NCBI GenBank assembly: GCA_963806155.1
Contig: CAWDXC010000011.1
Coordinates: forward strand, 129,819 to 193,818
Origin: an uncultured Actinomycetes bacterium
GTDB taxonomy: Bacteria > Actinomycetota > Thermoleophilia > RBG-16-64-13
DNA: 64,000 nucleotides
Direction of reading: 5' to 3'
Positions 1-64,000 of this stretch are shown here, piece by piece. Both the position numbers and the translations under genes were made by a program. How positions within the stretch are numbered: position 1 is the stretch's first letter; each line of letters opens with the position of its first letter. The notes under the pieces are model-generated. The model worked only from the letters and a program-made list of their open reading frames with translations, made no database searches and was not told the origin of the DNA.

Positions 1-178
1 GCTTTCTACTGCAGCTACCAAGGCCTTGCTTTCGGCTGGGGCTTTTTTCTCCAGGCCCTACGGGGAGAACGCTGACCTAATCATGAACCGAGACGCGGCT
101 ACGGTTGATCTACTAAACAGACTGAAGGGCATCTTCGATCCTAACAAGGTGATGAATCCCGGCAAATTGTGCTGGTAG
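1..178 (+). CDS. FAD-linked oxidase (GlcD-like), C-terminal fragment of a gene starting upstream of the window
   Basis: Frame 2 translates to ...LNRLKGIFDPNKVMNPGKLCW*, the conserved C-terminus of FAD-binding oxidases (GlcD / D-lactate dehydrogenase family). Stop at 176-178. Confidence 0.6.
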   Translation, partial: LSTAATKALLSAGAFFSRPYGENADLIMNRDAATVDLLNRLKGIFDPNKVMNPGKLCW

Positions 179-227
179 ATCTAGACGGTGCGGCAGGTCG
201 TTGCAACGACCATAGGAGAGGATAGAT

Positions 228-1496
228 ATGGAGCTTAAGAAGTACTTGGGCGATACCGAGATGTGCTGTCGCTGTTCCTGCTGCAAGTTCATTCCTCTAC
301 AGAAGATTATGGGAGAAGATTACTCGTACGTGTGTCCGAGCGTGGCCCGCTACAATTTCCACCACTATTCAGGTGGGGGAAGGCTGAACATCATCGACGC
401 CGCCATTAAGCGTGGACCCGATTATTCCGCCATGATCCTTGACTCCATCAAGAACTGCCAGTTGTGCGGGGCTTGCGGCGTTTCCTGTAACTACGCGATG
501 AACATGGAAGTGAATGAGCCGATCCAGGAGTTCCGGATCCAATCGGTGAAGGACGGCCACACGGTGGCGGCTCTAGACCAGGCGGTGAGCGGCCTGCGTA
601 GTCGCAACGCGATGGTGCCCGGCGACGCGGCCAAACGGGGCGATTGGGCACAGGGTCTGAATCTCAAGGACTTCACGGCCGAACCCGTTGAGGTTATCTA
701 CCACGCCGGCTGCCAAACGAGCTTCAACAGGGACCTGTGGAAGCTCGCTCGGGCCACTGCCGGCCTGCTGCGGAAGGCGGGCGTCGACTTCGGGATCGGC
801 GGCGCACGTGAGATCTGCTGCGCGGGCCGGGCCTATCAGATGGGCTACGAGGAGGATTTTCTCGTTCAGGCCCGGGAAAGTATGGAGAACATCCGAAAGT
901 CGGGTGCCAACGTACTGGTGACCGGCTGCGCAGATTGTTACCAGGCCTTCAAGGTCCTCTACGAGAAGATTCACCTGAGGGGCGGCTTGGAGGTCCTCCA
1001 CACCAGTGAGTACTTCGCCCGCCTTCTCGCGGACGGCAGGCTGCAACCGTCGAAGTCGGTGGAGCTGACGGTCACCTATCATGATCCTTGCCGTCTAGGC
1101 CGGTTAGGCGAACCCTGGGTCCACTGGGAAGGCACCAAAATACCCGGCCCCGCGTTCATCTTCGATCCGCAAAGGCCTTATCGCACCGGCGCGCACGGCG
1201 TGTACGAGTCGCCGCGAGACGTGCTCCGCGGCATTCCGGGATTGAGATTGAATGAGATGGTTCGCATCAAAGAGTACGCCTGGTGCTGCGGCTCCGGCGG
1301 GGGAGTGAGCGAAGCGAACCCCGAGTACGCACTGTGGACGGCTGAAGCCCGGATAGACGAAGCGGAGTCGACGGGTGCCGAGGCTTTGGTGACCAGCTGT
1401 CCTTGGTGCGAAAAGATCTTCGATCAAGTGGTCAGGGAGCGCGGCAGCAGTCTTCAGATCCTCGACCTGGTCGAGTTGCTGGACAAGGCCGTCTAG
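228..1496 (+). CDS. Fe-S oxidoreductase with two cysteine-rich CCG motifs (GlcF/LutA/heterodisulfide-reductase-like)
   Basis: ATG at 228 with RBS AGGAGAGG 7 nt upstream. Ferredoxin-like CxxCxxC motifs near the N-terminus (CCRCSCC, CQLCGACGVSC) and CCG-type motifs later (CCAG, CCGSGGG). 422 aa. Confidence 0.75.
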   Translation: MELKKYLGDTEMCCRCSCCKFIPLQKIMGEDYSYVCPSVARYNFHHYSGGGRLNIIDAAIKRGPDYSAMILDSIKNCQLCGACGVSCNYAMNMEVNEPIQEFRIQSVKDGHTVAALDQAVSGLRSRNAMVPGDAAKRGDWAQGLNLKDFTAEPVEVIYHAGCQTSFNRDLWKLARATAGLLRKAGVDFGIGGAREICCAGRAYQMGYEEDFLVQARESMENIRKSGANVLVTGCADCYQAFKVLYEKIHLRGGLEVLHTSEYFARLLADGRLQPSKSVELTVTYHDPCRLGRLGEPWVHWEGTKIPGPAFIFDPQRPYRTGAHGVYESPRDVLRGIPGLRLNEMVRIKEYAWCCGSGGGVSEANPEYALWTAEARIDEAESTGAEALVTSCPWCEKIFDQVVRERGSSLQILDLVELLDKAV

Positions 1497-1515
1497 GAAA
1501 GGAAGCGAGTGGACC

Positions 1516-2991
1516 ATGGCTCTAGCTAGGGACGTATATCGGGAATTCGAGGACGTGGTGGGGCCGGAAAACATCTCCGATGACCCGGCCATCATGCCCG
1601 CTTACCACGGATACAAGTTGGGTGCTGTCGTTTATCCGGCGAATACCAAGGAAGTCCAAGCCCTTGTGCGGCTGTGCAACAAGCACAAGGTTAAGTTCGC
1701 CCCGCTCTCGACCGATTTCACGGGCGTGATCGAGGACGGCACCATCTACCTCGATCTGCGGCGCATGAACCGCATCATCGAGATTAACGAGAAGAACATG
1801 TATGCCGTGGTAGAGCCGTACGTCATTGTCGCGGAGCTGCAGGCGGAGTTGTTCAAGCGGGGCCTGCACTGCAACACCAAGGGATCGGGCACCCAGGGTA
1901 CGGCGATTCTCGCGGGTCACGGCGAAATGGATCAGTCGACCAGCTGCGACGATCGCAACATCCTGGCTGTGGAATGGGTCACACCCCAGGGAGAGCTAGT
2001 CCGCGCGGGTTCGTGGGGATCGGCCGACGAGTGGTTCTGCGGGGACGGACCCGGCCCTTCCCTGAGGTGCGTCATAAACACCGCCATACCTCCTTTGCCG
2101 TCACCGGGGATACTCACAAAGCTCTCGAGGAAGTGCTACCACTGGCCGGGTCCGACCAGCCTTCCGGTCAAGGGCGTCTCGCCACGGTACACGATGAGTG
2201 ACATCCCGCCCAACATGATGGCCGCCTACTTCAGTTTCCCCTCGATCGAGAAGCTGTACGAGGCTGAGCGGAAGATCGGCGAGGCCGAAATCGCCGACAT
2301 GGTCATGGGCTACAATCCGGCGATGATGGCGGCCAACGTCAGCACCACCATCGAAGCAACGGCCGAGGTATACGAACGAATCAAGAAGGAAGTGCAGGGG
2401 CCAGGCTTCTACGTAATGATCTTTGGCATATCGGCCAAAGATTTTGAATACAAGAATAAGGTCCTGGACCTGATAATCAGCGAGACAGAGGGTGAGCGTC
2501 TGTCGCTTCTTCACGAACCGGATATTGAGGGCATGATGATTGCTCACGGCACAAGGGTCAGCAAGTCGATTAGAGAAACATTCAGAACTGGAGGGTTGTT
2601 TACCTCAATTCCTATCATCAGCCAGAGGGACTTGACCATCAGGTGGGCGGTGGGCGCTGGAACAGCCAAGTTGCCATTGATTGAACAAGGTCTGATCCTG
2701 GATGATGGTGGTGGCTTCTTCGGGTGGGGGATTGAGCATGGCCACCTGGGCAAAACAGAGATCTTCTGTGTATATGATCCAACGAACGCCGAGGCAAGAG
2801 CTGCGGTACTGGCGTGGAGAGACGAACAAGGGGGAAGGGCGCTCAGGGAAAGGTACTTTGCCCCCCTACACATTGGCGATCCGGCCCACGTTGGTGCGGA
2901 TCTGAGTGACTTCCATCTATGGAACAAGAAGATCAGGCAGGTGCTAGATCCGAATGATGTCGCCGCGGTGGTGGGTTTGACGGCGACGTAG
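1516..2991 (+). CDS. FAD-binding (PCMH-type) oxidase, GlcD/GlcE-like
   Basis: ATG with RBS GAAAGGAAG. The N-terminal FAD_binding_4-like region (VVYPANTKEVQALVRLCNKHKVKF...) matches this family. Lies directly downstream of the CCG Fe-S protein. Confidence 0.7.
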   Translation: MALARDVYREFEDVVGPENISDDPAIMPAYHGYKLGAVVYPANTKEVQALVRLCNKHKVKFAPLSTDFTGVIEDGTIYLDLRRMNRIIEINEKNMYAVVEPYVIVAELQAELFKRGLHCNTKGSGTQGTAILAGHGEMDQSTSCDDRNILAVEWVTPQGELVRAGSWGSADEWFCGDGPGPSLRCVINTAIPPLPSPGILTKLSRKCYHWPGPTSLPVKGVSPRYTMSDIPPNMMAAYFSFPSIEKLYEAERKIGEAEIADMVMGYNPAMMAANVSTTIEATAEVYERIKKEVQGPGFYVMIFGISAKDFEYKNKVLDLIISETEGERLSLLHEPDIEGMMIAHGTRVSKSIRETFRTGGLFTSIPIISQRDLTIRWAVGAGTAKLPLIEQGLILDDGGGFFGWGIEHGHLGKTEIFCVYDPTNAEARAAVLAWRDEQGGRALRERYFAPLHIGDPAHVGADLSDFHLWNKKIRQVLDPNDVAAVVGLTAT

Positions 2992-3529
2992 TCGATGCGC
3001 GAGAGGCTCAGGCTGGGGTTTGCGTATGGACAGGCGGATTAGCCGTTCGTGGAACGTCTTCTCACACCGGTTTGGCGTGGAATGTGCATCCCCTTCGCCT
3101 CTTTTGAGCGACGAGCTGATAGCGGAGAGCATCTTCGGCTCCGCTGACTTCCGGTACCGCATCTCGAGCAATAGAGACAGGCGGCAGGAGCTGATTCGCG
3201 CTCACATGCGGCTGATCCTAGCCGCACTCCAGGCACGCAATAAAGGCGGGGATATCGAATCTGACTTCCGACGCCTTGACGGACTCGTCGAGCATTTCGT
3301 CACACACATGCCCCCGTGTCCCCCTTCTCTGCAAGTGCCGTACGGGGAAAGCTGAACTCTGCAGAAACAGCGCGCGCCCACGTACTCGCTCGGTCCAGTG
3401 CTGTGTCATATGATATTACATTTGACACTAGTAACCTAGACGTGGCAGTATTTGAACAGCAACACCCAGGCATGCAGTCGTGTTGGACCTGAGTGATCAA
3501 GCGACATATCGTCGATTCGAGAGGGAGAG

Positions 3530-5056
3530 GTGGAGATGGGTGCCGAGGCGAGTAGCAAGACGCCGGATATTCAGGCCGATATCGTCATCGTCGGTGCAGG
3601 GGGCGCAGGCCTGGCGGCTGCCATCACCGCGGCCGAGAAGGGCTGCAATAGCATCATCCTCGTGGAGAAGACCGGGTCCCCCGGTGGTAGCACTGCCATG
3701 GCCCACGACATCTTCGGTGTCGAAAGTCCGGTGCAGGACCGCGCATGGATGGACACCTCGAAGGACGAGATCTTCAATATCCACATGGATTGGACCCACT
3801 GGACCGTGGATCCGCGCATCGTGCGGATGTTCGTCGACCGGGCAGGTGACACCGTTCGGTGGCTTGAAGAAAAAGGGATGGAGTTCCGGCTCTGGCCGAT
3901 GTATCCGAATCAGGCGCCGATCATCCGCCACGCCATCAAGGGGCGGGGAGTCGAGCTGTGCAAGATGCTTCGCAGGAACGTCGAAGAGCTGGGAGGCAAG
4001 ATCCTCACCCGCACAAAGGTGACCAAGATCCTGCGTGCGGATAGCGGTGAGGTGACCGGCATCGTCGCCCAGACTAAAGACGGCGAGATTGCCATCGGGG
4101 CCAAGACGGTCATCATCAGTACCGGTGGATATGGCGCCAACCGCGAGATGCTGAAGAAGTACTACCCGTACTACCACGACACCATGGAGTACGACGGCCC
4201 GCGCAATAACACCGGTGATGGCATCGTTCTGGCCCAAGAGGCGGGCGCGGCTCTTGCGGGTTTGGGTTCGATGAACCTGAGTGGCCCAAGCAGCCTGCCT
4301 CGCTCCGGCAACGACTTCGTGAATGTCGATGGAGCAGTGGATGCCAAGGGTGATCCCCTGAAGATCTGGTTCACTCCATTCTTCCTTGAACCAGACTCCC
4401 TCTGGGTGAACCTGAACGGCAAGCGCTACGTGAACGAGGGCTACATCCTTCAATTCTTCGCCTACGGGCACATCACCGCCCGTCAGCCGCAGGGTCTGTC
4501 CTTCACTCTCTACGATAGCGACGCCATCCGTCGCAAAGAGAAAGAGGGCATCTACAACCAGATGGCGCCCTGCTGGTTCCCGGCCGAGACCTACGTGTGC
4601 CACATCCCGCTGCCCGGACTGGAGCGAGAACTGCGCAGGCCCAACGATCTCATCAAGATCGCCGACACGATCGAGGACCTTGCCGAGTGGATGGGCGTGG
4701 ACCCTGCAATGTTGAAGGCCACCATCGATGAGTACAACGCGGCCTGCGATGCGGGCTATGACGGTGTCTTCGGCAAGGACCGGAAGTACCTGCAACCGCT
4801 GCGGACGCCGCCGTTCTTCGCGCTCAAAGGCCACGTAAACATCTGCGACACCATCGGCGGCATCAAGATTAACGAGAAGATGGAAGTCATCGACGTCGAG
4901 GGCAAGGTCATTCCCGGTCTCTACGCTGCCGGCGTGACCACAGGCGGTTGGGAAGGCGAGACCTACGACTATAACCTCACCGGCCACCTGGTGGGTTTCG
5001 CCGTCAATTCGGGTCGCACTGCCGGCGAGAGTGCGTACGCATACGTGGGGAAGTGA
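3530..5056 (+). CDS. FAD-dependent oxidoreductase, fumarate-reductase / 3-ketosteroid-dehydrogenase-like flavoprotein (FAD_binding_2)
   Basis: Dinucleotide-binding motif DIVIVGAGGAGLAAA, plus GSxxM, ISTGGYGAN and HLxGxxVxNSGRTAGE motifs. GTG at 3530 or ATG at 3536 with RBS GAGGGAGAGG. 508 aa. Confidence 0.8.
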   Translation: MEMGAEASSKTPDIQADIVIVGAGGAGLAAAITAAEKGCNSIILVEKTGSPGGSTAMAHDIFGVESPVQDRAWMDTSKDEIFNIHMDWTHWTVDPRIVRMFVDRAGDTVRWLEEKGMEFRLWPMYPNQAPIIRHAIKGRGVELCKMLRRNVEELGGKILTRTKVTKILRADSGEVTGIVAQTKDGEIAIGAKTVIISTGGYGANREMLKKYYPYYHDTMEYDGPRNNTGDGIVLAQEAGAALAGLGSMNLSGPSSLPRSGNDFVNVDGAVDAKGDPLKIWFTPFFLEPDSLWVNLNGKRYVNEGYILQFFAYGHITARQPQGLSFTLYDSDAIRRKEKEGIYNQMAPCWFPAETYVCHIPLPGLERELRRPNDLIKIADTIEDLAEWMGVDPAMLKATIDEYNAACDAGYDGVFGKDRKYLQPLRTPPFFALKGHVNICDTIGGIKINEKMEVIDVEGKVIPGLYAAGVTTGGWEGETYDYNLTGHLVGFAVNSGRTAGESAYAYVGK

Positions 5057-5082
5057 CTTCTTCATCGACTAAGGGAGCCTAG

Positions 5083-5349
5083 ATGGCATACAAGATCAGC
5101 GACGAGTGCGCGATGTGCGGGATGTGCGTGTGGGAGTGCCCGAACAGCGCGATCACTGAGGGCGACATGATCATGGAGATCGATCCGTACAAGTGCACGG
5201 AGTGCGTGGGCTCGAACCCTTCGCCTCGATGCGTGAAGGAATGCCCGAACGACGCCGTGGTGCTTGACCCTGCCCACGAAGAAACCAAGGAGCAGCTGCT
5301 AGCGAAGTGGGAGGGACTTCATCCTGGTGAGACACCAAAGATCTTCTGA
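5083..5349 (+). CDS. 2[4Fe-4S] ferredoxin (YfhL-like)
   Basis: CAMCGMCVWECP and CTECVGSNPSPRCVKECP cluster motifs. RBS AAGGGAG. 88 aa. Paralog of 8705..8986. Confidence 0.8.
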   Translation: MAYKISDECAMCGMCVWECPNSAITEGDMIMEIDPYKCTECVGSNPSPRCVKECPNDAVVLDPAHEETKEQLLAKWEGLHPGETPKIF

Positions 5350-5597
5350 TTCTTCGTAGTCTCAGTTCTCTAAAAGGGGCGGCAGTTGTAGTTTGCACCG
5401 GCTTGGGTGAGGTTTCAGGCGCCCTGTGGGCCGAGGGAACCCCCAACAATTCGGACACCCCGTTTCTCTGGTCTCTGGTCCATCTGCCTCGGGGAAGTGC
5501 CATCTTCTCAGCTGCTTCCTGTCCGCAGGCCGGTGCAAGTAGCCGCCGCGACCTGTCATTGTGCCGAAGAGTGTTGGCGAACCCCAAGGAGATCAGC

Positions 5598-6381
5598 ATG
5601 AGTTCGACTGGCCAACAACTCTATGCGGAACGCGAGAGACGGTTCAATGACATCGTGGCGCTGAAAAGGCCGGACCGGGTTCCCGTGATTCATCTTGTCA
5701 ATCTCTATTTCCCCACGGCGATCAAGGGGATCTCACATCGGGACGCCGGCTACGACCATGAGCTGCGTACAGATGCATGAGGGAAGCGGATCTCGATTTC
5801 GGCTGGGACTTCGCGGTGCCCAACGCGCTCTTCTCCTTCCTGAGCCTGGAGGCCTTCGGCATCAAACAGATCAAATTGCCGGGAGGCGATCTTTCCGAGG
5901 ATTCGCCCTTTCAGTTCGTCGAGGATGAGTAGCTGCGCGAGGACGAGTACGACGCCTTTCTTGGCGACCCGAACGGTTTCACCATGCGAACGATGTTTCC
6001 GCGGCTGGGGGACAAGCTCGCCCGCCTCGGGCAGGTGCCGCTACCCCCGCTGTTCTGGTTCTCCACCTCGTACCACCTGCCAATCGACGGTAGCAACATG
6101 CTTGCCGCTCCGCCGATGCGGAGCGCTCTTCAGGCGCTACTCGACCTGGCTGAGGCAACCAAAGAGAACAACATCGCTCTGGCAGCGCACATTACGGGAT
6201 GGCGACCCTCGACTACCCCTACGGCTTCGGCGTAGCTGGGGCCGCTGCCTTGGACGTGGTCTCGGATTTTTTCCGAGGCCTGCGGGGCGGCAGCCTCGAC
6301 ATCTACAGAAACCCGGCCAAACTCCTCGCGACCATCGAGCTGATGCACCCGTGCAGCACTCGGGCCGCGGCTACTAAGTAA
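5598..6381 (+). pseudogene. Uroporphyrinogen-decarboxylase-family (URO-D/MtaA-like) gene, disrupted
   Basis: Good start (AAGGAG-N7-ATG at 5598) and a URO-D-like N-terminus MSSTGQQLYAERERRFNDIVALKRPDRVPV. The reading frame then passes through three frames with an in-frame TAG near 5928 (…FQFVEDE*LREDEYDAFLGDPNG…). The C-terminal part (…SDFFRGLRGGSLDIYRNP…) is in a third frame. Confidence 0.45.
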
Positions 6382-6580
6382 AATAGGATATGGATTGAAA
6401 AGGCGCAGTAATTAGGATATCTTGGGGGCGACCGCCTGCAGGTCCTAATGGACGTGGCGGGTTCGACGGCCTGTGGCTCGGGCTTCCCGCCTCGACATCG
6501 CATCGCAAAGCGGCGGGCATTGCGAGCGTCAACGCCAGCGTGGATCGCGCAGGACTGACTGAGCAAGGGAGACCGGAATC

Positions 6581-8101
6581 ATGGATCTTACGGCAACAGG
6601 AAAGAGCCCCGACGTGCGGGCAGACGTAGCCATCATAGGCGGCGGGGGCGCCGGCTTGTCAGCCGCCCTCGCCGCCCTCGAGCTGGGCTCTACGTCGGTC
6701 TTGCTGCTCGAGAAGATGCCCTCTCCAGGCGGGAGTACCGTCATGGCTCACGACATCTTCGGTATCGAAAGTCCTGTGCAGAAACGGGCCTGGTTCAATA
6801 CCTCGCGGGACGAGATCTTCAAGACCCACATGGACTGGACCCACTGGACGGTCAATCCTCGGATCGTTCGCGCCTTTGTCGACAAATCGGGCGACACCAT
6901 CGCCTGGCTCGAGACAATGGGGCTCAGCTTCCGGCTTCTGCCCATGTATCCCAACCAGTCGCCACTCATCCGGCATTCGATCGAAGGGCGGGGGATCAAG
7001 CTGGTGAAGGTCCTGCGCGAGAACGCCGAGGGCCGGGGTTTGAAGCTACTCACCCGGACACGGGCCAAGAAGATCCTACGGGCCCAGAGTGGAGAGGTGG
7101 TCGGCGTGCTGGCCGAGACTGCCAACGGTGAGGTGACCATAGGGGCGAAGACGGTCATCATCGCCACGGGCGGCTACGGAGGCAACCGGGAGATGCTCAA
7201 GAAGTATTATCCTCACTACAAAGAGAGCATGACCTATGACCCGCCCCGTAGCAACACCGGGGACGGCATCACTATGGCCATCGAGGCCGGTGCCGACACC
7301 GCCGGTTTGGGCGCCGTGAACCTGCACGGCCCGGCTTTCTTGCCCCGGTCGGCTGCCGACATGATGGAGATCGACGACGTCTTGGACGCCCACGGCAGCC
7401 CGCTGAAGCTGCCCATCATGATCGCGTCGCTGGAGCCCGACACCATCTGGGTGAACAAACTGGGCGAGCGCTTCACCGACGAGGGTCGCATCCTTCAGTT
7501 CTTCGCCTACGGTTACGCCGTAGTCAGGCAGCCCGAAGGCCTTGCCTACACGCTTTACGACAGCGACCTGGTGCAACAAAAGGAGAAGGAGGGCGTCTAC
7601 TGCCAGCCGGCGCCTGGGTGGCACCCGCATGACACGTACTGCGCCCATTTCCCCTTGCCCGGTTTCGAACGGGAGATGCGCAAAGGTAATGACAAGATCA
7701 AGATTGCAGATTCCTGGGACGAGATCGCAGTGTGGATGGGAGCGGATCCCCCCGCGCTCCGAGCCACCGTGAACGAATACAACGTCGCCTGCGATCAGGG
7801 CCACGACCCGGTCTTCAACAAAGACCGTCAGTATCTGCGTCCGCTGCGCACGCCGCCCTTCTACGCGATCGAAGGGCACGCCATGATCGCCGATACCGTT
7901 GGCGGTATCAAGATCAACGAAAAGATGGAAGTCATTGACACCGCGGGCCGCGTCATCCCCGGACTACTCGCGGCCGGCACCACCACCGGAGAGTGGGAGG
8001 CCGAGGCCTACGACTACCACCTGACTGGTCACTTGGTGGGCTTTGCCATCAACTCCGGCCGCATCGCCGGGGAGACCGCCATGGGCTACTTGGCGGGCTA
8101 G
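6581..8101 (+). CDS. FAD-dependent oxidoreductase, paralog of 3530..5056 (~60% identity by eye)
   Basis: DVAIIGGGGAGLSAA motif and the same conserved blocks as 3530..5056. RBS GGGAGACC. 506 aa. Confidence 0.8.
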   Translation: MDLTATGKSPDVRADVAIIGGGGAGLSAALAALELGSTSVLLLEKMPSPGGSTVMAHDIFGIESPVQKRAWFNTSRDEIFKTHMDWTHWTVNPRIVRAFVDKSGDTIAWLETMGLSFRLLPMYPNQSPLIRHSIEGRGIKLVKVLRENAEGRGLKLLTRTRAKKILRAQSGEVVGVLAETANGEVTIGAKTVIIATGGYGGNREMLKKYYPHYKESMTYDPPRSNTGDGITMAIEAGADTAGLGAVNLHGPAFLPRSAADMMEIDDVLDAHGSPLKLPIMIASLEPDTIWVNKLGERFTDEGRILQFFAYGYAVVRQPEGLAYTLYDSDLVQQKEKEGVYCQPAPGWHPHDTYCAHFPLPGFEREMRKGNDKIKIADSWDEIAVWMGADPPALRATVNEYNVACDQGHDPVFNKDRQYLRPLRTPPFYAIEGHAMIADTVGGIKINEKMEVIDTAGRVIPGLLAAGTTTGEWEAEAYDYHLTGHLVGFAINSGRIAGETAMGYLAG

Positions 8102-8157
8102 ACGCGCGAGAACATCACTAGTTAAAGATACTCACATCTGACTCGGGGGTGGTTTGC

Positions 8158-8625
8158 ATGGAGCTCACATATGACAGCATGGTCAAGTTCATGGAGGAGT
8201 ACTTCCCCGTATACAGCGAATACGGCCAGTTTCCAGAGACCGTGAACCGCATGAAGGACTTCTTCGCGCCGGACCTGGAATTCACCGGGTACATGGGCTT
8301 TCCCGAAGGGCTGCTGGTCTACCCGGACCGCAAGTCATTCCTGGACTTCGACATTTCGCATCCCTGGGCTATCGAGAGACTGACTCCTCTCGACATGATG
8401 GTTGACGAGAGACGGAGAATAGTATTCGTGATAATCAAGTTCGAATTCGTGGACACGGAGACGGGAAAGGTCCTGGTCGAGGACCTGGGGGTGACCCAGT
8501 ACCACCTGGCGCTGGACGAAAACGACACCATAAAGATCAAGAAGCTGATCTTCTTCCCACAGCGGCTCGTGCCTGGAGCGAAGACCGGCAGCGACGTCTT
8601 TGGGTTCGATCATCGGCAGGGCTGA
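8158..8625 (+). CDS. Hypothetical small protein, possibly NTF2/SnoaL-like fold
   Basis: ATG at 8158 with RBS GGGGGTGG. 155 aa, no recognisable motifs. Inserted between the flavoprotein and ferredoxin of the second module. Confidence 0.35.
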   Translation: MELTYDSMVKFMEEYFPVYSEYGQFPETVNRMKDFFAPDLEFTGYMGFPEGLLVYPDRKSFLDFDISHPWAIERLTPLDMMVDERRRIVFVIIKFEFVDTETGKVLVEDLGVTQYHLALDENDTIKIKKLIFFPQRLVPGAKTGSDVFGFDHRQG

Positions 8626-8704
8626 CACGCAGACTGGTCGTAACTGTCCCCGGCCTCCTCAGATGAGGCAGGGGCGATCGACTGAGGCAGGAGAGGAACA
8701 AACC

Positions 8705-8986
8705 ATGGCTTACATGATTACCGATGACTGCATAATGTGTGGGCTGTGCGCATGGGAATGCCAGAACGAGGCGATCACTGAGGGTGATGGGAAGTTCGTG
8801 ATCGACCCTGACAGATGCTCGGAGTGCGTGGGCGCTGCGCCCGCACCGAAATGCGTGAACGAGTGCACGACGGGCGCCACCGTCCCAGACCCCTCTCGCC
8901 AGGAGACCCGGGAGCAGCTGCTCGCCAAGTGGCAGGCTCTTCACCCAGGCAAGACTCCGAGGACCTTCAACGGGACAGGGGCATAG
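8705..8986 (+). CDS. 2[4Fe-4S] ferredoxin (YfhL-like), paralog of 5083..5349
   Basis: CIMCGLCAWECQ and CSECVGAAPAPKCVNECT motifs. ATG at 8705 with RBS GGAGAGGAAC. The six-frame ORF 8600..8986 carries an N-terminal extension that lacks an RBS. Confidence 0.8.
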   Translation: MAYMITDDCIMCGLCAWECQNEAITEGDGKFVIDPDRCSECVGAAPAPKCVNECTTGATVPDPSRQETREQLLAKWQALHPGKTPRTFNGTGA

Positions 8987-8990
8987 CCGA

Positions 8991-11615
8991 ATGCCTGAAT
9001 CCAGCGGGCGGCCCCCACGCGAGGCCGGAGAGCAGACCCAGGTTCGCAACATCAGCTGGGTTGGTCCGCCGTCGGGCGCCAACGCCTCCATGGTGGACGT
9101 GAAGGACGGCAAGATCGTCCGCATCCGTCCCGCCCGCTACTACGAGCAGTACACGAGAGAAGAGGTCAAGCCCTGGGTGATGCACGCCCGCGGCCAGACC
9201 TTCGAGCCCAGCAACAAGAGCCTCATCCCGCCACTCAGCCTCGCCTACAAAAAGCGCGTGTTCTCGCCGGGCCGGGTGCGCTATCCGCTCAAGCGCGTCG
9301 ACTTCGATCCCACGGGCGCGCCGGGCTCCACCGGCTCGGGCGGCCGCAATGCCCAGAACCGCGGGGTCAGCAAGTATGAGCGCATCTCCTGGGATAAGGC
9401 GCTCGACATCATCGCCGCCGAGATGCTGCGGGTCAAGAAGACCTACGGGTCGACTGCGATCTTCAGCCAGTCTGACTGCCACGGCGAGACCAAAGTGGTG
9501 CATGGCTCACATGGAGCTATGCGTAAGCTGCTGACGATGTTCGGCGGCTACACCCTTCAGTCCCGCGACCCCGATAGTTGGGAAGGCTGGTGGTGGGGAG
9601 CCAAGCACGTCTGGGGGTGCGAACCGGTCGGACAGCAAATGCCGCAAGTCAATGTGGTTTATGACATAGCCAAGCATACTGAGCTCCTGCTCTTCTGGGG
9701 ATGCGATCAAGAGACCACGCCCTGGGGTTGGGGTGGGCAGTTGCCCAGCCGGCTCAGCTTCTGGTGGACGGACCTTGGCATCAAGCAGATCTACATTGCT
9801 CCTGACCTCAACTATGCTGCCGCTGTCCATGCCGACAAGTGGATCCCCATCCTCCCCAACACCGACGCCGCCCTCTACCTGGCTATCGCGTACGAGTGGT
9901 TCAAGAACGGCACCTACGACAAGGAGTACCTCGAGACCCGCGCCTACGGCGTGGATGAGTTCGAGGACTATGTCATGGGCCGGGAGGACGGCCAGGCCAA
10001 AACGGCCGAATGGGCCGCGCCCATCACCGGGGTGCCGGCCCGCATCATCAAAGCGCTGGCCGCCGAGTGGGCTTTCAAGCGCACGACGGTGGCGATCGGC
10101 AACGGGGGGCCGGGCATCCGCGGCCCCTACGCCACCGAGCCGGCCCGCCTGCAGGCGCTCTGCCTCGCCATGCAGGGTCTGGGCAAACCGGGCTGCCACC
10201 AGGCGAAGATGATTGAGTGGTCCTTGCTCGGTGATCCGGGCAGTCTCTCGTCCCCGAATCCGGTCGTCATGTCCAACATGATGCCCGCCTACCGGGGGAG
10301 TCACCCAGGCGTCACCAATCATCCTTCTTTCATTCCAAAGAGCCTGGTGCCAAAAGCCCTTCTCGAGGGACAGATCGACTGGTATGGGTGCGAGGCTGAG
10401 TTCGCTTCGCGCGAGGACCAGTTCGTTCACTACCAGTACCCGGCAGAAGGCTGCTCAAAAATCCACATGATCTGGACAGACTCACCATCGTGGATCACCT
10501 GCTGGAACTGCGGGAACGATTATGTCAAGGCCGTCCGGACTCCAGATATCGAGTTCATGCTGGCCCAGCATCCCTGGCTGGAGAACGACTGCCTCTTCGC
10601 CGACATCATCCTGCCCGTCAACACCATGATGGAAGAGGACGACATCGGTGACGATGCGTTCAGCGGCCAGGTCAGCCTCGTATTCGCTGCAGATCGGGCG
10701 ATCGAGTCCTTGGGCGAGTCGGTCAGCGACTACGAGGTGGTCTGCAAGATCGCCGAGCGGCTGGGCATGCTGGAGGAATACACGGAAGGGAAGACAGTAT
10801 CCGAGTGGATCAGATTCGGGTATGAGGCGAGTGGCATAGCGGAGCGCGTCAGCTGGGATGAATTCCGGAAGAAGGGTTACTACGCGATTGAAACCGACCC
10901 CGATTGGGAGAAGCGCCCCGCCGGCCTCGTCAAGTTCTACGAAGACCCCGAGAACAACCCGCTCAGCACCCCCACCGGCAAGATTGAGTTCTGCTCGACA
11001 GGTCTGGCTGAGCACTTCCCCAACGACGAGGAGCGGCCCCCGGTGCCCCATTGGATCCCGGAGGGGGTGTCTCACCAGGAGACATTAGGGACCGAGCGCT
11101 CGAAGAAGTATCCTCTACTGGTGATGAGTAACCATCCCCGTTGGGGAGTGCACTCCCAGCACGACGACGTCACCTGGCTCCGGGAGATCGAGACCTGCAA
11201 GGTGAAGGGGCCCGACGGGTACCTGTACCACCCCCTGTGGATGAATCCCGCTGACGCGACGACACGGGGGATCGAGCACGGGGACGTAGTGGCCCTCTTC
11301 AATGAGCGGGGCACCGTCTTGGCCGGGGCCTACCTCACCCAGCGCATCATGCCGGGAGCGGTAGGCATCGACCACGGAGCCAAGTACGATCCCATCGCCG
11401 TCGGGGAGACCGACCGTGGTGGCGCCATCAACACCATCGTGCCCCGCAATGTCACCTCCAAGAACGCCTGCGGCCATGCCGTCTCCGGCTTCTTGGCCGA
11501 GGTAAAGAAGGCCGACCTGGCAGCGCTCAAGGCGAAGTATCCCGAAGCCTTCAGCCGGGAGTGTCACATCACCGCCGGGCCTTGCCTCGCCGGCTTCACC
11601 GAGGGAGGTACCTGA
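8991..11615 (+). CDS. Molybdopterin (bis-MGD) oxidoreductase of the pyrogallol-phloroglucinol transhydroxylase large-subunit (AthL) / resorcinol-hydroxylase family
   Basis: 874 aa. There is no N-terminal Cys cluster, which fits AthL-type enzymes. Long conserved blocks are shared with the paralog at 46433..49012 (HNPDSWEGW.WG, MQGLGKPG, CTNFERWDI, YPL..SPHPR.S.H). The start is 4 nt after the ferredoxin stop, suggesting translational coupling. Confidence 0.8.
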   Translation: MPESSGRPPREAGEQTQVRNISWVGPPSGANASMVDVKDGKIVRIRPARYYEQYTREEVKPWVMHARGQTFEPSNKSLIPPLSLAYKKRVFSPGRVRYPLKRVDFDPTGAPGSTGSGGRNAQNRGVSKYERISWDKALDIIAAEMLRVKKTYGSTAIFSQSDCHGETKVVHGSHGAMRKLLTMFGGYTLQSRDPDSWEGWWWGAKHVWGCEPVGQQMPQVNVVYDIAKHTELLLFWGCDQETTPWGWGGQLPSRLSFWWTDLGIKQIYIAPDLNYAAAVHADKWIPILPNTDAALYLAIAYEWFKNGTYDKEYLETRAYGVDEFEDYVMGREDGQAKTAEWAAPITGVPARIIKALAAEWAFKRTTVAIGNGGPGIRGPYATEPARLQALCLAMQGLGKPGCHQAKMIEWSLLGDPGSLSSPNPVVMSNMMPAYRGSHPGVTNHPSFIPKSLVPKALLEGQIDWYGCEAEFASREDQFVHYQYPAEGCSKIHMIWTDSPSWITCWNCGNDYVKAVRTPDIEFMLAQHPWLENDCLFADIILPVNTMMEEDDIGDDAFSGQVSLVFAADRAIESLGESVSDYEVVCKIAERLGMLEEYTEGKTVSEWIRFGYEASGIAERVSWDEFRKKGYYAIETDPDWEKRPAGLVKFYEDPENNPLSTPTGKIEFCSTGLAEHFPNDEERPPVPHWIPEGVSHQETLGTERSKKYPLLVMSNHPRWGVHSQHDDVTWLREIETCKVKGPDGYLYHPLWMNPADATTRGIEHGDVVALFNERGTVLAGAYLTQRIMPGAVGIDHGAKYDPIAVGETDRGGAINTIVPRNVTSKNACGHAVSGFLAEVKKADLAALKAKYPEAFSRECHITAGPCLAGFTEGGT

Positions 11616-11675
11616 TAGGCAGGGTACTAGTGATCGATCCCGCTATCTGCCACCAGCTGGGAGACGGGACAGAAG

Positions 11676-11843
11676 GTGAGCACCGTGACCGACAACCACG
11701 GAGACTTCTGGCTCACGGGACTGCCCGACATCACTTACACGTTTACGATCGAGAAGGAAGGTTATCCAACCCAGAAGCTAGGACCCCTCGATGCAACCGC
11801 CGCCGATCAGAACGTGGAGGACGTGGAGTTGCGGCACGAGTGA
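11676..11843 (+). CDS. Small ORF or gene fragment encoding a carboxypeptidase-regulatory-like (transthyretin-like) beta-sandwich segment
   Basis: VSTVTDNHGDFWLTGLPDITYTFTIEKEGYPTQKLGPLD matches the TD..G.F.L.GLP.G.Y.L....GY pattern of CarboxypepD_reg domains. Only ~56 codons, possible GTG start, weak RBS. Lies 60 nt downstream of the AthL-like gene. Confidence 0.2.
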   Translation: MSTVTDNHGDFWLTGLPDITYTFTIEKEGYPTQKLGPLDATAADQNVEDVELRHE

Positions 11844-12047
11844 TGGCGGCTGACTAGACACCCCAAGGGTATGGGTTTCTGTGCGTCCGAGGTGAGTGAT
11901 TTGAAATGGCACACGAAAGCGAAAACCACATATGAGCGCTCAGGCGGAGGGGGAAGGAGGTGGGCATAGCCGTCGGCACGCGAAGAATGGCCTGGGCCGT
12001 TGAGGGAAGGCTTGAAGGACGCAGACAAAGGATTGGGGGTAGTTGCT

Positions 12048-13493
12048 ATGGACGAAGAGCGTAGGATATGCAGCAGGCGGGAGTTTCTTCAGCTCGCAGG
12101 TATCGCGGGCGCGAGTTTGGGGCTCGCCGGAGGTTTGGGGGGGGTGCTATCCGCGTGTGGCGGAGAAGAGACGACGACCACGGCCAGTTCCAGTACGGGA
12201 AGTACGGGAGGTGGGACCCAGACGACTGCGGCGGAGAGTACGACCACGTCCGTCAGTGCGACAACTTCGGTGTCCACGTCGGGTGAGGCCGGCCGGACGC
12301 TGAAGATCGGCATGGTTACACCGACCACGGGGGCTCTTGCGCCGTTTGCCCTATACGATGACTGGGCGGTCAAACACCTGGGGGGAGCCCTCAAGGACGG
12401 GTTGGTGTGCGCCGACGGCAAAGTGCGCCAGATCGAAGTCATCAAAAAAGATACCCAATCAGACTCCAACCGGTCGGCCACAATCACCGGCGACCTCATT
12501 CAGAACGACAATGTCGACGTGGTCGTCAGTTCGGGCGCTCCTGACACCACCAGCCCCTCGGCCGACGTAGCCGAGTCCCTGGGTTGTCCGAGCATAAGCT
12601 CGGCCGGACCCTGGCAGGCTTTCTACTTCGACCGCAAGCCACCGGAAGGGGGCTTCAAATGGACCTACGGATTCCTGATCGGGTCGGAGCAGACCATCCT
12701 GAACTTCTCCGTGATGTTCGACCAGGTCCCCAACAATAAAGTAGTAGGTATGTTGCTCCCCAACGATGCCGATGCCCATGGCTGGATGGCCGAAAACGCC
12801 GCCCCGGCTGTATTTAAGGAGAAGGGCTACACCCTGGTCCTGTCTGACTGGTACACGCCGGGAACGGAGGACTTCACCAGCATCATCAGCCTCTTCAAGA
12901 GCGAAGGGTGCGAGATCGTGTGCGGCACCAACACCGCGCCCGATTTCACCAACTTCTGGAAGCAGGCCTACCAACAGGGCTACCAACCCAAGCTCGTCAG
13001 CACCGGTAAGGCCCTCCTCTTTCCGCAAACCTTGGACGCTATAGGCGATATCGCCGACGGTCTTCTGGGCGAAATCGGTTGGGATCGCACGTACCCTTAC
13101 AAAGATTCGCTCACCGGCCAGACATCGGAAGAGCTGTGGCAGGAAATCGAGGCCGACACAGGTATCCAGCCCGGGCCGGCCAGCACGGGCATGTATGCCT
13201 CTCTCGAATGGGTTATAGACGCCTGCAGACGGGCGACGAACCCCGAAGACAAGAACGCATTCATCGAGGCCCTCAAGACCACCAACAACACGTTCGTCTG
13301 CGGCAAGCTCGACATGACCGCGCCTATGGAGCCCGACTGGCATCCCGTCCCTAACGTCTACAAGATGGCGTTCGCCGGAGGCCAATGGCGTCTCTCCAAC
13401 GGCGGCAAATACAAGTTCGAACTGCATGTGTGCGCCGCGGTAACGTGCCCGGGTCTGGAAGTCAAAGACCAGGTCGTGCCTATGGCCTACTAG
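12048..13493 (+). CDS. ABC transporter substrate-binding lipoprotein, Liv/branched-chain-amino-acid-type (Peripla_BP_6-like)
   Basis: Tat-like RREFLQLAG motif and a lipobox LSAC, followed by a Thr/Ser-rich linker. ATG at 12048. The ORF-track start at 12000 is TTG. Confidence 0.8.
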   Translation: MDEERRICSRREFLQLAGIAGASLGLAGGLGGVLSACGGEETTTTASSSTGSTGGGTQTTAAESTTTSVSATTSVSTSGEAGRTLKIGMVTPTTGALAPFALYDDWAVKHLGGALKDGLVCADGKVRQIEVIKKDTQSDSNRSATITGDLIQNDNVDVVVSSGAPDTTSPSADVAESLGCPSISSAGPWQAFYFDRKPPEGGFKWTYGFLIGSEQTILNFSVMFDQVPNNKVVGMLLPNDADAHGWMAENAAPAVFKEKGYTLVLSDWYTPGTEDFTSIISLFKSEGCEIVCGTNTAPDFTNFWKQAYQQGYQPKLVSTGKALLFPQTLDAIGDIADGLLGEIGWDRTYPYKDSLTGQTSEELWQEIEADTGIQPGPASTGMYASLEWVIDACRRATNPEDKNAFIEALKTTNNTFVCGKLDMTAPMEPDWHPVPNVYKMAFAGGQWRLSNGGKYKFELHVCAAVTCPGLEVKDQVVPMAY

Positions 13494-13563
13494 GGTCCGG
13501 GAACAGGCGGGAGCCGAGTGCTGTTGACGCCCCTCGGCAATGGCGTCTTGCTAGCGCTGATAT

Positions 13564-13601
13564 GCCGCCCTCAGCTCCTCTCACGACAGACTGAGGGCGG
13601 C
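13564..13601 (+). terminator. GC-rich hairpin downstream of the binding-protein gene (11-bp stem, 16-nt loop)
   Basis: GCCGCCCTCAG at 13564-13574 pairs with CTGAGGGCGGC at 13591-13601. No U-tract follows. Confidence 0.25.
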
Positions 13602-13966
13602 GCTTGCTGGTCACTAGGGACGTCGAGCCTGTGCGCGGGAGATGCAGCTTGAACCGGCCCACCTGGCGTCTCGGGGTTCATCTCGGCGCTTCCGGTATTC
13701 GAATATACTCTACTGTTTGATACAACGTTCTAGAAACGCTAGTATGAGTAGCATGATTCGGCCCGGCGAGTTGCCAGCACTTCAAGGCGTAGGCGGTGAA
13801 TGGTGCGCCGCTCAGCCCGAGGCGAAAGCTGAGCGGCCGCCGCAGTCGCTGATGGCGATAGGAGGCACCGTCTTTCTAGTCGGGTGGAGGATTCTTCTTC
13901 GCTGACGGTATGGTTGGTCGTGCCGCGACTCGGCCGGCTGGTTCGTAATGTCGCTGAGGTTTGAGA

Positions 13967-14920
13967 ATGGTACGCGTATTAAGTCTGAGGGAACTCGAGA
14001 GAGTGAGCGGCGAGCCACGCTCCACCATCTATTACTACCTCGGCCGTGGCTTGCTTCCCAAGCCACAGAAGACCGCATCTGGCCGCTCGCTCTACTCCGA
14101 GGATCACCTCAACTTGTTGCTCGAGATCGCCGCGTTGAAGAGTTCAGGGCTGTCGCTCTTCGAGATTGAGCGGCATCTGCAGCATAAAGTCACCCGCGTT
14201 GACCAGGCGAGCGTCGACCTAGCCTCACAGGAGCACAAGCGGCTCCACAACCACATTCTTGCCGTAGCAGCCGATGAGTTCTTCACGAAGGGTTACAAAG
14301 GAACGCACGTCAACGACATCATTCATAGACTTGGAATCACCGTTACTGTCTTCTACACCCACTTCCCAAGCAAGCATGCTCTGTTGGGAGAGTGTGTCGT
14401 GGCACTGGTCGATTGGAGCAACGAGTACGTCGAATATCAGCGCCCCCTGATTCACGATTCCATCGATGAACTCCTGTGGTCTCTGTTCGCGCAATTCCGC
14501 GTGTTTCAGCTTGGTTCAGCTGCGCGGGCAGTGCTCGAGGTGGAGGGGCCGAGGAAAGAGGGCAGCCTCCAGCGAAGCCTGGAAGCAGCTCATGCGAGCA
14601 TCGTCGATCGAATCACGAGAGTGGTACGCGAATTCACTGTCGCGCGAGATGGGTCGTCCGAGGTTGCGCCCGAACTCATCGCTGAGATGATTTTTGCCGC
14701 GTCAGACCCACTATTCCGTTTTTCATCACAGGGGCAGGATCGGAGGGCACTCATACAGGCAAACCTCTATGTTATTCTGTCGATCCTTCTCGCCCTCAGC
14801 GGGCGGGCGGACATCGATGCCGAAATGCGGCGCTACGAGAAGTTGGCGGACTATATGTCGGCCCATATGCCTCCTCTGCCGCCGGTCCTCGAATTGCAGG
14901 CGGACTTCTCCAGCTCGTGA
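13967..14920 (+). CDS. Transcriptional regulator with an N-terminal MerR-type HTH fused to a TetR-type HTH and ligand-binding domain
   Basis: Residues 1-70 (LSLRELERVSGEPRSTIYYYLGRGLLPKPQKTASGRSLYSEDHLNLLLEIAALKSSGLSLFEI) fit the MerR consensus. Residues ~85-140 (ILAVAADEFFTKGYKGTHVNDIIHRLGITVTVFYTHFPSKHALL) fit the TetR_N consensus. ATG at 13967 with RBS GAGGT. Confidence 0.75.
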   Translation: MVRVLSLRELERVSGEPRSTIYYYLGRGLLPKPQKTASGRSLYSEDHLNLLLEIAALKSSGLSLFEIERHLQHKVTRVDQASVDLASQEHKRLHNHILAVAADEFFTKGYKGTHVNDIIHRLGITVTVFYTHFPSKHALLGECVVALVDWSNEYVEYQRPLIHDSIDELLWSLFAQFRVFQLGSAARAVLEVEGPRKEGSLQRSLEAAHASIVDRITRVVREFTVARDGSSEVAPELIAEMIFAASDPLFRFSSQGQDRRALIQANLYVILSILLALSGRADIDAEMRRYEKLADYMSAHMPPLPPVLELQADFSSS

Positions 14921-15131
14921 TGAACGATCCCCGGTGCGCCGCGCCTTCGCGCGTCGACACACGGCGCTTCCAACCGCTCGCTCGACCGTGTCGTGCCCAA
15001 AGCGACAAGCCCACATACCATACGGCCTGGTCACATCAAGGCTCTCGATCTATTCCCCCGGTTCGCTGCGTGACGAGGGTGGGGATTGAAGCTCGTTGAA
15101 TCAGAACCGCGAGAGACTAGGAGGGGCCACC

Positions 15132-16352
15132 ATGGATTTATGGCAGGAGATCAACAACCTGAAGATCATCGATGGGCACCTTCACGCCGTCGACCCCTGG
15201 TACTGGATGAAGGCGGTCGGTTCCTACGCGTTTGAGGAGCTGGTGGCGAAACTACCGGTGCCGAACAAGTTCACCACCATCACGCGGACGCGGACCTTGA
15301 TGCGCTGCTACCAGGAGATCTGGGACTTTCCCTACGACGAACTGACCCCGGAGAACGTCGAGGAGCTTGACCGACTCTACACTGAGAGCAGAAAGGACGA
15401 GGCTTCCTATGTGATGAAGGCCTTCGACAAGGCCGGCATCGAAAAGGGACTCCAGGTGTGTCTCAGCAGCCCGGTGCTGCCGCCCGGTTTGGATGCGGAC
15501 CGGTTTGCGAGGGCGCAACTGGTCGACGGCTTCCTGATCCCTCTCGACAACAGCGGCATCGGCTCCACCGTACGCGAGAAACAGTTCGTCAAGATGACCG
15601 AGTACTTTCCCGGCATCATCCGGGAGAGGATGCAGCCTAAGACCTTCGACGACTACCTGGCCATGGTCTCGGCCACTCTGGACGAACTGGCCGGCCAGGG
15701 CGTGGCCGCCCTCAAGATGAACTTCTCCTACTGGCGGGACATCGCGGTCGATGTGGTCGACAAGGAGGACGCGGAAGGCGTCTTCGGCAAGAAGGACAAC
15801 TCTCCCCGGCGCTACAAGGTGCTGCAGGACTACATCTTGCGGCATCTGATCGCCAAGGCCGCGACCCTTGGCCTACCCATCCACATCCACGTGGGGCCGA
15901 CTGGGGTGACCAAGCCGATGGAGACGACTTCACCGGCCCGCTTCGACCCCTTCCTGTGGCTTCCCGATATCAGACCGGCCAAGATCGTACTGCTTCACGG
16001 CTGCTATCCCTACACGCGCGAGGCAGGGTTCATGGTCAGCCGGATGGGGGACGTGCCCAATCTGTACCTGGACGTATCGCTGATGTGGTACTGGGTCCCC
16101 GGCGTGCCGGAAGTACTTGTCCCGATCTTCCGGGATTGGATCCTAGCGGGTCTGGTGCCTCGGATGATCTACGGGAGCGATTCGCCGAGCCTCATCGGCA
16201 TCATGCTGAGCGCGATCAACGCGCGCCACACACTGTACCTGACTCTCCAGGGCTTGGTTGACGAGGGTTCGATAAGTGAAAGCCAGGCGCTCGAGATGGC
16301 GACGGCGATATTTCGGGACAACGCCAAAGCGCTGTACCAAGGAAAGTTGTAG
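15132..16352 (+). CDS. Amidohydrolase-2 (ACMSD/LigW-like metal-dependent TIM-barrel hydrolase/decarboxylase)
   Basis: The IIDGHLHAV metal-binding motif near the N-terminus, HIHVGPTG and a conserved Asp near the C-terminus. ATG at 15132 with RBS AGGAGG. Confidence 0.75.
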   Translation: MDLWQEINNLKIIDGHLHAVDPWYWMKAVGSYAFEELVAKLPVPNKFTTITRTRTLMRCYQEIWDFPYDELTPENVEELDRLYTESRKDEASYVMKAFDKAGIEKGLQVCLSSPVLPPGLDADRFARAQLVDGFLIPLDNSGIGSTVREKQFVKMTEYFPGIIRERMQPKTFDDYLAMVSATLDELAGQGVAALKMNFSYWRDIAVDVVDKEDAEGVFGKKDNSPRRYKVLQDYILRHLIAKAATLGLPIHIHVGPTGVTKPMETTSPARFDPFLWLPDIRPAKIVLLHGCYPYTREAGFMVSRMGDVPNLYLDVSLMWYWVPGVPEVLVPIFRDWILAGLVPRMIYGSDSPSLIGIMLSAINARHTLYLTLQGLVDEGSISESQALEMATAIFRDNAKALYQGKL

Positions 16353-16795
16353 GGGTTGAGGGGCGCATTTGTTCCGCGCAGTCGACGGACTGCGGGTGAT
16401 CTTGCCCTCTGAGGTGTGATCGCCTGAGGTGATCGTTAAAACGGTCTTGGCTAGTCCTGACAGCCTTGCGGACGGTCGGCCGCCACGGGAGTGCAGGGCC
16501 CGCGTATGAGTGAACCATCCTAGTGTTGGCACTCGTGCCGGGCATGTTCACGCTAGTCGTGCCGTCGATGGCCCGATGCTCAGGTGTGGCTTCGCCCGGA
16601 CCTCTTCGGCGCGGACTTCCCATTTCGCCCTCACGATCGAACAATGGTGTGCGCCCAGCTTTGGGTCGTAGGTTACGGTGCGCACCCGGAGGACAAGCGT
16701 TGGTGGGGGAGAGGACCATCACAATGTCCTTGACTTACCGGGCGGGTAGAGTGACTAATGGGTGGAGACGATAATCCGGGGCAAAGGACCAGGTC

Positions 16796-16966
16796 ATGGC
16801 GCAAACGTTCACAGTGAGGATCACCGAATCCCAAGGCGAGATCCTGGATCTGCGCTACCGCTTCATCTGGAGCGCGTGGCTCTCCGGCCGGCTCGTGGGC
16901 AAAGGTCATGCCTTCAAACCTGATGAAGCCGTTGCCCGGGCCCAGGAGAAGAGGGACAGCGCGTGA
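16796..16966 (+). CDS. Small hypothetical ORF (56 aa) at the edge of the mobile-element region
   Basis: ATG..TGA open frame, not in the ORF track because it is under 60 aa. Its stop overlaps the start of the next ORF. No homology recognised. Confidence 0.2.
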   Translation: MAQTFTVRITESQGEILDLRYRFIWSAWLSGRLVGKGHAFKPDEAVARAQEKRDSA

Positions 16967-17420
16967 GCGAGACAAGCGCCGCCTTCGGATTCTCCCGTCC
17001 CTCCTTCTATGTGGCGCAGGCTGCCTTCAACGAAGCGGGGCTCCCCGGTCTTGTGCCGGAGCGGCCGGGACCCAGACGGGCGCACAAGCTCTCCGAGAAG
17101 TTGTCGACTTGCTGGAGGAGATCCTCGCCGAAGATGCCTCCTTATCGAGTACGGATCTCGCCCGGCTGCTCGAGGAGCGGCTGGCTCTCAAGGTCCACCC
17201 GCGCAGCATCGAGCGGGCCCTGGCCAGGCGAGCCAAAAAAGGGGCTCCGGGGACGACCCCGAAGATAAGGGCTCCGGCGGCCGAGCTTGCCCAAGGCTAT
17301 GAAGCCCTGCGGGCCCAGGCCCTGGGCGAGCTTCTTCCCTTCACCCCCGGGGATTGGCCGTGTTTCTGGACAGCGGTCTTACCGGCTGGATGTCGGCCTG
17401 CCCGCCCCGGGATCCCCCGA
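16963..17420 (+). pseudogene. Frameshifted helix-turn-helix protein, IS630-like transposase N-terminal HTH type
   Basis: …PERPGPRRAHKL in frame 1 continues as …VVDLLEEILAEDASLSSTDLARLLEERLALKVHPRSIERALARRAKKG in frame 0. No transposase catalytic domain follows. Confidence 0.35.
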
Positions 17421-17481
17421 AGCCGCCGAAGGCAATGATCAGCCGACTCCCCAGCTCGCGCCCCCTCGGCGGCCCGGCCGC

Positions 17482-19694
17482 ATGAGCGCCGAGCTCGTGC
17501 AGCTGCTTGGCCGAGATGGCCCTAACGAGCCAGAGGAGGTCCTCCACGTGAACCCCGAAAAGCATCTTAAGGTGACGGCCGGCCACCTCGAGCGGCGTGC
17601 CTATCTTTACGTCCGCCAGAGCACGCTCCGGCAGGTCCTTGAAAACACGGAGAGCACCAAGCGCCAGTATGCGCTAGGGAACGAGCGATCGCCTTGGGTT
17701 GGCCCCTGAGCGGATCGTGGTCATCGATCGCGATCAGGGGCTCTCCGGGGACAGACAGCGACCGGGAGGGCTTCCAGCAGCTCGTGGCCGCTGTGGGGTT
17801 GGGCGAGGTCGGAGTGGTGCTCGGCCTCGAGGTCTCCCGCCTGGCCCGCAGCTCGTCGGACTGGCACCGGCTGCTTGAGATCTGCGCCCTCACCGACACG
17901 CTCATCCTGGACGAGGACGGCCTCTACGACCCCGCCCATTTCAACGATCGGCTGCTTCTTGGGCTCAAGGGCACCATGTCGGAAGCCGAGCTCCATGTGC
18001 TGCGCGCCCGGCTTATCGGCGGGCAGCGGGCCAAGGCCGCCCGGGGGGAACTTCTGATGAAGCTGCCCGTGGGACTGGTCCACGACGCCGCCGGGCGGGT
18101 CGTTCTCGACCCTGATCTGGCCGTGCAGGAGGCCGTACGCACCTTGTTCGCCACCTTCCGCCGCACCGGTTCGGCCACCGGCACCGTGCGCGCCTTTCGG
18201 AAAGAGGGCCTCCTCTTCCCCCGCCGGCTTTCGACCGGACCAAACAAGGGGGAGATCGCCTGGGGACCGCTCCTCCACAGTCGCGCCCTGAGAGTGCTCA
18301 AGAATCCCCGCTATACGGGCGCCTTCGTATACGGGCGCAGCGAGACCCGACACCGTGCGGGCGGGAAGGAGAGCCGCCGAGCACTGCCTCGGGAAAAGTG
18401 GCACACGGTGATCCTCGGGGCGCATCCCGGATACTTAAGCTGGGAGGAGTACGAGGCGAACCTCGCCCGCCTCCGTGAGAACGCCCAGGCGAACGGCGCC
18501 GAGCGCCGCAAGAGCCCCCCGCGGGAAGGCCCCGCTCTCCTTCAGGGCCTCGTCGTTTGCGGCCGCTGTGGCGGGCGCATGACCGTCCGCTATTACGTGA
18601 GCCACGGCCAAGTCGTTCCCGAGTACGTCTGCCAGCGGGAGGGGATTGAGAAGGCGGAGCCTTTCTGCCAGCGCCTGGTCGGGGCGCGCAATCGACCAGG
18701 CGGTGGGGGAACTCCTCGTCGAGACGGTGACCCCGCTTGCCCTGGAGGTGGCTCTCGCCGTACAGGAGGAACTTGAAGCCCGCGCCCGCGAGGCCGACGA
18801 CTTGCGCCGAAAGCAGGTGGAACGAGCCCGCTACGAGGCCGAACTCGCTCAGCGCCGCTATCTCCTCGTCAGTCCCGAGAATCGCCTGGTGGCCGACTCC
18901 CTGGAGGCGGACTGGAACCGCAAGCTCGGGCCTTGGCTGAGGCCGAGGCCAACTACGAGCGCCGGCGGGAGGCTGACGGTGGTGTCTTGAGCGGCGAGGA
19001 CCGATCGCAGATCCTCAGCCTTGCCGCCGACTTTCCCCGTCTGTGGCGGGATCCCGCTGTGTCACAACGAGAGCGCAAGCGCATGCTGCGTCTCCTGGTG
19101 GAGGACGTCACCCTCGTGCGGGCCGAGGAGGTTCTCGTCCAGGTGCGCTTTCGGGGCGGGGCCACCGAGTGCCTGCACCTGCCGCTCCCCCTAAATGCGG
19201 CCCAGTTGCGCAAGGTCGATCGGGCCGTGGTGGCCGAGATCGATCGACTCCTTGACGAGCATACCGACGCCGAGATCGTCGACATCCTAAATGCTCGGGG
19301 TCTGCGGCCCGGAGTGGCCGACCGCTTCAGCCTCCGGATCCTCTACCGCCTCCGGCGCACCTACGGCTTAGAGGACCGCTACACCCGCCTGCGCCGCCAA
19401 GGACTACTCACGCTCACGGAGATGGCCACGCTCCTCGGCGTCACCCCCTGCACAGTCAAGATCTGGGCCCGGGAGGGCCACATCCCCTCCCAGGTCTACA
19501 ATGACAAAGGCCAGCGGCTCTATGAGCGCTCGGCCAGCCTCCAGCAGTCCTGCCAGTGGTGTGGCCGCCCCATACCTGCCGTGCCCTCGCTCCGCCGGGG
19601 CAAGAAGTGGTGCAGCCAGCGCTGCTTGCTCCAGGCCTATAACAGCCGGAAACGAGCGGCGAGACAGGGCGCCCGGCAGGAGAAGGTGGCATGA
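17482..19694 (+). pseudogene. Large serine recombinase (resolvase/invertase catalytic domain + recombinase domain + zinc-ribbon/coiled-coil), multiply frameshifted
   Basis: Catalytic N-terminus …RRAYLYVRQSTLRQ… is in frame 1. It is followed by …ERIVVIDRDQGLSG… and …GFQQLVAAVGLGEVGVVLGLEVSRLARS… in other frames. The recombinase domain (17694..18776 frame), the coiled-coil segment (18646..) and the C-terminal RLWRDP…RERKRMLRLLVEDVTL motif (18933..19694) are each in a different frame, giving four or more frameshifts. Confidence 0.7.
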
Positions 19695-19744
19695 ACAGCG
19701 AGGATTTCATGTCGGATGTGCTGAACGAGGAGCAGTCAGATGCG

Positions 19745-20562
19745 CAAGCCTTGGCTTTCGGAGAGCGTATCGGGGTGTAGATGACGCGCACTCCCTCCGT
19801 GCGAAACACCTCGTCGAAAGGTCCCGAGTACTTGGCGTCGCGGTCATGGATCACGAACTGGACCTGAGCCAATCGATCTTCTATGGCCAAGTTGCGAGCC
19901 TGCTGGGTGACCCAGGAAGAATCGGGATGGGCACTGACCCCGGCCAGGTGCGCCTTGCGGGTCAAGAGCTCGATGAAGAAAAGGACGTAGATCGTCTTTG
20001 ACCAGACGGTCTCTACGCAGAAGAAGTCGGACGCCAGGATGCCGGCCGCCTGCTGAGTCAAGAACTCCCTCCACGAAGGGCCGACTCGTCGCGGAGAAGG
20101 CGGGAGACCGTGACGGCGAAGCAGTAGGCAGATGGCGGTTGCCGAAACTGAGACGCCCAGCTTCCTTAGCTCACCCTGGAGGCGCCGGTAGCCCCAGCGG
20201 GGGTTCTCCCGAGCGAGCCGCAGGACGAGCGTCGCCACCTCCTCCGAGATTCTCGGTCGACCCGGCCGGCGTCTACCTCGGTAGGTCCGCTTGCGTCCTA
20301 CCAGCTCACGGTGCCAGCGCAGCACGGTGTGTGGCGAAACCGGCAGACATCGCCACAGTTCACGCGGCAGGAGCTGGCTTGCTGCCGCCAGCAGGATCCG
20401 ATCCCCACGCCGTAGTCCCAGCCGACGACCTCGTGAGAGAACGCGCAACTGGTGACGCAAGACCAGGATCTCAATGTCGCGAGCAGCACCGTCACGATCG
20501 CTGCCTAGGGTGAGAACACGCAGAAGCCGACGGAGGGCAAAGTAGAAAAGCGACAGTAGCAT
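19745..20562 (-). pseudogene. DDE (rve) transposase, C-terminally truncated
   Basis: The ORF-track frame continues to 19456, but the residues after …RSPKA are unrelated read-through that overlaps the serine recombinase remnant. Confidence 0.65.
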
Positions 20563-20651
20563 CCGGACTCCAGGATGAAGAGGTGGCTGGAAGCCGTAAT
20601 CCTAGCGGATGCCGGCGCCAATACGAGCAGGTACAGAGTTTATGGACCCCT
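19745..20651 (-). mobile_element. Truncated IS copy (rve/DDE integrase-core transposase family, IS481/IS3-like); 3' part missing
   Basis: The transposase N-terminus MLLSLFYFALRRLLRVL…DRDGAARDIEILVLRHQL… and the DDE core up to …VIYTPIRSPKA are present. Homology stops near 19745, before the expected C-terminal NAxxERxxRTxxxE block. The ~90 nt beyond the ATG (20563-20651) are shared with the other copies and define the IS end. Confidence 0.65.
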
Positions 20652-21086
20652 CAGGATGACATCGGTAGAGATGAAGGTGCCTTTGCAGCCATAAAGCAGA
20701 CCGACGAGTTCAAGCGGCGCGCCCAGGTCTACAGGGATTTCATTCAGCCGTCGAAGCCGGCGAAGTAAGTTCAAAGCGTGGCCGCCGAGCACGTTCTTTG
20801 AAGCCGCAGAGATCTTGCGAGTGTTCGTGCAGGGCACCGACCTCAACAGCTACGAAGGTGAAGGCCTGCGCTACGCCAACCACCACTCTCTGCGCAACTA
20901 TGGCGGGCACGTCGTCTACACCGAAGCCGGGTAAAACAGCCACGTGCTGTTACCGATGGTGGAGGCCCGGTCGTGGGCCGGGCCTCCGGAGAGCTAGAAC
21001 GGATCACACGGTGGAACAGCCAGCGTTCTGTCGCCCGACTATCGAGAGAGCCGTGGACGAGGCGCTGATCGCCTTAGGGACCGTGG

Positions 21087-21584
21087 TCACATGACCGGAC
21101 CAGGCTCCTCCACTAGTTCATCGAAACAGAAGATGACGTGGCTGATCTCTTTGTTCCGGTAGCCGAACAGCTCGGTGTCACCGGTCGCTCCCGAGCCATA
21201 GGAGAACAGGTTCGCTCCCCGTCCGGCTTTGACGATTACCGCAGAGATCGGATAGGTCGAGCTCCAGTCGAAAGCGTAGCCGTTGCTGTTCGAAATGGTT
21301 ATAGTAAACGAGATGTCGCCATCGGGGCACGTGCAGGTAACCTCATAGGTCCCGTCCATTCCGGCGACCGGGTCCCATTCGTCGAGCTTGTAACCGCAGT
21401 CATATCCCTGTGAGGCCGCCACCCACGAAGCATCACCAGATTTCCAGTTATCGATGACGGTCGGCGACACACTTGCTGCCGCCGCTGGCGCCGTGAGTAA
21501 TGCCGCCAGAACCAGAGCCAGCAAGATGATGAGTGCTCCCGCCTTCGGACGACGTCCTGACCTGCGACTTCTACGCCCTTCCAT
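21087..21584 (-). CDS. Hypothetical secreted or membrane-anchored protein
   Basis: Arg-rich N-terminus followed by a hydrophobic signal/anchor (ALIILLALVLAALLTAPAAAAS). 165 aa. Isolated between two IS copies. Confidence 0.4.
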   Translation of the reverse strand: MEGRRSRRSGRRPKAGALIILLALVLAALLTAPAAAASVSPTVIDNWKSGDASWVAASQGYDCGYKLDEWDPVAGMDGTYEVTCTCPDGDISFTITISNSNGYAFDWSSTYPISAVIVKAGRGANLFSYGSGATGDTELFGYRNKEISHVIFCFDELVEEPGPVM

Positions 21585-22001
21585 CTTTCCTCCTTGAGTA
21601 GCAGTTGCTTTTTGCCGGTACTGCCTTCAGAACCCAACATCGGGGTCCGTCATGTCACGTGCTGTCCCGGGGGACTGGAGCTTTGGCGACTTCGGGCAAC
21701 CATTTCGCGCCCTCGGAGGTCGAAGCACCCCAGTTTTCAGCAGTGCTTGGCAGAGAGCGGCTTCTCCTGAGTTGTATCGACCATCAGCACTTTCTGCTTT
21801 AGTGCAATGGGACAGAGCCGGGCTTTCAGAGGTCAGTCATCTCTGTGGACAGGCACCGGAGGAAATACCTGCTATGGAACACGTTGGAGTAAGCAATGGA
21901 CACATCACTCTGGAACTCTTAATCCGACGGTGGTGGTTGAGCCCATCACCCCGGAAGTGGCGAGGCCGGCGTCGGGCCTCCTCACTCGCGTCCGAAGAGA
22001 G

Positions 22002-22202
22002 GTCAGCCTCGAAACCCCAGGTCCCGAGAAATGGCGGTACCCGCCCGCCTGATCGCCGCCGCGATCGATTCCCGCTCGGCCGGACCGAAGCGGTCGACAG
22101 GAACCACCACAGCCATGGTCGCAATCACTTCCCCGGAGCTATCCCTGACCGGGACCCCTACCGCACAGACCCCTTTCGCTGTCTCTTCGATGTCCCAATC
22201 CT
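22002..22202 (-). pseudogene. IclR-family transcriptional regulator, C-terminal 66-aa fragment truncated by IS copy 2
   Basis: DWDIEETAKGVCAVGVPVRDSSGEVIATMAVVVPVDRFGPAERESIAAAIRRAGTAISRDLGF matches the IclR effector-domain C-terminus. The upstream portion is replaced by the IS sequence starting at ~22190. Confidence 0.5.
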
Positions 22203-22690
22203 TAACTCACCCTGGAGCCGGCGGTAGCCTCAGCGGGGGTTCTCCCGAGCGAGCCGCAGGACGAGTACGGCCACCTCCTCCGAGATTCTCGGTCGACCCG
22301 ATCGCCGCCTGCCTCGGCAGGTCCATTTCCGCCTCACCAGCTCACGGTGCCAGCGCAGCACGGTATGTGGCGACACAAGCAATGACTGCCACCGTTCGCG
22401 CGGCAGGAGCCGGCTTGCCGCTGCAAGCAGGATCCGATCCCCACGCCGTAGTCCCAGCCGACGACCTCGTGAGAGAACGCGCAACTGGTGACGCAAGACC
22501 AGGATCCCAATGTCGCGAGCAGCACCGTCACGATCGCTCCCCAGGGTGAGAGCACGCAGAAGCCGACGGACGGCAAAGTAGAGAAGCGCCAGTAGCATCC
22601 GGACTCCAGGATGAAGAGGTGGCTGGAAGCCGTAATCCTAGCGGATGCCAGCGCCAATACGAGCATGGACAGAGTTTATGGACCCCTCAG
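22190..22690 (-). mobile_element. Second copy of the same IS, retaining only the ~500 nt of the left end
   Basis: 122-aa transposase N-terminus (22230..22598), ~90% identical to copy 1. It carries a W-to-stop (TGA) at the position matching copy-1 PRWGYRRL. The 90-nt terminal segment at 22599-22690 is identical. Confidence 0.6.
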
Positions 22691-22758
22691 CTATACTCGC
22701 TCATGTTGGTGCGCACAGCTGACTGGGCAACGATTCGCCCGAGATTGGGGGACACCAA

Positions 22759-23799
22759 ATGGTCATAGATATCAACATGCACGCCTTGCCCGCCGACCTT
22801 TTCGATGACGAAGAGAGGTTGGAGTCGTACCTCCGCATCGCCCCTCAAGGACACGGCGAACACGCGAGGCTCTCGACCGTGCCGGAAACCGGCAAGAAGC
22901 AGATCGTCGTCGAGAAGCCCCGCGGGTACGAGAATCTCAACTTCGGCTACAACAACGTCGATTCGCGGGCCAGGATCGAGGTCATGGACAGGGCCGGGCT
23001 GGACAAGGCCATCCTGCGTACGCCCTGCTGGCACGAATGGTTGACGCTCGAGATGTGCCGGCAGGTGAACGACAGCATGGCCGGGTATGTAGCTGAATAC
23101 CCGGACAGGCTGTGCGCGCTTGGCACGGTGCCGCCGTGGGGCGACAAGGGCTGCCTGCGGGAGCTCGAGCGCTGCATCGGCGACCTGGGTTTTGTCGGAA
23201 TGGAGGTCTCCGCCCACTACGGCAGCCTCTATCTGGACGACACGGCCTTTCGGCCGTACTTCAAAGTGCTGAACGAGCTCGATGTGCCGGTGGTGGTCCA
23301 TCACACTCCTCTGCCGGTGGAGTACGGCAGCCTCTTCGAATACACGAATCTGCGTCGCTCGATCGGACGGTGCATCGACCAGATGACCGCGGTGGGCAGG
23401 GAGCTGTTCAGCGGGCTGTTCGAGGAATGTCCGAATCTCAAGCTCGTTCACACCATGCTCGGCGGCGGCATGTTCGCCCTCACTGAACAGATACTGCCGA
23501 GGAGATCGCAGGTGCAGGAGGAGATCCAGAGGTTCAGCTCGGAGGTCCCCCGGTTCAAAGACTACTTCCGAAGGAATCTCTACTTCGATATCACCACGCC
23601 CCTCGCGTGGAGCAAGGCCCAACTCGAGTGCGCGGTCAAGGAGCTGGGAGCGGACCATATCCTATACGGCAGCAGCTACCCGGTGAGGTTGGACTGGGTC
23701 CTCAATGGGGTGGAGCACGTCAAGAGTCTCGACCTCACCAACCAGGAGAAGGACCTGATCTTTTCGGGGAACGCGAGAAGGCTTTTCAAGATCAACTAA
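22759..23799 (+). CDS. Amidohydrolase-2 (ACMSD-family decarboxylase/hydrolase)
   Basis: 346 aa, ATG at 22759. Conserved blocks with predicted metal ligands are present (e.g. VVHHTP and a C-terminal Asp). Lies between IS remnants 2 and 3. Confidence 0.75.
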   Translation: MVIDINMHALPADLFDDEERLESYLRIAPQGHGEHARLSTVPETGKKQIVVEKPRGYENLNFGYNNVDSRARIEVMDRAGLDKAILRTPCWHEWLTLEMCRQVNDSMAGYVAEYPDRLCALGTVPPWGDKGCLRELERCIGDLGFVGMEVSAHYGSLYLDDTAFRPYFKVLNELDVPVVVHHTPLPVEYGSLFEYTNLRRSIGRCIDQMTAVGRELFSGLFEECPNLKLVHTMLGGGMFALTEQILPRRSQVQEEIQRFSSEVPRFKDYFRRNLYFDITTPLAWSKAQLECAVKELGADHILYGSSYPVRLDWVLNGVEHVKSLDLTNQEKDLIFSGNARRLFKIN

Positions 23800-24004
23800 G
23801 AACTCGTTTCAAAATGCCGCAAGGGACGCGCTGGGCGAGCACGAGAGAAGAACGCAGGGAGCGCGAATAGCGGCGCTACGTGCGCGACCGAGGACGCGCT
23901 ATCGTGCCGTTCCTCGCAGAGGGGACCCGGCACTAGGCGTGAGGGGTACATTTACTACGATTCACGCTGCCATTGTGTTGATACTCGTGAATTAGTCCGC
24001 CGAG

Positions 24005-24208
24005 CCGGTGCCAGGATCTCAACATCGCGAGCAACATTGGCACGATCACCATGCGCAGCTAGAAAGCGCAAGAGGCGGCGAACGGCCGAGTAGATGAGCG
24101 AGAGCAGCATCGGCAATCCACAGAAGTAGGTTGGGAAACCCTGATCCTAAGAAATGGTGCGGCTCAGATGGGCGACTAAGGGTTTGTGGACCCCTTAGGA
24201 CCAACGAA
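24005..24208 (-). mobile_element. Third, more divergent remnant of the same IS left end
   Basis: CCAGGATCTCAACATCGCGAGCA…GAGCGAGAGCAGCATCGGCAATCCACAGAAGTAGG…GGTTTGTGGACCCCTTAGG aligns with 20470-20651 of copy 1 at ~75% identity. Only ~25 codons of the transposase remain. Confidence 0.45.
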
Positions 24209-24249
24209 CTGGGTCAGATCAGAGTCGAAACGCTTGTTCGACCCTAGGC

Positions 24250-24594
24250 TCACCGACCGAGCACGACGTCGATCCCATACAGGATCAGCTCCAGCTTGTT
24301 CTCCGGCAGCCTGCCGACTAGGTCGGTCAATACGCCAAGGTCCAGGGTGACCGGCTGGGAGACGTTGGCGACGGAGTCCTTGGGCAGACCGGTCACCTCG
24401 GAGGTGAGAAGGACGTTACCGGGCGCGTCGGCCCATTTCAGGTTGCCGGTAAGCGGCACGCACACTACCGTTGAGATACGGCTGCGGTTGAACGCGTTGC
24501 CCTGCACGACGACGACAGGGCGACGGAACCCAGGCTCGGAGCCTTTTGGCTCGCCCAGATCAGCCCACCAGACCTCGCCTTGCGAGATCACCAT
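24250..24594 (-). CDS. mazF: Type II toxin, PemK/MazF-family endoribonuclease
   Basis: MVISQGEVWWADLGEPKGSEPGFRRPVVVVQ… is the typical MazF/PemK N-terminus. 114 aa. Overlaps the upstream antitoxin by 7 nt. Confidence 0.8.
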   Translation of the reverse strand: MVISQGEVWWADLGEPKGSEPGFRRPVVVVQGNAFNRSRISTVVCVPLTGNLKWADAPGNVLLTSEVTGLPKDSVANVSQPVTLDLGVLTDLVGRLPENKLELILYGIDVVLGR

Positions 24595-24824
24595 TCGGAC
24601 TGCTCGAGGGTGCGCTTCGCAGCGGTCGCCGTGAAGTCGTCCACCGCGACGGTTCCGTCAGCGCACAGTGAGTCCAGCGCGGCGGTGACGCTATCTGAAG
24701 AGTGGCGCGCGACGTACTCGCGCACCGCGCGGCTGTACAGCTGGCTGCGGGACTGCTTGAGTTCGCGCGCGAGCTGCTCCGCTTCGCTGAACACGTCGTC
24801 AGGTATTGAAATCGCTGTCTTCAT
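24588..24824 (-). CDS. mazE: Antitoxin (MazE/RHH or AbrB-like), partner of MazF
   Basis: 78 aa. MKTAISIPDDVFSEAEQLARELKQSRSQLYSRAVREYV is a DNA-binding antitoxin-like N-terminus. ATGGTGA overlap with the toxin start. Confidence 0.6.
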   Translation of the reverse strand: MKTAISIPDDVFSEAEQLARELKQSRSQLYSRAVREYVARHSSDSVTAALDSLCADGTVAVDDFTATAAKRTLEQSEW

Positions 24825-25125
24825 ACCAGAAGTATAACCCGCTGAGGGGCGCTATGCCTACCCCGTGGCATTCAAGCGGTGCGACCCGGAATCACGCTGC
24901 GGCCAGCAGCAGACGTCGACCTACTTCTGCGCGCTTCTGCCTGTGGCACCTCACCTCCACGATCACTCGGCCCACGTCCAGGCGCCTGAGGGCAATCTCG
25001 GCATAGGAGTCGGCGTGGGCGTAGTAGTGATCAGGGCTTCGTCGTACCCAGCGAGCCCGCTTGGCCCCGGTCTCCGGGTCCTCATCTACGGTGCGCAGGA
25101 TGTTGGTGAGCTTTGCCGCACGTCG

Positions 25126-25345
25126 ATTGTTCGTAGACTGGATCAGGATCTGGCCGGCGCTTACCGGGCTTCTTGAGGCCATGAGATCAACGGCCGCGAT
25201 CGAGGAGGCGTGGTGGCTGCGACTTGCCCAGACCCTGACCGAGAATCGAGCCGCTCTGCGTGCGGAGGGTTTTGAGGTCGAGATCGGCGACTTGCGGGGA
25301 TAAGACCAAGACGCTACGACAGCCGCTCCCGGCCCTACTCCACCG
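25126..25345 (+). repeat. Partial duplicate of the 3' end of gene 30054..31070 plus ~45 nt of its downstream sequence
   Basis: ~95% identical to 30816-31104 except for a 78-nt internal deletion. Encodes LFVDWIRIWPALTGLLEAMRSTAAIEEAWWLRLA…AALRAEGFEVEIGDLRG*. Confidence 0.6.
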
Positions 25346-25558
25346 GCTCGACCGACCTGACAGATGGGGCACCGGGGACGAGCCACCAAGGTCAGTGAGC
25401 CCGTTCCCCGGCACTGAGGGATCGCCGAAACGCCGGCCAAGCACAGGGTGAAGATGCCGAAGACCGGTTAGGAAGGGGCCCCCGGGGGCTGGGTTGGCGG
25501 CCTCGCCTTCTGGGTAACTTTGGCTTGATTCAGTAGCGAATCCAGCAAGGAGCGGCCC

Positions 25559-27724
25559 GTGGCCGGACTTGCCCGGTGGTGCTACCGGCACCGCGTCATC
25601 GTCCTTGTCGCCTGGCTGGTAGTTCTCGTGTCCGTCATCGGCATCGAACGAGCGGTCGGCAGTTCATACACCGACTCCTTCAGCTTGCCCGGGACCGAGT
25701 CCTCACGTGGCCTCCAGCTGCTCCGTTCCGAACTTCCCCAGCAATCGGGCGACTCCGGCACGATCGTCTGGCACACCCCGGATGCCTCCGTGAACGACCC
25801 GGCGGTCAAGGCGCGCATCCAATCTATGCTCGAGCAAGTCGCGGCAGCGTCGTCGGTCGCCTCAGTGAATGGCCCCTACGATCCGGCGGGGGCCGGACAG
25901 ATCAGCAAGGACGCCCAGACCGCCTACGCGACCGTGACGTTTGTCGGACGGGGTTCGTCGCTGCCCAAGCAGGACGTTCTTCACGTTGTAGACCTGGTTC
26001 GTGCTGCCCGGGCCCCAGGTGTGCAGGTCGAGGTGGGCGGCCACGCCATCGAGCACGCGACCGAGGGCTCTCTGTCGAGCAGCATGGCCGTCGGGCTGAT
26101 CGCGGCCGCCGTGATCATTCTGGTCGCCTTCGGCTCGTTCTTCGGCATGCTGCTGCCGCTCATCACGGCCGGGGTAGCGCTGGGTATGACGATGTTCGGC
26201 ATCGAACTGGTCTCCCATGCGGTCCCCATCAATTCCGTCGCTCCGACCATGGCCATCGTCATCGGGCTGGGTGTGGGCATCGACTACGCGCTCTTCATAG
26301 TCACCAGGTACCGTCACGGTCTCAAGATGGGGATGCCGCCGGAAGGGGCGGCCATGGAAGCGCTGAACACAGCCGGCCGGGCAGTGCTTGTCGCCGGCGG
26401 GACGGTCTGCATCGCACTGCTGGGCCTGCTGGTGCTCCGCATGAGCTTGCTCGACGGCCTGGCCTACTCATCGGTCTTTGCTGTGGCGCTCACCATGGCT
26501 ACCGCCATCACGCTCTTGCCCGCGCTCCTGGGCTTCATGGGCCCGCGGGTGCTCAGTCGTCGTGAGCGGGCCCGACTGGCCAAGACGGGACCGCAGGAAG
26601 GCCATGGGGGCGGCTTCTGGCCACGCCTGGGAGGCTTTGTCTCCGGCCGCCCCGTGATCCTCGCGGTGAGCGCATCGATCCTGATGCTCGTCCTCGCCAG
26701 CCCCTTCCTTTCCTTGCGGCTGGGCTTGTCCGACGCCGGGAACGACCCTGCCTCCTCGACCACACGCAAGGCCTACGACCTGATGGCGCAGGGCTTTGGC
26801 CCCGGCTTCAACGGTCCGCTGCTCCTGGTGGCGCAGTTGGGTTCGTTGGCCGACACGGCCGCTCTTGAACGATTGACCAAGGCCCTCGAGGGCGAGGACG
26901 GCGTGGCCGCCGTGGTTCCCTTTCCCACCCAGCCGGGGGCGAAGGTGGCTATCGTCCAGCTCATCCCCACGACCTCATCTCAGGACGCGCGCACCGGTGA
27001 CTTGATAACCCGTCTTCGGAGCGACGTGATCCCGGCAGCCGAAGAGGGGAGCGATCTGCAGGTGCTCGTCAGTGGAGGCCCAGCGATCGCCCATGACTTC
27101 GCCGCCGCCATCACCTCCAAGTTGCCGCTCTTCGTCGGTGTCATCGTCGCGCTCGGTTTCCTCCTCCTGTTCGTCGCCTTCCGTAGCTTCGTGGTCCCCG
27201 CTACCGCCGCTCTTATGAATCTCCTCGCGGCCGCGGCCGCGTTCGGCGTCGTCATCGCCTTCTTTCAGTTCGGCTGGGGATCGGACCGGCTGGGGCTGGG
27301 GCGGGCCGGGCCGGTGGAGGCGTTTCTGCCGGTGATCATGCTGGCCGTGCTTTTCGGCCTCTCCATGGACTATCAGGTGTTCCTCGTGAGCCGCATACAC
27401 GAGGAGTGGGTCCATACGCACGACAACCGCCGTTCGGTCATTGCAGGGCAGGCCGCCACCGGACGCGTGATAACCGCGGCGGCCGCCATCATGATCTGTG
27501 TGTTTGTAGCTTTTGTCCTGGGCGGCCAGCGGGTCATCGCCGAGTTCGGCGTCGGACTCGCCGCCGCCGTTCTGCTGGACGCCTTCGTACTGCGGACCTT
27601 TCTCGTGCCGTCTCTGATGCATCTTTTCGGCAGGGCGAACTGGTGGCTTCCGCGCTGGGTCGATCGTCGCCTGCCCCATCTGGCGGTGGCGCCGGCCGAG
27701 GACCCGAGCGAGCCCGACCTCTAA
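25559..27724 (+). CDS. MMPL-family (RND superfamily) membrane transporter
   Basis: 721 aa with two hydrophobic transmembrane bundles separated by soluble domains. GTG start with AAGGAG 7 nt upstream. Confidence 0.8.
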   Translation: MAGLARWCYRHRVIVLVAWLVVLVSVIGIERAVGSSYTDSFSLPGTESSRGLQLLRSELPQQSGDSGTIVWHTPDASVNDPAVKARIQSMLEQVAAASSVASVNGPYDPAGAGQISKDAQTAYATVTFVGRGSSLPKQDVLHVVDLVRAARAPGVQVEVGGHAIEHATEGSLSSSMAVGLIAAAVIILVAFGSFFGMLLPLITAGVALGMTMFGIELVSHAVPINSVAPTMAIVIGLGVGIDYALFIVTRYRHGLKMGMPPEGAAMEALNTAGRAVLVAGGTVCIALLGLLVLRMSLLDGLAYSSVFAVALTMATAITLLPALLGFMGPRVLSRRERARLAKTGPQEGHGGGFWPRLGGFVSGRPVILAVSASILMLVLASPFLSLRLGLSDAGNDPASSTTRKAYDLMAQGFGPGFNGPLLLVAQLGSLADTAALERLTKALEGEDGVAAVVPFPTQPGAKVAIVQLIPTTSSQDARTGDLITRLRSDVIPAAEEGSDLQVLVSGGPAIAHDFAAAITSKLPLFVGVIVALGFLLLFVAFRSFVVPATAALMNLLAAAAAFGVVIAFFQFGWGSDRLGLGRAGPVEAFLPVIMLAVLFGLSMDYQVFLVSRIHEEWVHTHDNRRSVIAGQAATGRVITAAAAIMICVFVAFVLGGQRVIAEFGVGLAAAVLLDAFVLRTFLVPSLMHLFGRANWWLPRWVDRRLPHLAVAPAEDPSEPDL

Positions 27725-27855
27725 CGTCGGGGTCATTTCTTGTTTGTGTGGGAGCCGCAGTTCGAACGAAACGGGCTGGGCCGGCCGGAATGTTCACCGA
27801 ATGTACACGCCGCACGGCGGAATTGCCTCAGCCACCTCGGTCGAATACCAGCCGT

Positions 27856-28690
27856 CTAGTGTTTGAGTTGATAGGTGATGGTCACGTTGATGTAGATGTC
27901 CAAGTTCTGAGGGTTGATCGGCGGGGGAGAAACCGCGGCGCCGGCCGTGGTCGTAGTATATGCGGCTTCTCCCCCGTAGTAGTAGACAGGGGACGAGTAG
28001 CCCTCGGTAAGGACGAGCACGTCGCCCAGGGTCACTCCGTTCGCAGCGGCAAACGCCTCGGCTTTGGCGTGGGCTTGGGCAGAGGCTTGGGCGAGCGCTT
28101 GGGTCTGGGCTTTGGTGTTATCGGAGAGCTGCCAGGTAGGGCCGGAGAGGTTGTTGGCCCCAGCCTCGGCCGCGGCGGCGAATACGCTTCCAATGGCGCT
28201 GAAGTCGGTCAGGGTGACCTTCACCGAGTTTGAGGCCTGGTAGCTGGTGCCGGTCTGCTTGCCGGTCTTCTGGTCGTAGACGGGGATACCCGTAGACACT
28301 GACGTTGGTGGTCTCGACGGCCGAGTCCGGTATCCCGTCCGCTTTGAGACGAGCAAGGACGTCCTGCATTTGTTTGGAATTGGCATCGAGAGCCGCTGCT
28401 GCCGTAGCCGCGCTGCCTTGAACACCTATGTTGATGACGGCCTGGTCGGGAAGCGCGCTCATGTGACCGGTGCCGGAAACGGTGACGGTGTGAAGAAGAG
28501 GACTCTGCGCTTCTGGTGCGCTGACTGTCGTCGTGGTCGAGATCTGCGTTTGAGTCGACCCGCTAGCCGTGGTTGTCGAACTTCCCGCCGTTGTTGACAC
28601 GGTTGAACCCGAGGCGCAGGCGGCGACGCCGAAGACCAACAGCGCGAGCGCCAACACAACGCCGCCCGCGAGCGTCAACCTTTTCCCCAT
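27856..28690 (-). pseudogene. SIMPL-domain (DUF541) lipoprotein with a single +1 frameshift
   Basis: The N-terminal part (lipobox VAACASGS, …QAVINIGVQGSAATAAAALDANSKQMQDVLARLKADGIP…) is in the frame of 28118..28828. The C-terminal part (…PQNLDIYINVTITYQLK) is in the frame of 27856..28425. The junction is near 28290 (GGTATCCCC). Confidence 0.6.
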
Positions 28691-29015
28691 CCTGGTGAAT
28701 GGCACGGTGCCCCCCTTTCTCGTGGATAGCCGCAGCCGCTCCCTCGGTCTGCCAGCGAATCCGCGTGCCCCCATAAAGCTCTCAGTCACGTTCGACTGCT
28801 GGCGTCCCGAGGTTGTTCCCAACAGCACCAGACCATGTTACTCCTCGCCTGGACGTCACCATGTGTGCATCGTGTCTGCTCTGGTCGCCCGGGGTGCCCG
28901 AGGAATCCCCGGCGAGGTACGATTGGGTCTACATCTGGATGTAGCTCCAACCGCAAGTGACTCGACTCCCGCGCTACACGAGCTCTGGTGCCAACTGCAA
29001 CGAGGCGATCCCTAA

Positions 29016-29192
29016 ATGACAGCGTGGCGAGTCGATCATCTTCTTGTCGTCGATGTGGAGACGACCGGCCTGTACAACTCGGACCGGGTTGTGGAGGTAG
29101 CCGCGGTGACGCTGTCGGCGGGCGGACAGATCGTCGACTCCACCATCATCATCGGGCCCTGGCGGACGCACGTGCGACTGCGCGACTTCTGA
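29016..29192 (+). pseudogene. DnaQ-like (DEDDh) 3'-5' exonuclease, N-terminal 58-aa stub
   Basis: MTAWRVDHLLVVDVETTGLYNSDRVVEVAAVTLSAGGQIVDS… carries Exo motif I, then stops after 58 codons. Confidence 0.4.
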
Positions 29193-29437
29193 TCGCTGCC
29201 CGATGCGAGGTGGACGAGTCTTCGCCCGCGAGAGTCGGGAGTCTTAGCAGCCCGGCCTGCCCCCGCACTCTTCGACGGGACGCCGTTTTCGCCGATACCA
29301 GCGCAGAGGTGCCCTACCCCGCACTTCTTTGCCGGTACAGCCGGTCCTTCTCGGCCTTGGTATTCCGCCGGAGGACTTCTATTGACCATGTAGAAAGGTC
29401 ATAATGACCGTGTCAAGTAGTCATAGGAGCGCGGCTT

Positions 29438-30061
29438 TTGGGGGGACAGGTGTTCAACCAGCGAGAATCAGTGGACGAGGCTTTCTCGCTCTTGAGTGCT
29501 GCTCTTGAGGCGGAAGGGCACGGGCTCTGCGAGATTGTCGTCATAGGCGGCGCGGCGCTCAGCATTCTGGGCTTCGGCATCCGTCCAACAAAAGACGTCG
29601 ATGTTCTTGGGTTGTGCGAGACATCAGTCAACCCTGCGCGACTTGTTGTGACTAAGCACAAACCCCTTCCGGCACCGCTGCTTCAGGCAGCATCTCAGGT
29701 TGCAGACGCTCTCGGATTGAGTTCTGATTGGCTGAATGCCGGGCCGGCCGACCTCCTGGATCAGGGGCTGCCCACAGGTTTCGAACAGCGACTGATCGCC
29801 AGAAGGTACGAGCCACGTCTCACGGTGTGGCTACCCGCACGCGAGGATCTCATTTGCTTCAAGACATACGCGGCTGCTGATACCGGCATTGGCCGGCACA
29901 CAGAAGATCTTCGTGCTCTTCGGCCGTCTTGCGAGGAGTTGCTCGCCGGCGCCTTGTGGGCACGATCACAGGACCCTTCCGAAGCCTTCAGGGACATGCT
30001 GGTCGGGTTGCTTCGGTACTTTCATTGTGAAGAGGCGGCGGAGGAGATTGGCCATGGATAG
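29438..30061 (+). CDS. Minimal nucleotidyltransferase-fold protein (Pol-beta superfamily)
   Basis: IVVIGGAALSILGFGIRPTKDVDVL fits the hG[GS]x9-13DxD nucleotidyltransferase motif. TTG start with AGGAGC 8 nt upstream. 207 aa. Overlaps the next gene by 8 nt. Confidence 0.55.
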   Translation: MGGQVFNQRESVDEAFSLLSAALEAEGHGLCEIVVIGGAALSILGFGIRPTKDVDVLGLCETSVNPARLVVTKHKPLPAPLLQAASQVADALGLSSDWLNAGPADLLDQGLPTGFEQRLIARRYEPRLTVWLPAREDLICFKTYAAADTGIGRHTEDLRALRPSCEELLAGALWARSQDPSEAFRDMLVGLLRYFHCEEAAEEIGHG

Positions 30062-31070
30062 ACGCAGCCTTATCGAGCAGGGTCTCAGAGAAGCAACGCT
30101 CGAGCTGTGTTGGAGGCAATGGACCGCTGCGGGACTGGCCGGAACACAGGAAGAGTCGAGAACTCTCATCGACCCGGAGGCTCTCCTCGTCGCCTCTCTC
30201 ACTCTGGGGCGCTGCGACGCTCGTCTGTTCGATGAGCTACTGGACTGGCTGATCGGGAACTGGCAACTTCTTGATTCTGCACGTCTGAAGCGGATTGCCC
30301 GGGGCGCTTCGCCCAGCGAGCGTGCGTTGCTCGCGGTTGCTAGTCAAATGGCGTCCTCGGGTAAAGGGGCAACGAAGCTCCGAGACGTGCTGGCACGTGA
30401 TCTGGAGCAGCGGACGACCGCTTCGGACGCACCCCAGAGCCTCTTCTTCTCCCAGACGAGGGAGGAACAAGATTGGACACAGCCCGATCCCGTCTTTGAA
30501 GCGGCCGGGTTTCTCCGGTCGCCCGTTCATCTTCGCGGACTCTCTCGCCGGCCTAGAGTCTCGAATCCCGCCTGTCTGCGGTTCAAGCTGCGAGCGCTCG
30601 TCGGTATCGGATCAAGGGCCGAAGTGCTCGCCTATCTCCTCACCCATGACTGGACTCATGGGCGATTGATTGCCGATCGTGCCGCCTACCCGCAAGGACC
30701 AGTCGCCTCCTATCTTGTTTCGCTCTTCGAAGCGGGCATCGTGGATCGCCGCCAGGAGGGAAAGAAGGCGCTCTATCGTCTTGAGGAGGATGTTCGGAGC
30801 GCCTTCGTAGCAGATCCATTGTTCGTAGACTGGATCAGGATCTGGCCGGCGCTTACTGGGCTTCTTGAGGCCATGAGATCAACGGCCGCGATCGAGGAGG
30901 CGTGGTGGCTGCGACTTGCCGAGGCCCTGACCAAGAATCGAGCGGCTCTGCGTGCGGAGGGTTTTGAGGTCGAGATCGGCGACTTGCGGGGATGGGGGCT
31001 TCAGGGAACCAACATCCTCGAACTTGCGCTAACGAAGGTGACAATGAGAGTCAGAGAGCTCTCGGTCTAA
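30054..31070 (+). CDS. Hypothetical protein with a C-terminal winged-helix (ArsR-like) DNA-binding domain
   Basis: 338 aa. AEVLAYLLTHDWTHGRLIADRAAYPQGPVASYLVSLFEAGIVDRRQEGKKALYRLEE is a wHTH. No HEPN Rx4-6H motif is evident. Its 3' end is duplicated at 25126-25345. Confidence 0.5.
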   Translation: MDRRSLIEQGLREATLELCWRQWTAAGLAGTQEESRTLIDPEALLVASLTLGRCDARLFDELLDWLIGNWQLLDSARLKRIARGASPSERALLAVASQMASSGKGATKLRDVLARDLEQRTTASDAPQSLFFSQTREEQDWTQPDPVFEAAGFLRSPVHLRGLSRRPRVSNPACLRFKLRALVGIGSRAEVLAYLLTHDWTHGRLIADRAAYPQGPVASYLVSLFEAGIVDRRQEGKKALYRLEEDVRSAFVADPLFVDWIRIWPALTGLLEAMRSTAAIEEAWWLRLAEALTKNRAALRAEGFEVEIGDLRGWGLQGTNILELALTKVTMRVRELSV

Positions 31071-31104
31071 GACCAAGACGCTACTACAGCCGCTCCCGGC
31101 CCTA

Positions 31105-31215
31105 CTCAATGAGCGAAAGCAGCGTCGGAACTCCAAAGTGAGGTGGGCCGAGGAACCCTGATCCTAACGAATGCTGCCGCTCACGCGAGTGGGTTCGGGG
31201 TTTGTGGATCCCTTG
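31105..31215 (-). mobile_element. Fourth remnant (~110 nt) of the same IS left end
   Basis: CTCAATGAGCGAAAGCAGCGTCGGAACTCCAAAGTGAGGTGGGCCGAGGAACCCTGATCCTAACGAATG…GGTTTGTGGATCCCTTGTGG aligns with 24095-24208 and 20540-20651. Confidence 0.4.
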
Positions 31216-31358
31216 TGGCCGACTTTGAGCCGAGCGCTGTCAAAGGCCGCGGCGCTTTCCGGCCTTGCCTACTGGCCTGAGCCGGATCCCCCGTGGTCGC
31301 CTGAGATGTGTGATACAACGGAGGCACATCGACAGAGCAGCTCACCAGAGGAGTCATC

Positions 31359-33443
31359 ATGTTTGAGATCGTGATTGATACCGGTGGGACGTTCACGGAT
31401 GCCGTGTTGATGGACGAAGATAGAAGTATACGCACGGCCAAGTTCTTGACCGATACCTCGGAACCAGCGAACAGCATAATGGGCTGTATCGATATTCTCG
31501 CCGACCAGCTCGGCGTAACCGAGCACGACGTGTTGGCAAAAACCTCCACTCTGGTGATCGGGACGACCCTGTCGACGAACTGCGTTCTCGAAAAGAAAGG
31601 GGCGAAGTGCTGCCTCCTCTACACCAAGGGCTTTAGGGACATACCGGAGCTCGGTGAGAAGGTGCGGCACAGGGACATTTACAATCTAAAGACTCCGCCA
31701 CCGAGCTATCTGATCCCACGTTACCTGCGCTTTGGCATCGAGGAGCGCACTCTCTACGACGGGCAGATCCTGACGCCCCTCAACGAGGCCGACGTCCGCG
31801 AGGCAGTCAGAAAGGCTAAAGCCCAGGATGTGGAAGTGCCGGTCATATGTTTTCTACACTCCTACAGTAACCCTGAACATGAGGAGAAAGCGGCGGAACT
31901 GATACGGGATGACTACCCTGATGTGGTGGTGTCATCGCACATCCTCCGGCGTTGGATGCAGTACTACCGCCTGAGCACCGCCGAGCTGGCGGCATACGTG
32001 AAGCCTACGACAGCGCGGTTCGTCAGATCCTTGGACAAGCGGATGAAGGACTCGAGCTTCAAGGGGACGTCTCTGTTCGTCACGTGCGCCGGCGGCGTCA
32101 CAACCCCCGAGTTGTGTCTGGACAATCCCACGCTCTTGATCGGCTCGGGGCCCGCCGCTGGACCCTTGCTCGGCAAGTTCTTGGCCGAACTGGCCGGCTT
32201 CGACGACGTGATCGTCCTCGATGTGGGAGGCACGAGTTCCGATCTCGCCCTGCTTCCGGACCTGACGATCGCCACGACGACCCAGACGAGGATCGGCGAA
32301 TTCACCAACGCGACCGAGGCGGTCGACGTAGGTAGCATCGGGGCCGGTGGCGGCAGTATCGCTCGGCTCGACGAGCGTAATATCCTCTATGTGGGGCCCG
32401 CCAGCGCCGGTGCCGATCCGGGCCCCGCGTGCTACGGCAAGGGGGGCAAGCTGCCGGCGGTCACTGACGCCGACGTCGTCCTAGGGCACATTCCCGCGGA
32501 CTATTTCCTCGGCGGCACGATGTCCCTCGATGTCGCCGCCGCAGAGAAGGCGATAGAAGAGACCATAGCGAAGCCGCTCGGCCTCGATGTCGTCGAGGCG
32601 GCTGCCGCTATCTCGTCGCTCGTCGAAGACAACATGGCCAGTGCCATCTTCCTCGAAGCTGTGAAGAAGGGACTCGATCCCCGGAACTTCACGCTGGTCG
32701 TTGGAGGCGGGGCTGGCCCAGTCCATTCGGTCGCCGTCGCTGCCAAGCTGGGGATACGCCAGGTTTATATACCGAGACAGGCGGCGGTGTTCTGTGCGTT
32801 CGGAGCCGCCTTGGCGGACTACACATATATCCTCAACCGTTTCCTCTATAAGCGCGACGACCAGGTGGATCTTGAGGAAGTGAAATCGCTATACGATTCT
32901 TTGGAGGAAGAAGGCAGAGCCGTCCTTGCTCGACAAGGGGTCCAACCGGAGAACATGAAGCTGATCCGGGGAGCGGAGATGCGCTACTACGGGCAACTCA
33001 ACGACGTCAGCGTCTCTATTCCGGACAGCGACCACGGGAACGATTTCTCGGAGGACACCCTCAAGGAGCTGAGCCGAACCTTCCACGACCAGCACAAGAC
33101 GCTGTTCGGCTGGTCGGACCGGGCTATGCCAACAGTCCTAGCAATGCTAAAGCTCCAGGCCGTGGGCGTGAGACCTCCGCTCACGCTCCTCAAACGGCCG
33201 GTCGCTTCGGAAGATGCCTCGGCGGCAGTGAAGCGCCGACGAAGCGTGTACATGAAAGAGCTCGGTAGTTTCGAGGAAACGCCATGTTACGACGCGGATC
33301 TCTTGCAGCACGGGCACAGGATCGAGGGACCGGCCATCGTCGAGGAGACGAAGACCACGGTGGTGCTGCCACCGGGGGCGGAACTCACCGTCGATGCCTA
33401 CGAAAACTACCTGGTGACTCTCTCACGGGAGGCGGGGCAGTGA
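31359..33443 (+). CDS. hyuA: Hydantoinase A / N-methylhydantoinase A / 5-oxoprolinase beta-type subunit
   Basis: N-terminal VIDTGGTFTD motif, then LGIGGGS-type ATPase motifs. 694 aa. RBS GAGGAG. Confidence 0.85.
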   Translation: MFEIVIDTGGTFTDAVLMDEDRSIRTAKFLTDTSEPANSIMGCIDILADQLGVTEHDVLAKTSTLVIGTTLSTNCVLEKKGAKCCLLYTKGFRDIPELGEKVRHRDIYNLKTPPPSYLIPRYLRFGIEERTLYDGQILTPLNEADVREAVRKAKAQDVEVPVICFLHSYSNPEHEEKAAELIRDDYPDVVVSSHILRRWMQYYRLSTAELAAYVKPTTARFVRSLDKRMKDSSFKGTSLFVTCAGGVTTPELCLDNPTLLIGSGPAAGPLLGKFLAELAGFDDVIVLDVGGTSSDLALLPDLTIATTTQTRIGEFTNATEAVDVGSIGAGGGSIARLDERNILYVGPASAGADPGPACYGKGGKLPAVTDADVVLGHIPADYFLGGTMSLDVAAAEKAIEETIAKPLGLDVVEAAAAISSLVEDNMASAIFLEAVKKGLDPRNFTLVVGGGAGPVHSVAVAAKLGIRQVYIPRQAAVFCAFGAALADYTYILNRFLYKRDDQVDLEEVKSLYDSLEEEGRAVLARQGVQPENMKLIRGAEMRYYGQLNDVSVSIPDSDHGNDFSEDTLKELSRTFHDQHKTLFGWSDRAMPTVLAMLKLQAVGVRPPLTLLKRPVASEDASAAVKRRRSVYMKELGSFEETPCYDADLLQHGHRIEGPAIVEETKTTVVLPPGAELTVDAYENYLVTLSREAGQ

Positions 33444-33488
33444 ACACGAACGCCACCAAGTGACACGGGCAAGAGCCCGATCGATCCG

Positions 33489-35282
33489 TTGACCCTGTCT
33501 CTTATCGAAGGCAGATTGACGTCGATGAACGAGGAGTTGGGCGACAGGGTGTTCCGCCAGGCCTTCTCTGTCGTGACCGCGCACATCCACGATCTCGGCA
33601 CTACGTTGTTCGATAGCAAGGAACGAACGATAACGATCGGCAACTGGATGCCCGTGCACACGGCCGGAGCCGACGTTTGCCTGCGGGGCATGCTTGATTA
33701 TCTCGGCCGCGAGACTATCAGGCCGGACGACTTCCTTGTCTCCAACGATCCCTTCATCGTGAAGTTCGGCCACGCACCCGACTGGTCGTTCGTTCGTCCG
33801 ATCTTCTTCGAGGGCGACCTCGTCTTCTATCACTTCCTGCGTACGCACGAATACGACAGCGGCGGTGCCTTCCAGGGCTCCTACTATCCACGAATGTATG
33901 ACTGTCACGGCGAAGGGCTGATGATCCCTCCGGTCAAGATCATCGAGTCAGGTGTGATCGACGAAAAGGTCTTCTCGGTCATCCTGCGCAATGTAAGGGG
34001 GTCGGCGCTGGTCAGGGCCGACACGATGCTCGTGTTCGAGGCGATGAGGAAGGCCGAGGCGCGGGTGATAGACATGCTGCGGAGTTACGGGAAGGAGACC
34101 GTGCTTGGAGCCTGCGACGAATTGATCAGGCGGACGGAACAGGCAGTGCGCAAGATCATCTCCGGCTGGCCGGCCGGCACGTACTACGCGGAACGCGCTG
34201 CAGACTGGGACGGCACGACCGATAGACCGGTGTGGGTGCGGCTGGCCATGACCGTCAAGCCGGAAGAGGGGCAAGTGATCTTCGACTTCACGGAGAGCGA
34301 CCGCCAGGTCGACTTCATCAACTGTCCGGAGGGCCAGGCGGCGGCGGCCGTCGTCAGCGGCGTTGCGTGGTCGCTCCCGCCGGGTACACCTCGTAACCAG
34401 GGATTGATCGACTGCCTCACGATCCTCAGGAAGGAGGGCACAGTTCTGTGGCCGACCTACCCGCACACCACGGGCGGGCAGGCACCGTCGGTCGGGACAC
34501 ACGTGACCGAGTGCGTACAGCTCGCGCTGGCCCAGGTGGTGCCGAGAGAGACGTCGGCGATATGGTCGCGCCATCTGAGCCCCATCGTTACAGGCAAGGT
34601 CCGCGATCAGATCGACCCGCGGACCGGCGCGCCTCGCGTCTACTGGGCCTCGCCCTTCCATCAAGACGGTTCCAGCGGCGCTCTCTACGGCTTCGACGGC
34701 ATCGATGGCCTTGGCCCGTGCCACGCCGGCGGCGCGGTGGTCAGGGCGCCGGTCGAGGTCGAAGAATGGGACACGCCGTATCGCTGGCTGCACTACGAGT
34801 TCCTGCAGGATTCCGCGGGCGACGGCGAGTGGCGCGGCGGAGCTGGGACCGACGTCGTGATCCAGAACCTGTGTGACCCCGAGTCATGGCAGCCTCACGA
34901 TCAGGTCGTCATGACAGGCAACTCCGACGGCGAGAAGTTCACCGCTGCCGGGCTCATGGGCGGTACTGACGGCCTTGCTCACCGGCTCGGCATCCTCCGG
35001 CGGGGCGAGCAGGTGCAGCTGCGCTGCTGCGACATCCAGTACACCGAACCGGGCGACATCATCTGGACCAAGTCGGGCGGTGGAGGCGGCTATGGCGACC
35101 CGCTGGACAGAAAGATCGAGATGGTCCGCTGGGATGCCTTGAACGAGTACATCTCGGCAAAGAGGGCCCGTGAGGTCTATGGTGTCGTGCTGGACGCCAC
35201 TACTTTCGAAGTGGACTATGAAGCAACGGAAGCTCTCAGGAAGAAGCTGAAGGCGGAGAGAAAGGCAGCAGCCACGAGCTGA
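33489..35282 (+). CDS. hyuB: Hydantoinase B / oxoprolinase alpha-type subunit
   Basis: The DPLTLSLIEGRLTSMNEELGDRVFRQAFS N-terminus is typical of the family. 597 aa. Start uncertain: the TTG at 33489 would omit the conserved DP, and no ATG or GTG lies between the hyuA stop at 33441 and 33489. Confidence 0.75.
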   Translation: MTLSLIEGRLTSMNEELGDRVFRQAFSVVTAHIHDLGTTLFDSKERTITIGNWMPVHTAGADVCLRGMLDYLGRETIRPDDFLVSNDPFIVKFGHAPDWSFVRPIFFEGDLVFYHFLRTHEYDSGGAFQGSYYPRMYDCHGEGLMIPPVKIIESGVIDEKVFSVILRNVRGSALVRADTMLVFEAMRKAEARVIDMLRSYGKETVLGACDELIRRTEQAVRKIISGWPAGTYYAERAADWDGTTDRPVWVRLAMTVKPEEGQVIFDFTESDRQVDFINCPEGQAAAAVVSGVAWSLPPGTPRNQGLIDCLTILRKEGTVLWPTYPHTTGGQAPSVGTHVTECVQLALAQVVPRETSAIWSRHLSPIVTGKVRDQIDPRTGAPRVYWASPFHQDGSSGALYGFDGIDGLGPCHAGGAVVRAPVEVEEWDTPYRWLHYEFLQDSAGDGEWRGGAGTDVVIQNLCDPESWQPHDQVVMTGNSDGEKFTAAGLMGGTDGLAHRLGILRRGEQVQLRCCDIQYTEPGDIIWTKSGGGGGYGDPLDRKIEMVRWDALNEYISAKRAREVYGVVLDATTFEVDYEATEALRKKLKAERKAAATS

Positions 35283-35348
35283 GGAGGCGCGGAGCCTCTG
35301 CGACTCGGGCCCGCGGGTGTGCTTTGCCGTCGTCCAAACATGGACGGA

Positions 35349-36287
35349 CTAGGCGGATTGCGCGACGCGATCGTTGAACCGCGGTGACGGACAGTAGAAG
35401 ATGCAGGCTCCGCACTGAGGGACAAAAGTAAACTGACCCAAAGCAGCATCAAACGGATGAGGCCTGGTCGAGGTGACCACCGCCTGGAAGTCCTCTTCGG
35501 TCGGGTCGGTTGGCATCGCAACCTTGGTCCTGCGGAAGCCTTTCTCTGCGAACGGCCACTTGCACTTGACCGGATGGAGTCGGGCGTGCGAGAAGGTTCT
35601 GTCCCCGATGGAGAATGATGTCCTTCCGGTCATCGCCCCGGTGGGACAACTCTCGATACACGCCAGCCCACAGTGATCCGGGCAACACAATTCGGGCCCA
35701 TCGTACATGGGTGACGGTTCAAGCGGTGCATCTGTGATGATTGAAACGAGCCTCTGTCTCGGTCCGAACTGCGGGGTCAACAGAAGGCCGCTGAACCCGA
35801 TCTCGCCAAGGCCGGCAGCCACAGCTGCGTGTCGATGCGAAAAGTCTGCTCTATTCCCATGCTTGTAGAGTAGGCCCGTGGGGGGGAAAGGCAGCCCGCG
35901 GAAGCCGTGTGTCTCGATTGATCTTGCCAGACGGTTTGCAGCCGAAGAAAGGTCCCAATTCAGCACTGGGTAGCCATACCACATGTATGGGCCGAGCGTC
36001 TTGCCCGGCCGGTCGTAGTGCCCGGCAACTTCGACGACGGCATCAAGTATCTTCGCGGCAAGGACTATGACAGATCTGGCCGTGGGCAAATAGTCGGTGG
36101 GTCTTCCCCCTTCCGGCCCCCCGCCGAGACGCCCCGCCGGTGCTACCCCAAACAGGTCAACACCCAGCTGTCCAGTGGCCAGGTCTCGCAGGCTCTGAGT
36201 CAAGTCGCCTCCGGTTGCTTGGGTCACGGTTCTCCTCCCAGTGAAGTGGCGCACCCGCCGTGCTGCCTGTGGCGTGGCTCTCCGCAC
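35349..36287 (-). CDS. Fe-S protein related to epoxyqueuosine reductase QueG / reductive-dehalogenase-associated DUF1730 proteins
   Basis: SHRHAAVAAGLGEIGFSGLLLTPQFGPRQRLVSIITDAPLEP resembles the QueG core. Two Cys clusters are present (CCPDHCGLACIESCP, CGACIFYCP). Start unresolved; the annotated GTG start may be upstream of the true one. Confidence 0.45.
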   Translation of the reverse strand: MRRATPQAARRVRHFTGRRTVTQATGGDLTQSLRDLATGQLGVDLFGVAPAGRLGGGPEGGRPTDYLPTARSVIVLAAKILDAVVEVAGHYDRPGKTLGPYMWYGYPVLNWDLSSAANRLARSIETHGFRGLPFPPTGLLYKHGNRADFSHRHAAVAAGLGEIGFSGLLLTPQFGPRQRLVSIITDAPLEPSPMYDGPELCCPDHCGLACIESCPTGAMTGRTSFSIGDRTFSHARLHPVKCKWPFAEKGFRRTKVAMPTDPTEEDFQAVVTSTRPHPFDAALGQFTFVPQCGACIFYCPSPRFNDRVAQSA

Positions 36288-36426
36288 CTGGCCACGCCAT
36301 TCGAGCGAGTGTCCCCACCGTGTCTCGTGGGGCCCTCATATGATAGTGCGCGGCCGGCCGTGGTGTGAGCGGCGACTCGGAAGGAAGCTACGAACCGCAA
36401 TTCGCGCTCTTAGCCCTGAAAGGTCG

Positions 36427-37663
36427 CTAGAGGGGCTCCCGTACCGTCCGCGGCCGTGCTTCTCCCGAAACCCTGCGGAAACCGAGCGCGATGAGCGCCA
36501 CGATGACCACCGGAAGCGCGACGGCTGCCATCGCTGCCCGGAACCCTACGCTGGCAGCCATCGGACCGAAAAGATACGGGAACACCATGGCTCCGATGCC
36601 CCCCGTGAACTCGACGGTGGAGAACAGCACTCCCGCGTGCCAATGGGGGAACTTGCTGGAGTAGCTGGAGATCAGGGAGAAGCTGGCAGCGGAACCAAGG
36701 CCGGCGGCGAACGTCATTATGAGCGAGATCTCCTGGGAGGGCGAGGCCGCAATCGCCCCCACGAAGACGGCCAGCAAGATCGAGAAGACGAACAACAGGG
36801 ACGAGGCCAGATACCGGCGGGTCAAGGGGATAGAGACCAGCCTGCCGATTATCTGACCCGCCATGTAGAGCGTGACCGTAAAGGCGGCCCATGTCTCACC
36901 CGCCCCAAAGACCTCGACCTCGAACTTGGGTAGCCACGTTATGAGGGTCATTTCTGCCCCCAGGTACATGAAGGCACCCCCGGCGATCAGGGCCAGAAGC
37001 CAGGGACTGAAACGCGGCGACCGCTCTGAGTTCGCGCAGACCCAGACTCTTTCTCCCCGGGATGTCGGCAAGAGGAAGCAGAGCGAAAACCACGGCTGCC
37101 GCGAGGACAAAGACGGCCTCGCCCGCATAGATCGTCCTCCAGGTAACGCCCCAACTGAGGAGCGACCCCAAGACCAGCGGGGCGATCGTCATGCCCGACA
37201 CCGAGGACAGCATCATGAGATTCATGGCCCAGGCGGTCGCCTGTCTTACGTGCACGCTCACCCACATGCCGGGCACAGCGGTCAAAATCACGCAGGGGAA
37301 GCCCACGAAGAAATACGCGACGCAGAACGACCACAATCCCTGCGCCAAGAGACCGGAGGCAGCTAGCGCTGCAGCTTCCATCAGGGCCGCTCCGACGAGG
37401 ATCCTTTTCACCGGCACTCTGGCCAGGAAGACATTGAGGAATATGATGGAAACGGCCGATCCCAGAGAGAAGGCCAGCGCCGGCAACCCGCCTTGGGCAA
37501 GGGGTATGCCCAGATCGTGCAGGATGGAGTCCAGCAGCGGACCGAGCGATACGAATATCACCCCGCTCTGGAAGTGAGCGAGATAGATGGGCAGGCCCAG
37601 GCTGGGCTCGCCCGCTGTCGGCTGCTGTGCGCCCGCGGTCATAGGTGCACTATGGACAGCCAC
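36427..37663 (-). pseudogene. MFS transporter split by one frameshift
   Basis: The N-terminal half of the MFS transporter (36896..37663) and the C-terminal half (36427..37128) are in different frames and overlap by ~230 nt. Junction ~37040-37100. Confidence 0.55.
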
Positions 37664-37948
37664 CCGCGGGAAGGCAAGCGGGTACTGGCGGCGCGGTTCG
37701 GGAGATCCAGGAGATCAGGACCGCTAAGGCCTCCTGAGCCCTGCGGAAGGGCCCCTCTCTCGCAGATGACACGCCGGGTCAGCGTGATAACGCCTGTTTT
37801 CCCTGCACAGAGGCAAGATACCGAACGGCAGCATGCCCAGCGCGGTGGCGGAACTGGAACTCGGAGATTATGGCCCTTCTGTCGGGAGGTATTGTTCGGT
37901 GGTCTTACCGTTTAACTGAATGACGGAATTCAGATGGTAGTTTCAGTC

Positions 37949-38455
37949 TTAGCCCACCATAATCCCCATTGTGTCAAACATATCTTCCATTTCCGGCGGG
38001 CAGTCATGCAACTGGAATACAATGCCCCCAGTCTTGTCAGGATCAAGGAAAGCCATGCGAACGCCATTCTTATATTGCGACCGTCCGATAATTTCAATGC
38101 CTTTCTTGTTCATCTCGGCAATCGTTGCGTCGAACTGTTCCCTGCTCACCGAGTAGCCAAAATGCCAAATGCCTTCTCCTTTGGCTTCCAGAAACTTCTC
38201 TACTATGGGGAAGGATATCGGTTCAAATAGCTCAATGACAATTGGTCCCCACTTGGCCAAAGCCACTTTACATCTGTTAGCCATTCCCCCCTCATAGTCC
38301 CTCGTTTCAAAATCATGCCCGCCATCAGCCTCCCCCAGGATATAACGGCGCCACGGTCCCAAGCCCAAATCCTCAAAATTCTTCACGGTCTTATCTATAT
38401 CCCTTACGGCCCATCCCAAGTGGGCTATGTTAGCAAACGGCAATCCTGGTATCAT
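37949..38455 (-). CDS. VOC-family protein (glyoxalase/bleomycin-resistance/dioxygenase fold)
   Basis: 168 aa with two beta-alpha-beta-beta-beta modules (…IAHLGWAVRDIDKTVKNFEDLGLGPW…, …WHFGYSV…). The gene and its ~150-nt AT-rich upstream region are ~47% GC, against ~62% for the window. Confidence 0.65.
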   Translation of the reverse strand: MIPGLPFANIAHLGWAVRDIDKTVKNFEDLGLGPWRRYILGEADGGHDFETRDYEGGMANRCKVALAKWGPIVIELFEPISFPIVEKFLEAKGEGIWHFGYSVSREQFDATIAEMNKKGIEIIGRSQYKNGVRMAFLDPDKTGGIVFQLHDCPPEMEDMFDTMGIMVG

Positions 38456-39005
38456 TTTGTTGTACCTCCTTTAGAAACTATATCTGTATTGAGTATCTCA
38501 TATCAATCGACAAATAAATACGTTTGATATCTTGTATCGGTCGATACCACATTTCTATCTCGATGGGTATGCAAAATCCGGTTAGCTCTTCCTTTCTCCC
38601 ATACCACCCCCTCCTTCAGGTCTCCGATGACAGAGAAGTACCTCTGCGAAGTGAACTGTCCCGCATCCGCCCGCCTCGATACTACGAGCCAGCGCCTCGC
38701 CGTTCATAGCGCTTCCCCCACGCTGGCTTTTCCGGCCAACGGGCGGCCTCGCCGCCAAGTTCCTGCTGAAGAGCATCCCACCCGCAGAGGCTTTGAAACG
38801 CGGGGTTGGCCTCAGGTACGCAGTGGTCATGGGCGCGCTGCAGTACGCCCTGCTCGCCAACGATGCAGTCTCCTTGCTTCATGGCTCTTACACAGGTGGT
38901 GCAGTACACCCACCAATCATCGCTCCTATCCTTCAACTGGGCTTGCGTTCAGAGACCGTCCTTCAGTCTTTTTCACCTCCTCATCGTTGGGAGGTTAAGC
39001 CTCAG

Positions 39006-40781
39006 TCAGTCACTGTTACAATCCAGCGCGATGATCGGTAGGAGCAGGTGTGACGGATACTCGCCGTTGTGATAGACCTTGTGGAGCACCGTCTTGCTGC
39101 TGCACACGTGAGGAGCGGCATATTCTATGTTCGTGAGCCCTCCGGTCCCAGTCGCCACGTCCATGCAGGTGATGTCCAGGCAGATCCGGTGACCGGCTTT
39201 GAACATGTTGGCGGTGGAGAGGATCTCGATCTGGTACTCATTGATTTCGCCCGGCACCACCGGTAGTTGCGCCTCTCGGGTCAGCGGGTGCCAGGGAGCC
39301 CATGGCGGTGAGCGTTCCGGGTCGATGGCGCGGTGCGAGGCCTTCAGCCAGCCGCGGGTCAATTCCCGTTCGGGCAGGTCGTCGGGCACGAAGCGTTCGC
39401 CCTCGCGCTGCGTGCGGACAGACACGTCCGGGCCCACGTCCTTGAGCACCACGATCCAGTTGGTGTCCTTCTGGTCGAGTTCCGCGTAGAGAGTCAGAGA
39501 GATAGGCCCAGCGACCAGGGTATCCTCGGGCAACGGGTCGGTCATGTAACGCAGTCGCTCGATCTTCATGGTCTTGGTGGGAGGCATCTGCACGAACGCG
39601 TCAGGCTCGCGCTCGACCGCCTGGGTCACTGCGGCCGGCAGATGAGGTTCCGTCTTGAGCCTCTCCCAACTGTGCAGGTAATACTTGGTCCATTGGGTGT
39701 TGGGGATGGGCCAGTCCTCCGCCGTGCGGTAGACGTTCTCTCCCATCACCCAGTACTTGACCGGCGGGTCGTCCATTATCCCGGTGTCTTCGCCCTTGAG
39801 CCAATAGTCGTACCAGCGCAGGATCTCGTCGTGCATCTCCCAGAATGGGCGCTCCATGTGAGCGGGACCGTTGATGATCATCTTCTTCGGCACGCCCCGG
39901 ATATTCTGGAACCAGTGCTGCATGCCTTGCCAGTGGAGCTTGTAACTGTAGGCATAGGCACCAGAACCTGTGTAGAAGGGAATCTTGATCTTCTTGAACA
40001 ACTCCTCGCTCTGGGCGAGGGCTGCAGAGTCGTCATAAGGGTTGACCAGGAAGTCGTACATTCCATGGTTACGCTGCCCCTTCTGGGTCAGGATGCCCCA
40101 AAGGTGCGCGTACATCTTGTAGTCGGGGTTCTTGATGGCCCACTCCCACCGTTCCTGCTCTTCTGGAGGCAAACTCTCGGGCGGCGCGCCGCAGGGCTCG
40201 TGCACGGTGCCCAGGGGGAACAGGTAGTACATCATGGTGTGCACCACCCCGCCGGGATTGAATTCCCGGAAGCTCCACATACCGCCGTAGGCGCCCATGG
40301 GGTCATAGGGGAAGATGGCCTTCAGTGCCGGGTGCCCCTGCGCCGCAGCCCGGAACTGCTCGCCTCCGAACGCTGAGATGCCGACCATGCCCACGTTGCC
40401 GTCAGACCAGGGCTGCTGTGTGATCCATTCGATCATGTCGTAGTGGTCGGTCTCGTCCTCGCCGTAGTTGCCCTCCGACTTTCCGGCACCCCTGAGTTGG
40501 CAGTGCACGTGGACATAGCCGTTGGCGACAAACCGTTTGGTGTCGCCGCTCTCGACCACTCCGTACCAGAGGGGAGAATAAGCAGGTTGAGGGGGAATGA
40601 CATCCGCGATCTCGGGCCGTTGCAGATCCTTGTTGTGGACCGCGCAGGTGTAAAGGGTGGGGAATCTGCCCGGGGCATCCGGACGATAGATGTCGGCTAC
40701 GAGCCTCACCCCGTCGCGCATAGATATCTTGATGTCCTCCTCTTCGATCATGCGCTCATAGACCGTCTTTTCGGATCCCAT
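39006..40781 (-). CDS. CocE/NonD-family (X-Pro dipeptidyl-peptidase S15-like) alpha/beta hydrolase
   Basis: 591 aa from the ATG at 40781 (RBS AAGGAG). An N-terminal hydrolase domain, with the nucleophile motif GxSxGG as GISAFGG, plus a C-terminal beta-sandwich domain. The ORF track extends to 40985 with no RBS. Confidence 0.7.
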   Translation of the reverse strand: MGSEKTVYERMIEEEDIKISMRDGVRLVADIYRPDAPGRFPTLYTCAVHNKDLQRPEIADVIPPQPAYSPLWYGVVESGDTKRFVANGYVHVHCQLRGAGKSEGNYGEDETDHYDMIEWITQQPWSDGNVGMVGISAFGGEQFRAAAQGHPALKAIFPYDPMGAYGGMWSFREFNPGGVVHTMMYYLFPLGTVHEPCGAPPESLPPEEQERWEWAIKNPDYKMYAHLWGILTQKGQRNHGMYDFLVNPYDDSAALAQSEELFKKIKIPFYTGSGAYAYSYKLHWQGMQHWFQNIRGVPKKMIINGPAHMERPFWEMHDEILRWYDYWLKGEDTGIMDDPPVKYWVMGENVYRTAEDWPIPNTQWTKYYLHSWERLKTEPHLPAAVTQAVEREPDAFVQMPPTKTMKIERLRYMTDPLPEDTLVAGPISLTLYAELDQKDTNWIVVLKDVGPDVSVRTQREGERFVPDDLPERELTRGWLKASHRAIDPERSPPWAPWHPLTREAQLPVVPGEINEYQIEILSTANMFKAGHRICLDITCMDVATGTGGLTNIEYAAPHVCSSKTVLHKVYHNGEYPSHLLLPIIALDCNSD

Positions 40782-40917
40782 ACTGATCTCCTTGCTCTCG
40801 GACCTCGTTATCTGGCAGTCGACACAAACCAACGCATCGACCGGCGATCCACCCCCGCGGTGATTGCCCGCCCGCGTACTGTTCCTCGAACTCCATCCGC
40901 CTGACGCTCCAACCCAG

Positions 40918-41841
40918 TCAGGAGCCTGCGCAGAGAGCCTGAAGCACCTTGAAGCGGTGGTCCACTTGGCCCTGAAGAACGGCAAGGTCGTCCTCGCGTA
41001 GGTGCTTGAACTTGCCCAAGGTCTTGGTCAGTTCGCCCACGGGCTTGGGGTCCCTGACGGGCTGGGTTATGCGGCACACGCCGTTTTCCATCTCCCAAAG
41101 GGGGAAGTAGTTCGTCCTGACTGCGTCCCGGCACACCTGAATCGACGAGTCCTCGGGAATCCTCCAGCCCACCACGCACGGGCAGAATACGTGCAGGTAG
41201 GCGAAGCCCTCTTTGGCCTTCTCTTTGGCCTTAACCAGCTTCTTGGCGTAGTCCTCGAGGTGGCTGAGGGTAGCGGTGGCCACGTAAGGAATGTCGTGCA
41301 TGGCCATCACCAACGGCATGTTCTTGGAGGCGGTAGTCTTGCCTCGGGCAGCGCTGCCCACTGGGGTCGTGCTGGTCGCAGAGCCGTAAGGCGTGGCGCT
41401 GCTCTGCTGGATGCCGGTGTTCATGTAGCCTTCGTTGTCGTAGGTGATGTAGATCATCTTTTCGTTGCGCTCGGCGGCGCCGCTCAGGGTCTGAAAGCCG
41501 ACGTCTTGGGCGCAGCCGTCCCCCGTATGACAGACCACGGTCGCGTCGATGCCGGCCTGCTGGTAGTAGCGGGTGAGTCCGGAGGCGCTGGAAGCCACCC
41601 CGGTCATGGTGCAGGCGTAGTAAGCGTGGCGATGCCAGGCGCCCACGTTTTGCCCGTGCAGGACGGGCGCCGAGCAAGACGGGGTGCCCACGAAGATGAT
41701 GTCCTTGCCCAGCACCCTCGATACGAACCTCAGGTTCAGCTCGAGGGTGCACCCCGCACAGAAGGCCACCCCCGGCGAGAACTGGTCCTCGTTCTGGTAG
41801 TAATCACATGCCTTGGGCTGTCTCTTTCTTTGCTCCGCCAT
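40918..41841 (-). CDS. porB: 2-oxoacid:ferredoxin oxidoreductase beta subunit (TPP-binding)
   Basis: The CAGCTL N-terminal Cys motif and the TPP motif GDG…N. 307 aa. Confidence 0.8.
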   Translation of the reverse strand: MAEQRKRQPKACDYYQNEDQFSPGVAFCAGCTLELNLRFVSRVLGKDIIFVGTPSCSAPVLHGQNVGAWHRHAYYACTMTGVASSASGLTRYYQQAGIDATVVCHTGDGCAQDVGFQTLSGAAERNEKMIYITYDNEGYMNTGIQQSSATPYGSATSTTPVGSAARGKTTASKNMPLVMAMHDIPYVATATLSHLEDYAKKLVKAKEKAKEGFAYLHVFCPCVVGWRIPEDSSIQVCRDAVRTNYFPLWEMENGVCRITQPVRDPKPVGELTKTLGKFKHLREDDLAVLQGQVDHRFKVLQALCAGS

Positions 41842-41978
41842 TTCAGGCCCTCACTCGCGCTCTGGTGACGGGGTCGCTCGTGGCGCCAGGGGCGAGGCTG
41901 ACGCAGCCGCGCTGCCCGCGCCGGCCATGCCGACTACGTCGTTCGACGCGCTCGCACACGCCATGCCGACCGCGCCGC

Positions 41979-43169
41979 TCACGGTAACCACCTCACTTGC
42001 TGGTAGGGCGACCCTTGAGAGGCCGCGTGAATGTCGTCGATCATGGTGGCGATGTGTTCCTGGGTGATGTCCATGTTGGCCAGGCCGTCGATGAAGCTTA
42101 GCATCGGCACGACGCCGATCCGGGGCGTCAGCGCCAGGGTCTCCATGTAGAGTGGTCCGCAATCCCAACCGAAGCAGATGCTGCGATCGAGCACGCCGAT
42201 GGCCTTCTTTCCCCTGAGCGCTTCAGCCAGGCGTTCAACCGGGAAGGGGCGGTAGAGCCGCAGCTTGACCAGGCCCACCTTGACCCCCTCCTCGCGCTTG
42301 GCATCGACGACTGTGCGCGCGGTCCCCACGGCGCTGCCGCTGGTGACCAGCACGATCTCGGCGTCTTGGGTACGGTACTCCTCGATCTGGCCGCCATATC
42401 CACGGCCGAAGGCGACCTCGAAGTCTTGCTCGATCTCTTCCAGCTTGGGCTTGACCCGCTCCAGGGCCGCCATGTGCTTCTTACGGAGCTCGACATAGCC
42501 CATGCCGATCCCGTGGCTGCCGCATCCCAGCGGGACTCCGGGCATCAACGTCGGCCGCGGAGGCTGGCTCTTCAGCACGGCGAGATAGTCATCCACCTCC
42601 GCACTACTCGGAATCTCCACCGATTCTGCCAGGAATGAGAGGTAGTAGCCGTCGTAGTTGACGATCACCGGCAGCTGGATGTCGTAGTCTTCGGCTAAAC
42701 GGAAGGCCATGATGGTGGTATCCAGTATCTCCTGGCAGTTCTCCACGATCAGCTGAACCCAGCCTGTGTCCCGGACCGAGATCATGTCCTGTTGTCCGGA
42801 ACAGACCGCGAGGATCCCGGGCGGCTCCCGGTTCACGTTGATCATCACCACGGGCGCCCGATAGCCCGCCGTGTTGAACATGGCATCGTACATGTAGACC
42901 AGGCCGTAGGAAGAGGTGGCAGTGAACGCCCGCCCGCCAGCTATGGTCGCCGCGCACACCACGTTCTGGGCCGAGTTCTCCCCCTCCACGGTCACGTACT
43001 GGCAATCCAACACGCCATCGGCGTGGAACTTGGCCAGCTGCTCGATCACCTCGCTCTGAGGAGTGATGGGATAGGCGGCCACCACGTCCGGCCGGCACAG
43101 GAGCGCCGCGTACGCAGCCGCTCCGTTGCCCGTTATGACCTTCGTCTGTCTATCCAACACGACAGTCAT
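41979..43169 (-). CDS. porA: 2-oxoacid:ferredoxin oxidoreductase alpha subunit
   Basis: 396 aa. The POR domain I/II pattern is present (…GNGAAAYAAL…, …TSSYGLVYMYDAMF…). Confidence 0.8.
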   Translation of the reverse strand: MTVVLDRQTKVITGNGAAAYAALLCRPDVVAAYPITPQSEVIEQLAKFHADGVLDCQYVTVEGENSAQNVVCAATIAGGRAFTATSSYGLVYMYDAMFNTAGYRAPVVMINVNREPPGILAVCSGQQDMISVRDTGWVQLIVENCQEILDTTIMAFRLAEDYDIQLPVIVNYDGYYLSFLAESVEIPSSAEVDDYLAVLKSQPPRPTLMPGVPLGCGSHGIGMGYVELRKKHMAALERVKPKLEEIEQDFEVAFGRGYGGQIEEYRTQDAEIVLVTSGSAVGTARTVVDAKREEGVKVGLVKLRLYRPFPVERLAEALRGKKAIGVLDRSICFGWDCGPLYMETLALTPRIGVVPMLSFIDGLANMDITQEHIATMIDDIHAASQGSPYQQVRWLP

Positions 43170-43464
43170 CGGCGTAGTCTCCTTCGGGGGTCATGGTTAT
43201 CGCCCCTTTGGGGCACTCCCGGGCGCAGACGCCGCACCCCTTGCAGTACTCGAGATCGGCCTTGTAGTGGATGCCGTCCTTGTCGTCACCGATGCACTGG
43301 ATCGGGCAGTAGATATAGCAGAACCCGCAGGCGTTGCATTTGTCCTTGTCGAAGACGGGCCGCTCCGTGCGCCAGTCACCCGTGTGCAGGCACAGCAGGA
43401 CGCCGCTCGCATCGGACCAGCTGGCCTCGGTCTCGAAGATGTCCTGGGGCTCGGTATCTACCAT
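43150..43464 (-). CDS. porD: 2-oxoacid:ferredoxin oxidoreductase delta subunit (2[4Fe-4S] ferredoxin)
   Basis: CNACGFCYIYCP and CKGCGVCARECP motifs. ATG at 43464. The ORF-track N-terminal extension lacks support. Confidence 0.75.
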   Translation of the reverse strand: MVDTEPQDIFETEASWSDASGVLLCLHTGDWRTERPVFDKDKCNACGFCYIYCPIQCIGDDKDGIHYKADLEYCKGCGVCARECPKGAITMTPEGDYADDCRVG

Positions 43465-44012
43465 GTCGTCACTTCCACTTCCTCGTAGCCGCGCTCGACG
43501 TTGCGGATGTTCCTTTTCAGCATGTCGCCCTCCAGATAGTCCCCCAGCCCTTTTAGCGCCGAGTCCAGCCCAACCCAGCCGGTGACCCGGGCCAGCGCGC
43601 CGACAAGGCATGTGTTGGGGATGTCGCGGCCGATCTCGCAGAGGGCTATCGATGTCGCGTTGACGATGCCCGCTTTCTTGAGATTCGGGTGGGGCTGACT
43701 GTCCAACGGCTTCGCCCGGTTGAGGATGAGCACTCCCTCGGGTTTCAGCCCGTCGAAGAGGTTCTTGAGGGTGAGGAGGGTCGGGTCGATGACGACCAGG
43801 CAGTCAGGCGTATAGATCTGGGTCTTCTCGCGGATGGGTTGGTCGTCGAAGCGGGTGAAGGCCACCACCGGCATCCCCCGCCGCTCGAACCCGTACATGG
43901 GGAAGCTGGCCACGTATTTGCCCTCGGCCGCACAGGCCGAGGCCAGCATCCTCGCGGCAAGCACGGCCCCCTGCCCTCCACGGCCGTGGAAGCGGATCTC
44001 AGTCGCAGACAA
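43458..44012 (-). CDS. porG: 2-oxoacid:ferredoxin oxidoreductase gamma subunit
   Basis: IRFHGRGGQGAV N-terminus. 184 aa. Overlaps porD by 7 nt. Confidence 0.75.
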   Translation of the reverse strand: MSATEIRFHGRGGQGAVLAARMLASACAAEGKYVASFPMYGFERRGMPVVAFTRFDDQPIREKTQIYTPDCLVVIDPTLLTLKNLFDGLKPEGVLILNRAKPLDSQPHPNLKKAGIVNATSIALCEIGRDIPNTCLVGALARVTGWVGLDSALKGLGDYLEGDMLKRNIRNVERGYEEVEVTTW

Positions 44013-44054
44013 TATCGCTCCTTTGTGCTCCTTCGTTAATGGCCCGTGCGCAGG

Positions 44055-45737
44055 CTACGCCTTCGGTGCCTCTCCGGCGACGGCCTCGGCCTCCAGTTTC
44101 TTGCGGATATCTTCGCGCAAAACTTGTTTGTTGAGCTTCTGCACGTTCGTGTACGGCATCTCCTCGACGAACTCGATGCGCTCCGGCAGTTGCTGCACCG
44201 ACGCTTTTTCCTCACGCAGGAAGACGATGATCTCCTCAAAGGTCAGTACGACGCCCGGGATCGGCTCGACGTAGGCGCAAACCCGCTCTCCCATGACCGG
44301 ATCGGGCATCGGTACGACGGCGCACACCGCCACTTCCGGGTGCCGGGTGATGAGGCCCTCGATGACCGTGGCGCTGATGCTCTCGCCGCCGCGGTTGATC
44401 ATCTCCTTGAGACGGCCGGTGAGCGTAACGTAGCCGTTCTCGTCGATGACCGCCACGTCACCGGTCTTGAAGAACCCGTCCTGGTCGAAGACCTTGGCGT
44501 TCTCCTCAGGGTTCTTGTAGTAGCCGGAGAACACCGAGGGACCCTTGACCAGCAGTTCACCTGCCGTGTTCGGAGGCAGGGTGTTGCCGTCTCGGTCGGC
44601 CACCTTGTAGATATCGCGCTGGCAGGTAGGCCTGCCCACGGTGGAACAGATCACCTCGATGTCGTCCTCGGCGCAAGTGATAGTGGTCATGCCTTCGGTG
44701 GCGCCGTAGCCGTTGTGGAACCTCATGTTGAGCCGGCCGAACACTTCGCGTACCAGCTCGGGAAATGCAGCGCCGCCCGCGCTGTGCATCTTCTTCAAGC
44801 TAGTCAGGTCGTACTTGTGGAGATCTTCGAACTGGAGCAGCCGTTGGGCAAGGGTGGGTACCCAGATGACCGAGGTGACCCGCTCGCGCTCGATGGTCTC
44901 GCAGATGGTGGCGGCATCGGTGGAGTCGAGCATCACGAGCCTGCCGAGCGTCAGGACGCTGCCCAAGAAGCCTTTGGACAAGGGCAGATGGTGACCGATT
45001 GATCCTACGATCAGGTTCACGTCCTCGCAGTGCTGGTCCCACGCTTTGGAGCAGTACTCCACGTTGCAGCCCAGGTCGTTGTGGGTGAGGGGCACCAGCT
45101 TCGGCTCCCCCGTCGTGCCTCCGGTGGGACCCATGTGAGCCACCTGTCTCGCATCGGGACGACGCTCGGCCAAGCGGGCCAGATCCTCCTCTGTGGGCTC
45201 CGTTTCCGCAATCAGCCGTTCCAGACTGGAGAAGCCCGGCCGGTCGACCTCGCCCCGGACCGTGATGACGTGGACGATCTGAGGACACAACTGCAGAGTG
45301 CCCTCGATGATGGGGAGAAACTCCGTCTTGCCGTACCTCAGCGGCACTATCCAAGTGGTCGCCTCCGCGATCTCGGCCAGACGTTCGATCTCGTGCTGCC
45401 GGTAGCGGTCGATCAGCATCACCGTGATGGCACCGATCTTCTGGCAGGCGAAGTAGGCGTCTACGAACTCGCTCCAGGTGGGCATCTGCACCAAGACCCG
45501 GTCTCGCGGCTGGACACCCAGCTCCGTTAAGCCGATGGCCAACCGGTCCGCCCTCTCCTTCGCCTGGGCGTAGGTGAGACGGTTCTGCCTATCGACGAAG
45601 GCTTCCCGATTCGGATGGAGATATGCGGCCCGATCAAGCAGTTCGCCCAGCGTCAGGCCGCTCCACCATCTGCCCTCGAGATACTCCCGGGAGTCTTCCT
45701 CGGCGTAGGGCGTCGCTCCCGCCAGTATCTGGAACAT
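44055..45737 (-). CDS. AMP-forming acyl/aryl-CoA ligase (class I adenylate-forming enzyme)
   Basis: The MGPTGGTTGEPK (A3), YGATE (A5) and GDVAV…GRLKEMINRGGE (A7/A8) motifs. 560 aa. Confidence 0.8.
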   Translation of the reverse strand: MFQILAGATPYAEEDSREYLEGRWWSGLTLGELLDRAAYLHPNREAFVDRQNRLTYAQAKERADRLAIGLTELGVQPRDRVLVQMPTWSEFVDAYFACQKIGAITVMLIDRYRQHEIERLAEIAEATTWIVPLRYGKTEFLPIIEGTLQLCPQIVHVITVRGEVDRPGFSSLERLIAETEPTEEDLARLAERRPDARQVAHMGPTGGTTGEPKLVPLTHNDLGCNVEYCSKAWDQHCEDVNLIVGSIGHHLPLSKGFLGSVLTLGRLVMLDSTDAATICETIERERVTSVIWVPTLAQRLLQFEDLHKYDLTSLKKMHSAGGAAFPELVREVFGRLNMRFHNGYGATEGMTTITCAEDDIEVICSTVGRPTCQRDIYKVADRDGNTLPPNTAGELLVKGPSVFSGYYKNPEENAKVFDQDGFFKTGDVAVIDENGYVTLTGRLKEMINRGGESISATVIEGLITRHPEVAVCAVVPMPDPVMGERVCAYVEPIPGVVLTFEEIIVFLREEKASVQQLPERIEFVEEMPYTNVQKLNKQVLREDIRKKLEAEAVAGEAPKA

Positions 45738-45881
45738 GGCCTCGTCCCCCTTCCCAGCTCACACCGCGCAGCCGGCGAGCACGCCTTCGCGGACCGCCTC
45801 CGCCATCAGTCCCGGTTCCCGGCAGCTGCTCACCGCTACGCGCCGTCCTAAAAACTGCGTGGAGATTCCGGTCTTCCTGCC

Positions 45882-46268
45882 CTAGTCGGCTATCGGCTCT
45901 AGGGATGGGGTCTTGCCTTGCCAGGCGACCTCCCAGCGCTTGGTCCAAAGGACCTTCTCTGGTCCGGCGGAACCGCCGGCATGAACTTCCACGGCAAACC
46001 GTTCCCGGGGACGAAAGAGCTCCAGGGGGACACGAAAGCGGAGGGTGGTCTGGAGGTCTGCCCGCAGGACTAGGGTGGTGTCCCGGCCGACAAATGAGCC
46101 GATGCTGTAGTGGAAAGTGGCCTCGCCCTTCGCCCCCTCGCCCACGATACGGAGGGGAACGCGGACCAGCACGAAGCTACTGCTGGGCGGGAGCTCACAC
46201 GTCTCCGACCCGTATTGCTCTATCTTGAGAATATCGGCCTCCTTCGGCACGCGGCTTAGGCCCAGCAT
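45882..46268 (-). CDS. Hypothetical 128-aa beta-rich protein downstream of the AthL-like gene
   Basis: ATG start with no clear RBS and no recognised motifs. The position matches where the transhydroxylase small subunit (BthL) would sit, but no Fe-S Cys clusters are present. Confidence 0.3.
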   Translation of the reverse strand: MLGLSRVPKEADILKIEQYGSETCELPPSSSFVLVRVPLRIVGEGAKGEATFHYSIGSFVGRDTTLVLRADLQTTLRFRVPLELFRPRERFAVEVHAGGSAGPEKVLWTKRWEVAWQGKTPSLEPIAD

Positions 46269-46432
46269 CCTAGCAGGAGTCCGCGGCCGCCGGTAGGGTT
46301 GGGAAAGGGAGTGACCACTCGAATCTCACGGAAAAGAGCCCAATCAGACGCGGAAGAGACAAAGGCTGAGGATCGGGAAGGTCCTCAGAAATCGCCCAGC
46401 CGTTTGGCCTCGAGGCCGTAACGCATGTCTTC

Positions 46433-49012
46433 TTAGGACTTCCTCTCCCATTTCTCCACCTGCACGAGGCAGGAGTTTGATGCCATGCCAACAGAGGTCG
46501 GGGTGACGTGGCGTCTTGAGGTCAGAAGATTGATGCACCCGGCGCGGTCCGGCGATTCCCCCGGTGTGCCGAGCGGTAGGTAGTCGGCGCAGGACTCGTA
46601 GGAGTGAACGGTGCCGGGAGGAAGACGTTCGGTCACCTGCGCCGCGAGGATGACCGAACCGCGATCGTTGAACGCGCGGACGAGATCTCCGCCCTGGATC
46701 CCGCGGGTGCTGGCGTCTTCTGTATTGATCCGCATGATCCAATAGTGGTGACCGTCTATGAGAACGCGGTGGTCCTTGACATCGTTTGTCCACGACCCTT
46801 TTGCATCCCCGTGGGTATGGAAGCTGAAGCGAGGGTGAGGGCTAACCAGTTGCAGTGGGTATTTGCCGAGCAGCTCCTCCGTGTGGTGGCCTTCCCAGGA
46901 AGGGATGTACTGCGGGCCCATGGCGGGGCGCTCGGGATCGTCCAGGGCTGCCCGTGTGAGACTGGAAGCCACGAACTCGATCTTGCCGGAAGTGGTCTGC
47001 AGCCCCTTGTTTCTCAGAGTATCCCACGGCGCCGGTCCCCAGTTGGGGGTATCCCTTTCCCGATCTTCGGCGAACCATCGAAACGACGGAGTGGATTTGT
47101 GATCGGCGGGGAAGGGGACCACGTAGTAGCCCTTCTTCTCGAACTCCTCCCAGCTCATGCGGCTAGAGATATCGCTCGCCTCGAAGATCCGCTTGACCCA
47201 CTCGAGATCGCTCTGCCCGCCTTCGGTGTAGATCCCACCCAGGCCCAGACGGTCGGCGAGAAGCGCGAAGATGTCGTAGTCGGACTTCGACTGGCCCACA
47301 GGCTCTATGCACTTCTTCTGCAGGACTATTACCCTGTGGTTCAGTTGGCTGAAGGTGTCACATCCATATCCGGCCGCACTGGTCCATTCGCCGATGTCCC
47401 AGCGCTCGAAGTTGGTGCAGGCCGGCAGAACTATGTCGGCGAATTTCGTCTCGCCTTCAAACCAGATCGACTGATTGACCACGAAGGGCACCTTGCCCTC
47501 CCGATACGCTTTCACATACCGATTGGTCTCGGTCATGGTCCCGAAGTAGGAGTTGCCGTACTTGTAGTACATGCCCACGTGGGGATAGCCGGGTGCCGGG
47601 TACTCGTATTTCTGGAACTGGGACTGGATCGATGACCCGCAGAAGCCCTTGCCCCGCCATTCGAGATGCTCGTGCATCATGGCCTCTGGGACATGGAGAC
47701 GGGGCACCGTCTGGCCTTCCGTGGAATGGTGAGGATTCCCGGGTAGATACCCGTTGGGCCACATCCGATTGAGAAGGCGGTAACCCGAGGCGGTGTTGAC
47801 CGGGTCGCCGGAGATGCCACCCTCGCCGTATCCGGGGAACCAGAACGATTCGTCCGACGGAGCCCCGGTGGTCGTGGACCAGATATTGCTGCCAGGTTTG
47901 CCCAGCCCTTGCATGGCGGCTAGGGCAATCATGGTTCGGGCCCATTCGTTGCCCGTCGCGGAACGACATGCGCCTCCCCAGCCAGTGAACCCGCCGGCGG
48001 CCAACATGGTCTTCTTGCTGCCCCATTCCCGAGCGAGCGCCCGGATCTCCCGGGCCGGCACGCCGCATTCGGTCTCGGCCCACTGCGGTGTCTTCGGTCG
48101 GCCGTCCGTACGTCCGAGCACGTAGTCCTTCCACTCCTCAAAACCGACCGTGCGGGACTCAATGTACTCCTGGTCGTAGAGGTCTTCGGTAAGCCAGATG
48201 AAGGCGATGGCCAAACCGAGGGCCACATCGGTGCCGAGCCGGGGCGCGAGCCACTTGTCCGAGAACAGTCCCGCCGTATGGTTGAAATAGGGGTCGATGA
48301 AGACCATCTTCACCCCCATCTCTTTCAACCAAAATCGGCGGCTGGTGCTCTCGAAAGCCGCGTAGCAGCCGCTTGTTGACTCTGGGTCGGACGACCAGAA
48401 GACCACCATATCGGTATGCTTGAGAGCGTCTTCCAAGAGGTCATACTGCTCGGGGATGCCGAGGCGGTCGCTGCAACCCCACATATGCATGCCACCCCAG
48501 TGCCAGCCCTCCCAGCTGTCCGGATTATGCTCGGCGTGGGTCCAGCCCACCAGATTCATGAACCGATAGTAAGCACTAAAGCGATAGCCCAGATTTCCCC
48601 AGAGATGGTGAGACCCCACGGACGAAAGAATCCCTGCGGGACCCAGTTCCCGCTTTACGCGGGCCATCTCCTCGGCCACTATGTCCAGCGCTTCTTCCCA
48701 GGCGATGGGCTCGTAGCCGGACTCGCCTCGCCGGTTAGTGTTGCGATCGCCCTTGGGGTCGAAATCCACACGCTTGAGGGGGGTGAGGATGCGCTTCGGC
48801 GAGTAGATGGTCGACCTATGGGCCAGTGTGTAGGGAGACAAGGTAGTCCGGTGGGGCGGGGCGAAGGCTCGTCCTTTTGCCTGTATCGTCCAAGATGGTG
48901 CGTCATCACTGTCGAACTGAAGAGGTACGATCCGAACAATAGTGCCGTCCCGGACATCGACATGTACCGGTCCGCCGGTCGTCAGGTTGGTCAATCGTTC
49001 AACCCGCTCCAT
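46433..49012 (-). CDS. Pyrogallol-phloroglucinol transhydroxylase large-subunit (AthL)-like bis-MGD molybdoenzyme
   Basis: 859 aa. The N-terminus MERVERLTNLTTGGPVHVDVRDGTIVRIVP and blocks such as HNPDSWEGWHWGGMHMWG, GKPGSNIWSTT, CTNFERWDIGEW and YPLQLVSPHPRFSFHTHGD match what I recall of AthL. No N-terminal Fe-S Cys motif. Confidence 0.85.
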   Translation of the reverse strand: MERVERLTNLTTGGPVHVDVRDGTIVRIVPLQFDSDDAPSWTIQAKGRAFAPPHRTTLSPYTLAHRSTIYSPKRILTPLKRVDFDPKGDRNTNRRGESGYEPIAWEEALDIVAEEMARVKRELGPAGILSSVGSHHLWGNLGYRFSAYYRFMNLVGWTHAEHNPDSWEGWHWGGMHMWGCSDRLGIPEQYDLLEDALKHTDMVVFWSSDPESTSGCYAAFESTSRRFWLKEMGVKMVFIDPYFNHTAGLFSDKWLAPRLGTDVALGLAIAFIWLTEDLYDQEYIESRTVGFEEWKDYVLGRTDGRPKTPQWAETECGVPAREIRALAREWGSKKTMLAAGGFTGWGGACRSATGNEWARTMIALAAMQGLGKPGSNIWSTTTGAPSDESFWFPGYGEGGISGDPVNTASGYRLLNRMWPNGYLPGNPHHSTEGQTVPRLHVPEAMMHEHLEWRGKGFCGSSIQSQFQKYEYPAPGYPHVGMYYKYGNSYFGTMTETNRYVKAYREGKVPFVVNQSIWFEGETKFADIVLPACTNFERWDIGEWTSAAGYGCDTFSQLNHRVIVLQKKCIEPVGQSKSDYDIFALLADRLGLGGIYTEGGQSDLEWVKRIFEASDISSRMSWEEFEKKGYYVVPFPADHKSTPSFRWFAEDRERDTPNWGPAPWDTLRNKGLQTTSGKIEFVASSLTRAALDDPERPAMGPQYIPSWEGHHTEELLGKYPLQLVSPHPRFSFHTHGDAKGSWTNDVKDHRVLIDGHHYWIMRINTEDASTRGIQGGDLVRAFNDRGSVILAAQVTERLPPGTVHSYESCADYLPLGTPGESPDRAGCINLLTSRRHVTPTSVGMASNSCLVQVEKWERKS

Positions 49013-49590
49013 TCTCGTCTCCTCTCGGGGATTTCCTATGGGTCAGACCATTCCTGACCTGAGCCCATGAGCTGGTCGATTTCTTATCATACCGCCGGGT
49101 TGCCCTCATTCGTGAAGGCCCGCGGCGGGGAGGATGCTCGGATCCGGCAGTGGTTCCGCTCAAGCTATAAGGCACCTCTACGCGTGCGCGGCTTGGCCGA
49201 TCATCGGAGGCTAGCAGTTGACGAAGGGAATGGACGGTTGCCCGAGAGTAGAGCGTCTTGCGCGAGACGGGCCTGGGTTCACTATCGGATCTTCACCACC
49301 TTCACTCTATGGTCCTCGTTCCCGAACGGGCATTCTTGCTCAAGAGGGCGGTGATCCTTGATGCCGGGTGTGGCGCGCCAGGGTTGCCCGTGAGGCCATT
49401 ACTCTGCACACCATTACTCTGCAACATTCTGCCAACGCTTTGCCAACGAACCGCCCAGAACGGGTCGTCATGGGATCGCTGTATGAGAATCCTCCGCGTC
49501 TTCTTGACTGGTACCGCGAAACGCCGAAAGGCAGGAGCCTCAGTTCTGCTGTACCCTGGTGCGGAAGAGGCGCCGATAGGGAGGTACAGA

Positions 49591-50637
49591 GTGCGCGCAG
49601 TAATCCTCGAAGAAGACGAACAGATCCATGTCGCCGATGTTCCGGATGCTCGGCTGAAGGAGGAATCAGACGTTCTGGCGCGCGTGACGCTTGCCGCCAT
49701 ATGCGGGACCGACGTGCACATCAAACATGGTGGCCTACCCGGCATTGAGCCCGGATCGATCCTTGGACACGAGTTCGTTGGGGTCGTTGAGGAGGTAGGG
49801 TCCCGTGTCCGGCGGTTCCAGGTCGGAGATCGAGTCGCATCGCCCCCAGCTCTCTGGTGCGGGACCTGCGCGGCTTGCCAGTTATCCGTCCTGCAGAACT
49901 GTTCGCAGTTGTCCATGTATGGCGGAGGTCCGTTCCTGTCTCCGATGGGTCTCGACGGGGTCCAGGCGGAACTGGTTCGGGTTCCCAACGCCGATCTCGT
50001 ATTGACCCCTATCCCGGCGAGCGTCCCGGACGAGCAGGCGCTCCTGGTCGTCGACATGCTCCTGACCGGCTACCACGCTGCCAACGAGGCGAAGATCAAG
50101 GTGGCGGACACGGTGGCCGTCTCCGGCTGCGGCCCCGTCGGCCTGTGCGCCATCCTCGCCGCCTGGCAACACGGACCGAGCCAAGTCTTCGCCATCGACC
50201 TTTTCGACAATCGTCTTGCCCTGGCCGAGCGCTACGGCGCGATCCCGATAGACATCCGGAAAGGCGACCCCGTTCAGCAGATACTTGCGGCCACCGGTGG
50301 GGAAGGCGTCGGTGTGGTCCTTGAGGCCAGCGGCAATACGGACGCATTCTTGAACGCCACGCGCATGATCAAGAAGTACGGCACCATCTCCTGCGTGGGA
50401 CTGTTCGCCCAGCCAGTGGAATTCCCGGTGCAGGAGCTTATCTTCCGGGGAGTGAAAGTGGTCATGGGTCTAGGTAATCTCGTACATGTCCCCAAGCTCA
50501 TGAAGCTGGTCGAGCACGGGCGGGTCGACCTCGGGGCCATCGGGACACACACTTTTGCGCTCGAGGAGGCCGGTCAAGCCTACGACCTTTTCGAGCATCA
50601 CAAGGATCTCTGTCTGAAGGTGTTTCTGAGACCGTGA
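49591..50637 (+). CDS. Zn-dependent alcohol dehydrogenase (MDR superfamily)
   Basis: GTG at 49591 with RBS GGGAGGT. CGTDVH and GHEFVG catalytic-Zn motifs, structural-Zn Cys motif C..C..C, and a GCGPVG Rossmann motif. 348 aa. The ORF track extends upstream to 49258 without support. Confidence 0.75.
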   Translation: MRAVILEEDEQIHVADVPDARLKEESDVLARVTLAAICGTDVHIKHGGLPGIEPGSILGHEFVGVVEEVGSRVRRFQVGDRVASPPALWCGTCAACQLSVLQNCSQLSMYGGGPFLSPMGLDGVQAELVRVPNADLVLTPIPASVPDEQALLVVDMLLTGYHAANEAKIKVADTVAVSGCGPVGLCAILAAWQHGPSQVFAIDLFDNRLALAERYGAIPIDIRKGDPVQQILAATGGEGVGVVLEASGNTDAFLNATRMIKKYGTISCVGLFAQPVEFPVQELIFRGVKVVMGLGNLVHVPKLMKLVEHGRVDLGAIGTHTFALEEAGQAYDLFEHHKDLCLKVFLRP

Positions 50638-50870
50638 CGATATGCTGGACGAGACCCCTGCTCTAGTTCGTGTCTGGCAGTTCACCTCAGCACTATCTCC
50701 CTGGCAATAGCGGGAGAGGGAGAGAGTCAGGAAGGCCACATGAATATGTAGATTCGTCTCAAACCACGCTTGCGCAATGACCGTTGGAAGGGATACAGTT
50801 CGGTACGAGGGTCCGCCAATCCGGCCGGCCCTTTGGGGGCTCACCGAGCAGAACGCAAAAGGGGGAAGCA

Positions 50871-52196
50871 ATGAGGAAAGCGTTGATCCTGGGACTGGTG
50901 CTGGTGTTCGCCCTTACCATGGGGCTGGTCGCCTGCGCCGAAGAGGAAGCGACTACCACCACCGCAGCTGGCGAAACCACCACCACCGCAGCTGGCGAAA
51001 CCACCACGACCGCAGCCGCCGAGACCACCACGACCGCCGCCGGGGCCACAAAAGACAAAGTACTCATAGGGTATGTGGACGCGTTCACAGGTGTGTTCGC
51101 GCCGGGTCCGCAACTATGGGGAACCATCTGGTTCGAAGCCCTCATCGCCGACTACAATGCCGCCGGAGGGCTCTACGTTCCGGAGTACGGCAAGAAACTG
51201 CCCATCGAGCTGATCAAGTACGATTCAGCAAGCGACACGGAGACACTGATCAGGCTCACCGAGAAGGCTATGACCGAGGACAAAGTCGACTTGATGATAT
51301 CTCCGTGGGGAACGTCACAGAACTTCGCCGTCTATTCGCTCTATGAAAAATACGAGTACCCGGCTATTCAGCACGCCATGGGTAGTGGTCAAATAGTCGA
51401 CCTTATCCAAAGTGGCGGAGCACAATGGGCGTTCCCGGTACTATCCCAGCCGCCCTATGGGGCCAAGCAGGCGGCGGACCTCATGCAGGCGAATGGGGCG
51501 ACCAACATAGGGATCATTGGCATAAACGACCTGCACGGCATAGAGTGGACCGGGCGGTTACAAGCGGAGCTGTCAGCAAGGAACATGCCGGTCGCGGTGG
51601 GGCCTGAGCTCTACCCGCTGACGGTCACGGACCTATCGCCCATAATCAAGAAGCTTCAGGAAGCCAACGTGGATTGTCTGTGGGCTTCCACCTATCCGGC
51701 TGACGGCACCCTGCTGGTGCAACAGATGATGGAGCTTGGCTATTCTCCAAAAATAATGTTCATGGGCCCGGGGGCTCAGTATCCATTGGTGATGGTGCCG
51801 ACATTCGGAGTTCCCGCTCTGACAGGGATCATGGAATACCATGGATTCGAAGTAGACTTCTACACATCGCCCGACTTGATGGCGCTTGCCGAAAAATACA
51901 AGGCGGCAGCAGGCGGGTGGCCTGGCGCAAACACCATAGCAGCCTATGTGAGCTATGAGGCGCTCTTCAAAGCTGTGGAAGAAGTCGGCCTCGACAGGGT
52001 GAAGATCAGAGACGCCCTCAAGACCGAAACATTCGAGACGGTGCTTGGGCCTACGAAGTGGAACTGGGAAGACGTTCGCCTGGAGGCCCCCGCCGCTGGT
52101 GACATCTGCCAGTGGCAAGGCAAGGACATGTTGCAGGTAGTCTGGCCAGCAGATAAGGCTAGTGCCGCCTGGATTCCGAAACCTGCTTGGCCGTAA
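50871..52196 (+). CDS. ABC transporter substrate-binding lipoprotein, Liv-type
   Basis: Signal peptide and lipobox LVAC, a (TTTTAAGE)n linker, then a Peripla_BP_6-like body. ATG at 50871 with RBS AAGGGGGAAG. Confidence 0.8.
   Translation: MRKALILGLVLVFALTMGLVACAEEEATTTTAAGETTTTAAGETTTTAAAETTTTAAGATKDKVLIGYVDAFTGVFAPGPQLWGTIWFEALIADYNAAGGLYVPEYGKKLPIELIKYDSASDTETLIRLTEKAMTEDKVDLMISPWGTSQNFAVYSLYEKYEYPAIQHAMGSGQIVDLIQSGGAQWAFPVLSQPPYGAKQAADLMQANGATNIGIIGINDLHGIEWTGRLQAELSARNMPVAVGPELYPLTVTDLSPIIKKLQEANVDCLWASTYPADGTLLVQQMMELGYSPKIMFMGPGAQYPLVMVPTFGVPALTGIMEYHGFEVDFYTSPDLMALAEKYKAAAGGWPGANTIAAYVSYEALFKAVEEVGLDRVKIRDALKTETFETVLGPTKWNWEDVRLEAPAAGDICQWQGKDMLQVVWPADKASAAWIPKPAWP
50952..51047 (+). 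repeat. Four tandem 24-nt repeats encoding the TTTTAAGE linker of the lipoprotein
   Basis: ACCACCACCACCGCAGCTGGCGAA repeated four times with progressive divergence. Confidence 0.5.
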
Positions 52197-52229
52197 AGCG
52201 GGTCACCCCGGGAATATGTCGTGAGTATC

Positions 52230-52261
52230 GTGGTACTCCACACCTAGCTGTGGAGTACCAC
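52230..52261 (+). promoter_or_regulatory. Perfect 13-bp inverted repeat (GTGGTACTCCACA-N6-TGTGGAGTACCAC) between the binding-protein and permease genes; intrinsic attenuator/terminator or regulator operator
   Basis: Seen directly in the sequence. Lies 34 nt after the lipoprotein stop and ~90 nt before livH. Confidence 0.4.
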
Positions 52262-52350
52262 CTCAACACCAGTGGCTTTGTCAGGCCGTAGCCCGGCCAT
52301 TAGTGACCTAGCGGATATTCTCCCATCACTCAGAAGCGTGGAGTAAGTCA

Positions 52351-53232
52351 ATGTCCCCACAAGTCGTTCTAGACATCACTATCGGCGGAGCACTTCTGGG
52401 CGCGGTCTATGCACTTGTTGCGGTGGGCCTCAATCTGGCATATGGGGTTACACGGATACTCAATGTAGCCCACGGCGATTTTCTGATGATTGGGGCCTAT
52501 CTTACCTATTTCTCCGTTACTCTCATTGGTCTGAACCCGTATACTTCCATATTGATAATAGGACCGTTTATGTTTTTGGTCGGCTTTCTAGTCTATATGA
52601 TAATGCTTCGCAGAGTTGTCAAATCTTCCCAATCAGGAGAAGAACTTGAGTTCCGTTCCCTTCTTTTGTGTTTTGGACTTTCGTTTGTTATTCAAAATCT
52701 GGCCATTGTTATGTGGACCGCCAACTATCGAGGTTATGAAGTACCTTCGTTGGGAATGGTTGAGATTTTTGGCGTCGCTTTTGAAATGAATCGCGTCATC
52801 ATTGCTGCGGTGTCAGTTTTTATCAATTTGCTTCTATATCTATTCTTGCGGTTCACGAAAGCGGGGATAGCTATGAGAGCCACCGTTGATCAGCCAGTCG
52901 GGTCTCAGTTGGTCGGAATCAACGTCTATAGTATTTGTGCTCTTTCGTTCAGTCTGGGCATCCTGTTGGCTGCGTGGGCCGGCAATCTGATAAGCGTCGT
53001 GTCTTCGACCATCAGCCCCTTTATGGGAGGGCCCTATACTCTTATCGCCCTGGTCCTGGTGATTCTGGCCGGCGTTGGGAGTTTCAAGGGCAATATCGTT
53101 GGAGGGCTGCTGATCGGCTATCTCTCCTATATAACGTTGAGGGTTATAGATCCCGCCCTCACGCTTGTGGTCGTTTACGCGGTGCTTATCTTGGCCCTCT
53201 TGATTAGGCCCAAGGGCCTTTTCGCAAGGTAG
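52351..53232 (+). CDS. livH: Branched-chain amino acid ABC transporter permease (LivH-type)
   Basis: 293 aa, multi-TM, typical BPD_transp_2 pattern. Noticeably lower GC (~46%). Confidence 0.8.
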   Translation: MSPQVVLDITIGGALLGAVYALVAVGLNLAYGVTRILNVAHGDFLMIGAYLTYFSVTLIGLNPYTSILIIGPFMFLVGFLVYMIMLRRVVKSSQSGEELEFRSLLLCFGLSFVIQNLAIVMWTANYRGYEVPSLGMVEIFGVAFEMNRVIIAAVSVFINLLLYLFLRFTKAGIAMRATVDQPVGSQLVGINVYSICALSFSLGILLAAWAGNLISVVSSTISPFMGGPYTLIALVLVILAGVGSFKGNIVGGLLIGYLSYITLRVIDPALTLVVVYAVLILALLIRPKGLFAR

Positions 53233-53260
53233 CCGGGTGAGATCTTTGACTGGTGCAAAG

Positions 53261-54148
53261 ATGTCATCGCTTTTGAAGTTTAGTCCCTTTGCTCTTTTTG
53301 TGGTACTAGCATTCGCGCCGCAATTGGCGAGTACTTACTACGTTTCCTTAATTACAAGTGTATTGGTGTGGGTCGGGTTAGCCGTTAGCTGGCATTTTTT
53401 TAGTGGGACCACTAAATATGTTTCGCTGGGTTCTGCGGCTTTCTTTGGAGTAGGCGTTTACGTAACAGCGAATCTTAGTGGTCGAGTGCCATTTATCGCA
53501 GTTCTCGTCGTTGCGGCCGCCATAAGTTTCGTCTTCGCTCTGGGTGTGGGTCTGGCTACTTTGAGGTTGAAGGGCGTATATTTTGCTATAGCTACTTTCG
53601 GGCTTGCTGAACTGCTTAGTAATGCCTTTACTTACTGGGAGCAACAGGTTACCGGTACGCGCGGAAGGTTTATCGCATCCATTGACGTTTATTACTATAT
53701 CTTAGTGATAACGTTCATCATAATAGGTGTCTTGGTCGTGTTAAGACGGGCGAAGCTTGGTTTAGGGTTGAAGATGATAGGACAGAGCGAAGAAGCGGCT
53801 ATTCATTATGGTGTTAATACCACGAGATATAAGGTCCTGGGGTTTGCCGTCAGTAGCATGTTCATGGGGGTATTGGGGGCGGCGTTTGCGCCTCGATGGG
53901 GATATGTTGACTCTGGAATGGCTTTTAGCACCTTATACTCTTTTATGCCTGCTATAATGACTCTTTTGGGTGGGACGGCGACGATTGTAGGACCTATTGT
54001 TGGAGCGGTAGGACTGTCGTTGATACAGGAGTGGTTGCTGACGACGTTTAAAGACTACTTTTTGATTATTCTGGGGGGAATAATGATCGTCATTATCTTG
54101 GCCCTGCCGGAGGGCATTACCGGGAGGCTGGCAAAGAAGAGATCCTGA
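53261..54148 (+). CDS. livM: Branched-chain amino acid ABC transporter permease (LivM-type)
   Basis: ATG at 53261. Multi-TM. Low GC. Confidence 0.75.
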   Translation: MSSLLKFSPFALFVVLAFAPQLASTYYVSLITSVLVWVGLAVSWHFFSGTTKYVSLGSAAFFGVGVYVTANLSGRVPFIAVLVVAAAISFVFALGVGLATLRLKGVYFAIATFGLAELLSNAFTYWEQQVTGTRGRFIASIDVYYYILVITFIIIGVLVVLRRAKLGLGLKMIGQSEEAAIHYGVNTTRYKVLGFAVSSMFMGVLGAAFAPRWGYVDSGMAFSTLYSFMPAIMTLLGGTATIVGPIVGAVGLSLIQEWLLTTFKDYFLIILGGIMIVIILALPEGITGRLAKKRS

Positions 54149-54219
54149 GCAGCTGTGGCTATCGGCAGGCGCGTGAAAGGGTTTCCTGTGCAGAGTTTTG
54201 CTGGGGTGAAAGGTGAGCC

Positions 54220-54954
54220 GTGAAGCTACTCGAGGGGATAGACGTCACAAAGCATTTTGGAGGCCTTGCTGCGCTTCACAAGGTCAGTTTTCACGTAGGT
54301 GAAGGCGAGATCGTCGGTCTAATAGGGCCAAATGGGGCGGGAAAGACCACACTGTTCAACGTTGTAGCCGGTACGTTCCCGCTCACCTCCGGCGCCGTGA
54401 GGTTTCAGGACCAGGATATTACCGCCTTGAAACCTCATAAGATCTGCAAACTGGGGATCGCGCGTACCTTTCAAATACCGAAACCGTTCCCTCGCATGGA
54501 CGTCTACGAGAACGTTTACGCGGTGTCCATCTTTGGCCATGACAAGAAGAAAGGAACCGCTTACACGAGGTCGGAGATCGATCACCTACTCGAGACATTT
54601 GGGTTGGCGGAGAAGAGGTCAACCCTTGCCTCGAACCTATCGGTATTCGAGTTAAGGATGCTTGAAATCGCGAGAGCCCTTGCCACCAGGCCGAAGCTCT
54701 TGCTGCTGGATGAGGTGATGGCTGGGCTGAATCCCACAGAAACGTCGCAAATAAGCGATATTGTCCGCAAGTTGCGTGAGGACGGTCTTACGATTCTGAT
54801 GATCGAGCACAACATGCGGGGAACAATGGGCGTATCGGACCGACTTATTGTGCTGGACCAGGGCATGAAGATAGCCGATGGAAGACCCGAAGAGGTATGC
54901 AGAGCTCCTCGGGTGGTAGAGGCATATTTGGGAGAGGCCTATGTTGCAAGTTAG
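54220..54954 (+). CDS. livG: ABC transporter ATP-binding protein (LivG-type)
   Basis: Walker A GPNGAGKTT, signature LSVFELRMLEIARAL, Walker B LLLDEVMAGL. GTG start with RBS AAAGGTGAG. Confidence 0.8.
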   Translation: MKLLEGIDVTKHFGGLAALHKVSFHVGEGEIVGLIGPNGAGKTTLFNVVAGTFPLTSGAVRFQDQDITALKPHKICKLGIARTFQIPKPFPRMDVYENVYAVSIFGHDKKKGTAYTRSEIDHLLETFGLAEKRSTLASNLSVFELRMLEIARALATRPKLLLLDEVMAGLNPTETSQISDIVRKLREDGLTILMIEHNMRGTMGVSDRLIVLDQGMKIADGRPEEVCRAPRVVEAYLGEAYVAS

Positions 54955-55645
54955 GAATGTAGATGTGATGCGTGGAGGTCTGCAGGTCCTCTGGGATATT
55001 TCGTTAGAGGTAGAAAAGAACGAGATTGTAGCTTTGATTGGTTCCAATGGGGCTGGCAAAACAACTCTTTTAGGCACCTTGGTAGGTTTGTTTAAACCAT
55101 CGGCCGGAAGTGTTTGGTTTAGCGACAAAGACATATCGGGGTTACCTCCACACAAGTATGTCAATTTGGGCATATCGTTTGTACCTGAGGATAGGAAGCT
55201 GTTTTCAAATTGTCTGGTCCGGGAGAATCTAGTATTAGGCGCATACAGTTCTAGGGCTAAGAAGCGAACAAAGGTAATGTTAGAAGAAATGTATGAGCTT
55301 TTCCCGATCGTGAAGGAGCGAAAGGATCAGCTTGCTGTTACCTTGAGTGGTGGCGAGCAAAGGATGTTGGCCATAGCGCGAAGTCTGATGTCGAGTCCAG
55401 ATTTGTTGATACTGGATGAGCCTTCGCAAGGACTATCGCCGCTGATGTCGCTTGAGGTGTTCAGGACCTTGGAGAAGCTGAAAGAGCGCGATATCAGCAT
55501 TTTTGTGGCAGAACAGAACGTGGCTCATGCCCTGAGGTTTGCCGACCGCGCCTACGTAATGGAAACGGGGAGGGTGACTTTGCAGGGAAAAAGCTCGGAA
55601 CTACTGGGAAACGACCTTGTTCGGGAGGCTTTCTTAGGTTGTTAG
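54941..55645 (+). CDS. livF: ABC transporter ATP-binding protein (LivF-type)
   Basis: Walker A GSNGAGKTT, signature LSGGEQRMLAIARSL, Walker B LILDEPSQGL. Overlaps livG by 14 nt. Confidence 0.8.
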   Translation: MLQVRNVDVMRGGLQVLWDISLEVEKNEIVALIGSNGAGKTTLLGTLVGLFKPSAGSVWFSDKDISGLPPHKYVNLGISFVPEDRKLFSNCLVRENLVLGAYSSRAKKRTKVMLEEMYELFPIVKERKDQLAVTLSGGEQRMLAIARSLMSSPDLLILDEPSQGLSPLMSLEVFRTLEKLKERDISIFVAEQNVAHALRFADRAYVMETGRVTLQGKSSELLGNDLVREAFLGC

Positions 55646-55687
55646 AAACCAGAATGAGGAGGATTTCGATGAGCAGGGAGGGTTTCA

Positions 55688-57826
55688 ATGGGAAGTGAAC
55701 CGGAGAGCCGCTACTATTGTTACACCGATGCGGGTGGTACTTTCACCGACACGCTGCTGATCGACCAGCGGGGCGCTATGTGGAGCGGAAAGGCGCCTAC
55801 CACTCCTGCATCGCTCGACGAAGGCCACATAGCCTCCATCGAGGCTGCCCTCAGCGGGTTGGGCATCACTATGGAAGAGCTGCTCTCCCGGTCGGAGGTC
55901 ATTGCCTTCGGCACCACAGCCATCATCAACACGATCGTTCAGCGGTCTGGTGCGAGAGTGGGGGCGCTCATCACCAAGGGTTTCGAGAGGGTCCCCTCCA
56001 TAGGAAGGGCCTCCCAGAACTACAGCGAGTACAGCTGGAGCGACATCCTCCATTCGGCTACCCACCGCCACCTCGAAGACCTCGTCCCCTACCTGGACAT
56101 CATAGGGGTCACCGAGCGGATCGATGCCAACGGCAAGGCCTTCATCCCCCTCTATGAGCACGAGGTGCGAGAAGGGGTCAATAAGCTGATCGACAGGGGG
56201 GTGGAGTCGATCATCATCCTCTTCCTCTATTCGTATATGGACCCGAGCCACGAGCTCCGGGCCAAGGAGATCGCGGAAGAGGTCATCAAAGAGCGGGGAG
56301 CGGACATCCGGGTCTTCACGAGCTACGAAGTCAGCCCGACTATGAAGGAGCTCAGCCGGTTCAACACCCTGGCCGTGGAAGCATACGCAGGAGGGATCGC
56401 GAGGAAGTCCCTGGCCAAGTCGGAAGACCGCCTGATGAAGCTCGGCGCCAAGACGAGACTTCAGGCCACTCTGTCCCACGGGGGACTGATGCCGGCAGCG
56501 CATGTCCTCATGGTCGATACGGCCATGTCGGGGCCGGCGGGGGGCATCCTCGGCGGGAAATACCTGGGCGATGTGTACGGGTATAAGAACATCATCACCA
56601 GCGACGTGGGCGGGACCAGCTTCGACGTGGGTCTCATCACCGGGGGCAGGATCAACATCAAGACAGAGCCCATAGTGGCCCGTTTCATCCTGGCCGCGCC
56701 TTGCGCGGAGGTCACCTCCATCGGCGCCGGCGGGGGCACGATCGCCTATCTCGATCCCTTCACCAACAGGCTGAAGGTGGGCCCGCAGAGCGCCGGATCC
56801 GTCCCCGGCCCCGCCTGCTACGGGATGGGCGGAGAGAACCCCACGGTCACCGACGCCGACGTTGTGTTGGGGTATATCGACTCCGACTACTTCCTGGGCG
56901 GGAGGATGAAGCTGGACGGGTCCCTGGCGGAGAAGGCCATCAAGGAGAAGATCGCTGACCCCTTGGGCTTAAGCGTCATAGACGCCGCCACCGGCATCAA
57001 GGAGATCATCGACGCGGAGATGGAGAACTACTGCCGCAGCCTGATCAGCACCCGGGGATACGCCGTGGAGGACTACGTGCTCCTGGCCTTCGGCGGCGCC
57101 GGGCCCACCCACGCGGCCGGATACACCAAGAACACCAAGTACAAAGAAGTGATCATCACCCCCTTTGCCTCGGTCTTCTGTGCCTTCGGGGGGGCGACGG
57201 CGGACTACAGCCGCCAATACCTTAGAGCCACCCGTGTCTTCATCCCGTACATGGCTGACGAGGAGACCAAGAAGAGGCATGCACAGACGCTCAGTGACCT
57301 CTGGGCCGACCTGGAAGCGGTTGCCAAAGAAGAGATGGCAGCGGCCGGTTTCAACCTCAAGGAAGTGGAGTTCGAGCACCTGGCCTTCACTCGCTACGGA
57401 GGCCAGCTCGACGAGATCGTCTTCAGATCACCCCATGCGAGACTCAAGGACGCTCAAGCGCTGGACGACTTCGTGGATGCTTTCGAGACGGAGTACTCAA
57501 GCGTCTTTACTGCCACAGGCAAGTATCCCCAGGCAGGCTATCTCACCCAGCACGTGGGTCTTGTGGCTAAGGTGGCCAAGCCCAAGCCGGTGATCGCTGT
57601 CAAGACGAAAGCCAAATCCGACAACCCGGGCTTCAAAGGCACCAGGACGGCCGTGTTCGATCGAAAGCCCTCGAACACCGAGGTATATGAGATGTCGCAG
57701 TTGTCACCGGGACAGCGGGTGCAGGGACCGGCCATCATCGAGCACATCGATACTACAGTCGTGGTGCCGCCCGAGTGCCACGTGGACGTGGATCAGTATG
57801 GAATGCTTTTCCTAAGGAGGGCGTAG
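55688..57826 (+). CDS. Hydantoinase-A-family subunit of an acetone/acetophenone-carboxylase-like enzyme (AcxA/Apc-like)
   Basis: 712 aa. YCYTDAGGTFTD N-terminus. RBS GGGAGGG. Second hydantoinase A paralog in the window. Confidence 0.8.
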   Translation: MGSEPESRYYCYTDAGGTFTDTLLIDQRGAMWSGKAPTTPASLDEGHIASIEAALSGLGITMEELLSRSEVIAFGTTAIINTIVQRSGARVGALITKGFERVPSIGRASQNYSEYSWSDILHSATHRHLEDLVPYLDIIGVTERIDANGKAFIPLYEHEVREGVNKLIDRGVESIIILFLYSYMDPSHELRAKEIAEEVIKERGADIRVFTSYEVSPTMKELSRFNTLAVEAYAGGIARKSLAKSEDRLMKLGAKTRLQATLSHGGLMPAAHVLMVDTAMSGPAGGILGGKYLGDVYGYKNIITSDVGGTSFDVGLITGGRINIKTEPIVARFILAAPCAEVTSIGAGGGTIAYLDPFTNRLKVGPQSAGSVPGPACYGMGGENPTVTDADVVLGYIDSDYFLGGRMKLDGSLAEKAIKEKIADPLGLSVIDAATGIKEIIDAEMENYCRSLISTRGYAVEDYVLLAFGGAGPTHAAGYTKNTKYKEVIITPFASVFCAFGGATADYSRQYLRATRVFIPYMADEETKKRHAQTLSDLWADLEAVAKEEMAAAGFNLKEVEFEHLAFTRYGGQLDEIVFRSPHARLKDAQALDDFVDAFETEYSSVFTATGKYPQAGYLTQHVGLVAKVAKPKPVIAVKTKAKSDNPGFKGTRTAVFDRKPSNTEVYEMSQLSPGQRVQGPAIIEHIDTTVVVPPECHVDVDQYGMLFLRRA

Positions 57827-57829
57827 GCG

Positions 57830-59971
57830 ATGGGTGAACTGAAAGAGCGCATGCTGAGAAGAGAGGAAGACCTGGCGCAGGGCAGGTACCCGTCCCTGGA
57901 ACTGCATGAGCAGGACACGATCAAGTGGGAGGTCCTGTACACCCGCCTCCTCGGCATCGTGAACGAAGGCAGGGAGACCGGCCGCCTGATCAGCGCCTCA
58001 CCCACTGTGCGGGAGTTCGGTGAATGCGTCTTTTGCGTGTTTAGTCCCGAAGGGGACTGTGTGGCCTTCTCGAGAGGCATCCTGCTTCACTTCGCCAGCT
58101 TCCAGGCCACCGTCAAGTGGATGCTCGAAAACGACTACGAAGAAGATCCGGGGATCAGAGACGGCGACATCTTCTGCAACAACGATCCCCAGATCGGCGG
58201 GGCTCACTCCGCCGACGTGGCCACCATCATGCCGGTGTTCTATAAGGACAGGCTCGTGGCCTGGGTGGGGGGGCTCACCCACGTCATGGAAGTGGGGGGG
58301 ACCGAACCCGGTGGGACCTCCCCCTCCGCACTCAGCCGCTACGATGACGGCTTGATGTTCCCGGCTCAGAAGGTCGGCGAGAACGACAAGTTTCACAAGT
58401 TGTACCACCTCAACGTGGACCGGAACACGCGGGACAGCAAGTGGTGGATCATTGACGACCTGGCCAAACTCGGCGGCTGCACGAAGATGAAGAAGGCTCT
58501 CGTCGACCTGATCGACGAATACGGGATCGACTACTACGAGAAGGCTGTCTACGAGATGATCGAGGAGGGAAGGCGCTTCGCGATCAACAAGATCAAGACG
58601 GTCTTGTTCCCGGGCAAGTACCGCACGGTGGACTTCTACGATGTTCTCAACGCCGAGCAGCCCGTGCGGTTCCAGAAGAACTACTACGTTCACGAACCAC
58701 TGGAGATCGCGGTCACGAAAAGCGGAGAGCTGACGGTCGACTACGACGGGAGCAGTTCCCCTGGGTACCACGCCAACAATGCCTCCCTGATCTGCGCCAC
58801 GGGACTTCACATCTACCAGGTGCTCCAGGAAGTGCTCTATGACGGTCTGTTCAATGCCGGTGTAGTTCAGGCACTGAAGTTCAACTTCCCGCAGAACTGT
58901 GTGCTCAACCCGGATATCCAGTACGCGTGTTCCTGCTGGGCCACAGCGATGACAGCGGCGGGCGGCAGCTTCCAGCGGGCGCTCTCGCGGGCCTACTTCG
59001 CCAAGGGCTTCCGGGAAGAGGGGTTCGCTAGTAAGGCCATAACCGCCTCCGTGTTCGCCGGCGGGGTCGACGAGAACGACAGGATGTTCTCGGTGGCCAA
59101 CTTCGAGATGAACTCCTCCGGCGCCGCGGCGCAGAGCAACAAGGACGGACTGGATGCCTCGAACTCGGTGTGGAATCCCGAGGCGAACCTGTCGGATATC
59201 GAGCCCTTCGAGCCCATCTGGCCGCTAAAGTGGCTGGGGCGAGGGGTGCAGACCGATGGGGGCGGGTACGGCAAGCACCGGGGAGGGGCAACGATCACTT
59301 CTCTGTACGTGATCGAACCGCCGATCAAGTTCGTCGAGTCCGGGACCTTTCAAGGTGGCGACAAAGCGTTCGTCTCGCCAGGGACCATGGGTGGATACCC
59401 TGCCCCGACACGGTACCGCTACACGCTGGTGGATACGAACTTCGAGGAAGCGGCCCGGCAGCAGTTGCCGCTTCCCCACGACGAAGGCGATCCTGCCAAT
59501 CCTGACTTTGCCCGGCTCCTGAAGGGGACCTTGAAGAGAACCCCGGGGCAAAGCGCGAGCGTACAGTTCAAACGGTATGACGTGATCCATAACACGTCCG
59601 GCGGCGGCGGCGGTTGGGGCGATCCGCTGGAGCGGTCCCCGGAGATGGTGGTGCAGGAGCTGAATGAAGGGCTCACCTTCCCGAAAACGGCCGAGACGGT
59701 CTATGGTGTGGCCACGAAGAAGACCGACGATGGCCTTCTTGCCCTCGATGCGGAGAAGACAGCCACACTGAGAGAGAAGATAAGGAAGAACCGCCTGAAG
59801 AAAGCCGTCCCCACCAAAGAGTACCTGGCCAACGCGAGGAAGGACGTGGTCGAAGGCGATTTCGTACCCGTTGTCAAGGAGATGTACAACAACTGCTTCA
59901 ACAACTCTCCTCGATTCTTGAGGGAATACCGAGAGTTCTGGAATCTCCCCGACACCTTTGTCGGGTTCTAG
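57830..59971 (+). CDS. Hydantoinase-B-family large subunit (AcxB/Apc-like)
   Basis: 713 aa, longer than a classical HyuB. RBS AAGGAGG. Starts 4 nt after the upstream stop. Confidence 0.8.
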   Translation: MGELKERMLRREEDLAQGRYPSLELHEQDTIKWEVLYTRLLGIVNEGRETGRLISASPTVREFGECVFCVFSPEGDCVAFSRGILLHFASFQATVKWMLENDYEEDPGIRDGDIFCNNDPQIGGAHSADVATIMPVFYKDRLVAWVGGLTHVMEVGGTEPGGTSPSALSRYDDGLMFPAQKVGENDKFHKLYHLNVDRNTRDSKWWIIDDLAKLGGCTKMKKALVDLIDEYGIDYYEKAVYEMIEEGRRFAINKIKTVLFPGKYRTVDFYDVLNAEQPVRFQKNYYVHEPLEIAVTKSGELTVDYDGSSSPGYHANNASLICATGLHIYQVLQEVLYDGLFNAGVVQALKFNFPQNCVLNPDIQYACSCWATAMTAAGGSFQRALSRAYFAKGFREEGFASKAITASVFAGGVDENDRMFSVANFEMNSSGAAAQSNKDGLDASNSVWNPEANLSDIEPFEPIWPLKWLGRGVQTDGGGYGKHRGGATITSLYVIEPPIKFVESGTFQGGDKAFVSPGTMGGYPAPTRYRYTLVDTNFEEAARQQLPLPHDEGDPANPDFARLLKGTLKRTPGQSASVQFKRYDVIHNTSGGGGGWGDPLERSPEMVVQELNEGLTFPKTAETVYGVATKKTDDGLLALDAEKTATLREKIRKNRLKKAVPTKEYLANARKDVVEGDFVPVVKEMYNNCFNNSPRFLREYREFWNLPDTFVGF

Positions 59972-59993
59972 GGAGAAGAAGGAGAGAAAGACG

Positions 59994-60459
59994 ATGGCGA
60001 CAAGAAAGACTGCTTGGTCCAAAGACGTCCTTCGCGATCTCACCGACGGGAACCTTGACCTGCCGGTCCTTTTGGAGATGCAGCGGGGTGACAAGGAAGA
60101 TGACCGCTTCGAGGCGATCCTGGCGGTAGAGCAGGAGAAGGTCGGATGGCCAGAAAAGATCCTCGTGCCTATCGGTGAACATCTCTTCGTGGTGGAGAAG
60201 GGAGCCGACCGGGTCGTGAAGTGCAGTTGTGGCAATGAATTCGGCGACTACCGGCAGAACTGGAAACTGAACGCAGCCGTGTATGTGCGGGACACCGAAG
60301 AGAGTCTGGACGAGATTGTACCCGGGTCCCAGAAAGTGCGACGTCACCTGGATGGGCCTCAGGGAGTTCTACTGCCCGGGCTGCGGCACACTTCTTGAGA
60401 TAGAAGCTGTGCCGCCGGGCTATCCCCTGGTCTTCGACTTTCTACCGGAGCTTGACTGA
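59994..60459 (+). pseudogene. Acetone-carboxylase gamma-subunit-like small Zn-binding protein with a +1 frameshift near 60318
   Basis: RBS GAAGGAGAG-N6-ATG. Frame A gives …VKCSCGNEFGDYRQNWKLNAAVYVRDTEESLDEI, then drifts to a stop. The +1 frame gives …YPGPRKCDVTWMGLREFYCPGCGTLLEIEAVPPGYPLVFDFLPELD*, a plausible Cys4 zinc-site C-terminus. Confidence 0.55.
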
Positions 60460-60485
60460 GTCGTCCGGTAGGAGAGGTGAGCGCC

Positions 60486-61399
60486 ATGGAAAAGGTGATC
60501 GTCACCTGTGCCATAACCGGCGGTGCGTCCCCGGCGGGTAATCCCTATCTGCCGAAGTCACCGGCTGAGCAGGTGACCTCGGCCGTAGAGGCCTTCAATG
60601 CGGGGGCCTCGGTGATCCACATACATGGCAGGAATCCTGAGACAGGGATGGCGGACGCCGACGCCCGCTTCATAGCGGACGCCGTTGCACCCATCAAGCA
60701 GCAGTGCCCGGGAGTGATCATCAACGTGTCGACCGGGGGCTCGGGAAAACGCTACGACGGTGACCATCTGTTCGAGGAGAACCCCAAGGAGAGCGTCAAG
60801 GGCAGGATCTCGGTCATAGCCGAACTGTCCAAGCGACCCCGAGACGAAACCCGACCTGGCGTCGTTCAACGCCGGGTCGCCGGTCATCGACATCTACAGC
60901 CGCAGCCAGAAAGACTGGCTCCTGAAGTTCGTGATGGTGCACACCTTCAACGACATGGCCTACATGGCCCAGGTCATGCAGGAGTGCGGGGTAAAGCCTG
61001 AGTTCGAATGTTATGACGTGGGGATGATCAACAACGTGCTCACCCTGAAGGAACTGGGGTATGTAAACGATCGCCGCTCTACTTCCAGTGCGTTATGGGG
61101 GTGATGGGGTGTATCCCGGCGACGCCGGACAACTTGTTGCACATGGTCCGGCAGATACCCAAGGAATACCCTGGTCGGTATGCGCGGTGGGCGCGGCCGA
61201 ATACCCCATGGTGACCATGGGCCTGGTCATGGGTGGCAACGTCCGGGTGGGATTCGAAGACAACATCTACCTGAATCCCGGCGTCCCGGCCAAGTCGAAC
61301 GCCGAGATGGTGGAAAAAGCCGTCAGGCTGGCCAAAGAGCTGGGACGAGAGATCGCCTCCCCGGAGGAGGCGCGCGCGATCCTGGGATTGGCCGGCTGA
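60486..61399 (+). pseudogene. Beta-keto-acid cleavage enzyme (BKACE/DUF849; 3-keto-5-aminohexanoate cleavage enzyme family) with three frameshifts
   Basis: N-terminus MEKVIVTCAITGG…PEQVTSAVEAFNAGASVIHIHGR is in frame 0. The middle (DPETKPDLASFNAGSPVIDIY…) is in +1 from ~60826. A further segment ([34 protein letters not shown]) follows ~61071. The C-terminus ([34 protein letters not shown]…[11 protein letters not shown]) follows ~61176. Confidence 0.65.
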
Positions 61400-61497
61400 T
61401 AGGGGACTGACACGGTGGGGCGTCGTCCGCCGGTGAAAGGTGGGCGGCGTCCCCACTGTCTCGGTTCGTCATAGACGAAGGGAGGAGCGAGATCGAA

Positions 61498-62416
61498 ATG
61501 TCCAGTTTCTTCAACGTAGCCATGGTGCAGATCACGTGCGACCTCACAAATGGAGATCTCGAGTCACGTAAAGTCGCACAGATAGCCAAGATCGACCGGT
61601 ACTTTGACACGGTTTTGAACATCAATCCAACCGTCGATCTCTTCGTCCTTCCTGAGACCCCTGTCTCCGGCTACGATCTCGCCAATTGGGCGAGGCTTGC
61701 AGAGACCATCCCGGGTCCCACAAGTGACTACTTCTGCCAGAAGGCGCGAGAGATGGGCAAGTGGATCTGCCCCGGCTCGATCATAGAGAAGGTAGCCGGC
61801 TCCGATGACACCCGCAACACAGCTCTGCTCATATCGCCGGCCGGCGAGATTGTCATGAGAGATCAGCAAACGCTTCGTACCCTACCCCTTCGAGACGGCC
61901 GTACGAGGGAACGAGTTTCCCGTGTTCAGCATCCCTGGCGTGGGCAAAGTCGGCATCATGAACTGCGCTGACACAGCGGTTCCTGAAGTGGCGCGCAATC
62001 TGGCCTTCAACGGAGCTGAGATCATAGTCAACGTCCTCTGCCAAGGCATCTTCATCGGTGGTCTTCGCCACCGTGTTCCAGTCACTCAGGTCAGGGCTAC
62101 AGAGAACCAGTGCTATGTCGTGGCGGTGAACCAGGCGGCTCCCGAGGGCATGGGGCACTCCACTATCTGCGATCCGGAGGGTCGGGTTCTTGAGGAGTTA
62201 GAAGAGGCGGAGTCGTTTGCGGTTGTGTCGCTGAACCTGGAAGAGGTACGACGGGTCCGAGAGTTCGGCTCGTTCGGTTGTCGCGTTCGGTTTCTCAACC
62301 TCACCCGGGATTGGCAGGTGCAGGGAGGGGCGCTGGATGCGTGCTATCGTCGGGGACTGGAGAACGCACCGGTCTTTGACAACCAGTCTGGCCCGGCTCC
62401 CCAGGAAGGCCGATAA
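61498..62416 (+). pseudogene. Carbon-nitrogen hydrolase (nitrilase superfamily) with one frameshift near 61865
   Basis: N-terminal part to …LISPAGEIVM is in one frame. …RFVPYPFETAVRGNEFPVFSIPGVGKVGIMNCADTAVPE (catalytic Cys in MNCAD) is in the next frame. RBS GGGAGGAG. Confidence 0.6.
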
Positions 62417-62579
62417 GATCACAGCCTGCTCATCTCGGCTATCAGAGATGCGAACCCGGTCGTGTTCCTGTAACACAAGATGCTCCATGCGCTGAAGCGG
62501 GGGTCCCTGAGGGCGAAGATGAGTGGCTTAGCGCGGACTGCCTGCCGCGCCTCGCGTTATGGAGAGGGGGCCCAGGAGG

Positions 62580-64000
62580 ATGTCTCAACCGTTATCGCTC
62601 GAAAAGGCGGGCAGCGTCTCTGCTCTGATAGCAGCCTCAATAGCGGCGGGCAAGACGGCCCTGGACGAATGGGAGTCTAAGATGCTTCTCGCCGCCTACG
62701 GCATCCCCGTACCCGATGGGGCCCTGGTGACGAGCGAAGCGGAGGCCGTCGAGGCAGCAGCTCGGATAGGCGGCCGAGTGGCCATGAAGGGCATCGCGTC
62801 GGAGATCCACCACAAGACCGAGGCCGGCTTGGTCGTCCTCGGCATTCTAGGTCGCAAGATGGTGGTGGAAACGTACCGACAGCTGGAGAACCGGGCAACT
62901 GGCGCGATCCGCGGAGTGCTTGTCGAGCAGATGCTCGTGAGTAACCGGGAACTGATGGTGGGGATGAAGCGTGACCCCGCATTTGGGCCGGTGGTGGCGT
63001 TCGGGTTGGGCGGGGTGCTGACCGAAGCGCTTGGCGATGTGGTGCTGGCTCTCGCCCCCCTTGGTGAGCGTGACGCCGAGGAGCTTCCGGGGTTGATCCG
63101 GGCCCAACGGCTGCTCGGACCTTTCCGTGGCTATCCGGCAGTCGATAGGGGGGCGCTCGCGAAAGTCGTCCAAGTTATCGGGCAGATAGCCCTCGACCAC
63201 CCCGCGATCGCTGAGATAGATATCAACCCGCTGCTCGTTCACGGGGACCAGCCGGTGGCGGCGGACGCACTGGTCATCCTAGCGCAGCTGGCGGGGCCTG
63301 AACCTAAGAAAAGCTCGTTCGTTCCCAACATGAAAGCCCTGCTCGCCCCGCGCTCCGTAACAGTCGTGGGTGCGTCCAGCGATATTGCCAGGTGGGGCGG
63401 GTCCGTCCTTCGCTCCATCCTCGACGGGGGCTACACTGGCAAGATCTACCCGGTCAGCCCTAAGGGCAGCGAGTTCTTCGGGCTTCAGTGTTATCCCAGC
63501 ATCGAAGCGTTGCCCGAGGTCCCCGATCTCGCTCTGCTGGCGGTGGGCGGCCATCAGATTGCTCCCACGCTGGAACAATGCGGCCGCAAGGGTATCCCGG
63601 CCGCTGTAGCCATCGCCGCCGGCTTTTCCGAGACCGGGGAGGCCGGAGCCGAGGCCGAGCGCGAGATAGCCCGGATCGCCATCGAGCATGGAGTCACTCT
63701 CATCGGCCCCAACTGCATGGGGCTAGTCTCCAACGAGAGTCAGCTCCATGCCATAGGCTTCATCGTGACGCATCCGAAGAAGGGCAGATTAAGCGTGGCT
63801 TCTCAATCGGGCAACATCGGAGTGCAGATCGTGAAAGCGTGTGAACGGCGGGGAATAGGCCTTGAGAAGTTCATCAGCGTGGGTAACGAGGCCCAGGTCA
63901 CTGCCATGGATGCCCTCGACTATCTGCGGGACGATCCTCATACGGAATGCGCGATGCTGTACCTGGAAGGTGTGGACGACGGTCTCCAGTTTCTCCGCTC
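62580..64000 (+). CDS. NDP-forming acyl-CoA synthetase (acetate--CoA ligase family: ATP-grasp domain followed by CoA-binding/ligase domains), extends beyond the window
   Basis: Open frame from ATG 62580 (alternative ATG 62559) to the window end. ATP-grasp segment …SKMLLAAYGIPVPDG…, then CoA-binding VTVVGASSDIARWGGSVLRSILDGGYTGKIYPVSPKG and …IGPNCMGLVS…. Confidence 0.7.
   Translation, partial: MSQPLSLEKAGSVSALIAASIAAGKTALDEWESKMLLAAYGIPVPDGALVTSEAEAVEAAARIGGRVAMKGIASEIHHKTEAGLVVLGILGRKMVVETYRQLENRATGAIRGVLVEQMLVSNRELMVGMKRDPAFGPVVAFGLGGVLTEALGDVVLALAPLGERDAEELPGLIRAQRLLGPFRGYPAVDRGALAKVVQVIGQIALDHPAIAEIDINPLLVHGDQPVAADALVILAQLAGPEPKKSSFVPNMKALLAPRSVTVVGASSDIARWGGSVLRSILDGGYTGKIYPVSPKGSEFFGLQCYPSIEALPEVPDLALLAVGGHQIAPTLEQCGRKGIPAAVAIAAGFSETGEAGAEAEREIARIAIEHGVTLIGPNCMGLVSNESQLHAIGFIVTHPKKGRLSVASQSGNIGVQIVKACERRGIGLEKFISVGNEAQVTAMDALDYLRDDPHTECAMLYLEGVDDGLQFLR

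Follow-up and report, generated by a model that had tools for sequence, protein, structure and literature searches.

The question raised by this locus is what a flavoprotein gene and a ferredoxin gene, present together twice in a row beside dehydrogenase-like genes and a molybdoenzyme gene, contribute to their organism, and whether the two pairs arose where they now stand. The window, i.e. the whole stretch of 64,000 nucleotides that was analysed, belongs to an uncultured soil member of the Actinomycetota which is probably anaerobic. All the genes and gene remnants described below lie on its forward strand. The original prediction recognised no described pathway in this set of genes, and a full-text literature search likewise found no description of the combination. 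None of the proteins of the cluster reached the curated cut-off of a characterised family.

Methods

Conservation of the neighbourhood was assessed in 37 well-flanked loci, each extending 1.5 kb or more beyond the flavoprotein gene on both sides, using a neighbour distance of 5 kb. Related loci are numbered with the prefix L and flavoprotein sequences with the prefix P. In several contigs of the related metagenome-assembled genomes (MAGs), frameshifts that probably stem from sequencing errors blur the gene calls.

Results and discussion

The flavoproteins

Flavoprotein A1 (3530-5056, 508 aa), which is cytoplasmic and has no further domains, and its paralog A2 (6581-8101, 506 aa) each match PF00890 (FAD_binding_2) with an E-value of ~1e-48. 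Their ungapped alignment of 504 aa shows 64% identity, slightly above the ~60% first estimated. Their folds match urocanate reductase, Fcc3, KstD (0.72) and cyclohexanone dehydrogenase (0.69) at a TM-score of ~0.7, and the proposed membership of the soluble fumarate-reductase/KstD superfamily is thereby supported. Urocanate reductase, KstD and cyclohexanone dehydrogenase are all C=C oxidoreductases.

It had been considered that the flavoproteins might fall into a well-characterised clade. In the NCBIfam scan, no match of A1 or A2 reached its cut-off, which places them in none. The closest curated family is the vinylphenol reductase VprA, matched over the full length with 283 and 258 bits against a cut-off of 600; other matches below their cut-offs are to TcuA (180 bits), KstD and the ChcC1/ChcC2 desaturases. 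When the fumarate-reductase residues of Fcc3 were mapped on the flavoprotein, His365 was found to be retained (as H251), whereas Arg402 is replaced by Leu307, His504 by Asp440, Arg545 by Asn482 and, in the consensus of the 34-sequence family profile, Glu378 by Ala and Arg381 by Leu. Since five of the six mappable residues are replaced, A1 and A2 should not be fumarate reductases. Both retain all of the ~130 columns that are invariant in the 34-sequence family alignment.

The two pairs had been taken for a tandem duplication, a view that the phylogeny does not bear out. In the neighbour-joining tree, P0001, P0002 and P0004 cluster with A1, and P0037, P0030 and P0033 with A2; numerous sequences separate the two, which thus belong to different, well-populated subclades. 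The ortholog of A1 in L018 is 80% identical (dN/dS 0.10) and that of A2, P0037 of L100, 88% (dN/dS 0.12). The close relative L100 has the A2 module alone, adjoining an integrase gene. As each pair has closer orthologs in other MAGs (81-88%) than in the other pair, the pairs are old, anciently diverged paralogs and not a recent tandem duplicate.

The ferredoxins and the NTF2-fold partner

Each flavoprotein gene is accompanied by a gene for a YfhL-type ferredoxin, at the positions originally given for the two pairs. The 2[4Fe-4S] ferredoxin Fd1 (5083-5349, 88 aa) scores 93.5 bits with NF033683 (cut-off 86), and Fd2 (8705-8986, 93 aa; its true start is the Met at 8705, within the open reading frame 8600-8986) falls narrowly below the cut-off with 85.5 bits. 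They are 61% identical, and each has eight Cys with identical 2[4Fe-4S] spacing. Orthologs of Fd1 in L018 and L001 show 81-91% identity (dN/dS 0.10) and the ortholog of Fd2 in L100 shows 88% (dN/dS 0.07).

The small open reading frame at 8158-8625 (155 aa) had been described as an extra insertion in the second pair. It is indeed a real gene, an identical copy of its product being present in a public collection, but it is no insertion. The AlphaFold model of the protein (pLDDT 93.5) has an NTF2 fold, for which Foldseek returned SdnG, Trt14, limonene epoxide hydrolase, SnoaL and KSI-like proteins (E ~4e-6), and PF14534 is present in some of the homologs. The gene has a dN/dS of 0.07. As the orthologs of pair 1 in L001, L018 and L019 have an NTF2 gene between those of the flavoprotein and the ferredoxin, the gene is ancestral and has been lost from pair 1 (A1 and Fd1). 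Of the 37 well-flanked loci, 27 have an NTF2-like gene no more than 5 kb from the flavoprotein gene, among them all seven of the actinobacterial clade, and no other partner of the flavoprotein family is as well conserved. The ferredoxin gene, where present, is located directly 3' of the NTF2 gene (L001, L018, L019, L100, L101).

Upstream genes and regulators

The cluster begins with a trio of genes. The first, for a FAD_binding_4/FAD-oxidase_C flavoprotein, is truncated by the start of the window, so that its 3' end alone (1-175) is seen; the frame-2 translation of bases 2-175 terminates in DPNKVMNPGKLCW and a stop. In a Logan contig the complete gene encodes 488 aa, and orthologs occur in L009, L018, L100, L101, L102, L103, L006 and L010. 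The second (228-1496, 422 aa) encodes a soluble Fe-S protein in which Fer4_8 is combined with two CCG domains of the HdrD/GlcF type (PF02754, E 5e-26), whose orthologs in other phyla are 50-57% identical in a conserved gene order; its NCBIfam scores are well under the TfrB, GlcF and GlpC cut-offs, TfrB being the best. The third (1516-2991, 491 aa) is a second FAD_binding_4 flavoprotein (PF01565, E 8e-20) with a divergent C-terminal half, and its best solved structures are oxidoreductases of the PCMH/VAO type (E 4e-12), with D-lactate dehydrogenase and glycolate oxidase ranking lower. The domains and the gene architecture agree with the GlcD/GlcF-like oxidase named originally, while the oxidase identity itself is not supported, the GlcD, GlcE and GlcF models scoring 18-51 bits against cut-offs of 284-568. 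The top matches of the two FAD_binding_4 proteins are 4-alkylphenol oxidoreductases (p-cresol methylhydroxylase and vanillyl-alcohol-oxidase types). Of the phenolate-binding Tyr/Tyr/Arg triad of VAO/PCMH, however, the Arg alone is retained, and with one-third of the triad kept, a phenolic theme rests on weak similarity and on the neighbouring genes.

A regulator with MerR and TetR DNA-binding domains (PF13411, PF00440) is encoded at 13961-14920 and has orthologs adjoining the cluster in L018, L019 and L101. The C-terminal part of a second such gene remains at 3020-3355. Its product matches nothing in Pfam or NCBIfam; over residues 32-106 it shares 41% identity with the intact regulator (residues 235-312; E 1.6e-15).

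The molybdoenzyme and downstream genes

The bis-MGD molybdoenzyme alpha subunit at 8991-11615 (Mo1, 874 aa; PF21423, PF00384, PF01568) has neither a signal peptide nor an N-terminal Fe-S motif. The predicted likeness to the pyrogallol hydroxytransferase AthL (4v4c) was confirmed by a full-length match (E 1e-138). Mo1 retains Ser175 (the Mo ligand), Asp174 and His144 of AthL but not Arg153 and Tyr404, and has a dN/dS of 0.10. Comparison with L100 and L101 identified a remnant of an AthS-like Fe-S beta-subunit gene at 11616-11843, in which the start ATG has become ATA and ~600 bp, corresponding to the Fe-S domain, are deleted; a CarboxypepD_reg-like C-terminal domain is all that is retained.

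Further downstream is the gene for a Tat-lipoprotein solute-binding protein of an ABC importer (12048-13493; Peripla_BP_6, PF13458, E 3e-37), with a Tat-signal match and the N-terminus SRREFLQ...LSAC, whose orthologs also come after the module in L001 and L100. An Amidohydro_2 protein of the decarboxylase/hydrolase superfamily (15096-16352; PF04909, E 2e-11) has no NCBIfam match, and its membership of the unit is uncertain; a further Amidohydro_2 gene is located at 22759.

Gene remnants and selection

The decayed URO-D-like gene reported between the pairs is present at 5598-6351. It is a pseudogene of the URO-D family (corrinoid methyltransferase-I-like), delimited by tblastn with intact 418-aa homologs. 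It matches residues 1-252 of these PF01208 proteins with 63-70% identity. Two frameshifts, one near 5768 and the other near 6190, spread the match across three reading frames, a single in-frame stop replaces a Tyr of the homologs, and residues 253-418 (~166 codons) are missing. The fragmentation is identical in an independent Logan assembly. An intact homolog adjoins a gene of the DAPG/phloretin-hydrolase family. Among solved structures, CdmB, which has a UroD-like TIM barrel (PMC13222342), comes closest (E 3.7e-5).

With the truncated regulator, the pseudogene and the deleted Fe-S beta subunit, the island is a mosaic with scars. The dN/dS values against orthologs of 0.07-0.12 for A1, A2, the NTF2-fold protein, Fd1, Fd2, Mo1 and the solute-binding protein indicate strong purifying selection on the intact genes, and the paralogs, for which relaxed selection had been considered, are not decaying (dN/dS ~0.1). 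The losses of the NTF2 gene for A1 and of the beta subunit for Mo1 may mean that the copy in the window is only partly functional.

Conservation in other genomes

Synteny, which the original prediction named as a check, is conserved among the MAGs for both the trio and the molybdoenzyme. The FAD/CCG/FAD trio is adjacent to or near it in the Actinomycetota loci L009, L018 and L100-L103, in the Dehalococcoidales MAGs L006 and L010 and in an unassigned metagenome contig (L032). An AthL-like gene adjoins the module in L001 (twice), L012, L020, L026, L100 and L101. Over all the well-flanked loci, a molybdoenzyme gene is near the flavoprotein gene in 4 of 37 and a ferredoxin gene in 5 of 37, and both associations are restricted to the actinobacterial clade. 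Related loci carry genes for UbiD decarboxylases, SDR, an OYE-type enoate reductase, aldehyde:ferredoxin oxidoreductase, and URO-D and B12-binding methyltransferases, and ferredoxin-reducing 2-oxoacid oxidoreductases are encoded close by in the window, L009 and L103. In other clades, the flavoprotein occurs with cupin, TRAP-transporter, hydantoinase or M24-peptidase-like genes, which could point to non-aromatic substrates.

Probable function and alternative explanations

The results above establish the gene content, the paralogy, the conservation, the selective constraint, the folds and the replacement of the fumarate-reductase residues; the direction of the reaction, the class of substrate and the partners in electron exchange are inferred. 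We read the locus as a mosaic catabolic island with two old paralogous copies of one conserved module, in which a cytoplasmic FAD flavoprotein is combined with a YfhL-type 2[4Fe-4S] ferredoxin and a small protein of NTF2 fold. Copy 2 (A2, NTF2, Fd2) is complete and continues directly into the AthL-type gene and then the solute-binding protein gene; copy 1 (A1, Fd1), with its NTF2 gene lost, follows the FAD/Fe-S(CCG)/FAD dehydrogenase genes. The ferredoxin would shuttle single electrons to or from the FAD of the flavoprotein, replacing the Fe-S, haem or FMN partners of other members of the superfamily, and the flavoprotein would reduce (or, in reverse, introduce) a C=C bond in conjugation with a carbonyl or phenol, in a substrate of the enone or quinone-methide type, not fumarate. 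The NTF2-fold protein may act as a substrate isomerase or dehydratase, or as a structural small subunit. A ring hydroxyl group would be added, moved or removed by the molybdoenzyme, and the trio would oxidise a neighbouring intermediate or supply electrons. That these genes form a ferredoxin-linked C=C reductase/desaturase module with an NTF2-like helper, serving anaerobic phenolic or hydroaromatic catabolism, is proposed with moderate confidence. The phenolic or hydroaromatic part of this proposal draws on the AthL residues kept in Mo1, the 4-alkylphenol oxidoreductase matches, the UbiD, SDR, OYE-type, aldehyde:ferredoxin oxidoreductase and methyltransferase genes of related loci, the DAPG/phloretin-hydrolase neighbour of the intact URO-D homolog and the nearby 2-oxoacid oxidoreductases.

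An oxidative role is possible though rather doubtful. The flavoprotein would then act as a desaturase in the manner of KstD, cyclohexanone dehydrogenase, TcuA and ChcC, placing a double bond in an alicyclic ketone or acid, and electrons would exit by way of the ferredoxin and the CCG protein, comparable to TcuB for TcuA. Its fold is as close to KstD and cyclohexanone dehydrogenase as to the reductases, and the matches to TcuA, KstD and ChcC1/ChcC2 below their cut-offs agree with such a role, as do the TfrB match of the CCG protein, CCG proteins being known partners of FAD_binding_2 dehydrogenases (TcuB, SdhE, TfrB), and the SDR, NTF2-like and flavoprotein sets of L006 and L102, which resemble modules of alicyclic or steroid-type oxidation. 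However, YfhL-type ferredoxins are low-potential carriers and poor acceptors for C-C desaturation (~0 mV), the cluster has no gene for a quinone-reducing membrane subunit, and the organisms, with their OFOR, AOR and corrinoid systems, appear to be strict anaerobes, for which reductive sinks are the more usual need. Reduction of the ring itself, proposed by analogy, is unlikely. In that case the flavoprotein, ferredoxin and NTF2-fold protein would form a ferredoxin-dependent reductase, of the resorcinol-reductase or hydroxyhydroquinone-reductase type, for the keto tautomer of meta-dihydroxy phenols, to which the AthL-like enzyme and the Amidohydro_2 or UbiD decarboxylases would channel resorcylates, gallate and pyrogallol. 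Resorcinol reductase, to which to our knowledge no gene is assigned, is an FAD protein with subunits of ~50 kDa, and the flavoprotein is a 55-kDa FAD protein with its own ferredoxin gene. Resorcinol and dihydroxybenzoate hydroxylases are members of the AthL family, and genes of the gamma-resorcylate decarboxylase superfamily (Amidohydro_2) at 15096 and 22759, together with UbiD in L018, fit as well. Resorcinol reductase is moreover reported to depend on ferredoxin and to act on the keto tautomer (PMC10470551). Against this, the genes adjoining the module include none recognisable as coding for a ring-cleavage hydrolase or for beta-oxidation, just 1 of the 37 well-flanked loci has Amidohydro_2 close to the flavoprotein, the Amidohydro_2 proteins match no decarboxylase model, and the trio would be left unexplained.

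The scars raise the question of whether the pairs are surplus copies in a degrading region shuffled by mobile elements, with no working pathway. Three gene remnants, the missing NTF2 gene of pair 1, a recombinase and a transposase-like open reading frame at 17.7-20.6 kb and the integrase in L100 would suit such decay, and pairwise dN/dS is blind to very recent relaxation, so that pair 1 or Mo1 may have lost part of its function. Yet all 11 long open reading frames in 1-16 kb are intact, the dN/dS values are low (0.07-0.12), every family-invariant residue is present in A1 and A2, GC3 in A1, A2 and the molybdoenzyme (0.79-0.82) is as in the other long genes of the window, and the scars are found in accessory genes only, which makes general decay quite improbable. 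The conventional annotation as an ordinary fumarate reductase flavoprotein, a GlcDEF glycolate oxidase and a pyrogallol-phloroglucinol transhydroxylase has in its favour the name 'fumarate reductase flavoprotein subunit' given by JGI to many homologs, the domain content with its three-gene D/F/E-like architecture and the strong AthL match. It is nevertheless extremely improbable, being already contradicted at the sequence level by the residue and cut-off tests: the replaced fumarate-reductase residues, the low Glc scores, and the altered Tyr404 and Arg153 in Mo1, beside which the beta subunit is deleted in the window. Partners of the SdhB/C type are also absent.

Conclusion

The flavoprotein, the NTF2-fold protein and the ferredoxin constitute a real, widespread and undescribed module, and the gene set is found repeatedly in bacteria of oxygen-free soils, peat and sediments. 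Under the preferred interpretation as a ferredoxin-linked C=C reductase or desaturase, the whole would be part of the anaerobic breakdown of plant phenolics or hydroaromatic compounds, taken up through the adjacent ABC system.

Gene organisation at the start of the window

All genes in the first 16 kb of the window are encoded on the + strand. The window opens with the 3' end (2-175) of a FAD_binding_4/FAD-oxidase_C gene, the product of which has 488 aa in full, followed by the genes for a soluble Fer4_8/CCG Fe-S protein (228-1496) and a second FAD_binding_4 protein (1516-2991), the three being referred to hereafter as the trio. A 111-codon ORF (orf111; 3020-3355) precedes two flavoprotein-ferredoxin pairs, between which lies a broken URO-D-like gene (5598-6351) with homologues carrying PF01208. 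Pair 1 comprises the flavoprotein A1 (3530-5056; PF00890) and the YfhL-type 2[4Fe-4S] ferredoxin Fd1 (5083-5349), and pair 2 the flavoprotein A2 (6581-8101; PF00890) and the YfhL-type 2[4Fe-4S] ferredoxin Fd2 (8705-8986), with the gene for a 155-aa NTF2-fold protein, recognised by fold search, lying between the latter two (8158-8625). Further downstream are the genes for Mo1, the 874-aa alpha subunit of an AthL-like molybdoenzyme (8991-11615; PF21423, PF00384 and PF01568), a beta-subunit remnant (11616-11843) recognised by comparison with the related metagenomic loci L100 and L101, a Tat-lipoprotein solute-binding protein (12048-13493), a regulator with MerR and TetR DNA-binding domains (13961-14920) and an Amidohydro_2 protein (15096-16352). 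The duplication of the flavoprotein-ferredoxin pair noticed in the original prediction is borne out and is far beyond chance: A1 and A2 align gap-free over 504 residues at 64% identity, and Fd1 and Fd2 are 61% identical.

Searches against Pfam and NCBIfam returned no match for orf111, the NTF2-fold protein and the URO-D-like pseudogene, which were identified instead through paralogue comparison, fold search and homologue search, respectively. Sharing 41% identity with residues 235-312 of the MerR+TetR regulator encoded at 13961-14920, orf111 is what remains of the C-terminal part of another gene of this type. The intact regulator has an unusual organisation, MerR_1 at the N-terminus followed by TetR_N, and its counterparts lie beside the cluster in several genomes (for example L018, 12741-13679, and L101, 2791-3807). 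Comparison of the solute-binding protein with solved structures gave weak matches to amino-acid binders only and did not indicate the ligand, and scans for promoters and terminators found no excess over the shuffled expectation. A 522-codon ORF antisense to all of A1 (3497-5065, - strand) was rejected as a gene, its GC3 being 0.59 against 0.79 for A1 and the homology being on the + strand; it is taken to be a by-product of the high GC content.

A flavoprotein family with a remodelled active site

A1 and A2 are cytoplasmic, single-domain FAD_binding_2 proteins (PF00890, E 1e-48), with urocanate reductase, flavocytochrome c3, delta4-(5alpha)-KSTD, KstD and cyclohexanone dehydrogenase as the best Foldseek matches (TM 0.6-0.72). 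Both proteins missed all the cut-offs of the curated NCBIfam families. The best-scoring of these for both is VprA (NF053717), which aligned end to end with 283 (A1) and 258 (A2) bits against a cut-off of 600. The scores were 217 and 203 bits against 285 with the flavocytochrome c model TIGR01813, and 185 and 169 bits against 542 with the fumarate reductase/flavocytochrome c model NF005064. The TcuA model gave 180 bits against 369, and the KstD models NF009478 (cut-off 789), NF005882 (788) and NF009479 (793) gave A1 scores of 155, 115 and 103 bits, respectively, all matches to KstD models lying between 74 and 155 bits.

The family profile was aligned to flavocytochrome c3 (Fcc3) to assess the key residues. 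The substrate binder His365 of Fcc3 is retained as H251, and the catalytic acid Arg402 is replaced by Leu307, the relay residues Glu378 and Arg381 by Ala and Leu in the family consensus, and the carboxylate binders His504 (HHTMGG) and Arg545 by Asp440 (CDTIGG) and Asn482, respectively. As all the fumarate-reductase residues but His365 are replaced, A1 and A2 are judged not to be fumarate or urocanate reductases. The family has invariant residues of its own (H251, E287, W292, N294, R299, E303, D440, E475, E477, Y479 and H486), which points to a remodelled active site that is its own. With every curated cut-off missed and the fumarate-reductase residues replaced, the two proteins do not fall within a well-characterised clade, a placement that the original prediction had named as one that would count against it.

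Among the characterised enzymes, VprA of Lactiplantibacillus plantarum (about 480 aa) resembles A1 and A2 in being cytoplasmic and consisting of one FAD_binding_2 domain, and it reduces a C=C bond conjugated to a phenol ring (PMC10295242). Unlike A1 and A2, it is solitary: its gene neighbour is a LysR regulator (PMC10295242), and partners of the NTF2-like, ferredoxin, CCG or molybdoenzyme type are absent. By sequence (E 1e-38 to 1e-55) as well as by fold (TM 0.6-0.7), A1 and A2 are most similar to Fcc3, Ifc3, Osm1 and UrdA; the alignment covers the FAD-binding and C-terminal regions and is only loose in the cap domain (residues 250-370). In contrast to this group, A1 and A2 have no haem or FMN domain. 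The reductases of the gut Eggerthellaceae are respiratory enzymes, mostly secreted or membrane-linked, whereas the flavoproteins and the molybdoenzyme described here have no signal peptides and are accompanied by a soluble ferredoxin. These flavin and molybdopterin reductase arsenals, acting on cinnamates, resveratrol and catechols, belong to the same phylum as the window. Each Eggerthellaceae genome encodes many paralogous FRD-like flavoproteins and DMSO-reductase-family enzymes, with plant phenolics as the substrates (bioRxiv 10.1101/2022.12.26.521950).

The NTF2-fold protein and the ferredoxins

The NTF2-fold protein was modelled as an NTF2-like alpha+beta cone (pLDDT 93.5). Fold search gave 221 PDB matches at E <= 1e-3, and all of the 50 listed were NTF2-like, including SdnG, Trt14, limonene epoxide hydrolase, SnoaL cyclases and KSI-like proteins. 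PF14534 was detected on some of the homologues, though not on the window protein. The family invariants include Tyr5, Tyr15, Gln24, Asp39, His68, Glu73, Asp83 and Tyr115. A KSI-like catalytic triad was considered; on visual comparison with KSI, the invariant Asp39 resembles the common NTF2 'F-A-x-D' motif more than a catalytic base, and no claim is drawn from it.

Fd1 scored 93.5 bits with NF033683, above the cut-off of 86, and Fd2 85.5 bits, 0.5 below it. Both have Cys residues at positions 9, 12, 15, 19, 38, 41, 50 and 54, in the pattern CxxCxxCxxxC / CxxCx8CxxxC.

Conservation and distribution of the module

A total of 103 related loci were collected from metagenome contigs and metagenome-assembled genomes (MAGs), and 37 of them count as well flanked, the flavoprotein gene having 1.5 kb or more of sequence to either side. 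An NTF2/SnoaL-like gene is present within 5 kb of the flavoprotein gene in 27 of these 37, including all seven of the actinobacterial clade, where it is directly downstream on the same strand; in the Acidobacteriota it is divergent and upstream. The orthologues of pair 1 in L001, L018 and L019 (ferredoxins 81-91% identical) are arranged in the order flavoprotein, NTF2 gene, ferredoxin, and A1 and Fd1 are separated in the window by a gap of 26 bp. Therefore, pair 1 has lost the NTF2 gene and pair 2 has gained none; the small ORF that had been considered an insertion in pair 2 is a conserved partner, and the flavoprotein, the NTF2-fold protein and the YfhL-type ferredoxin are hereafter referred to as the module.

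A second flavoprotein gene within 8 kb was found in only one of the 37 well-flanked loci; L001, which is outside this set, has two copies about 4 kb apart. An AthL-like gene adjoins the module in L001 (twice), L012, L020, L026, L100 and L101, all belonging to the actinobacterial clade. The trio or a related FAD_binding_4+CCG pair accompanies the flavoprotein in MAGs of the Actinomycetota and Dehalococcoidales, as well as on several metagenome contigs of unassigned origin. Other recurrent neighbours include UbiD decarboxylases, SDR, OYE-type enoate reductase, aldehyde:ferredoxin oxidoreductase, cupins, TRAP and ABC transporters, hydantoinase-like enzymes, and URO-D and B12-binding genes. URO-D genes were rejected as conserved neighbours, being present in only one of the 103 loci (L102), as was Amidohydro_2 as a core member, being near the flavoprotein in only one of the 37 well-flanked loci. 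Gene calls are unreliable at L001 4674-6202 and L012 10218-11496, where the genes are split by frameshifts that are probably sequencing errors.

The flavoprotein family is abundant, with 1631 matches at E <= 0.001 among the 8000 candidates scored. Homologues with more than 50% identity are present in MAGs of the Actinomycetota, Acidobacteriota and Dehalococcoidales that come from soil, peat and a sulfidic spring. One MAG, MFD02979.bin.1.202 (L001 and L009), has at least three paralogues.

Bile-acid 7-dehydroxylation (Bai) employs an SDR, an OYE-type flavoenzyme, the NTF2-fold dehydratase BaiE and FAD reductases, and similar types of parts (NTF2/SnoaL-like, SDR, an Oxidored_FMN+Pyr_redox_2 enzyme and FAD_binding_2 proteins) surround the flavoprotein family in L006, L010 and L102. 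The likeness is drawn at the level of part types; unlike Bai, the core has no CoA-transferase or ligase genes, and the habitats are soils and sediments.

Mosaic history of the two pairs

The original prediction had described the pairs as tandemly duplicated; as a recent event this does not hold. In a neighbour-joining tree of about 120 family members, A1 clusters with P0001, P0002 and P0004 (76-81% identical) and A2 with P0037, P0030 and P0033, dozens of sequences lie between the two, and the dS between A1 and A2 is saturated at 1.29. A search around the pairs gave neither flanking repeats nor near-identical DNA, the only long repeats being the genes themselves (70-75%). In L100, the stretch colinear with window 6536-11653 (84.5% nucleotide identity) carries only the A2 module, with an integrase upstream; downstream lie the genes for an Fe-S beta subunit, two solute-binding proteins and the FAD/CCG proteins. 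The region is thus best described as two modules brought together by rearrangement and bearing three scars, the orf111 remnant at 3020-3355 being a scar of the rearrangement that joined both modules. Traces of mobile elements are present between the catabolic blocks of the window (a serine recombinase at 17694-18776, a MerR/HTH_17 ORF at 18933-19694 and a transposase-HTH ORF at 19456-20562 on the - strand) and fit a mosaic structure.

The description of the gene between the pairs as a decayed URO-D-like pseudogene proved correct, the intact homologues being 418-aa PF01208 (URO-D) proteins with 54-67% identity. In tblastn searches with two of these homologues, residues 1-57, 58-199 and 197-252 matched in three different frames, with a stop at a Tyr position of the homologues and nothing beyond residue 252; the missing Pfam and NCBIfam matches are explained by the loss of the C-terminal 166 codons. 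An assembly artefact was rejected, since an independent Logan contig shows the same four fragments and the other long ORFs of the window are intact. The closest solved structure (E 3.7e-5) is CdmB. This corrinoid-dependent methyltransferase I has a TIM barrel of the UroD type and is a relative of the aryl O-demethylase methyltransferases (PMC13222342). One intact homologue (L104, ERZ25039554:contig_21518) occurs with a split B12-binding corrinoid protein and a gene of the DAPG/phloretin-hydrolase family, in what looks like a polyphenol and O-demethylation context; the locus also has an NMO-family flavoprotein, a Peripla_BP_6 ABC system and CoA-transferase genes.

The surviving genes are under strong purifying constraint. 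The dN/dS values against orthologues are 0.10 for A1, 0.12 for A2, 0.10 for Fd1, 0.07 for Fd2, 0.07 for the NTF2-fold protein, 0.10 for Mo1 and 0.11 for the solute-binding protein, and all the invariant columns of the family alignment are retained in both A1 and A2. Relaxed selection on the paralogues, which had also been raised as an objection, is not seen at dN/dS of 0.07-0.12, although pairwise values are blind to very recent relaxation such as might have set in once the NTF2 and beta-subunit genes were lost.

The molybdoenzyme and the FAD/CCG/FAD trio

Mo1 shows full-length homology to AthL of Pelobacter acidigallici (4v4c; E 1e-138, 467 bits, residues 33-842) and, in addition to PF00384 and PF01568, matches the AhtL-like first domain PF21423 with 39.1 bits against a cut-off of 27, which marks it as a true AthL homologue. 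Like AthL, it is a cytoplasmic alpha subunit with no Fe-S cluster. Ser175, Asp174 and His144 of AthL align with S196, D195 and H164, whereas Arg153 is replaced by Ser173 and Tyr404 falls in an alignment gap within a poorly aligned stretch; Ser175 is the Mo ligand of AthL, and Tyr404 and Arg153 are its substrate and co-substrate residues. The Mo1 orthologues in L100 and L101 are accompanied by an AthS-like beta subunit bearing a CarboxypepD_reg-like domain. Compared with these loci, about 600 bp of the beta-subunit gene are gone in the window and the start ATG has become ATA, leaving in the remnant at 11616-11843 the CarboxypepD_reg-like C-terminal domain only. No AthS-like Fe-S domain was found anywhere in the 64-kb window, so that this part of the genome provides Mo1 with no beta subunit. 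AthL/AthS and the related resorcinol and 3,5-dihydroxybenzoate hydroxylases are not known to be encoded with a flavoprotein/NTF2/ferredoxin operon, and no such operon beside the described AthL-type systems was found in the literature covered.

A second AthL-like molybdoenzyme (46433-49012, - strand; 859 aa), 36% identical to Mo1 and with a strong PF21423 match, likewise has no beta-subunit gene nearby. Around it are an aryl-acid-type AMP ligase (44055-45737), a three-subunit 2-oxoacid:ferredoxin oxidoreductase (40918-44012) and a Zn alcohol dehydrogenase (49258-50637).

The trio resembles glycolate oxidase GlcDEF in having two FAD_binding_4 paralogues and a Fer4_8/CCG Fe-S protein, but the gene order is D-F-E, and the scores with the curated models are far below the cut-offs (GlcD 35-51 bits against 568, GlcE 19-26 against 284 and GlcF 18 against 333). 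The closest solved structures of both FAD_binding_4 proteins are the 4-alkylphenol oxidoreductases (p-cresol methylhydroxylase (PCMH), vanillyl-alcohol oxidase (VAO) and eugenol oxidase (EUGO)). A profile search with the first subunit gave 88 bits for PDB entries beginning 8s7, 80 for PCMH (full length), 76-78 for EUGO, 70 for D-lactate dehydrogenase and 52 for glycolate oxidase; the 8s7 entries, deposited only as 'Oxidoreductase', are presumably of the VAO/PCMH type, as judged by a GEYRTH motif. Of the phenolate-binding triad of VAO (Tyr108, Tyr503 and Arg504), only the Arg is retained in the trio family, as the invariant R456, while the Tyr503 column is an invariant Ser and the Tyr108 column reads Y, H or R, the C-terminal alignment being weak. 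The partner of the FAD proteins is a CCG Fe-S protein in the trio and a cytochrome c in the 4-alkylphenol oxidoreductases compared.

Other catabolic genes in the window

A hydantoinase A/B pair (31359-35282) has caprolactamase as the best NCBIfam match, scoring 540 and 229 bits where the cut-off is 1000. In L042, L052 and L055, too, genes of the hydantoinase-like type lie directly 3' of the flavoprotein gene. A Peptidase_S15/PepX_C hydrolase of the cocaine-esterase-like family is encoded at 39006-40985 (- strand) and another at 12276-14039 (- strand) of L102, adjoining a flavoprotein/NTF2 pair; such a hydrolase could be an esterase for phenolic esters. The stretch at 50784-60398, with a GC content of 0.49-0.52 against about 0.60 elsewhere, carries a solute-binding protein and a LivHMGF-type ABC transporter, and then HydA, HydB and an Acetone_carb_G protein, together an acetone/acetophenone-carboxylase-like trio.

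Probable function of the module

Enzymes of the FRD/KstD superfamily transfer hydride from FADH- to a C=C bond activated by a carbonyl, carboxyl or phenol group, or in the reverse direction, with the electrons normally arriving singly from Fe-S, haem or FMN partners. The dedicated ferredoxin, encoded right after the NTF2 gene, would be the obvious electron partner of the flavoprotein. The NTF2-fold protein may prepare the substrate by tautomerisation or dehydration, as do KSI, scytalone dehydratase and BaiE, or serve as a structural small subunit. The AthL-type enzyme would alter the ring hydroxylation pattern, and the trio may take part by oxidising a nearby intermediate or by exchanging electrons via its CCG clusters. 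VprA, the closest characterised relative, reduces vinylphenols; related flavin reductases of gut actinobacteria act on cinnamates and resveratrol (bioRxiv 10.1101/2022.12.26.521950). Thus, a ferredoxin-linked C=C reductase or desaturase module with an NTF2 partner, functioning in anaerobic phenolic or hydroaromatic catabolism, is the general reading favoured here, with about an even chance of being right.

The same module may run as a desaturase, which we consider unlikely. KstD, delta4-(5alpha)-KSTD and cyclohexanone dehydrogenase share the A1/A2 fold (TM 0.69-0.72), the C-terminal 120 aa of A1 and A2 resemble 4at0 (E 1e-26 to 1e-34), and the chemistry of these enzymes concerns a C=C bond beside a carbonyl; KstD-type enzymes, however, use quinone or artificial acceptors, whereas the module has a dedicated ferredoxin. 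A dearomatising reductase of the resorcinol type is quite improbable. That the region is largely defunct, as the broken URO-D-like gene and the deleted beta subunit might suggest, is very improbable in view of the low dN/dS values and the intact family-invariant columns in A1 and A2. The annotations taken at face value, namely fumarate reductase, GlcDEF and pyrogallol-phloroglucinol transhydroxylase, can hardly be right: the fumarate-reductase residues are replaced, the Glc models score far below their cut-offs, and Mo1 lacks Tyr404, Arg153 and the beta subunit.

Apart from the general reading of a ferredoxin-linked C=C reductase or desaturase, a more specific proposal is put forward as a speculation with a low probability of being correct: a ferredoxin-driven phenolic ring- or side-chain reductase of a new kind, coupled via the ferredoxin to an AthL-type hydroxylase/transhydroxylase and a PCMH-like FAD/Fe-S dehydrogenase. 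An electron-releasing hydroxylation would then balance an electron-consuming C=C reduction within one soluble system, and a never-cloned dearomatising reductase of the resorcinol/hydroxyhydroquinone type is one possibility within this proposal.

Novelty and significance

All the parts are assigned to known superfamilies. The combination appears to be undescribed: a clade of FRD-like flavoproteins with a remodelled active site, a conserved NTF2-fold partner, a dedicated ferredoxin and a conserved FAD/CCG/FAD linkage, together with, in one phylum, a linkage to AthL/AthS. No description of a flavoprotein/NTF2/ferredoxin cluster was found in the full-text literature covered, which leaves out most subscription papers, so that absence is unproven. 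Being widespread and testable, the module is a solid candidate for a part in the anaerobic metabolism of phenolic or hydroaromatic compounds, and offers a defined unit of four to eight genes for expression and assay.

Few enzyme systems are known for the anoxic degradation of phenolic plant carbon in peat and wet soils, a process that bears on the 'enzyme latch' debate mentioned in PMC10470551. The flavoprotein family is routinely mis-annotated as fumarate reductase, and metagenome surveys should be cautious in scoring these genes as fumarate respiration or glycolate oxidation. If the ferredoxin-coupled system proves true, phenolic carbon in peat, wetland soils and sediments would have a widespread route that does not depend on oxygen.

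Follow-up and report, generated by a model that had tools for sequence, protein, structure and literature searches.

An AthL-family gene followed by a probable bthL relic and preceded by the ferredoxin of a separate flavoprotein module in an uncultured actinomycete

Results

A decayed bthL beside an AthL-family gene

Comparison with related loci shows that the small ORF at 11676-11843, downstream of an AthL-family gene (paralog A1), is a non-functional 3' remnant of bthL, the iron-sulfur beta-subunit gene that usually follows athL, and that the ferredoxin encoded upstream is a member of a separately conserved module. This module comprises a flavoprotein, a conserved protein (p155), the ferredoxin and a solute-binding protein (SBP), with a MerR/TetR regulator associated with it. 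Taken together, these two assignments are very probably correct; the arrangement represents ordinary decay of a gene rather than a new type of split enzyme. The features are collected in Table 1, in which positions refer to the window, i.e. the whole 64,000-nucleotide stretch analyzed here. An earlier note, made from the sequence alone, had pointed out the ferredoxin gene, the AthL-like gene and the small ORF, and all three proved to be real on the basis of PDB, Pfam and NCBIfam matches.

Table 1. Position and identity of the features discussed in the text.
Feature	Position	Strand	Remarks
Paralogous flavoprotein (3530-5056) and ferredoxin (5083-5349), no athL attached	3530..5349	+	Pfam
FAD_binding_2 flavoprotein, first module gene	6581..8101	+	PF00890 1e-48; 77-80% identical orthologs head the module in L110, L111 and L112
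p155, conserved, accompanies the flavoprotein	8158..8625	+	90% identical in L001, 75-77% in L110 and L112
YfhL/Alvin-type 2[4Fe-4S] ferredoxin	8705..8986	+	93 aa, module member
AthL-family molybdopterin (bis-MGD) large subunit, paralog A1	8991..11615	+	Intact, purifying selection
5' remnant of bthL	11615..11653	+	DNA alignments to L001, L002, L003, L004 and L005; protein alignment to the BthL N-terminus
3' remnant of bthL	11654..11843	+	CarboxypepD_reg/transthyretin-like barrel, BthL residues ~209/225 to 276
Peripla_BP_6 SBP of the module, TAT-like signal	12048..13493	+	PF13458 2.9e-37
MerR-TetR fusion regulator, module-associated	13961..14920	+	Pfam MerR_1 and TetR_N; homologs in L001 and L110
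Second AthL gene, A2	46433..49012	-	PDB 4v4c_A, 1174.6 bits

A1 is an AthL-family large subunit with an altered pocket

A search of the PDB with A1 gave AthL of Pelobacter acidigallici (chain 4v4c_A) as the nearest solved structure (E 1e-138, residues 33-842), and Pfam returned the domain architecture of the AthL family, with AhtL-like_1st (PF21423, 5.5e-10), Molybdopterin (PF00384, 7e-20) and Molydop_binding (PF01568, 4e-17). In the alignment with 4v4c_A, the motif of the Mo-ligand serine is retained, H144, D174, S175 and W176 of AthL corresponding to H164, D195, S196 and W197 of A1. The same alignment places Ser173 at the position of Arg153 and pairs the FPGYAEGG segment of AthL with a gapped, unrelated stretch, leaving no equivalent of Tyr404. 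We take Arg153 and Tyr404 to be residues of the substrate/co-substrate pocket. A1 therefore does not have the strict pocket of pyrogallol-phloroglucinol transhydroxylase as defined by these two residues, and its substrate and reaction may differ.

The gene is also without the adjoining partner of an alpha-beta holoenzyme, a BthL gene with three [4Fe-4S] cysteine groups and a barrel. As claimed before, no bthL accompanies it: tblastn detected neither an intact bthL nor a third athL in the 64 kb of the 322-kb contig that the search reached.

What remains of bthL

The small ORF (55 codons) lies inside the 3' remnant and begins 60 nt past the athL stop. The carboxypeptidase-regulatory-like segment attributed to it was recovered as a Pfam match to CarboxypepD_reg (PF13620, E 2.6e-9). 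This match covers positions 31-81 of the 82 in the profile, the first ~30 positions of a complete C-terminal barrel being absent, and it is the sole Pfam match, with no Fer4_11-type N-terminal Fe-S domain. When the BthL of the intact locus L003 was used as tblastn query, a single match was found in the window (11637-11831, E 3e-18, 57% identity, BthL residues 209-273), a similarity which is well beyond chance. When the small ORF was searched against a database, the sole match was the ORF itself, and no homologous small-protein family was found. Its AF2 single-sequence model, which is weak evidence, had a pLDDT of 47 and no strands.

Alignment of the 11540-11900 region with the DNA of L001 and L002 revealed the start region of bthL, then a gap of ~590 nt, and a match again from ACCGACAAC. 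In L003 and L004, the athL stop and the bthL start overlap as TGATG; the window reads TGATA, and the former start codon is ATA at 11615-11617 (G to A at 11617). The codons that follow (..GRVLVIDPAIC..) are in a frame different from that of the small ORF and, as protein, align with the N-terminus of BthL (MGKVLVIDLAICNGCHNC). Of bthL, no more is left than ~39 nt at the 5' end and ~190 nt at the 3' end; protein alignment indicates that BthL residues ~1-26 and ~225-276 alone survive. The missing ~590-625 nt include every Fe-S cysteine codon and also the part of the C-terminal barrel that forms its first strand(s). The deletion junction is situated somewhere in 11654-11681, where ~30 nt have diverged. 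In the window lineage, bthL has lost its start codon by an ATG to ATA change, and an internal deletion of about 590-625 nt has removed all the Fe-S cysteines and the first barrel strand(s), leaving the two pieces in different reading frames.

The substitution pattern of the relic was compared with that of its surroundings. The relic has a dN/dS of 0.295 and a dN of 0.235, against 0.066-0.117 and 0.045-0.072, respectively, for five flanking genes; its ratio (~0.3, not 1) comes from a small sample of 120 non-synonymous sites and fits decay over part of the window branch only. Window-unique replacements number 12 in ~55 residues (22%), versus 1-3 in L001, and their rate is ~4 times that of AthL. 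The small ORF is preceded by a GTG start and by GAAGG, possibly a weak Shine-Dalgarno sequence, and might be translated into a peptide of 52-55 residues.

Split subunit, minimised subunit and remains of a subunit had been offered as readings of this arrangement. The DNA alignment with orthologous loci points to the last, in the form of a bthL 3' end, and gives no support to the other two. The earlier note had also set a non-coding remnant without structural likeness to the BthL barrel against its own reading; the segment is indeed a remnant of non-coding type, and it does resemble the barrel, because it is descended from BthL.

The ferredoxin belongs to another conserved unit

The stop codon of the ferredoxin gene (TAG, ending at 8986) is separated by 4 nt from the athL ATG at 8991, as previously described. 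The protein has the cysteine pattern of YfhL/Alvin-type ferredoxins (CxxCxxCxxxC...CxxCx8CxxxC, Cys 9, 12, 15, 19, 38, 41, 50 and 54), matches PDB entry 3EUN at 4.8e-20 (3EUN/1BLU, ~5e-20) and scores 86.7 bits with the NCBIfam YfhL family NF033683 (cutoff 86); its dN/dS is 0.066. The idea that it represents a piece of BthL did not survive: it belongs to this other family, its 21.6-bit score with BthL reflects generic motif similarity, and in L001 it is accompanied by a near-full-length bthL. In L110, L111 and L112, the same flavoprotein, p155 (75-77%) and ferredoxin (77-84%) lead directly to an SBP gene, and athL is missing from the position after the ferredoxin. Its ECQ/ECT motifs, which replace the usual Pro after the last Cys of each motif, are common to the whole flavoprotein-associated subfamily; as they are the same in the athL-less operons, they give no sign of an adaptation of the ferredoxin to AthL.

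The module flavoprotein has vinyl phenol reductase VprA as its nearest named family and is a relative only of this enzyme (NF053717, 257.7 bits for a cutoff of 600). For p155 (dN/dS 0.069), no match was found in Pfam, NCBIfam or the PDB, and the AF2 single-sequence model was of low confidence; a homolog adjoins the flavoprotein in five further metagenome loci. The SBP is the ortholog of SBP2 of L001 (87% identical) and is 70% identical to the L110 SBP encoded directly after the ferredoxin. The flavoprotein-ferredoxin duplication reported upstream was confirmed, the two flavoproteins being 64% identical and the two ferredoxins 61%. Between the pairs, the ORFs of 5350-6580 are broken, lie in three frames and include an in-frame stop.

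L110, L111 and L112 also have, close to the module, AthL homologs belonging to a third type (45-48% identity), so that the module and AthL-like enzymes do have a functional link, even with a ferredoxin that is not a subunit. By parsimony, it appears that an athL-bthL pair entered the module before the window and L001 diverged, the alternative being a deletion from the L110/L112 lineages; no insertion scar was found for athL-bthL in the module.

bthL in related loci

Where the orthologous locus is intact (75-80% AthL identity), athL is directly followed by a gene for a BthL of 276 residues, and the L003 protein matches P. acidigallici BthL (4v4c_B) at 1e-52. Among 106 AthL-family genes from 79 genome loci, 80 are followed by a bthL start at most 400 nt downstream. 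Nevertheless, athL without an adjoining bthL is common among relatives: of 103 genes whose downstream sequence extends for 1 kb or more, 23 are of this kind. Fourteen loci are without a full-length bthL within ~6 kb, and 11 of them come from MAGs in which a different sampled locus does carry athL and bthL as a pair. A barrel-only gene was present in none of the 81 loci (L001-L081) searched with BthL.

In a neighbor-joining tree, the AthL proteins of the window and L001 are sisters, nested in a clade with L002-4th, L003, L004, L005, L006 and L007, all of which have bthL. This nesting makes the bthL loss a recent one. The sister locus L001 contains both the ferredoxin gene and a near-full-length bthL, in which three small insertions (+1, +2, +1) shift the frame. 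Its dN/dS (0.18 vs 0.17 for intact pairs) is the substitution pattern of a constrained gene, and this bthL is ambiguous, either a very recent pseudogene or an assembly error. The window and L001 also differ by one SBP gene and by the order of the CCG/FAD_binding_4 genes, and mobile-element genes are found at 17.7-20.6 kb of the window.

Discussion

Other explanations of the locus

The best surviving of the other explanations, although decidedly unlikely, is that athL and bthL are disappearing together as a cassette, A1 being already functionless with its disabling mutations yet to come. The broken ORFs upstream, the differences from L001 in SBP and CCG/FAD_binding_4 gene order and the mobile-element genes, as marks of local decay and rearrangement, would agree with this. 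However, the 2.6-kb athL, with no frameshift and no stop, is undamaged beside a relic of ~230 nt deprived of its start codon and ~600 nt. Its 41-48 window-unique replacements in ~865 residues represent ~5% of sites on the window branch, far from the proportion in the relic. Furthermore, A1 and the L001 AthL are separated by a dN of 0.070 (dN/dS 0.105), whereas neutrality since the bthL lesion would, by a rough estimate, have raised dN to ~0.11-0.18.

It is still less probable that the ferredoxin took over electron transfer at the Mo centre and that BthL, having become dispensable, decayed. The L001 bthL is not relaxed, which implies that ferredoxin and BthL co-existed under selection for most of the history of the lineage. 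The ferredoxin subfamily and its motifs are unchanged in athL-less operons, the unit duplicated in the window comprises a flavoprotein and a ferredoxin gene but no athL, and none of the 23 other orphan athL genes has this type of ferredoxin in its vicinity. These points outweigh those on the other side: bthL decay, by deletion in the window and by the three insertions in L001, is seen solely in the lineage where athL directly follows the ferredoxin, at a spacing that permits translational coupling, and, in the AthL of this lineage, 12 positions that are otherwise invariant carry shared replacements and the rate is modestly accelerated, to an extent that depends on the outgroup used.

That the ferredoxin supplies the Fe-S clusters and the small ORF the barrel, the two acting together as separate polypeptides for BthL, is extremely unlikely: the tight gene order, common to L001, and the CarboxypepD_reg match speak for it, but a two-cluster ferredoxin unrelated to the three-cluster Fer4_11-type BthL, already present in athL-less operons and found alongside bthL in L001, is combined here with an incomplete, fast-changing domain that is flanked by a mutated bthL start in another frame and has no counterpart as a small protein or as a barrel-only gene in the loci searched. 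This reading is largely refuted. Almost no credence can be given to a collapsed or chimeric assembly hiding an intact bthL in the true genome, for although the source resembles a metagenome assembly and split genes suggest indel errors in related long contigs (e.g. L016, L022, L025 and L026), the ATA start and the diverged junction are point lesions independent of the deletion, and misassembly would not give rise to the window-specific replacement excess in the 3' part.

Probable status of A1

A1 itself is intact and under purifying selection, and is most likely still active in the pathway of a phenolic compound. Whether it pairs with a BthL from another athL-bthL locus of the genome seems to us evenly balanced; such a partner in trans appears usual for orphan athL paralogs of related Actinomycetota, and it is from these relatives that we infer it here, because the window covers only part of the contig. 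Action of A1 without a beta subunit is possible and somewhat unlikely. More doubtful is the broader proposal that the AthL-like subunit of this lineage, and perhaps the many other orphan paralogs of uncultured Actinomycetota, works without any BthL, either alone or via the adjoining YfhL-type ferredoxin and flavoprotein. If true, a BthL-less AthL would be a natural experiment showing that enzymes of the transhydroxylase type can do without their Fe-S beta subunit or have it replaced. As for an electron-transfer chain differing from that of the redox-neutral transhydroxylase, which the duplication had been thought to suggest, the data give no support either way.

Of the two AthL genes, the second, A2, is closer to P. 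acidigallici AthL; it shares 36% identity with A1. Compared with AthL, it retains the SHH, GYRFS, NPDSWEGW and FPGYGEGGISG motifs. No similarity to BthL was found in 45700-46470, A2 thus having neither bthL nor a bthL relic downstream.

Comparison with known systems

Like AthL of P. acidigallici (4V4C, 1TI6, 1VLD), A1 belongs to the alpha-subunit family with the AhtL-like first domain, has neither an N-terminal Fe-S cluster motif nor a TAT signal, and keeps the D-S-W motif of the Mo-ligand serine and the His144 equivalent; the BthL of the orthologous loci likewise has a similar Fe-S part and a C-terminal barrel. In contrast, A1 is a distant paralog (467 bits vs 1175 bits for A2), its equivalents of Arg153 and Tyr404 are missing and its bthL is a relic.

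Resorcinol hydroxylase RhLS (Aromatoleum/Azoarcus anaerobius) and DbhLS, likened here by description only, are also two-subunit enzymes of the AthL/BthL type acting on phenolic rings. They reportedly catalyze net oxidations which require the beta subunit for electron export. DbhLS is the 3,5-dihydroxybenzoate hydroxylase of Thauera aromatica AR-1. Both are placed in the Ser-coordinating RhL/PgtL clade (PMC10100899).

The next-closest solved relatives of A1 are single-subunit members of the DMSO-reductase family, DorA, TorA and BisC (1EU1, 3e-74; 7L5I, 2e-72), and its top NCBIfam match is bisC_fam (347 bits for a cutoff of 1017). These enzymes consist of a single Mo-bisMGD subunit and lack a beta subunit with Fe-S clusters. 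Since they work alone, a beta-less AthL is mechanistically conceivable; unlike them, A1 carries the AthL-specific first domain and its ancestors had BthL.

The ferredoxin shares its cysteine pattern and C-terminal helix extension with the Alvin-type/YfhL proteins of Allochromatium vinosum (1BLU/3EUN), Thauera aromatica (1RGV) and E. coli (YfhL, 2ZVS), and differs from them by ECQ/ECT in place of the usual Pro. Finally, the bthL relic resembles bacterial deletion pseudogenes in its lost start, large internal deletion, out-of-frame parts and raised non-synonymous rate; nothing in it is unusual for such a pseudogene, and it retains an open frame and a recognisable domain signature.

The AthL-like gene and its flanking ORFs

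The three ORFs described in the earlier note (a ferredoxin gene, the AthL-like gene A1 and a small ORF) were present in the window, whose G+C content is about 60% and whose real genes show a strong third-position G+C bias. Among PDB sequences, the ferredoxin was closest to that of Allochromatium vinosum (3EUN, 4.8e-20) and also matched Thauera aromatica 1RGV and E. coli YfhL 2ZVS; it scored 86.7 bits against the NCBIfam YfhL-family cutoff of 86. Its stop codon is separated from the A1 start by 4 nt. With A1, the large subunit AthL of the Pelobacter acidigallici transhydroxylase gave by far the best PDB match (4v4c_A, 1e-138); DMSO and TMAO reductases, which are single-subunit enzymes, came next at about 1e-74. 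For the small ORF, the Pfam match was limited to profile positions 31-81 of 82. As the note had also stated, A1 is not accompanied by an intact bthL, the Fe-S beta-subunit gene that normally follows athL: neither an intact bthL nor a third athL was found within the 64-kb window.

Positions of the features discussed (window coordinates; a locus handle before the position marks another contig)
Feature	Position	Strand	Description
CCG/FAD_binding_4 genes	228-2991		upstream in the window, downstream in L001
Second flavoprotein-ferredoxin pair	3530-5349		no athL
Paralog ferredoxin	5083-5349		canonical ECP twice
Chain of short ORFs	5350-6580		between first ferredoxin and second flavoprotein; three frames, coding-like composition, one in-frame stop (..FVEDE*LREDEY..)
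Module flavoprotein	6581-8101		
Ferredoxin	8705-8986		93 residues; Cys at 9, 12, 15, 19, 38, 41, 50, 54 (Alvin-type 2[4Fe-4S] pattern)
A1	8991-11615	+	874 residues; Pfam AthL-specific first domain and two molybdopterin domains
Small ORF	11676-11843		55 residues; 60 nt after A1 stop; Pfam CarboxypepD_reg 2.6e-9
Serine recombinase	17694-18776	+	
rve-type integrase/transposase	19456-20562	-	
MazF/PemK toxin gene	24250-24594	-	
Hydantoinase A/B-type set	31359-35282	+	
ORF after A2	45882-46268	-	128 codons; coding-like composition
A2	46433-49012	-	true AthL type; 1175 bits to P. acidigallici AthL vs 467 for A1; all pocket motifs kept
ABC-transporter permease and ATPase genes	52351-55645		
Hydantoinase A/B-type set	55688-60398	+	with acetone-carboxylase gamma-like subunit
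bthL of L001	L001:12647-13484		full-length, three small insertions
Third-type AthL homologs	L110:2-2353	-	divergently upstream of module
	L111:1-360	-	divergently upstream of module
	L112:7709-8194	+	downstream of module

The small ORF is the tail of a bthL pseudogene

A search with the AthL protein returned thousands of homologs, among them one 88% identical on contig L001 and one 80% identical on L002. L001 is syntenic with the window: the flavoprotein, a 155-residue protein (p155), a 93-residue ferredoxin and AthL are followed by the binding-protein gene, and about 840 nt separate athL from the latter. When read over three frames, these 840 nt encode a complete BthL (MGKVLLIDLAICNGCHNCQ...), with all Fe-S cysteine groups and the C-terminal barrel. 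On L002, MGKVLVIDLAICNGCHNCQ... directly follows the orthologous athL and runs to the contig end, and L003, L004 and L005 (AthL identity 77-79%) carry an uninterrupted BthL after athL. The L003 BthL, of 276 residues, matched P. acidigallici BthL at 1e-52.

The window DNA was aligned to these five bthL-bearing loci. The former bthL start and the athL stop share nucleotides, as TGATG in L003 and L004 and as TGATA in the window, a G-to-A change at 11617 in the former start codon. Directly after this start, a run of about 36 nt still codes for ..GRVLVIDPAIC.., in a frame other than that of the small ORF. After some 30 nt that could not be placed, the alignment picks up again at ACCGTGACCGACAAC, the codons for ..TVTTDN(Y/H)GDFW.. 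of the BthL barrel, and runs on to the bthL stop at 11843. Between 590 and 625 nt, approximately, are gone, every cluster-binding cysteine included; the deletion junction is placed only to the interval 11654-11681, a low-gap-penalty alignment being over-fragmented. Furthermore, a tblastn search of the window with the intact L003 BthL gave 11637-11831 as its sole match (BthL residues 209-273, 57% identity, 3e-18).

From these alignments, it was concluded that the small ORF is the tail of a bthL pseudogene; the "CarboxypepD_reg protein" of 52-55 residues (P0124) that is called on the contig is a fragment of a pseudogene. Since four stop codons between A1 and the small ORF close the upstream frame, a read-through fusion to AthL is impossible. 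The comparison with the BthL barrel relied on homology, in sequence and in DNA, to bthL orthologs, not on structure: a PDB sequence search with the small ORF gave nothing significant, and its single-sequence AF2 model was disordered (pLDDT 47), which is weak evidence and too poor for a fold search. Among the options of the earlier note, the remains of a beta subunit is thus the one borne out, and ordinary decay of bthL takes the place of a split. No barrel-only gene was found when 81 loci (L001-L081) were searched with BthL. When the small ORF was used as query in a database search, of low sensitivity for so short a sequence, it recovered only itself on the same 322-kb contig.

Decay of the remnant and constraint on AthL

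In the comparison of the window with L001, dN/dS was 0.066-0.117 (dN 0.045-0.072) for five neighbouring genes and 0.295 (dN 0.235) for the relic. Counted against L003 or L005, 12 amino-acid replacements in the about 55 residues of the relic were specific to the window, compared with 1-3 in L001; the corresponding AthL counts were 41-48 and 27-33 in about 865 residues. Thus, in the window lineage the relic is in decay and changes about four times as fast as AthL, which is still constrained. In a neighbour-joining tree, the window and L001 AthL proteins are sisters within a clade whose other members all have bthL, so that the loss of bthL in the window is recent and lineage-specific.

The full-length bthL of L001 has three insertions (+1, +2, +1) relative to intact orthologs, none of them in a homopolymer. 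As three indels fall within 0.84 kb and none is evident in the surrounding 20 kb or so of genes, it can be argued that they are real mutations. After frame correction, this gene showed a dN/dS of 0.18 against L003 and L005 (0.17 for intact genes) and its branch had no extra length. Therefore, either it was constrained until very recently and has only just become a pseudogene, or assembly errors account for the indels. Whichever holds, this operon has carried the ferredoxin together with a bthL under selection, which weakens the explanation that the ferredoxin displaced BthL.

Relative-rate tests for a speed-up of AthL in the window/L001 lineage depended on the outgroup (p 0.9 to 1e-10) and are weak evidence. 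At twelve AthL positions (20, 24, 163, 176, 222, 229, 403, 430, 547, 570, 625, 632), the window and L001 share one residue where another is invariant in nine bthL-bearing relatives. Three of these changes are lost cysteines (C24V, C176A, C570A), and Q163C adjoins the His144 equivalent. The twelve changes hint at a functional shift after the move of the gene into the flavoprotein operon.

The ferredoxin belongs to a flavoprotein module

The ferredoxin had been proposed as another part of the split subunit. Because its similarity to BthL is that of a generic motif only (21.6 bits), it is not a fission product of BthL, and its homologs occur in operons with no athL after the ferredoxin. The closest ones outside L001 (77-84% identity) are those of L110/L111 and L112, where the flavoprotein (77-80% identical to the module flavoprotein), p155 (75-77%) and ferredoxin are directly followed by a Peripla_BP_6 binding protein, with no athL in between; the MerR-TetR regulator is also present at L110. 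In 28 metagenome loci with more distant flavoprotein relatives, p155 lay beside the flavoprotein in five, and one locus had a ferredoxin. None of the 28 had an AthL-like gene of the A1 or A2 type, the sole molybdopterin-enzyme match (in L093) being 23% identical. Together with the second flavoprotein-ferredoxin pair of the window, these contexts show that flavoprotein, p155, ferredoxin and binding protein form the conserved unit.

The closest AthL relatives (L003-L007) stand in contexts unrelated to this module. It would be most economical to suppose that the common ancestor of the window and L001 gained an athL-bthL pair by insertion between its ferredoxin and binding-protein genes. As to an insertion scar, the spacer after the relic showed no similarity to the ferredoxin-binding protein spacers of L110 and L112.

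In the ferredoxin, ECQ and ECT follow the last cysteine of each cluster motif in place of the usual ECP, a trait common to the flavoprotein-associated subfamily, operons without athL included (P0122, P0125, P0129). For p155, a PDB sequence search gave nothing significant and a single-sequence model (pLDDT 42) was too poor for a fold search. The family named nearest to the module flavoprotein is vinyl phenol reductase, at a score below the family cutoff.

Beside the module in L110, L111 and L112 there is a further AthL homolog, of a third type and 45-48% identical to A1; all three contigs end inside it. On this ground, it is likely that the module and AthL-like enzymes are recurrently linked at the pathway level.

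Genes for AthL without an adjacent bthL

A scan of species-representative genomes covered 79 loci, mostly from uncultured Actinomycetota (Thermoleophilia, Gaiellales), the others from Dehalococcoidia, Oscillospiraceae and further groups. They contained 106 AthL-family genes, 80 of which have a bthL starting at most 400 nt downstream. Of the 103 genes followed by 1 kb of sequence or more, 23, about a fifth, had no adjacent bthL. Thirteen loci had no bthL match above 150 residues in the fetched sequence (flank about 6 kb at most); with L030, which has bthL fragments only, they make 14 loci without a full-length bthL within about 6 kb, and for 11 of the 14 the MAG has an athL-bthL pair at another sampled locus. 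Tandem arrays are common, as in L002 (four athL, two bthL) and L009.

Among other AthL paralogs of uncultured Actinomycetota, whole sub-clades have no adjacent bthL. Such orphan genes are seen in L011, L013, L018, L019, L021, L024, L027-L032 and L048. Nitroreductase-family genes lie directly downstream of the orphan in L027, L029 and L048, a small conserved ORF family directly upstream in L011, L013 and L024 (a Pfam cupin in L013 only), and large FAD_binding_2 flavoproteins nearby in L013, L019, L024, L028 and L031.

Possible functions of A1, and the second AthL gene

In an alignment with AthL, A1 keeps the equivalents of the Mo-ligand Ser175 and of Asp174, Trp176 and His144. Since those of Arg153 and Tyr404 are missing, A1 is a divergent paralog, which may catalyse a reaction other than pyrogallol transhydroxylation.

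We give an even chance to A1 pairing with a BthL whose gene lies elsewhere; orphan paralogs of related genomes plausibly do the same. That it works without a beta subunit is conceivable but doubtful. DorA, TorA and BisC, its next-closest relatives, are single-subunit enzymes and, to our knowledge, the role of the BthL Fe-S clusters in the redox-neutral transhydroxylase reaction has never been explained or assigned. It is improbable that A1, having lost its partner gene, is itself on the way out; the gene is intact and constrained. Least probable of all, and hardly to be expected, is the use of the adjacent ferredoxin by A1.

Downstream of A2, neither bthL nor a bthL relic was found; every A2-type relative sampled has bthL. 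The ORF after A2, suggested earlier as a second barrel like the BthL C-terminus, matched nothing in Pfam, NCBIfam or the PDB and showed no similarity to BthL, and is rejected as such a barrel.

Other genes of the window

The mobile-element and toxin-antitoxin genes fall in a part of the window where G+C climbs, at 16-20 kb, to 0.64-0.67. This mobile-element content fits rearrangements relative to L001, and the CCG/FAD_binding_4 genes lie on opposite sides in the two loci. The chain of short ORFs looks like a decayed gene; no Pfam family and no homolog in the fetched loci was found for it. Across 52000-56000, G+C is 0.49-0.52, against about 0.60 elsewhere, and the ABC-transporter genes of this region may be of foreign origin.

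The two hydantoinase A/B-type sets correspond to acetone/acetophenone-carboxylase-like enzymes near aromatic-catabolism genes. The window also has Amidohydro_2 genes, an AMP-ligase, a 2-oxoacid:ferredoxin oxidoreductase and ABC transporters, and its gene content fits phenolic-compound catabolism.

Comparison with known systems

Multiple copies of "pyrogallol hydroxytransferase" have been noted before in Dehalococcoidia (PMC4959651). In uncultured Actinomycetota and Dehalococcoidia of soil and sediment, the AthL family has undergone great expansion, often with several paralogs per locus beside flavoproteins and transporters, likely for phenolic compounds.

A split beta subunit, if true, would be a new enzyme architecture. 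As the evidence is that of ordinary gene decay, the locus should be neither annotated nor pursued as such. What deserves attention is an intact, constrained athL that has outlived its own bthL, along with the relatives devoid of an adjacent one. Orphan athL genes are candidates for asking whether the alpha subunit functions on its own or paralogs share a beta subunit.

In the literature searched, no split or beta-less AthL/BthL system was found; in reviews, PgtL/AthL and RhL form one Ser-coordinating clade (PMC10100899). Set against these systems, the window locus belongs to the AthL family, with a beta gene that has decayed, and is no new architecture.

Follow-up and report, generated by a model that had tools for sequence, protein, structure and literature searches.

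A family of bacterial one-component regulators with MerR-type and TetR-type DNA-binding domains in a single chain

Introduction

Among the families of bacterial one-component regulators, TetR and MerR are two of the largest and best understood, each with a textbook mechanism. In TetR-family regulators (TFRs), the DNA-binding domain normally sits at the extreme N-terminus, and the N-terminus of its first helix (α1) lies at the outer, DNA-facing edge of the dimer. In MerR proteins, the antiparallel coiled coil formed by helix α5 sets two winged helix-turn-helix (wHTH) domains at the geometry needed for twisting DNA, and different regulators of this family carry diverse C-terminal sensor domains.

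Two described proteins are close to the case reported here. Streptomyces BldC has a MerR-like wHTH without the coiled-coil or effector domains and still binds DNA; it is a free-standing protein of just 68 residues, which multimerizes head-to-tail on direct repeats (PMC5859096). Mce3R of Mycobacterium tuberculosis is a double-TetR repressor with a non-palindromic, asymmetric operator (PMC11667970).

In the following, we describe a regulator of 317 residues, encoded in a 64-kb stretch of DNA from an uncultured member of the Actinomycetota (hereafter, the window). Its residues ~90–300 share the fold of TFRs such as FasR (6o6o/6o6p), the CprB/ArpA-type γ-butyrolactone receptors (1ui5/4pxi), AvaR1, QacR and KstR2, and the regulatory logic is likely shared as well, i.e. 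that of a ligand-released dimer acting on adjoining catabolic genes. Unlike any solved TFR, however, it has 96 additional N-terminal residues, which include a complete MerR wHTH. This wHTH aligns to residues ~3–69 of MerR and CueR, but the helix α5 and the C-terminal effector site of the MerR family (MerR 4ua1, CueR 1q05, PbrR 5gpe, MtaN, BmrR) are absent. As in BldC, the MerR-type part is a wHTH free of coiled-coil and effector domains, judging from the structural model and the alignment to 4ua1; in contrast to the small stand-alone BldC, it is tethered within a TetR fusion. BldC is a precedent for a MerR head that works outside the classical MerR dimer. Likewise, Mce3R resembles the window protein in having more than one HTH per chain, but its two HTHs are both of the TetR type and it has no MerR domain, whereas the window protein combines one TetR unit with one MerR wHTH.

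Results

Domain organization and predicted structure

The regulator is encoded by one unbroken open reading frame on the forward strand (13961/13967..14920). Translation from the ATG at 13967 gives the 317-residue protein, with GAGG at 13956–13959 as the likely ribosome-binding site. A TTG at 13961 is an alternative start; the alignments with homologs begin at the ATG, and the starts of the homologs coincide with it, sharing the same M-V/I-R/Q-V N-terminus. The following features were assigned:

13967..14920, + strand: coding sequence of the MerR-TetR fusion regulator, 317 residues plus stop (open reading frame, Pfam, homologs)
13982..14185, + strand: MerR-type winged helix-turn-helix, residues 6–73 (Pfam MerR_1, PDB matches, AlphaFold2)
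14186..14254, + strand: junction, residues 74–96 (break in the AlphaFold2 model, alignment)
14255..14392, + strand: TetR_N helix-turn-helix, residues 97–142 (Pfam TetR_N, TetR-family matches in the PDB)
14393..14866, + strand: all-helical TetR-type ligand-binding/dimerization domain, residues 143–300 (AlphaFold2, Foldseek)
14867..14893, + strand: C-terminal proline motif MPPLPPVLE, residues 301–309 (invariant within the close subfamily)

In a Pfam search with hmmscan, both DNA-binding domains score well above their cut-offs: MerR_1 (PF13411) with 50.6 bits on residues 6–73 (cut-off 21.6, E = 2e-13) and TetR_N (PF00440) with 45.6 bits on residues 97–142 (cut-off 24, E = 5.9e-12). The former contains the recognition helix RSTIYYYLGR and the wing GLLPKPQKTASGRSLY, the latter the recognition helix region GITVTVFYTHFPSK. 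Between them, a conserved VDLxxQEHxRxH arm leads directly into helix α1 of the TetR unit, without a MerR α5 coiled coil. Sequence searches of the PDB likewise return two separate sets of matches, namely MerR (4ua1), CueR and PbrR chains on residues 7–71 and TetR-family chains on residues ~88–190. In NCBIfam, its matches to individual equivalogs of the MerR or TetR type all remain below threshold, and therefore no curated family describes the whole fusion; even the best match, to the ScbR/ArpA γ-butyrolactone receptor family NF041196, reaches 46.4 bits against a cut-off of 150.

We modeled the monomer with AlphaFold2 from 14 homologs (pLDDT 84, pTM 0.73). In the model, the MerR-type part adopts a winged helix (helices 7–14 and 18–26, wing 33–44, helices 45–59 and 64–80). 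The chain then shows a helix break at 81–84, after which an extended helix (85–112) is predicted to form TetR α1 together with its arm. The C-terminal two thirds adopt a TetR fold of nine or ten helices, with the helices between 136 and 299 mostly at a pLDDT of 85–90. When compared with the PDB in Foldseek, this part matches TetR-family regulators only (FasR, CprB, AvaR1, QacR, KstR2, EthR2), with target TM-scores of 0.5–0.76 over alignments that do not exceed ~240 columns; none of the solved chains in the PDB covers both the MerR and the TetR part.

The window gene thus encodes a genuine one-component regulator with MerR-type and TetR-type DNA-binding domains in one chain. A preliminary description of the locus had already proposed two HTHs followed by a TetR-like ligand-binding region in a single polypeptide, on which Pfam, the PDB matches and the model agree; as Pfam assigns two HTH classes, the protein cannot be reduced to a single-HTH regulator. 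The strings SLYSEDHL...LKSSGLSLFEI, quoted there for the MerR-type part, are indeed present in the protein.

Conservation among full-length homologs

A word-indexed search of 5.8 billion proteins yielded 14 full-length proteins of 310–335 residues (44–100% identity), all of which have both Pfam domains. The 13 homologs of 310–335 residues with 44–81% identity keep the single open reading frame throughout, and an independent assembly of run ERR12037368 gives an identical protein, again followed by the Amidohydro_2 gene. The alignment of the 14 fusion proteins is co-linear from the first through the last residue. Invariant positions are found in all its parts: in the recognition helix and wing of the MerR head (R18, T20, I21, Y24, L29–P31, P33–T36, R40, Y43), in the junction (D84, L85, Q88, E89, R92, H94), in the TetR HTH (G123–T125, V128–Y130, H132, F133, S135, K136) and at the C-terminal end (MPPxPP motif).

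Between two subgroups from Actinomycetota, identity amounts to 66% in the TetR HTH, 58% in the MerR wHTH, 54% in the linker and 33% in the ligand domain, which makes TetR_N the most conserved long segment of the protein. Conserved DNA-binding domains next to a diverging sensor are the usual pattern, and the identities show that two intact DNA-binding heads are under comparable purifying selection. One position departs from the MerR canon: the Arg of the 'LRYY' motif in the recognition helix is replaced by Tyr or His in the fusion family, so that DNA reading by the MerR head may be atypical.

Distribution

For a wider survey, we built a profile from the 14 sequences and compared it exhaustively with 1.84 billion cluster representatives; 466 of these matched at E ≤ 1e-10, including 68 that reached E ≤ 1e-30. 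Among the best 150 of the 466, many of which are fragments, Pfam detects TetR_N in 125 and MerR_1 in 118; with sub-profiles for the two halves of the protein, at least 108 of these 150 have both modules. Within species-representative genomes, the actinomycetotal carriers are uncultured Gaiellales and Thermoleophilia metagenome-assembled genomes, often with several paralogs per genome or locus, and further carriers, at ~30–35% identity, are found in the Desulfobacterota (Desulfobacula, Desulfosarcina, Desulfatitalea, Desulfomonilaceae). Starting from one desulfobacterotal member as the query, we obtained 361 clusters at E ≤ 1e-10, nearly all of them with both domains.

The desulfobacterotal branch includes two paralogs from a cultured organism, Desulforhabdus amnigena (P0206 and P0216), for which PF13411 and PF00440 are both precomputed. 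They have the same two-domain architecture as the window protein and ~30–35% identity to it over residues 5–144; they differ from it in a longer basic linker and in their neighborhood, a β-oxidation-type operon. NCBI and JGI name the desulfobacterotal fusions 'MerR family', 'TetR family' or 'AcrR family' regulators. We found no functional study of the D. amnigena proteins in the literature searched, nor any paper on a MerR-TetR fusion, and the family appears to be unstudied. In the preliminary description, two HTH classes in one regulator had been considered rare. This applies insofar as the fusions are a small fraction of TetR proteins, but they nevertheless constitute a real family, whose clusters number in the hundreds and span two or more phyla, given the 466 representatives and 361 desulfobacterotal clusters described above.

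Comparison with the hallmarks of both families

Measured against the TetR family, the protein has the PF00440 HTH above the gathering score and an all-helical C-terminal domain with the TFR fold (AlphaFold2, Foldseek), but its HTH is not at the N-terminus of the polypeptide, being preceded by the MerR wHTH and linker (residues 1–96). Among the hallmarks of the MerR family, it has the N-terminal winged HTH (Pfam MerR_1, AlphaFold2, alignment to residues 7–69 of MerR 4ua1) and lacks the others. There is no α5 helix for an antiparallel coiled coil: the gap between the two Pfam matches is just 23 residues long and includes the helix break at 81–84, and half of these residues are the N-terminal arm of TetR α1. 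Accordingly, the alignment to Bacillus MerR (4ua1) ends at residue 69 of the latter and leaves its 63-residue coiled coil and metal site unmatched. In place of an effector region at the C-terminal end of α5, there is a complete TetR unit. Lastly, a consensus scan for σ70-type sites near the gene found no promoter with the 19–20-bp spacer typical of MerR targets, and the sole σ70-like site upstream has a spacer of 17 nt.

Two groups of relatives bear on the relation between the two parts. TetR-only relatives retain the VDL N-terminal arm; the arm is therefore part of the TetR unit, to which the MerR head has been added. In seven divergent clusters (P0016, P0018, P0073, P0076, P0084, P0096, P0097), on the other hand, a MerR domain and two TetR units are combined in a single chain (MerR-TetR-TetR). 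A structural model of one of them (pLDDT 80.6, pTM 0.74) has Mce3R (9b7y) as its best PDB match (E = 1.6e-8, 442 columns). As modeled, these relatives show that a TetR (pseudo)dimer with a single MerR head is viable, an arrangement that cannot be reconciled with the symmetric geometry of two heads in classical MerR activation. Given the missing coiled coil, the single-head relatives and the lack of a 19/20-nt spacer, the protein is best read as a TetR-type regulator with an accessory MerR winged helix, rather than as a MerR-type activator that uses a TetR unit as its sensor.

Genomic context

All genes from 228 to 16352 lie on the forward strand:

228–1496, + strand: CCG-domain protein
1516–2991, + strand: FAD_binding_4 protein
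3092..3358, + strand: relic of a second, paralogous fusion regulator (tblastn, translation, synteny)
3530–5349 and 6581–8986, + strand: two FAD_binding_2 + ferredoxin modules
8991..11615, + strand: molybdopterin oxidoreductase, homolog of the pyrogallol hydroxytransferase large subunit (Pfam; full-length match to PDB 4v4c, E = 1e-138)
12000..13493, + strand: solute-binding protein Peripla_BP_6, directly upstream of the regulator (Pfam)
15132..16352, + strand: Amidohydro_2 protein, ATG at 15132, directly downstream of the regulator (Pfam)

The relic retains no more than the last ~85 residues, among them HMPPCPPSLQ; in tblastn, residues 233–310 of the regulator match 3104–3337 with 40% identity (E = 1e-13). 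It lies directly 3' of the CCG and FAD_binding_4 genes, a position that is occupied by an intact copy in three related loci (L001, L006, L028). Several regulator paralogs per locus are found in the related Actinomycetota, where the regulator genes neighbor the CCG and FAD_binding_4 pair in eight loci, an AhtL-like Mo enzyme in six and a binding protein in at least seven. The Amidohydro_2 neighbor is not conserved among these loci. As judged from this synteny, the regulator is most likely a pathway-specific switch of the oxidoreductase/transhydroxylase cluster.

The transporter binding-protein gene that the preliminary description had placed upstream corresponds to Peripla_BP_6. For the downstream gene, the suggested phenolic-acid decarboxylase is at most putative: it encodes an Amidohydro_2 protein whose sole solved relative, by a weak match, is the uncharacterized hydrolase 2qpx.

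Operator candidates in the window and in related loci

The regions on either side of the regulator gene contain the following elements:

13494..13966, + strand: upstream intergenic region, 473 nt
13564–13601: hairpin after the binding-protein gene, within the upstream intergenic region
13705–13720: 16-mer ATACTCTACTGTTTGA, resembling the desulfobacterotal box (see below); a weak lead
13717–13745: the only σ70-like promoter upstream, TTGATA-17-TAGTAT, a candidate with the imperfect palindrome AACGTTCTAGAAACGCT in its spacer
13909–13914: TANNNT -10-like element TATGGT, within the upstream intergenic region
15084..15102, no strand assigned: palindrome GATTGAAgctcgTTGAATC, a candidate operator that precedes the Amidohydro_2 start by 30 nt

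A crude consensus scan, which assumes promoters of the σ70 type, finds no 19/20-spaced site on the forward strand in 13494–13990 or 14900–15140. The candidate palindromes occur once each in the window, and the one at 15084..15102, though unique, is statistically indistinguishable from chance. In the two regions that the preliminary description had proposed to search for MerR-type promoters and TetR palindromes (13500–13966 and 14921–15131), the scan thus finds no 19/20-bp-spaced promoter on the forward strand, and the palindromes are candidates. Comparing the window's own intergenic regions with each other gave 35 pairs of shared motifs, against 28 expected. The long upstream region has no match in Rfam, and its folding yields z-scores of -1.4 and -1.75.

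The upstream regions of the closest orthologs (the window, L001, L048, L049, L050) are barely alignable and have no conserved palindrome, and no palindrome or motif is shared upstream of 34 actinomycetotal fusion genes. The top k-mers in 30 upstream regions (TGGTTCG, CTACCGG) proved to be scattered or part of conserved coding sequence of upstream genes. In a census of exact-arm palindromes across all related loci, the recurrent cases trace to coding sequence: GGATGC-N6-GCATCC encodes RMHNRIL within the regulator, and GATGGGC-N11-GCCCATC belongs to a FAD-oxidase gene; others are terminator hairpins. A search for repeated boxes within regions found nothing, by a method that is powerless even on the desulfobacterotal positive control. 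Taken together, alignment, k-mers, palindromes, repeats and the comparison of intergenic regions define no operator for the window protein, neither in its own locus nor in the other actinomycetotal loci.

Intergenic boxes in the Desulfobacterota

The picture is different in the Desulfobacterota. In 11 loci, the fusion gene and a conserved operon are in divergent orientation. The operon codes for a thiolase-like protein, a ChsH2-type/enoyl-CoA hydratase fusion and an acyl-CoA dehydrogenase; in one locus (L052), an AMP-ligase is encoded as well. The intergenic regions of 250–350 bp have a fixed set of elements in common, in otherwise divergent sequences. Palindromic TCTAyAG(A/T) boxes are concentrated here, with 28 matches in 4.0 kb of intergenic sequence versus 17 in 119 kb of flanking sequence, and they come in two pairs, ~150 nt apart in most loci. 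The boxes of the proximal pair, just upstream of the ribosome-binding site of the regulator gene, are 15 nt apart in all 11 loci. Those of the distal pair are usually 34 or 39–40 nt apart, around an inner AATGAn...TCnTT palindrome, and overlap promoters of the TTGACA-N17-TAGTCT type. A GAAC-N3-5-GTTC palindrome is likewise conserved. Outer boxes around an inner palindrome are the pattern expected of a TetR dimer with extra heads on its outer sides, and the boxes may accordingly be binding sites of the fusion protein, with each head on its own type of box.

Between the Actinomycetota and the Desulfobacterota, the recognition helix of the MerR head hardly changes, while the TetR helix differs. 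Because of this near-identity, we also searched the actinomycetotal regions with a position weight matrix of the TCTAyAG box, which is not enriched there (one hit in 10.4 kb). The site at 13705 in the window has two mismatches to the 16-mer box of the Desulfobacterota; the 64 kb contain just one further site of this quality.

Discussion

The arrangement that we favor, with a probability of about one half, is that of a ligand-responsive TetR-type dimer with an accessory MerR winged-helix head, which reads a composite or multi-box operator. In this arrangement, a MerR winged helix that has been stripped of its own dimerization helix is attached to the N-terminus of TetR helix α1. The TetR unit is the autonomous core, since TetR-only relatives keep the same N-terminal arm, and its C-terminal helices would mediate dimerization, resulting in a four-headed dimer to which each chain contributes one TetR HTH and one MerR wHTH. 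The TetR pair would bind a central operator. As the N-terminus of α1 lies at the outer, DNA-facing edge of the TetR dimer, the MerR heads would be placed to contact the flanking DNA, and thereby a composite operator could be read more specifically or with higher avidity. Release from the DNA would follow the binding of a small-molecule ligand in the TetR pocket. Its presumed targets are the surrounding catabolic cluster, i.e. the Mo enzyme, the FAD/CCG and FAD/ferredoxin oxidoreductases and the solute-binding protein; its own gene is probably a further target. The ligand would come from this pathway, as a substrate or an intermediate, and may be a polyphenol.

A more specific version of this reading assigns two recognition codes to one polypeptide, with the TetR HTHs on a central palindrome and the MerR heads on flanking boxes, and with the potential to bridge operator clusters ~150 bp apart. 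We put this forward tentatively, with the odds somewhat against it; if true, it would be a mode of operator recognition that has not been described for either family. Dual operator recognition had also been among the suggestions of the preliminary description. It stands as the best hypothesis in view of the multi-box pattern in the Desulfobacterota, but no operator was found for the window protein itself.

Alternatively, and in our estimate rather unlikely, the TetR unit might do all the sequence-specific reading, with the MerR-like domain acting as a non-specific DNA clamp, as an oligomerization or bridging module, or as an interface to other proteins, e.g. RNA polymerase or another partner. 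The existence of TetR-only relatives with the same arm is consistent with this, as are the replacement of the canonical Arg in the MerR recognition helix and the two operator clusters of the Desulfobacterota, whose distance of ~150 bp would suit bridging. Moreover, the MerR recognition helix hardly differs between the two branches, unlike the TetR helix, yet the desulfobacterotal box does not turn up in the actinomycetotal loci, which fits a head that does not set operator specificity. On the other hand, the wing and recognition-helix residues at positions of DNA contact in MerR proteins (R18, T20, Y24, K35, R40 and Y43) are invariant, conservation of the MerR domain equals that of the TetR HTH, and the desulfobacterotal intergenic regions hold several distinct types of conserved boxes, all of which argues against this alternative.

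It is very improbable that the protein is a canonical MerR-type activator, in which the TetR unit serves as sensor and dimerizer and the ligand induces a DNA twist at a sub-optimally spaced promoter. Its wHTH is N-terminal, as in all MerR proteins, and the sole promoter-like site upstream of the gene does hold a palindrome in its spacer; this spacer, however, is 17 nt long instead of 19–20, and no 19/20-spaced site is found on the relevant strand. The α5 coiled coil is absent, the MerR-TetR-TetR relatives have a single MerR head, and the TetR HTH is the best conserved part of the protein, although decay would be expected in a mere sensor scaffold. The earlier idea of a MerR twist-activation module grafted onto a TetR sensor does not hold up against this evidence. 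The last alternative, an artefact in which adjacent MerR and TetR genes were merged by a sequencing or assembly error or by a recent frameshift, has practically no chance of being correct; nothing speaks for it, and it is refuted by the comparative data: the single open reading frame and invariant junction in 13 homologs, down to 44% identity, the identical protein from the independent assembly of ERR12037368 and an architecture common to more than 100 divergent clusters exclude a missed stop or frameshift.

For the favored TetR-type regulator with its accessory head, the novelty lies in the uncharacterized combination of two textbook domains within one one-component regulator. A conserved family that joins the head of one regulator class to a complete member of the other raises the question of how two unlike HTHs divide operator recognition between them, for which the conserved intergenic architecture of the Desulfobacterota constitutes a ready test case. 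The combination also matters for annotation, as the labels 'MerR family' and 'TetR family' predict opposite logics, that of a DNA-distorting activator and that of a ligand-released repressor. In synthetic biology, a four-headed ligand-responsive repressor could give access to longer and more specific operators. Locally, the protein probably switches a catabolic cluster of uncultured Actinomycetota that includes a pyrogallol-transhydroxylase-like enzyme.

Relic and paralogous genes within the cluster

Besides the MerR-TetR fusion regulator itself, the cluster of putative catabolic genes around it contains the following elements:

3092-3358, plus strand: truncated relic of another MerR-TetR fusion regulator, reduced to the C-terminal ~85 residues
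3530-5349, plus strand: first of two paralogous FAD_binding_2 modules
6581-8986, plus strand: second FAD_binding_2 module
11676-11843, plus strand: CarboxypepD_reg fragment of 55 aa, covering profile positions 31-81 of 82

The relic is probably a deletion pseudogene. It retains the HMPPCPPSLQ tail and lies immediately 3' of the CCG and FAD_binding_4 genes, where the related loci L001, L006 and L028 carry intact copies. In each FAD_binding_2 module, a gene for a flavoprotein of ~507 aa precedes one for a small 4Fe-4S ferredoxin, and there are also small ORFs that lack annotation; a long minus-strand ORF (3497-5065) is a shadow of the first module. The CarboxypepD_reg fragment is the sole piece found beside the pyrogallol-transhydroxylase-like large subunit. 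In a related metagenomic locus, the small subunit has 278 aa and combines Fer4_11 with CarboxypepD_reg; in the window, the beta subunit seems to have lost its iron-sulfur portion or to have it frameshifted.

The region beyond the cluster

The G+C content is 66-70% across ~16900-20600, compared with 58-62% in the cluster. The first three of the following features are located in this high-G+C stretch:

17694-18776: serine recombinase
18933-19694: ORF with a MerR/HTH_17-type domain
19456-20562, minus strand: transposase-like HTH protein
22759-23799, plus strand: second Amidohydro_2 protein (106 bits, a better score than that of the first)

The stretch ~16900-20600 is probably a mobile element that inserted beside the cluster. 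The second Amidohydro_2 gene follows a few kb past this putative element, and the cluster may extend as far as this gene.

Intergenic regions and an intragenic palindrome

The tetranucleotide CTAG occurs far less often in the window than base composition predicts (72 sites observed, ~228 expected). Its richest 300 nt in the 64 kb lie in the intergenic region 5' of the regulator (13440-13790), with five sites, a number reached by only 0.08% of 300-nt windows. The same region is locally AT-rich near a promoter-like site (13717-13745).

Among the Desulfobacterota relatives, the divergent intergenic region is strongly conserved (L032-L044, about 5640-6000; L052, 4374-5000). It contains four TCTAyAG boxes, of which the proximal pair is always spaced by 15 nt, and in most loci the two pairs are separated by about 150 nt. 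The region also holds two kinds of palindrome, AATGAn..TCnTT in an inner position and GAAC-N3-5-GTTC, together with overlapping TTGACA promoters. In L052 the module appears to be duplicated.

The perfect palindrome GGATGC-N6-GCATCC, found repeatedly within regulator genes of related loci (L002, 5682; L007, L008, L017 and L029, 6275; L011, 5875), was ruled out as an operator, as it represents the codons of a conserved RMHNRIL at the domain junction.

Other domain architectures

Apparent MerR-TetR-MerR-TetR proteins of 526-587 aa (P0058, P0062, P0067) may be genuine, or they may have arisen where tandem paralogues of the kind present in L013, L031 and L042 were read through as one. Single-chain MerR-TetR-TetR proteins of 456-551 aa (P0016, P0018, P0073, P0076, P0084, P0096, P0097) have the double-TetR repressor Mce3R as their best structural match.

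The MerR subtype TIxYYxxxGLLPxPQKT is also N-terminal in ~240-aa proteins without a TetR unit, from Dehalococcoidia, Nitrospinae and other MAGs (L045, 5947-6660; L046, 5680-6417; L047, 6001-6762), which by eye seem to hold a second MerR-like HTH. The motif is also present in PDB 2dg6, whose 222-residue chain has no deposited description beyond 'putative transcriptional regulator'.
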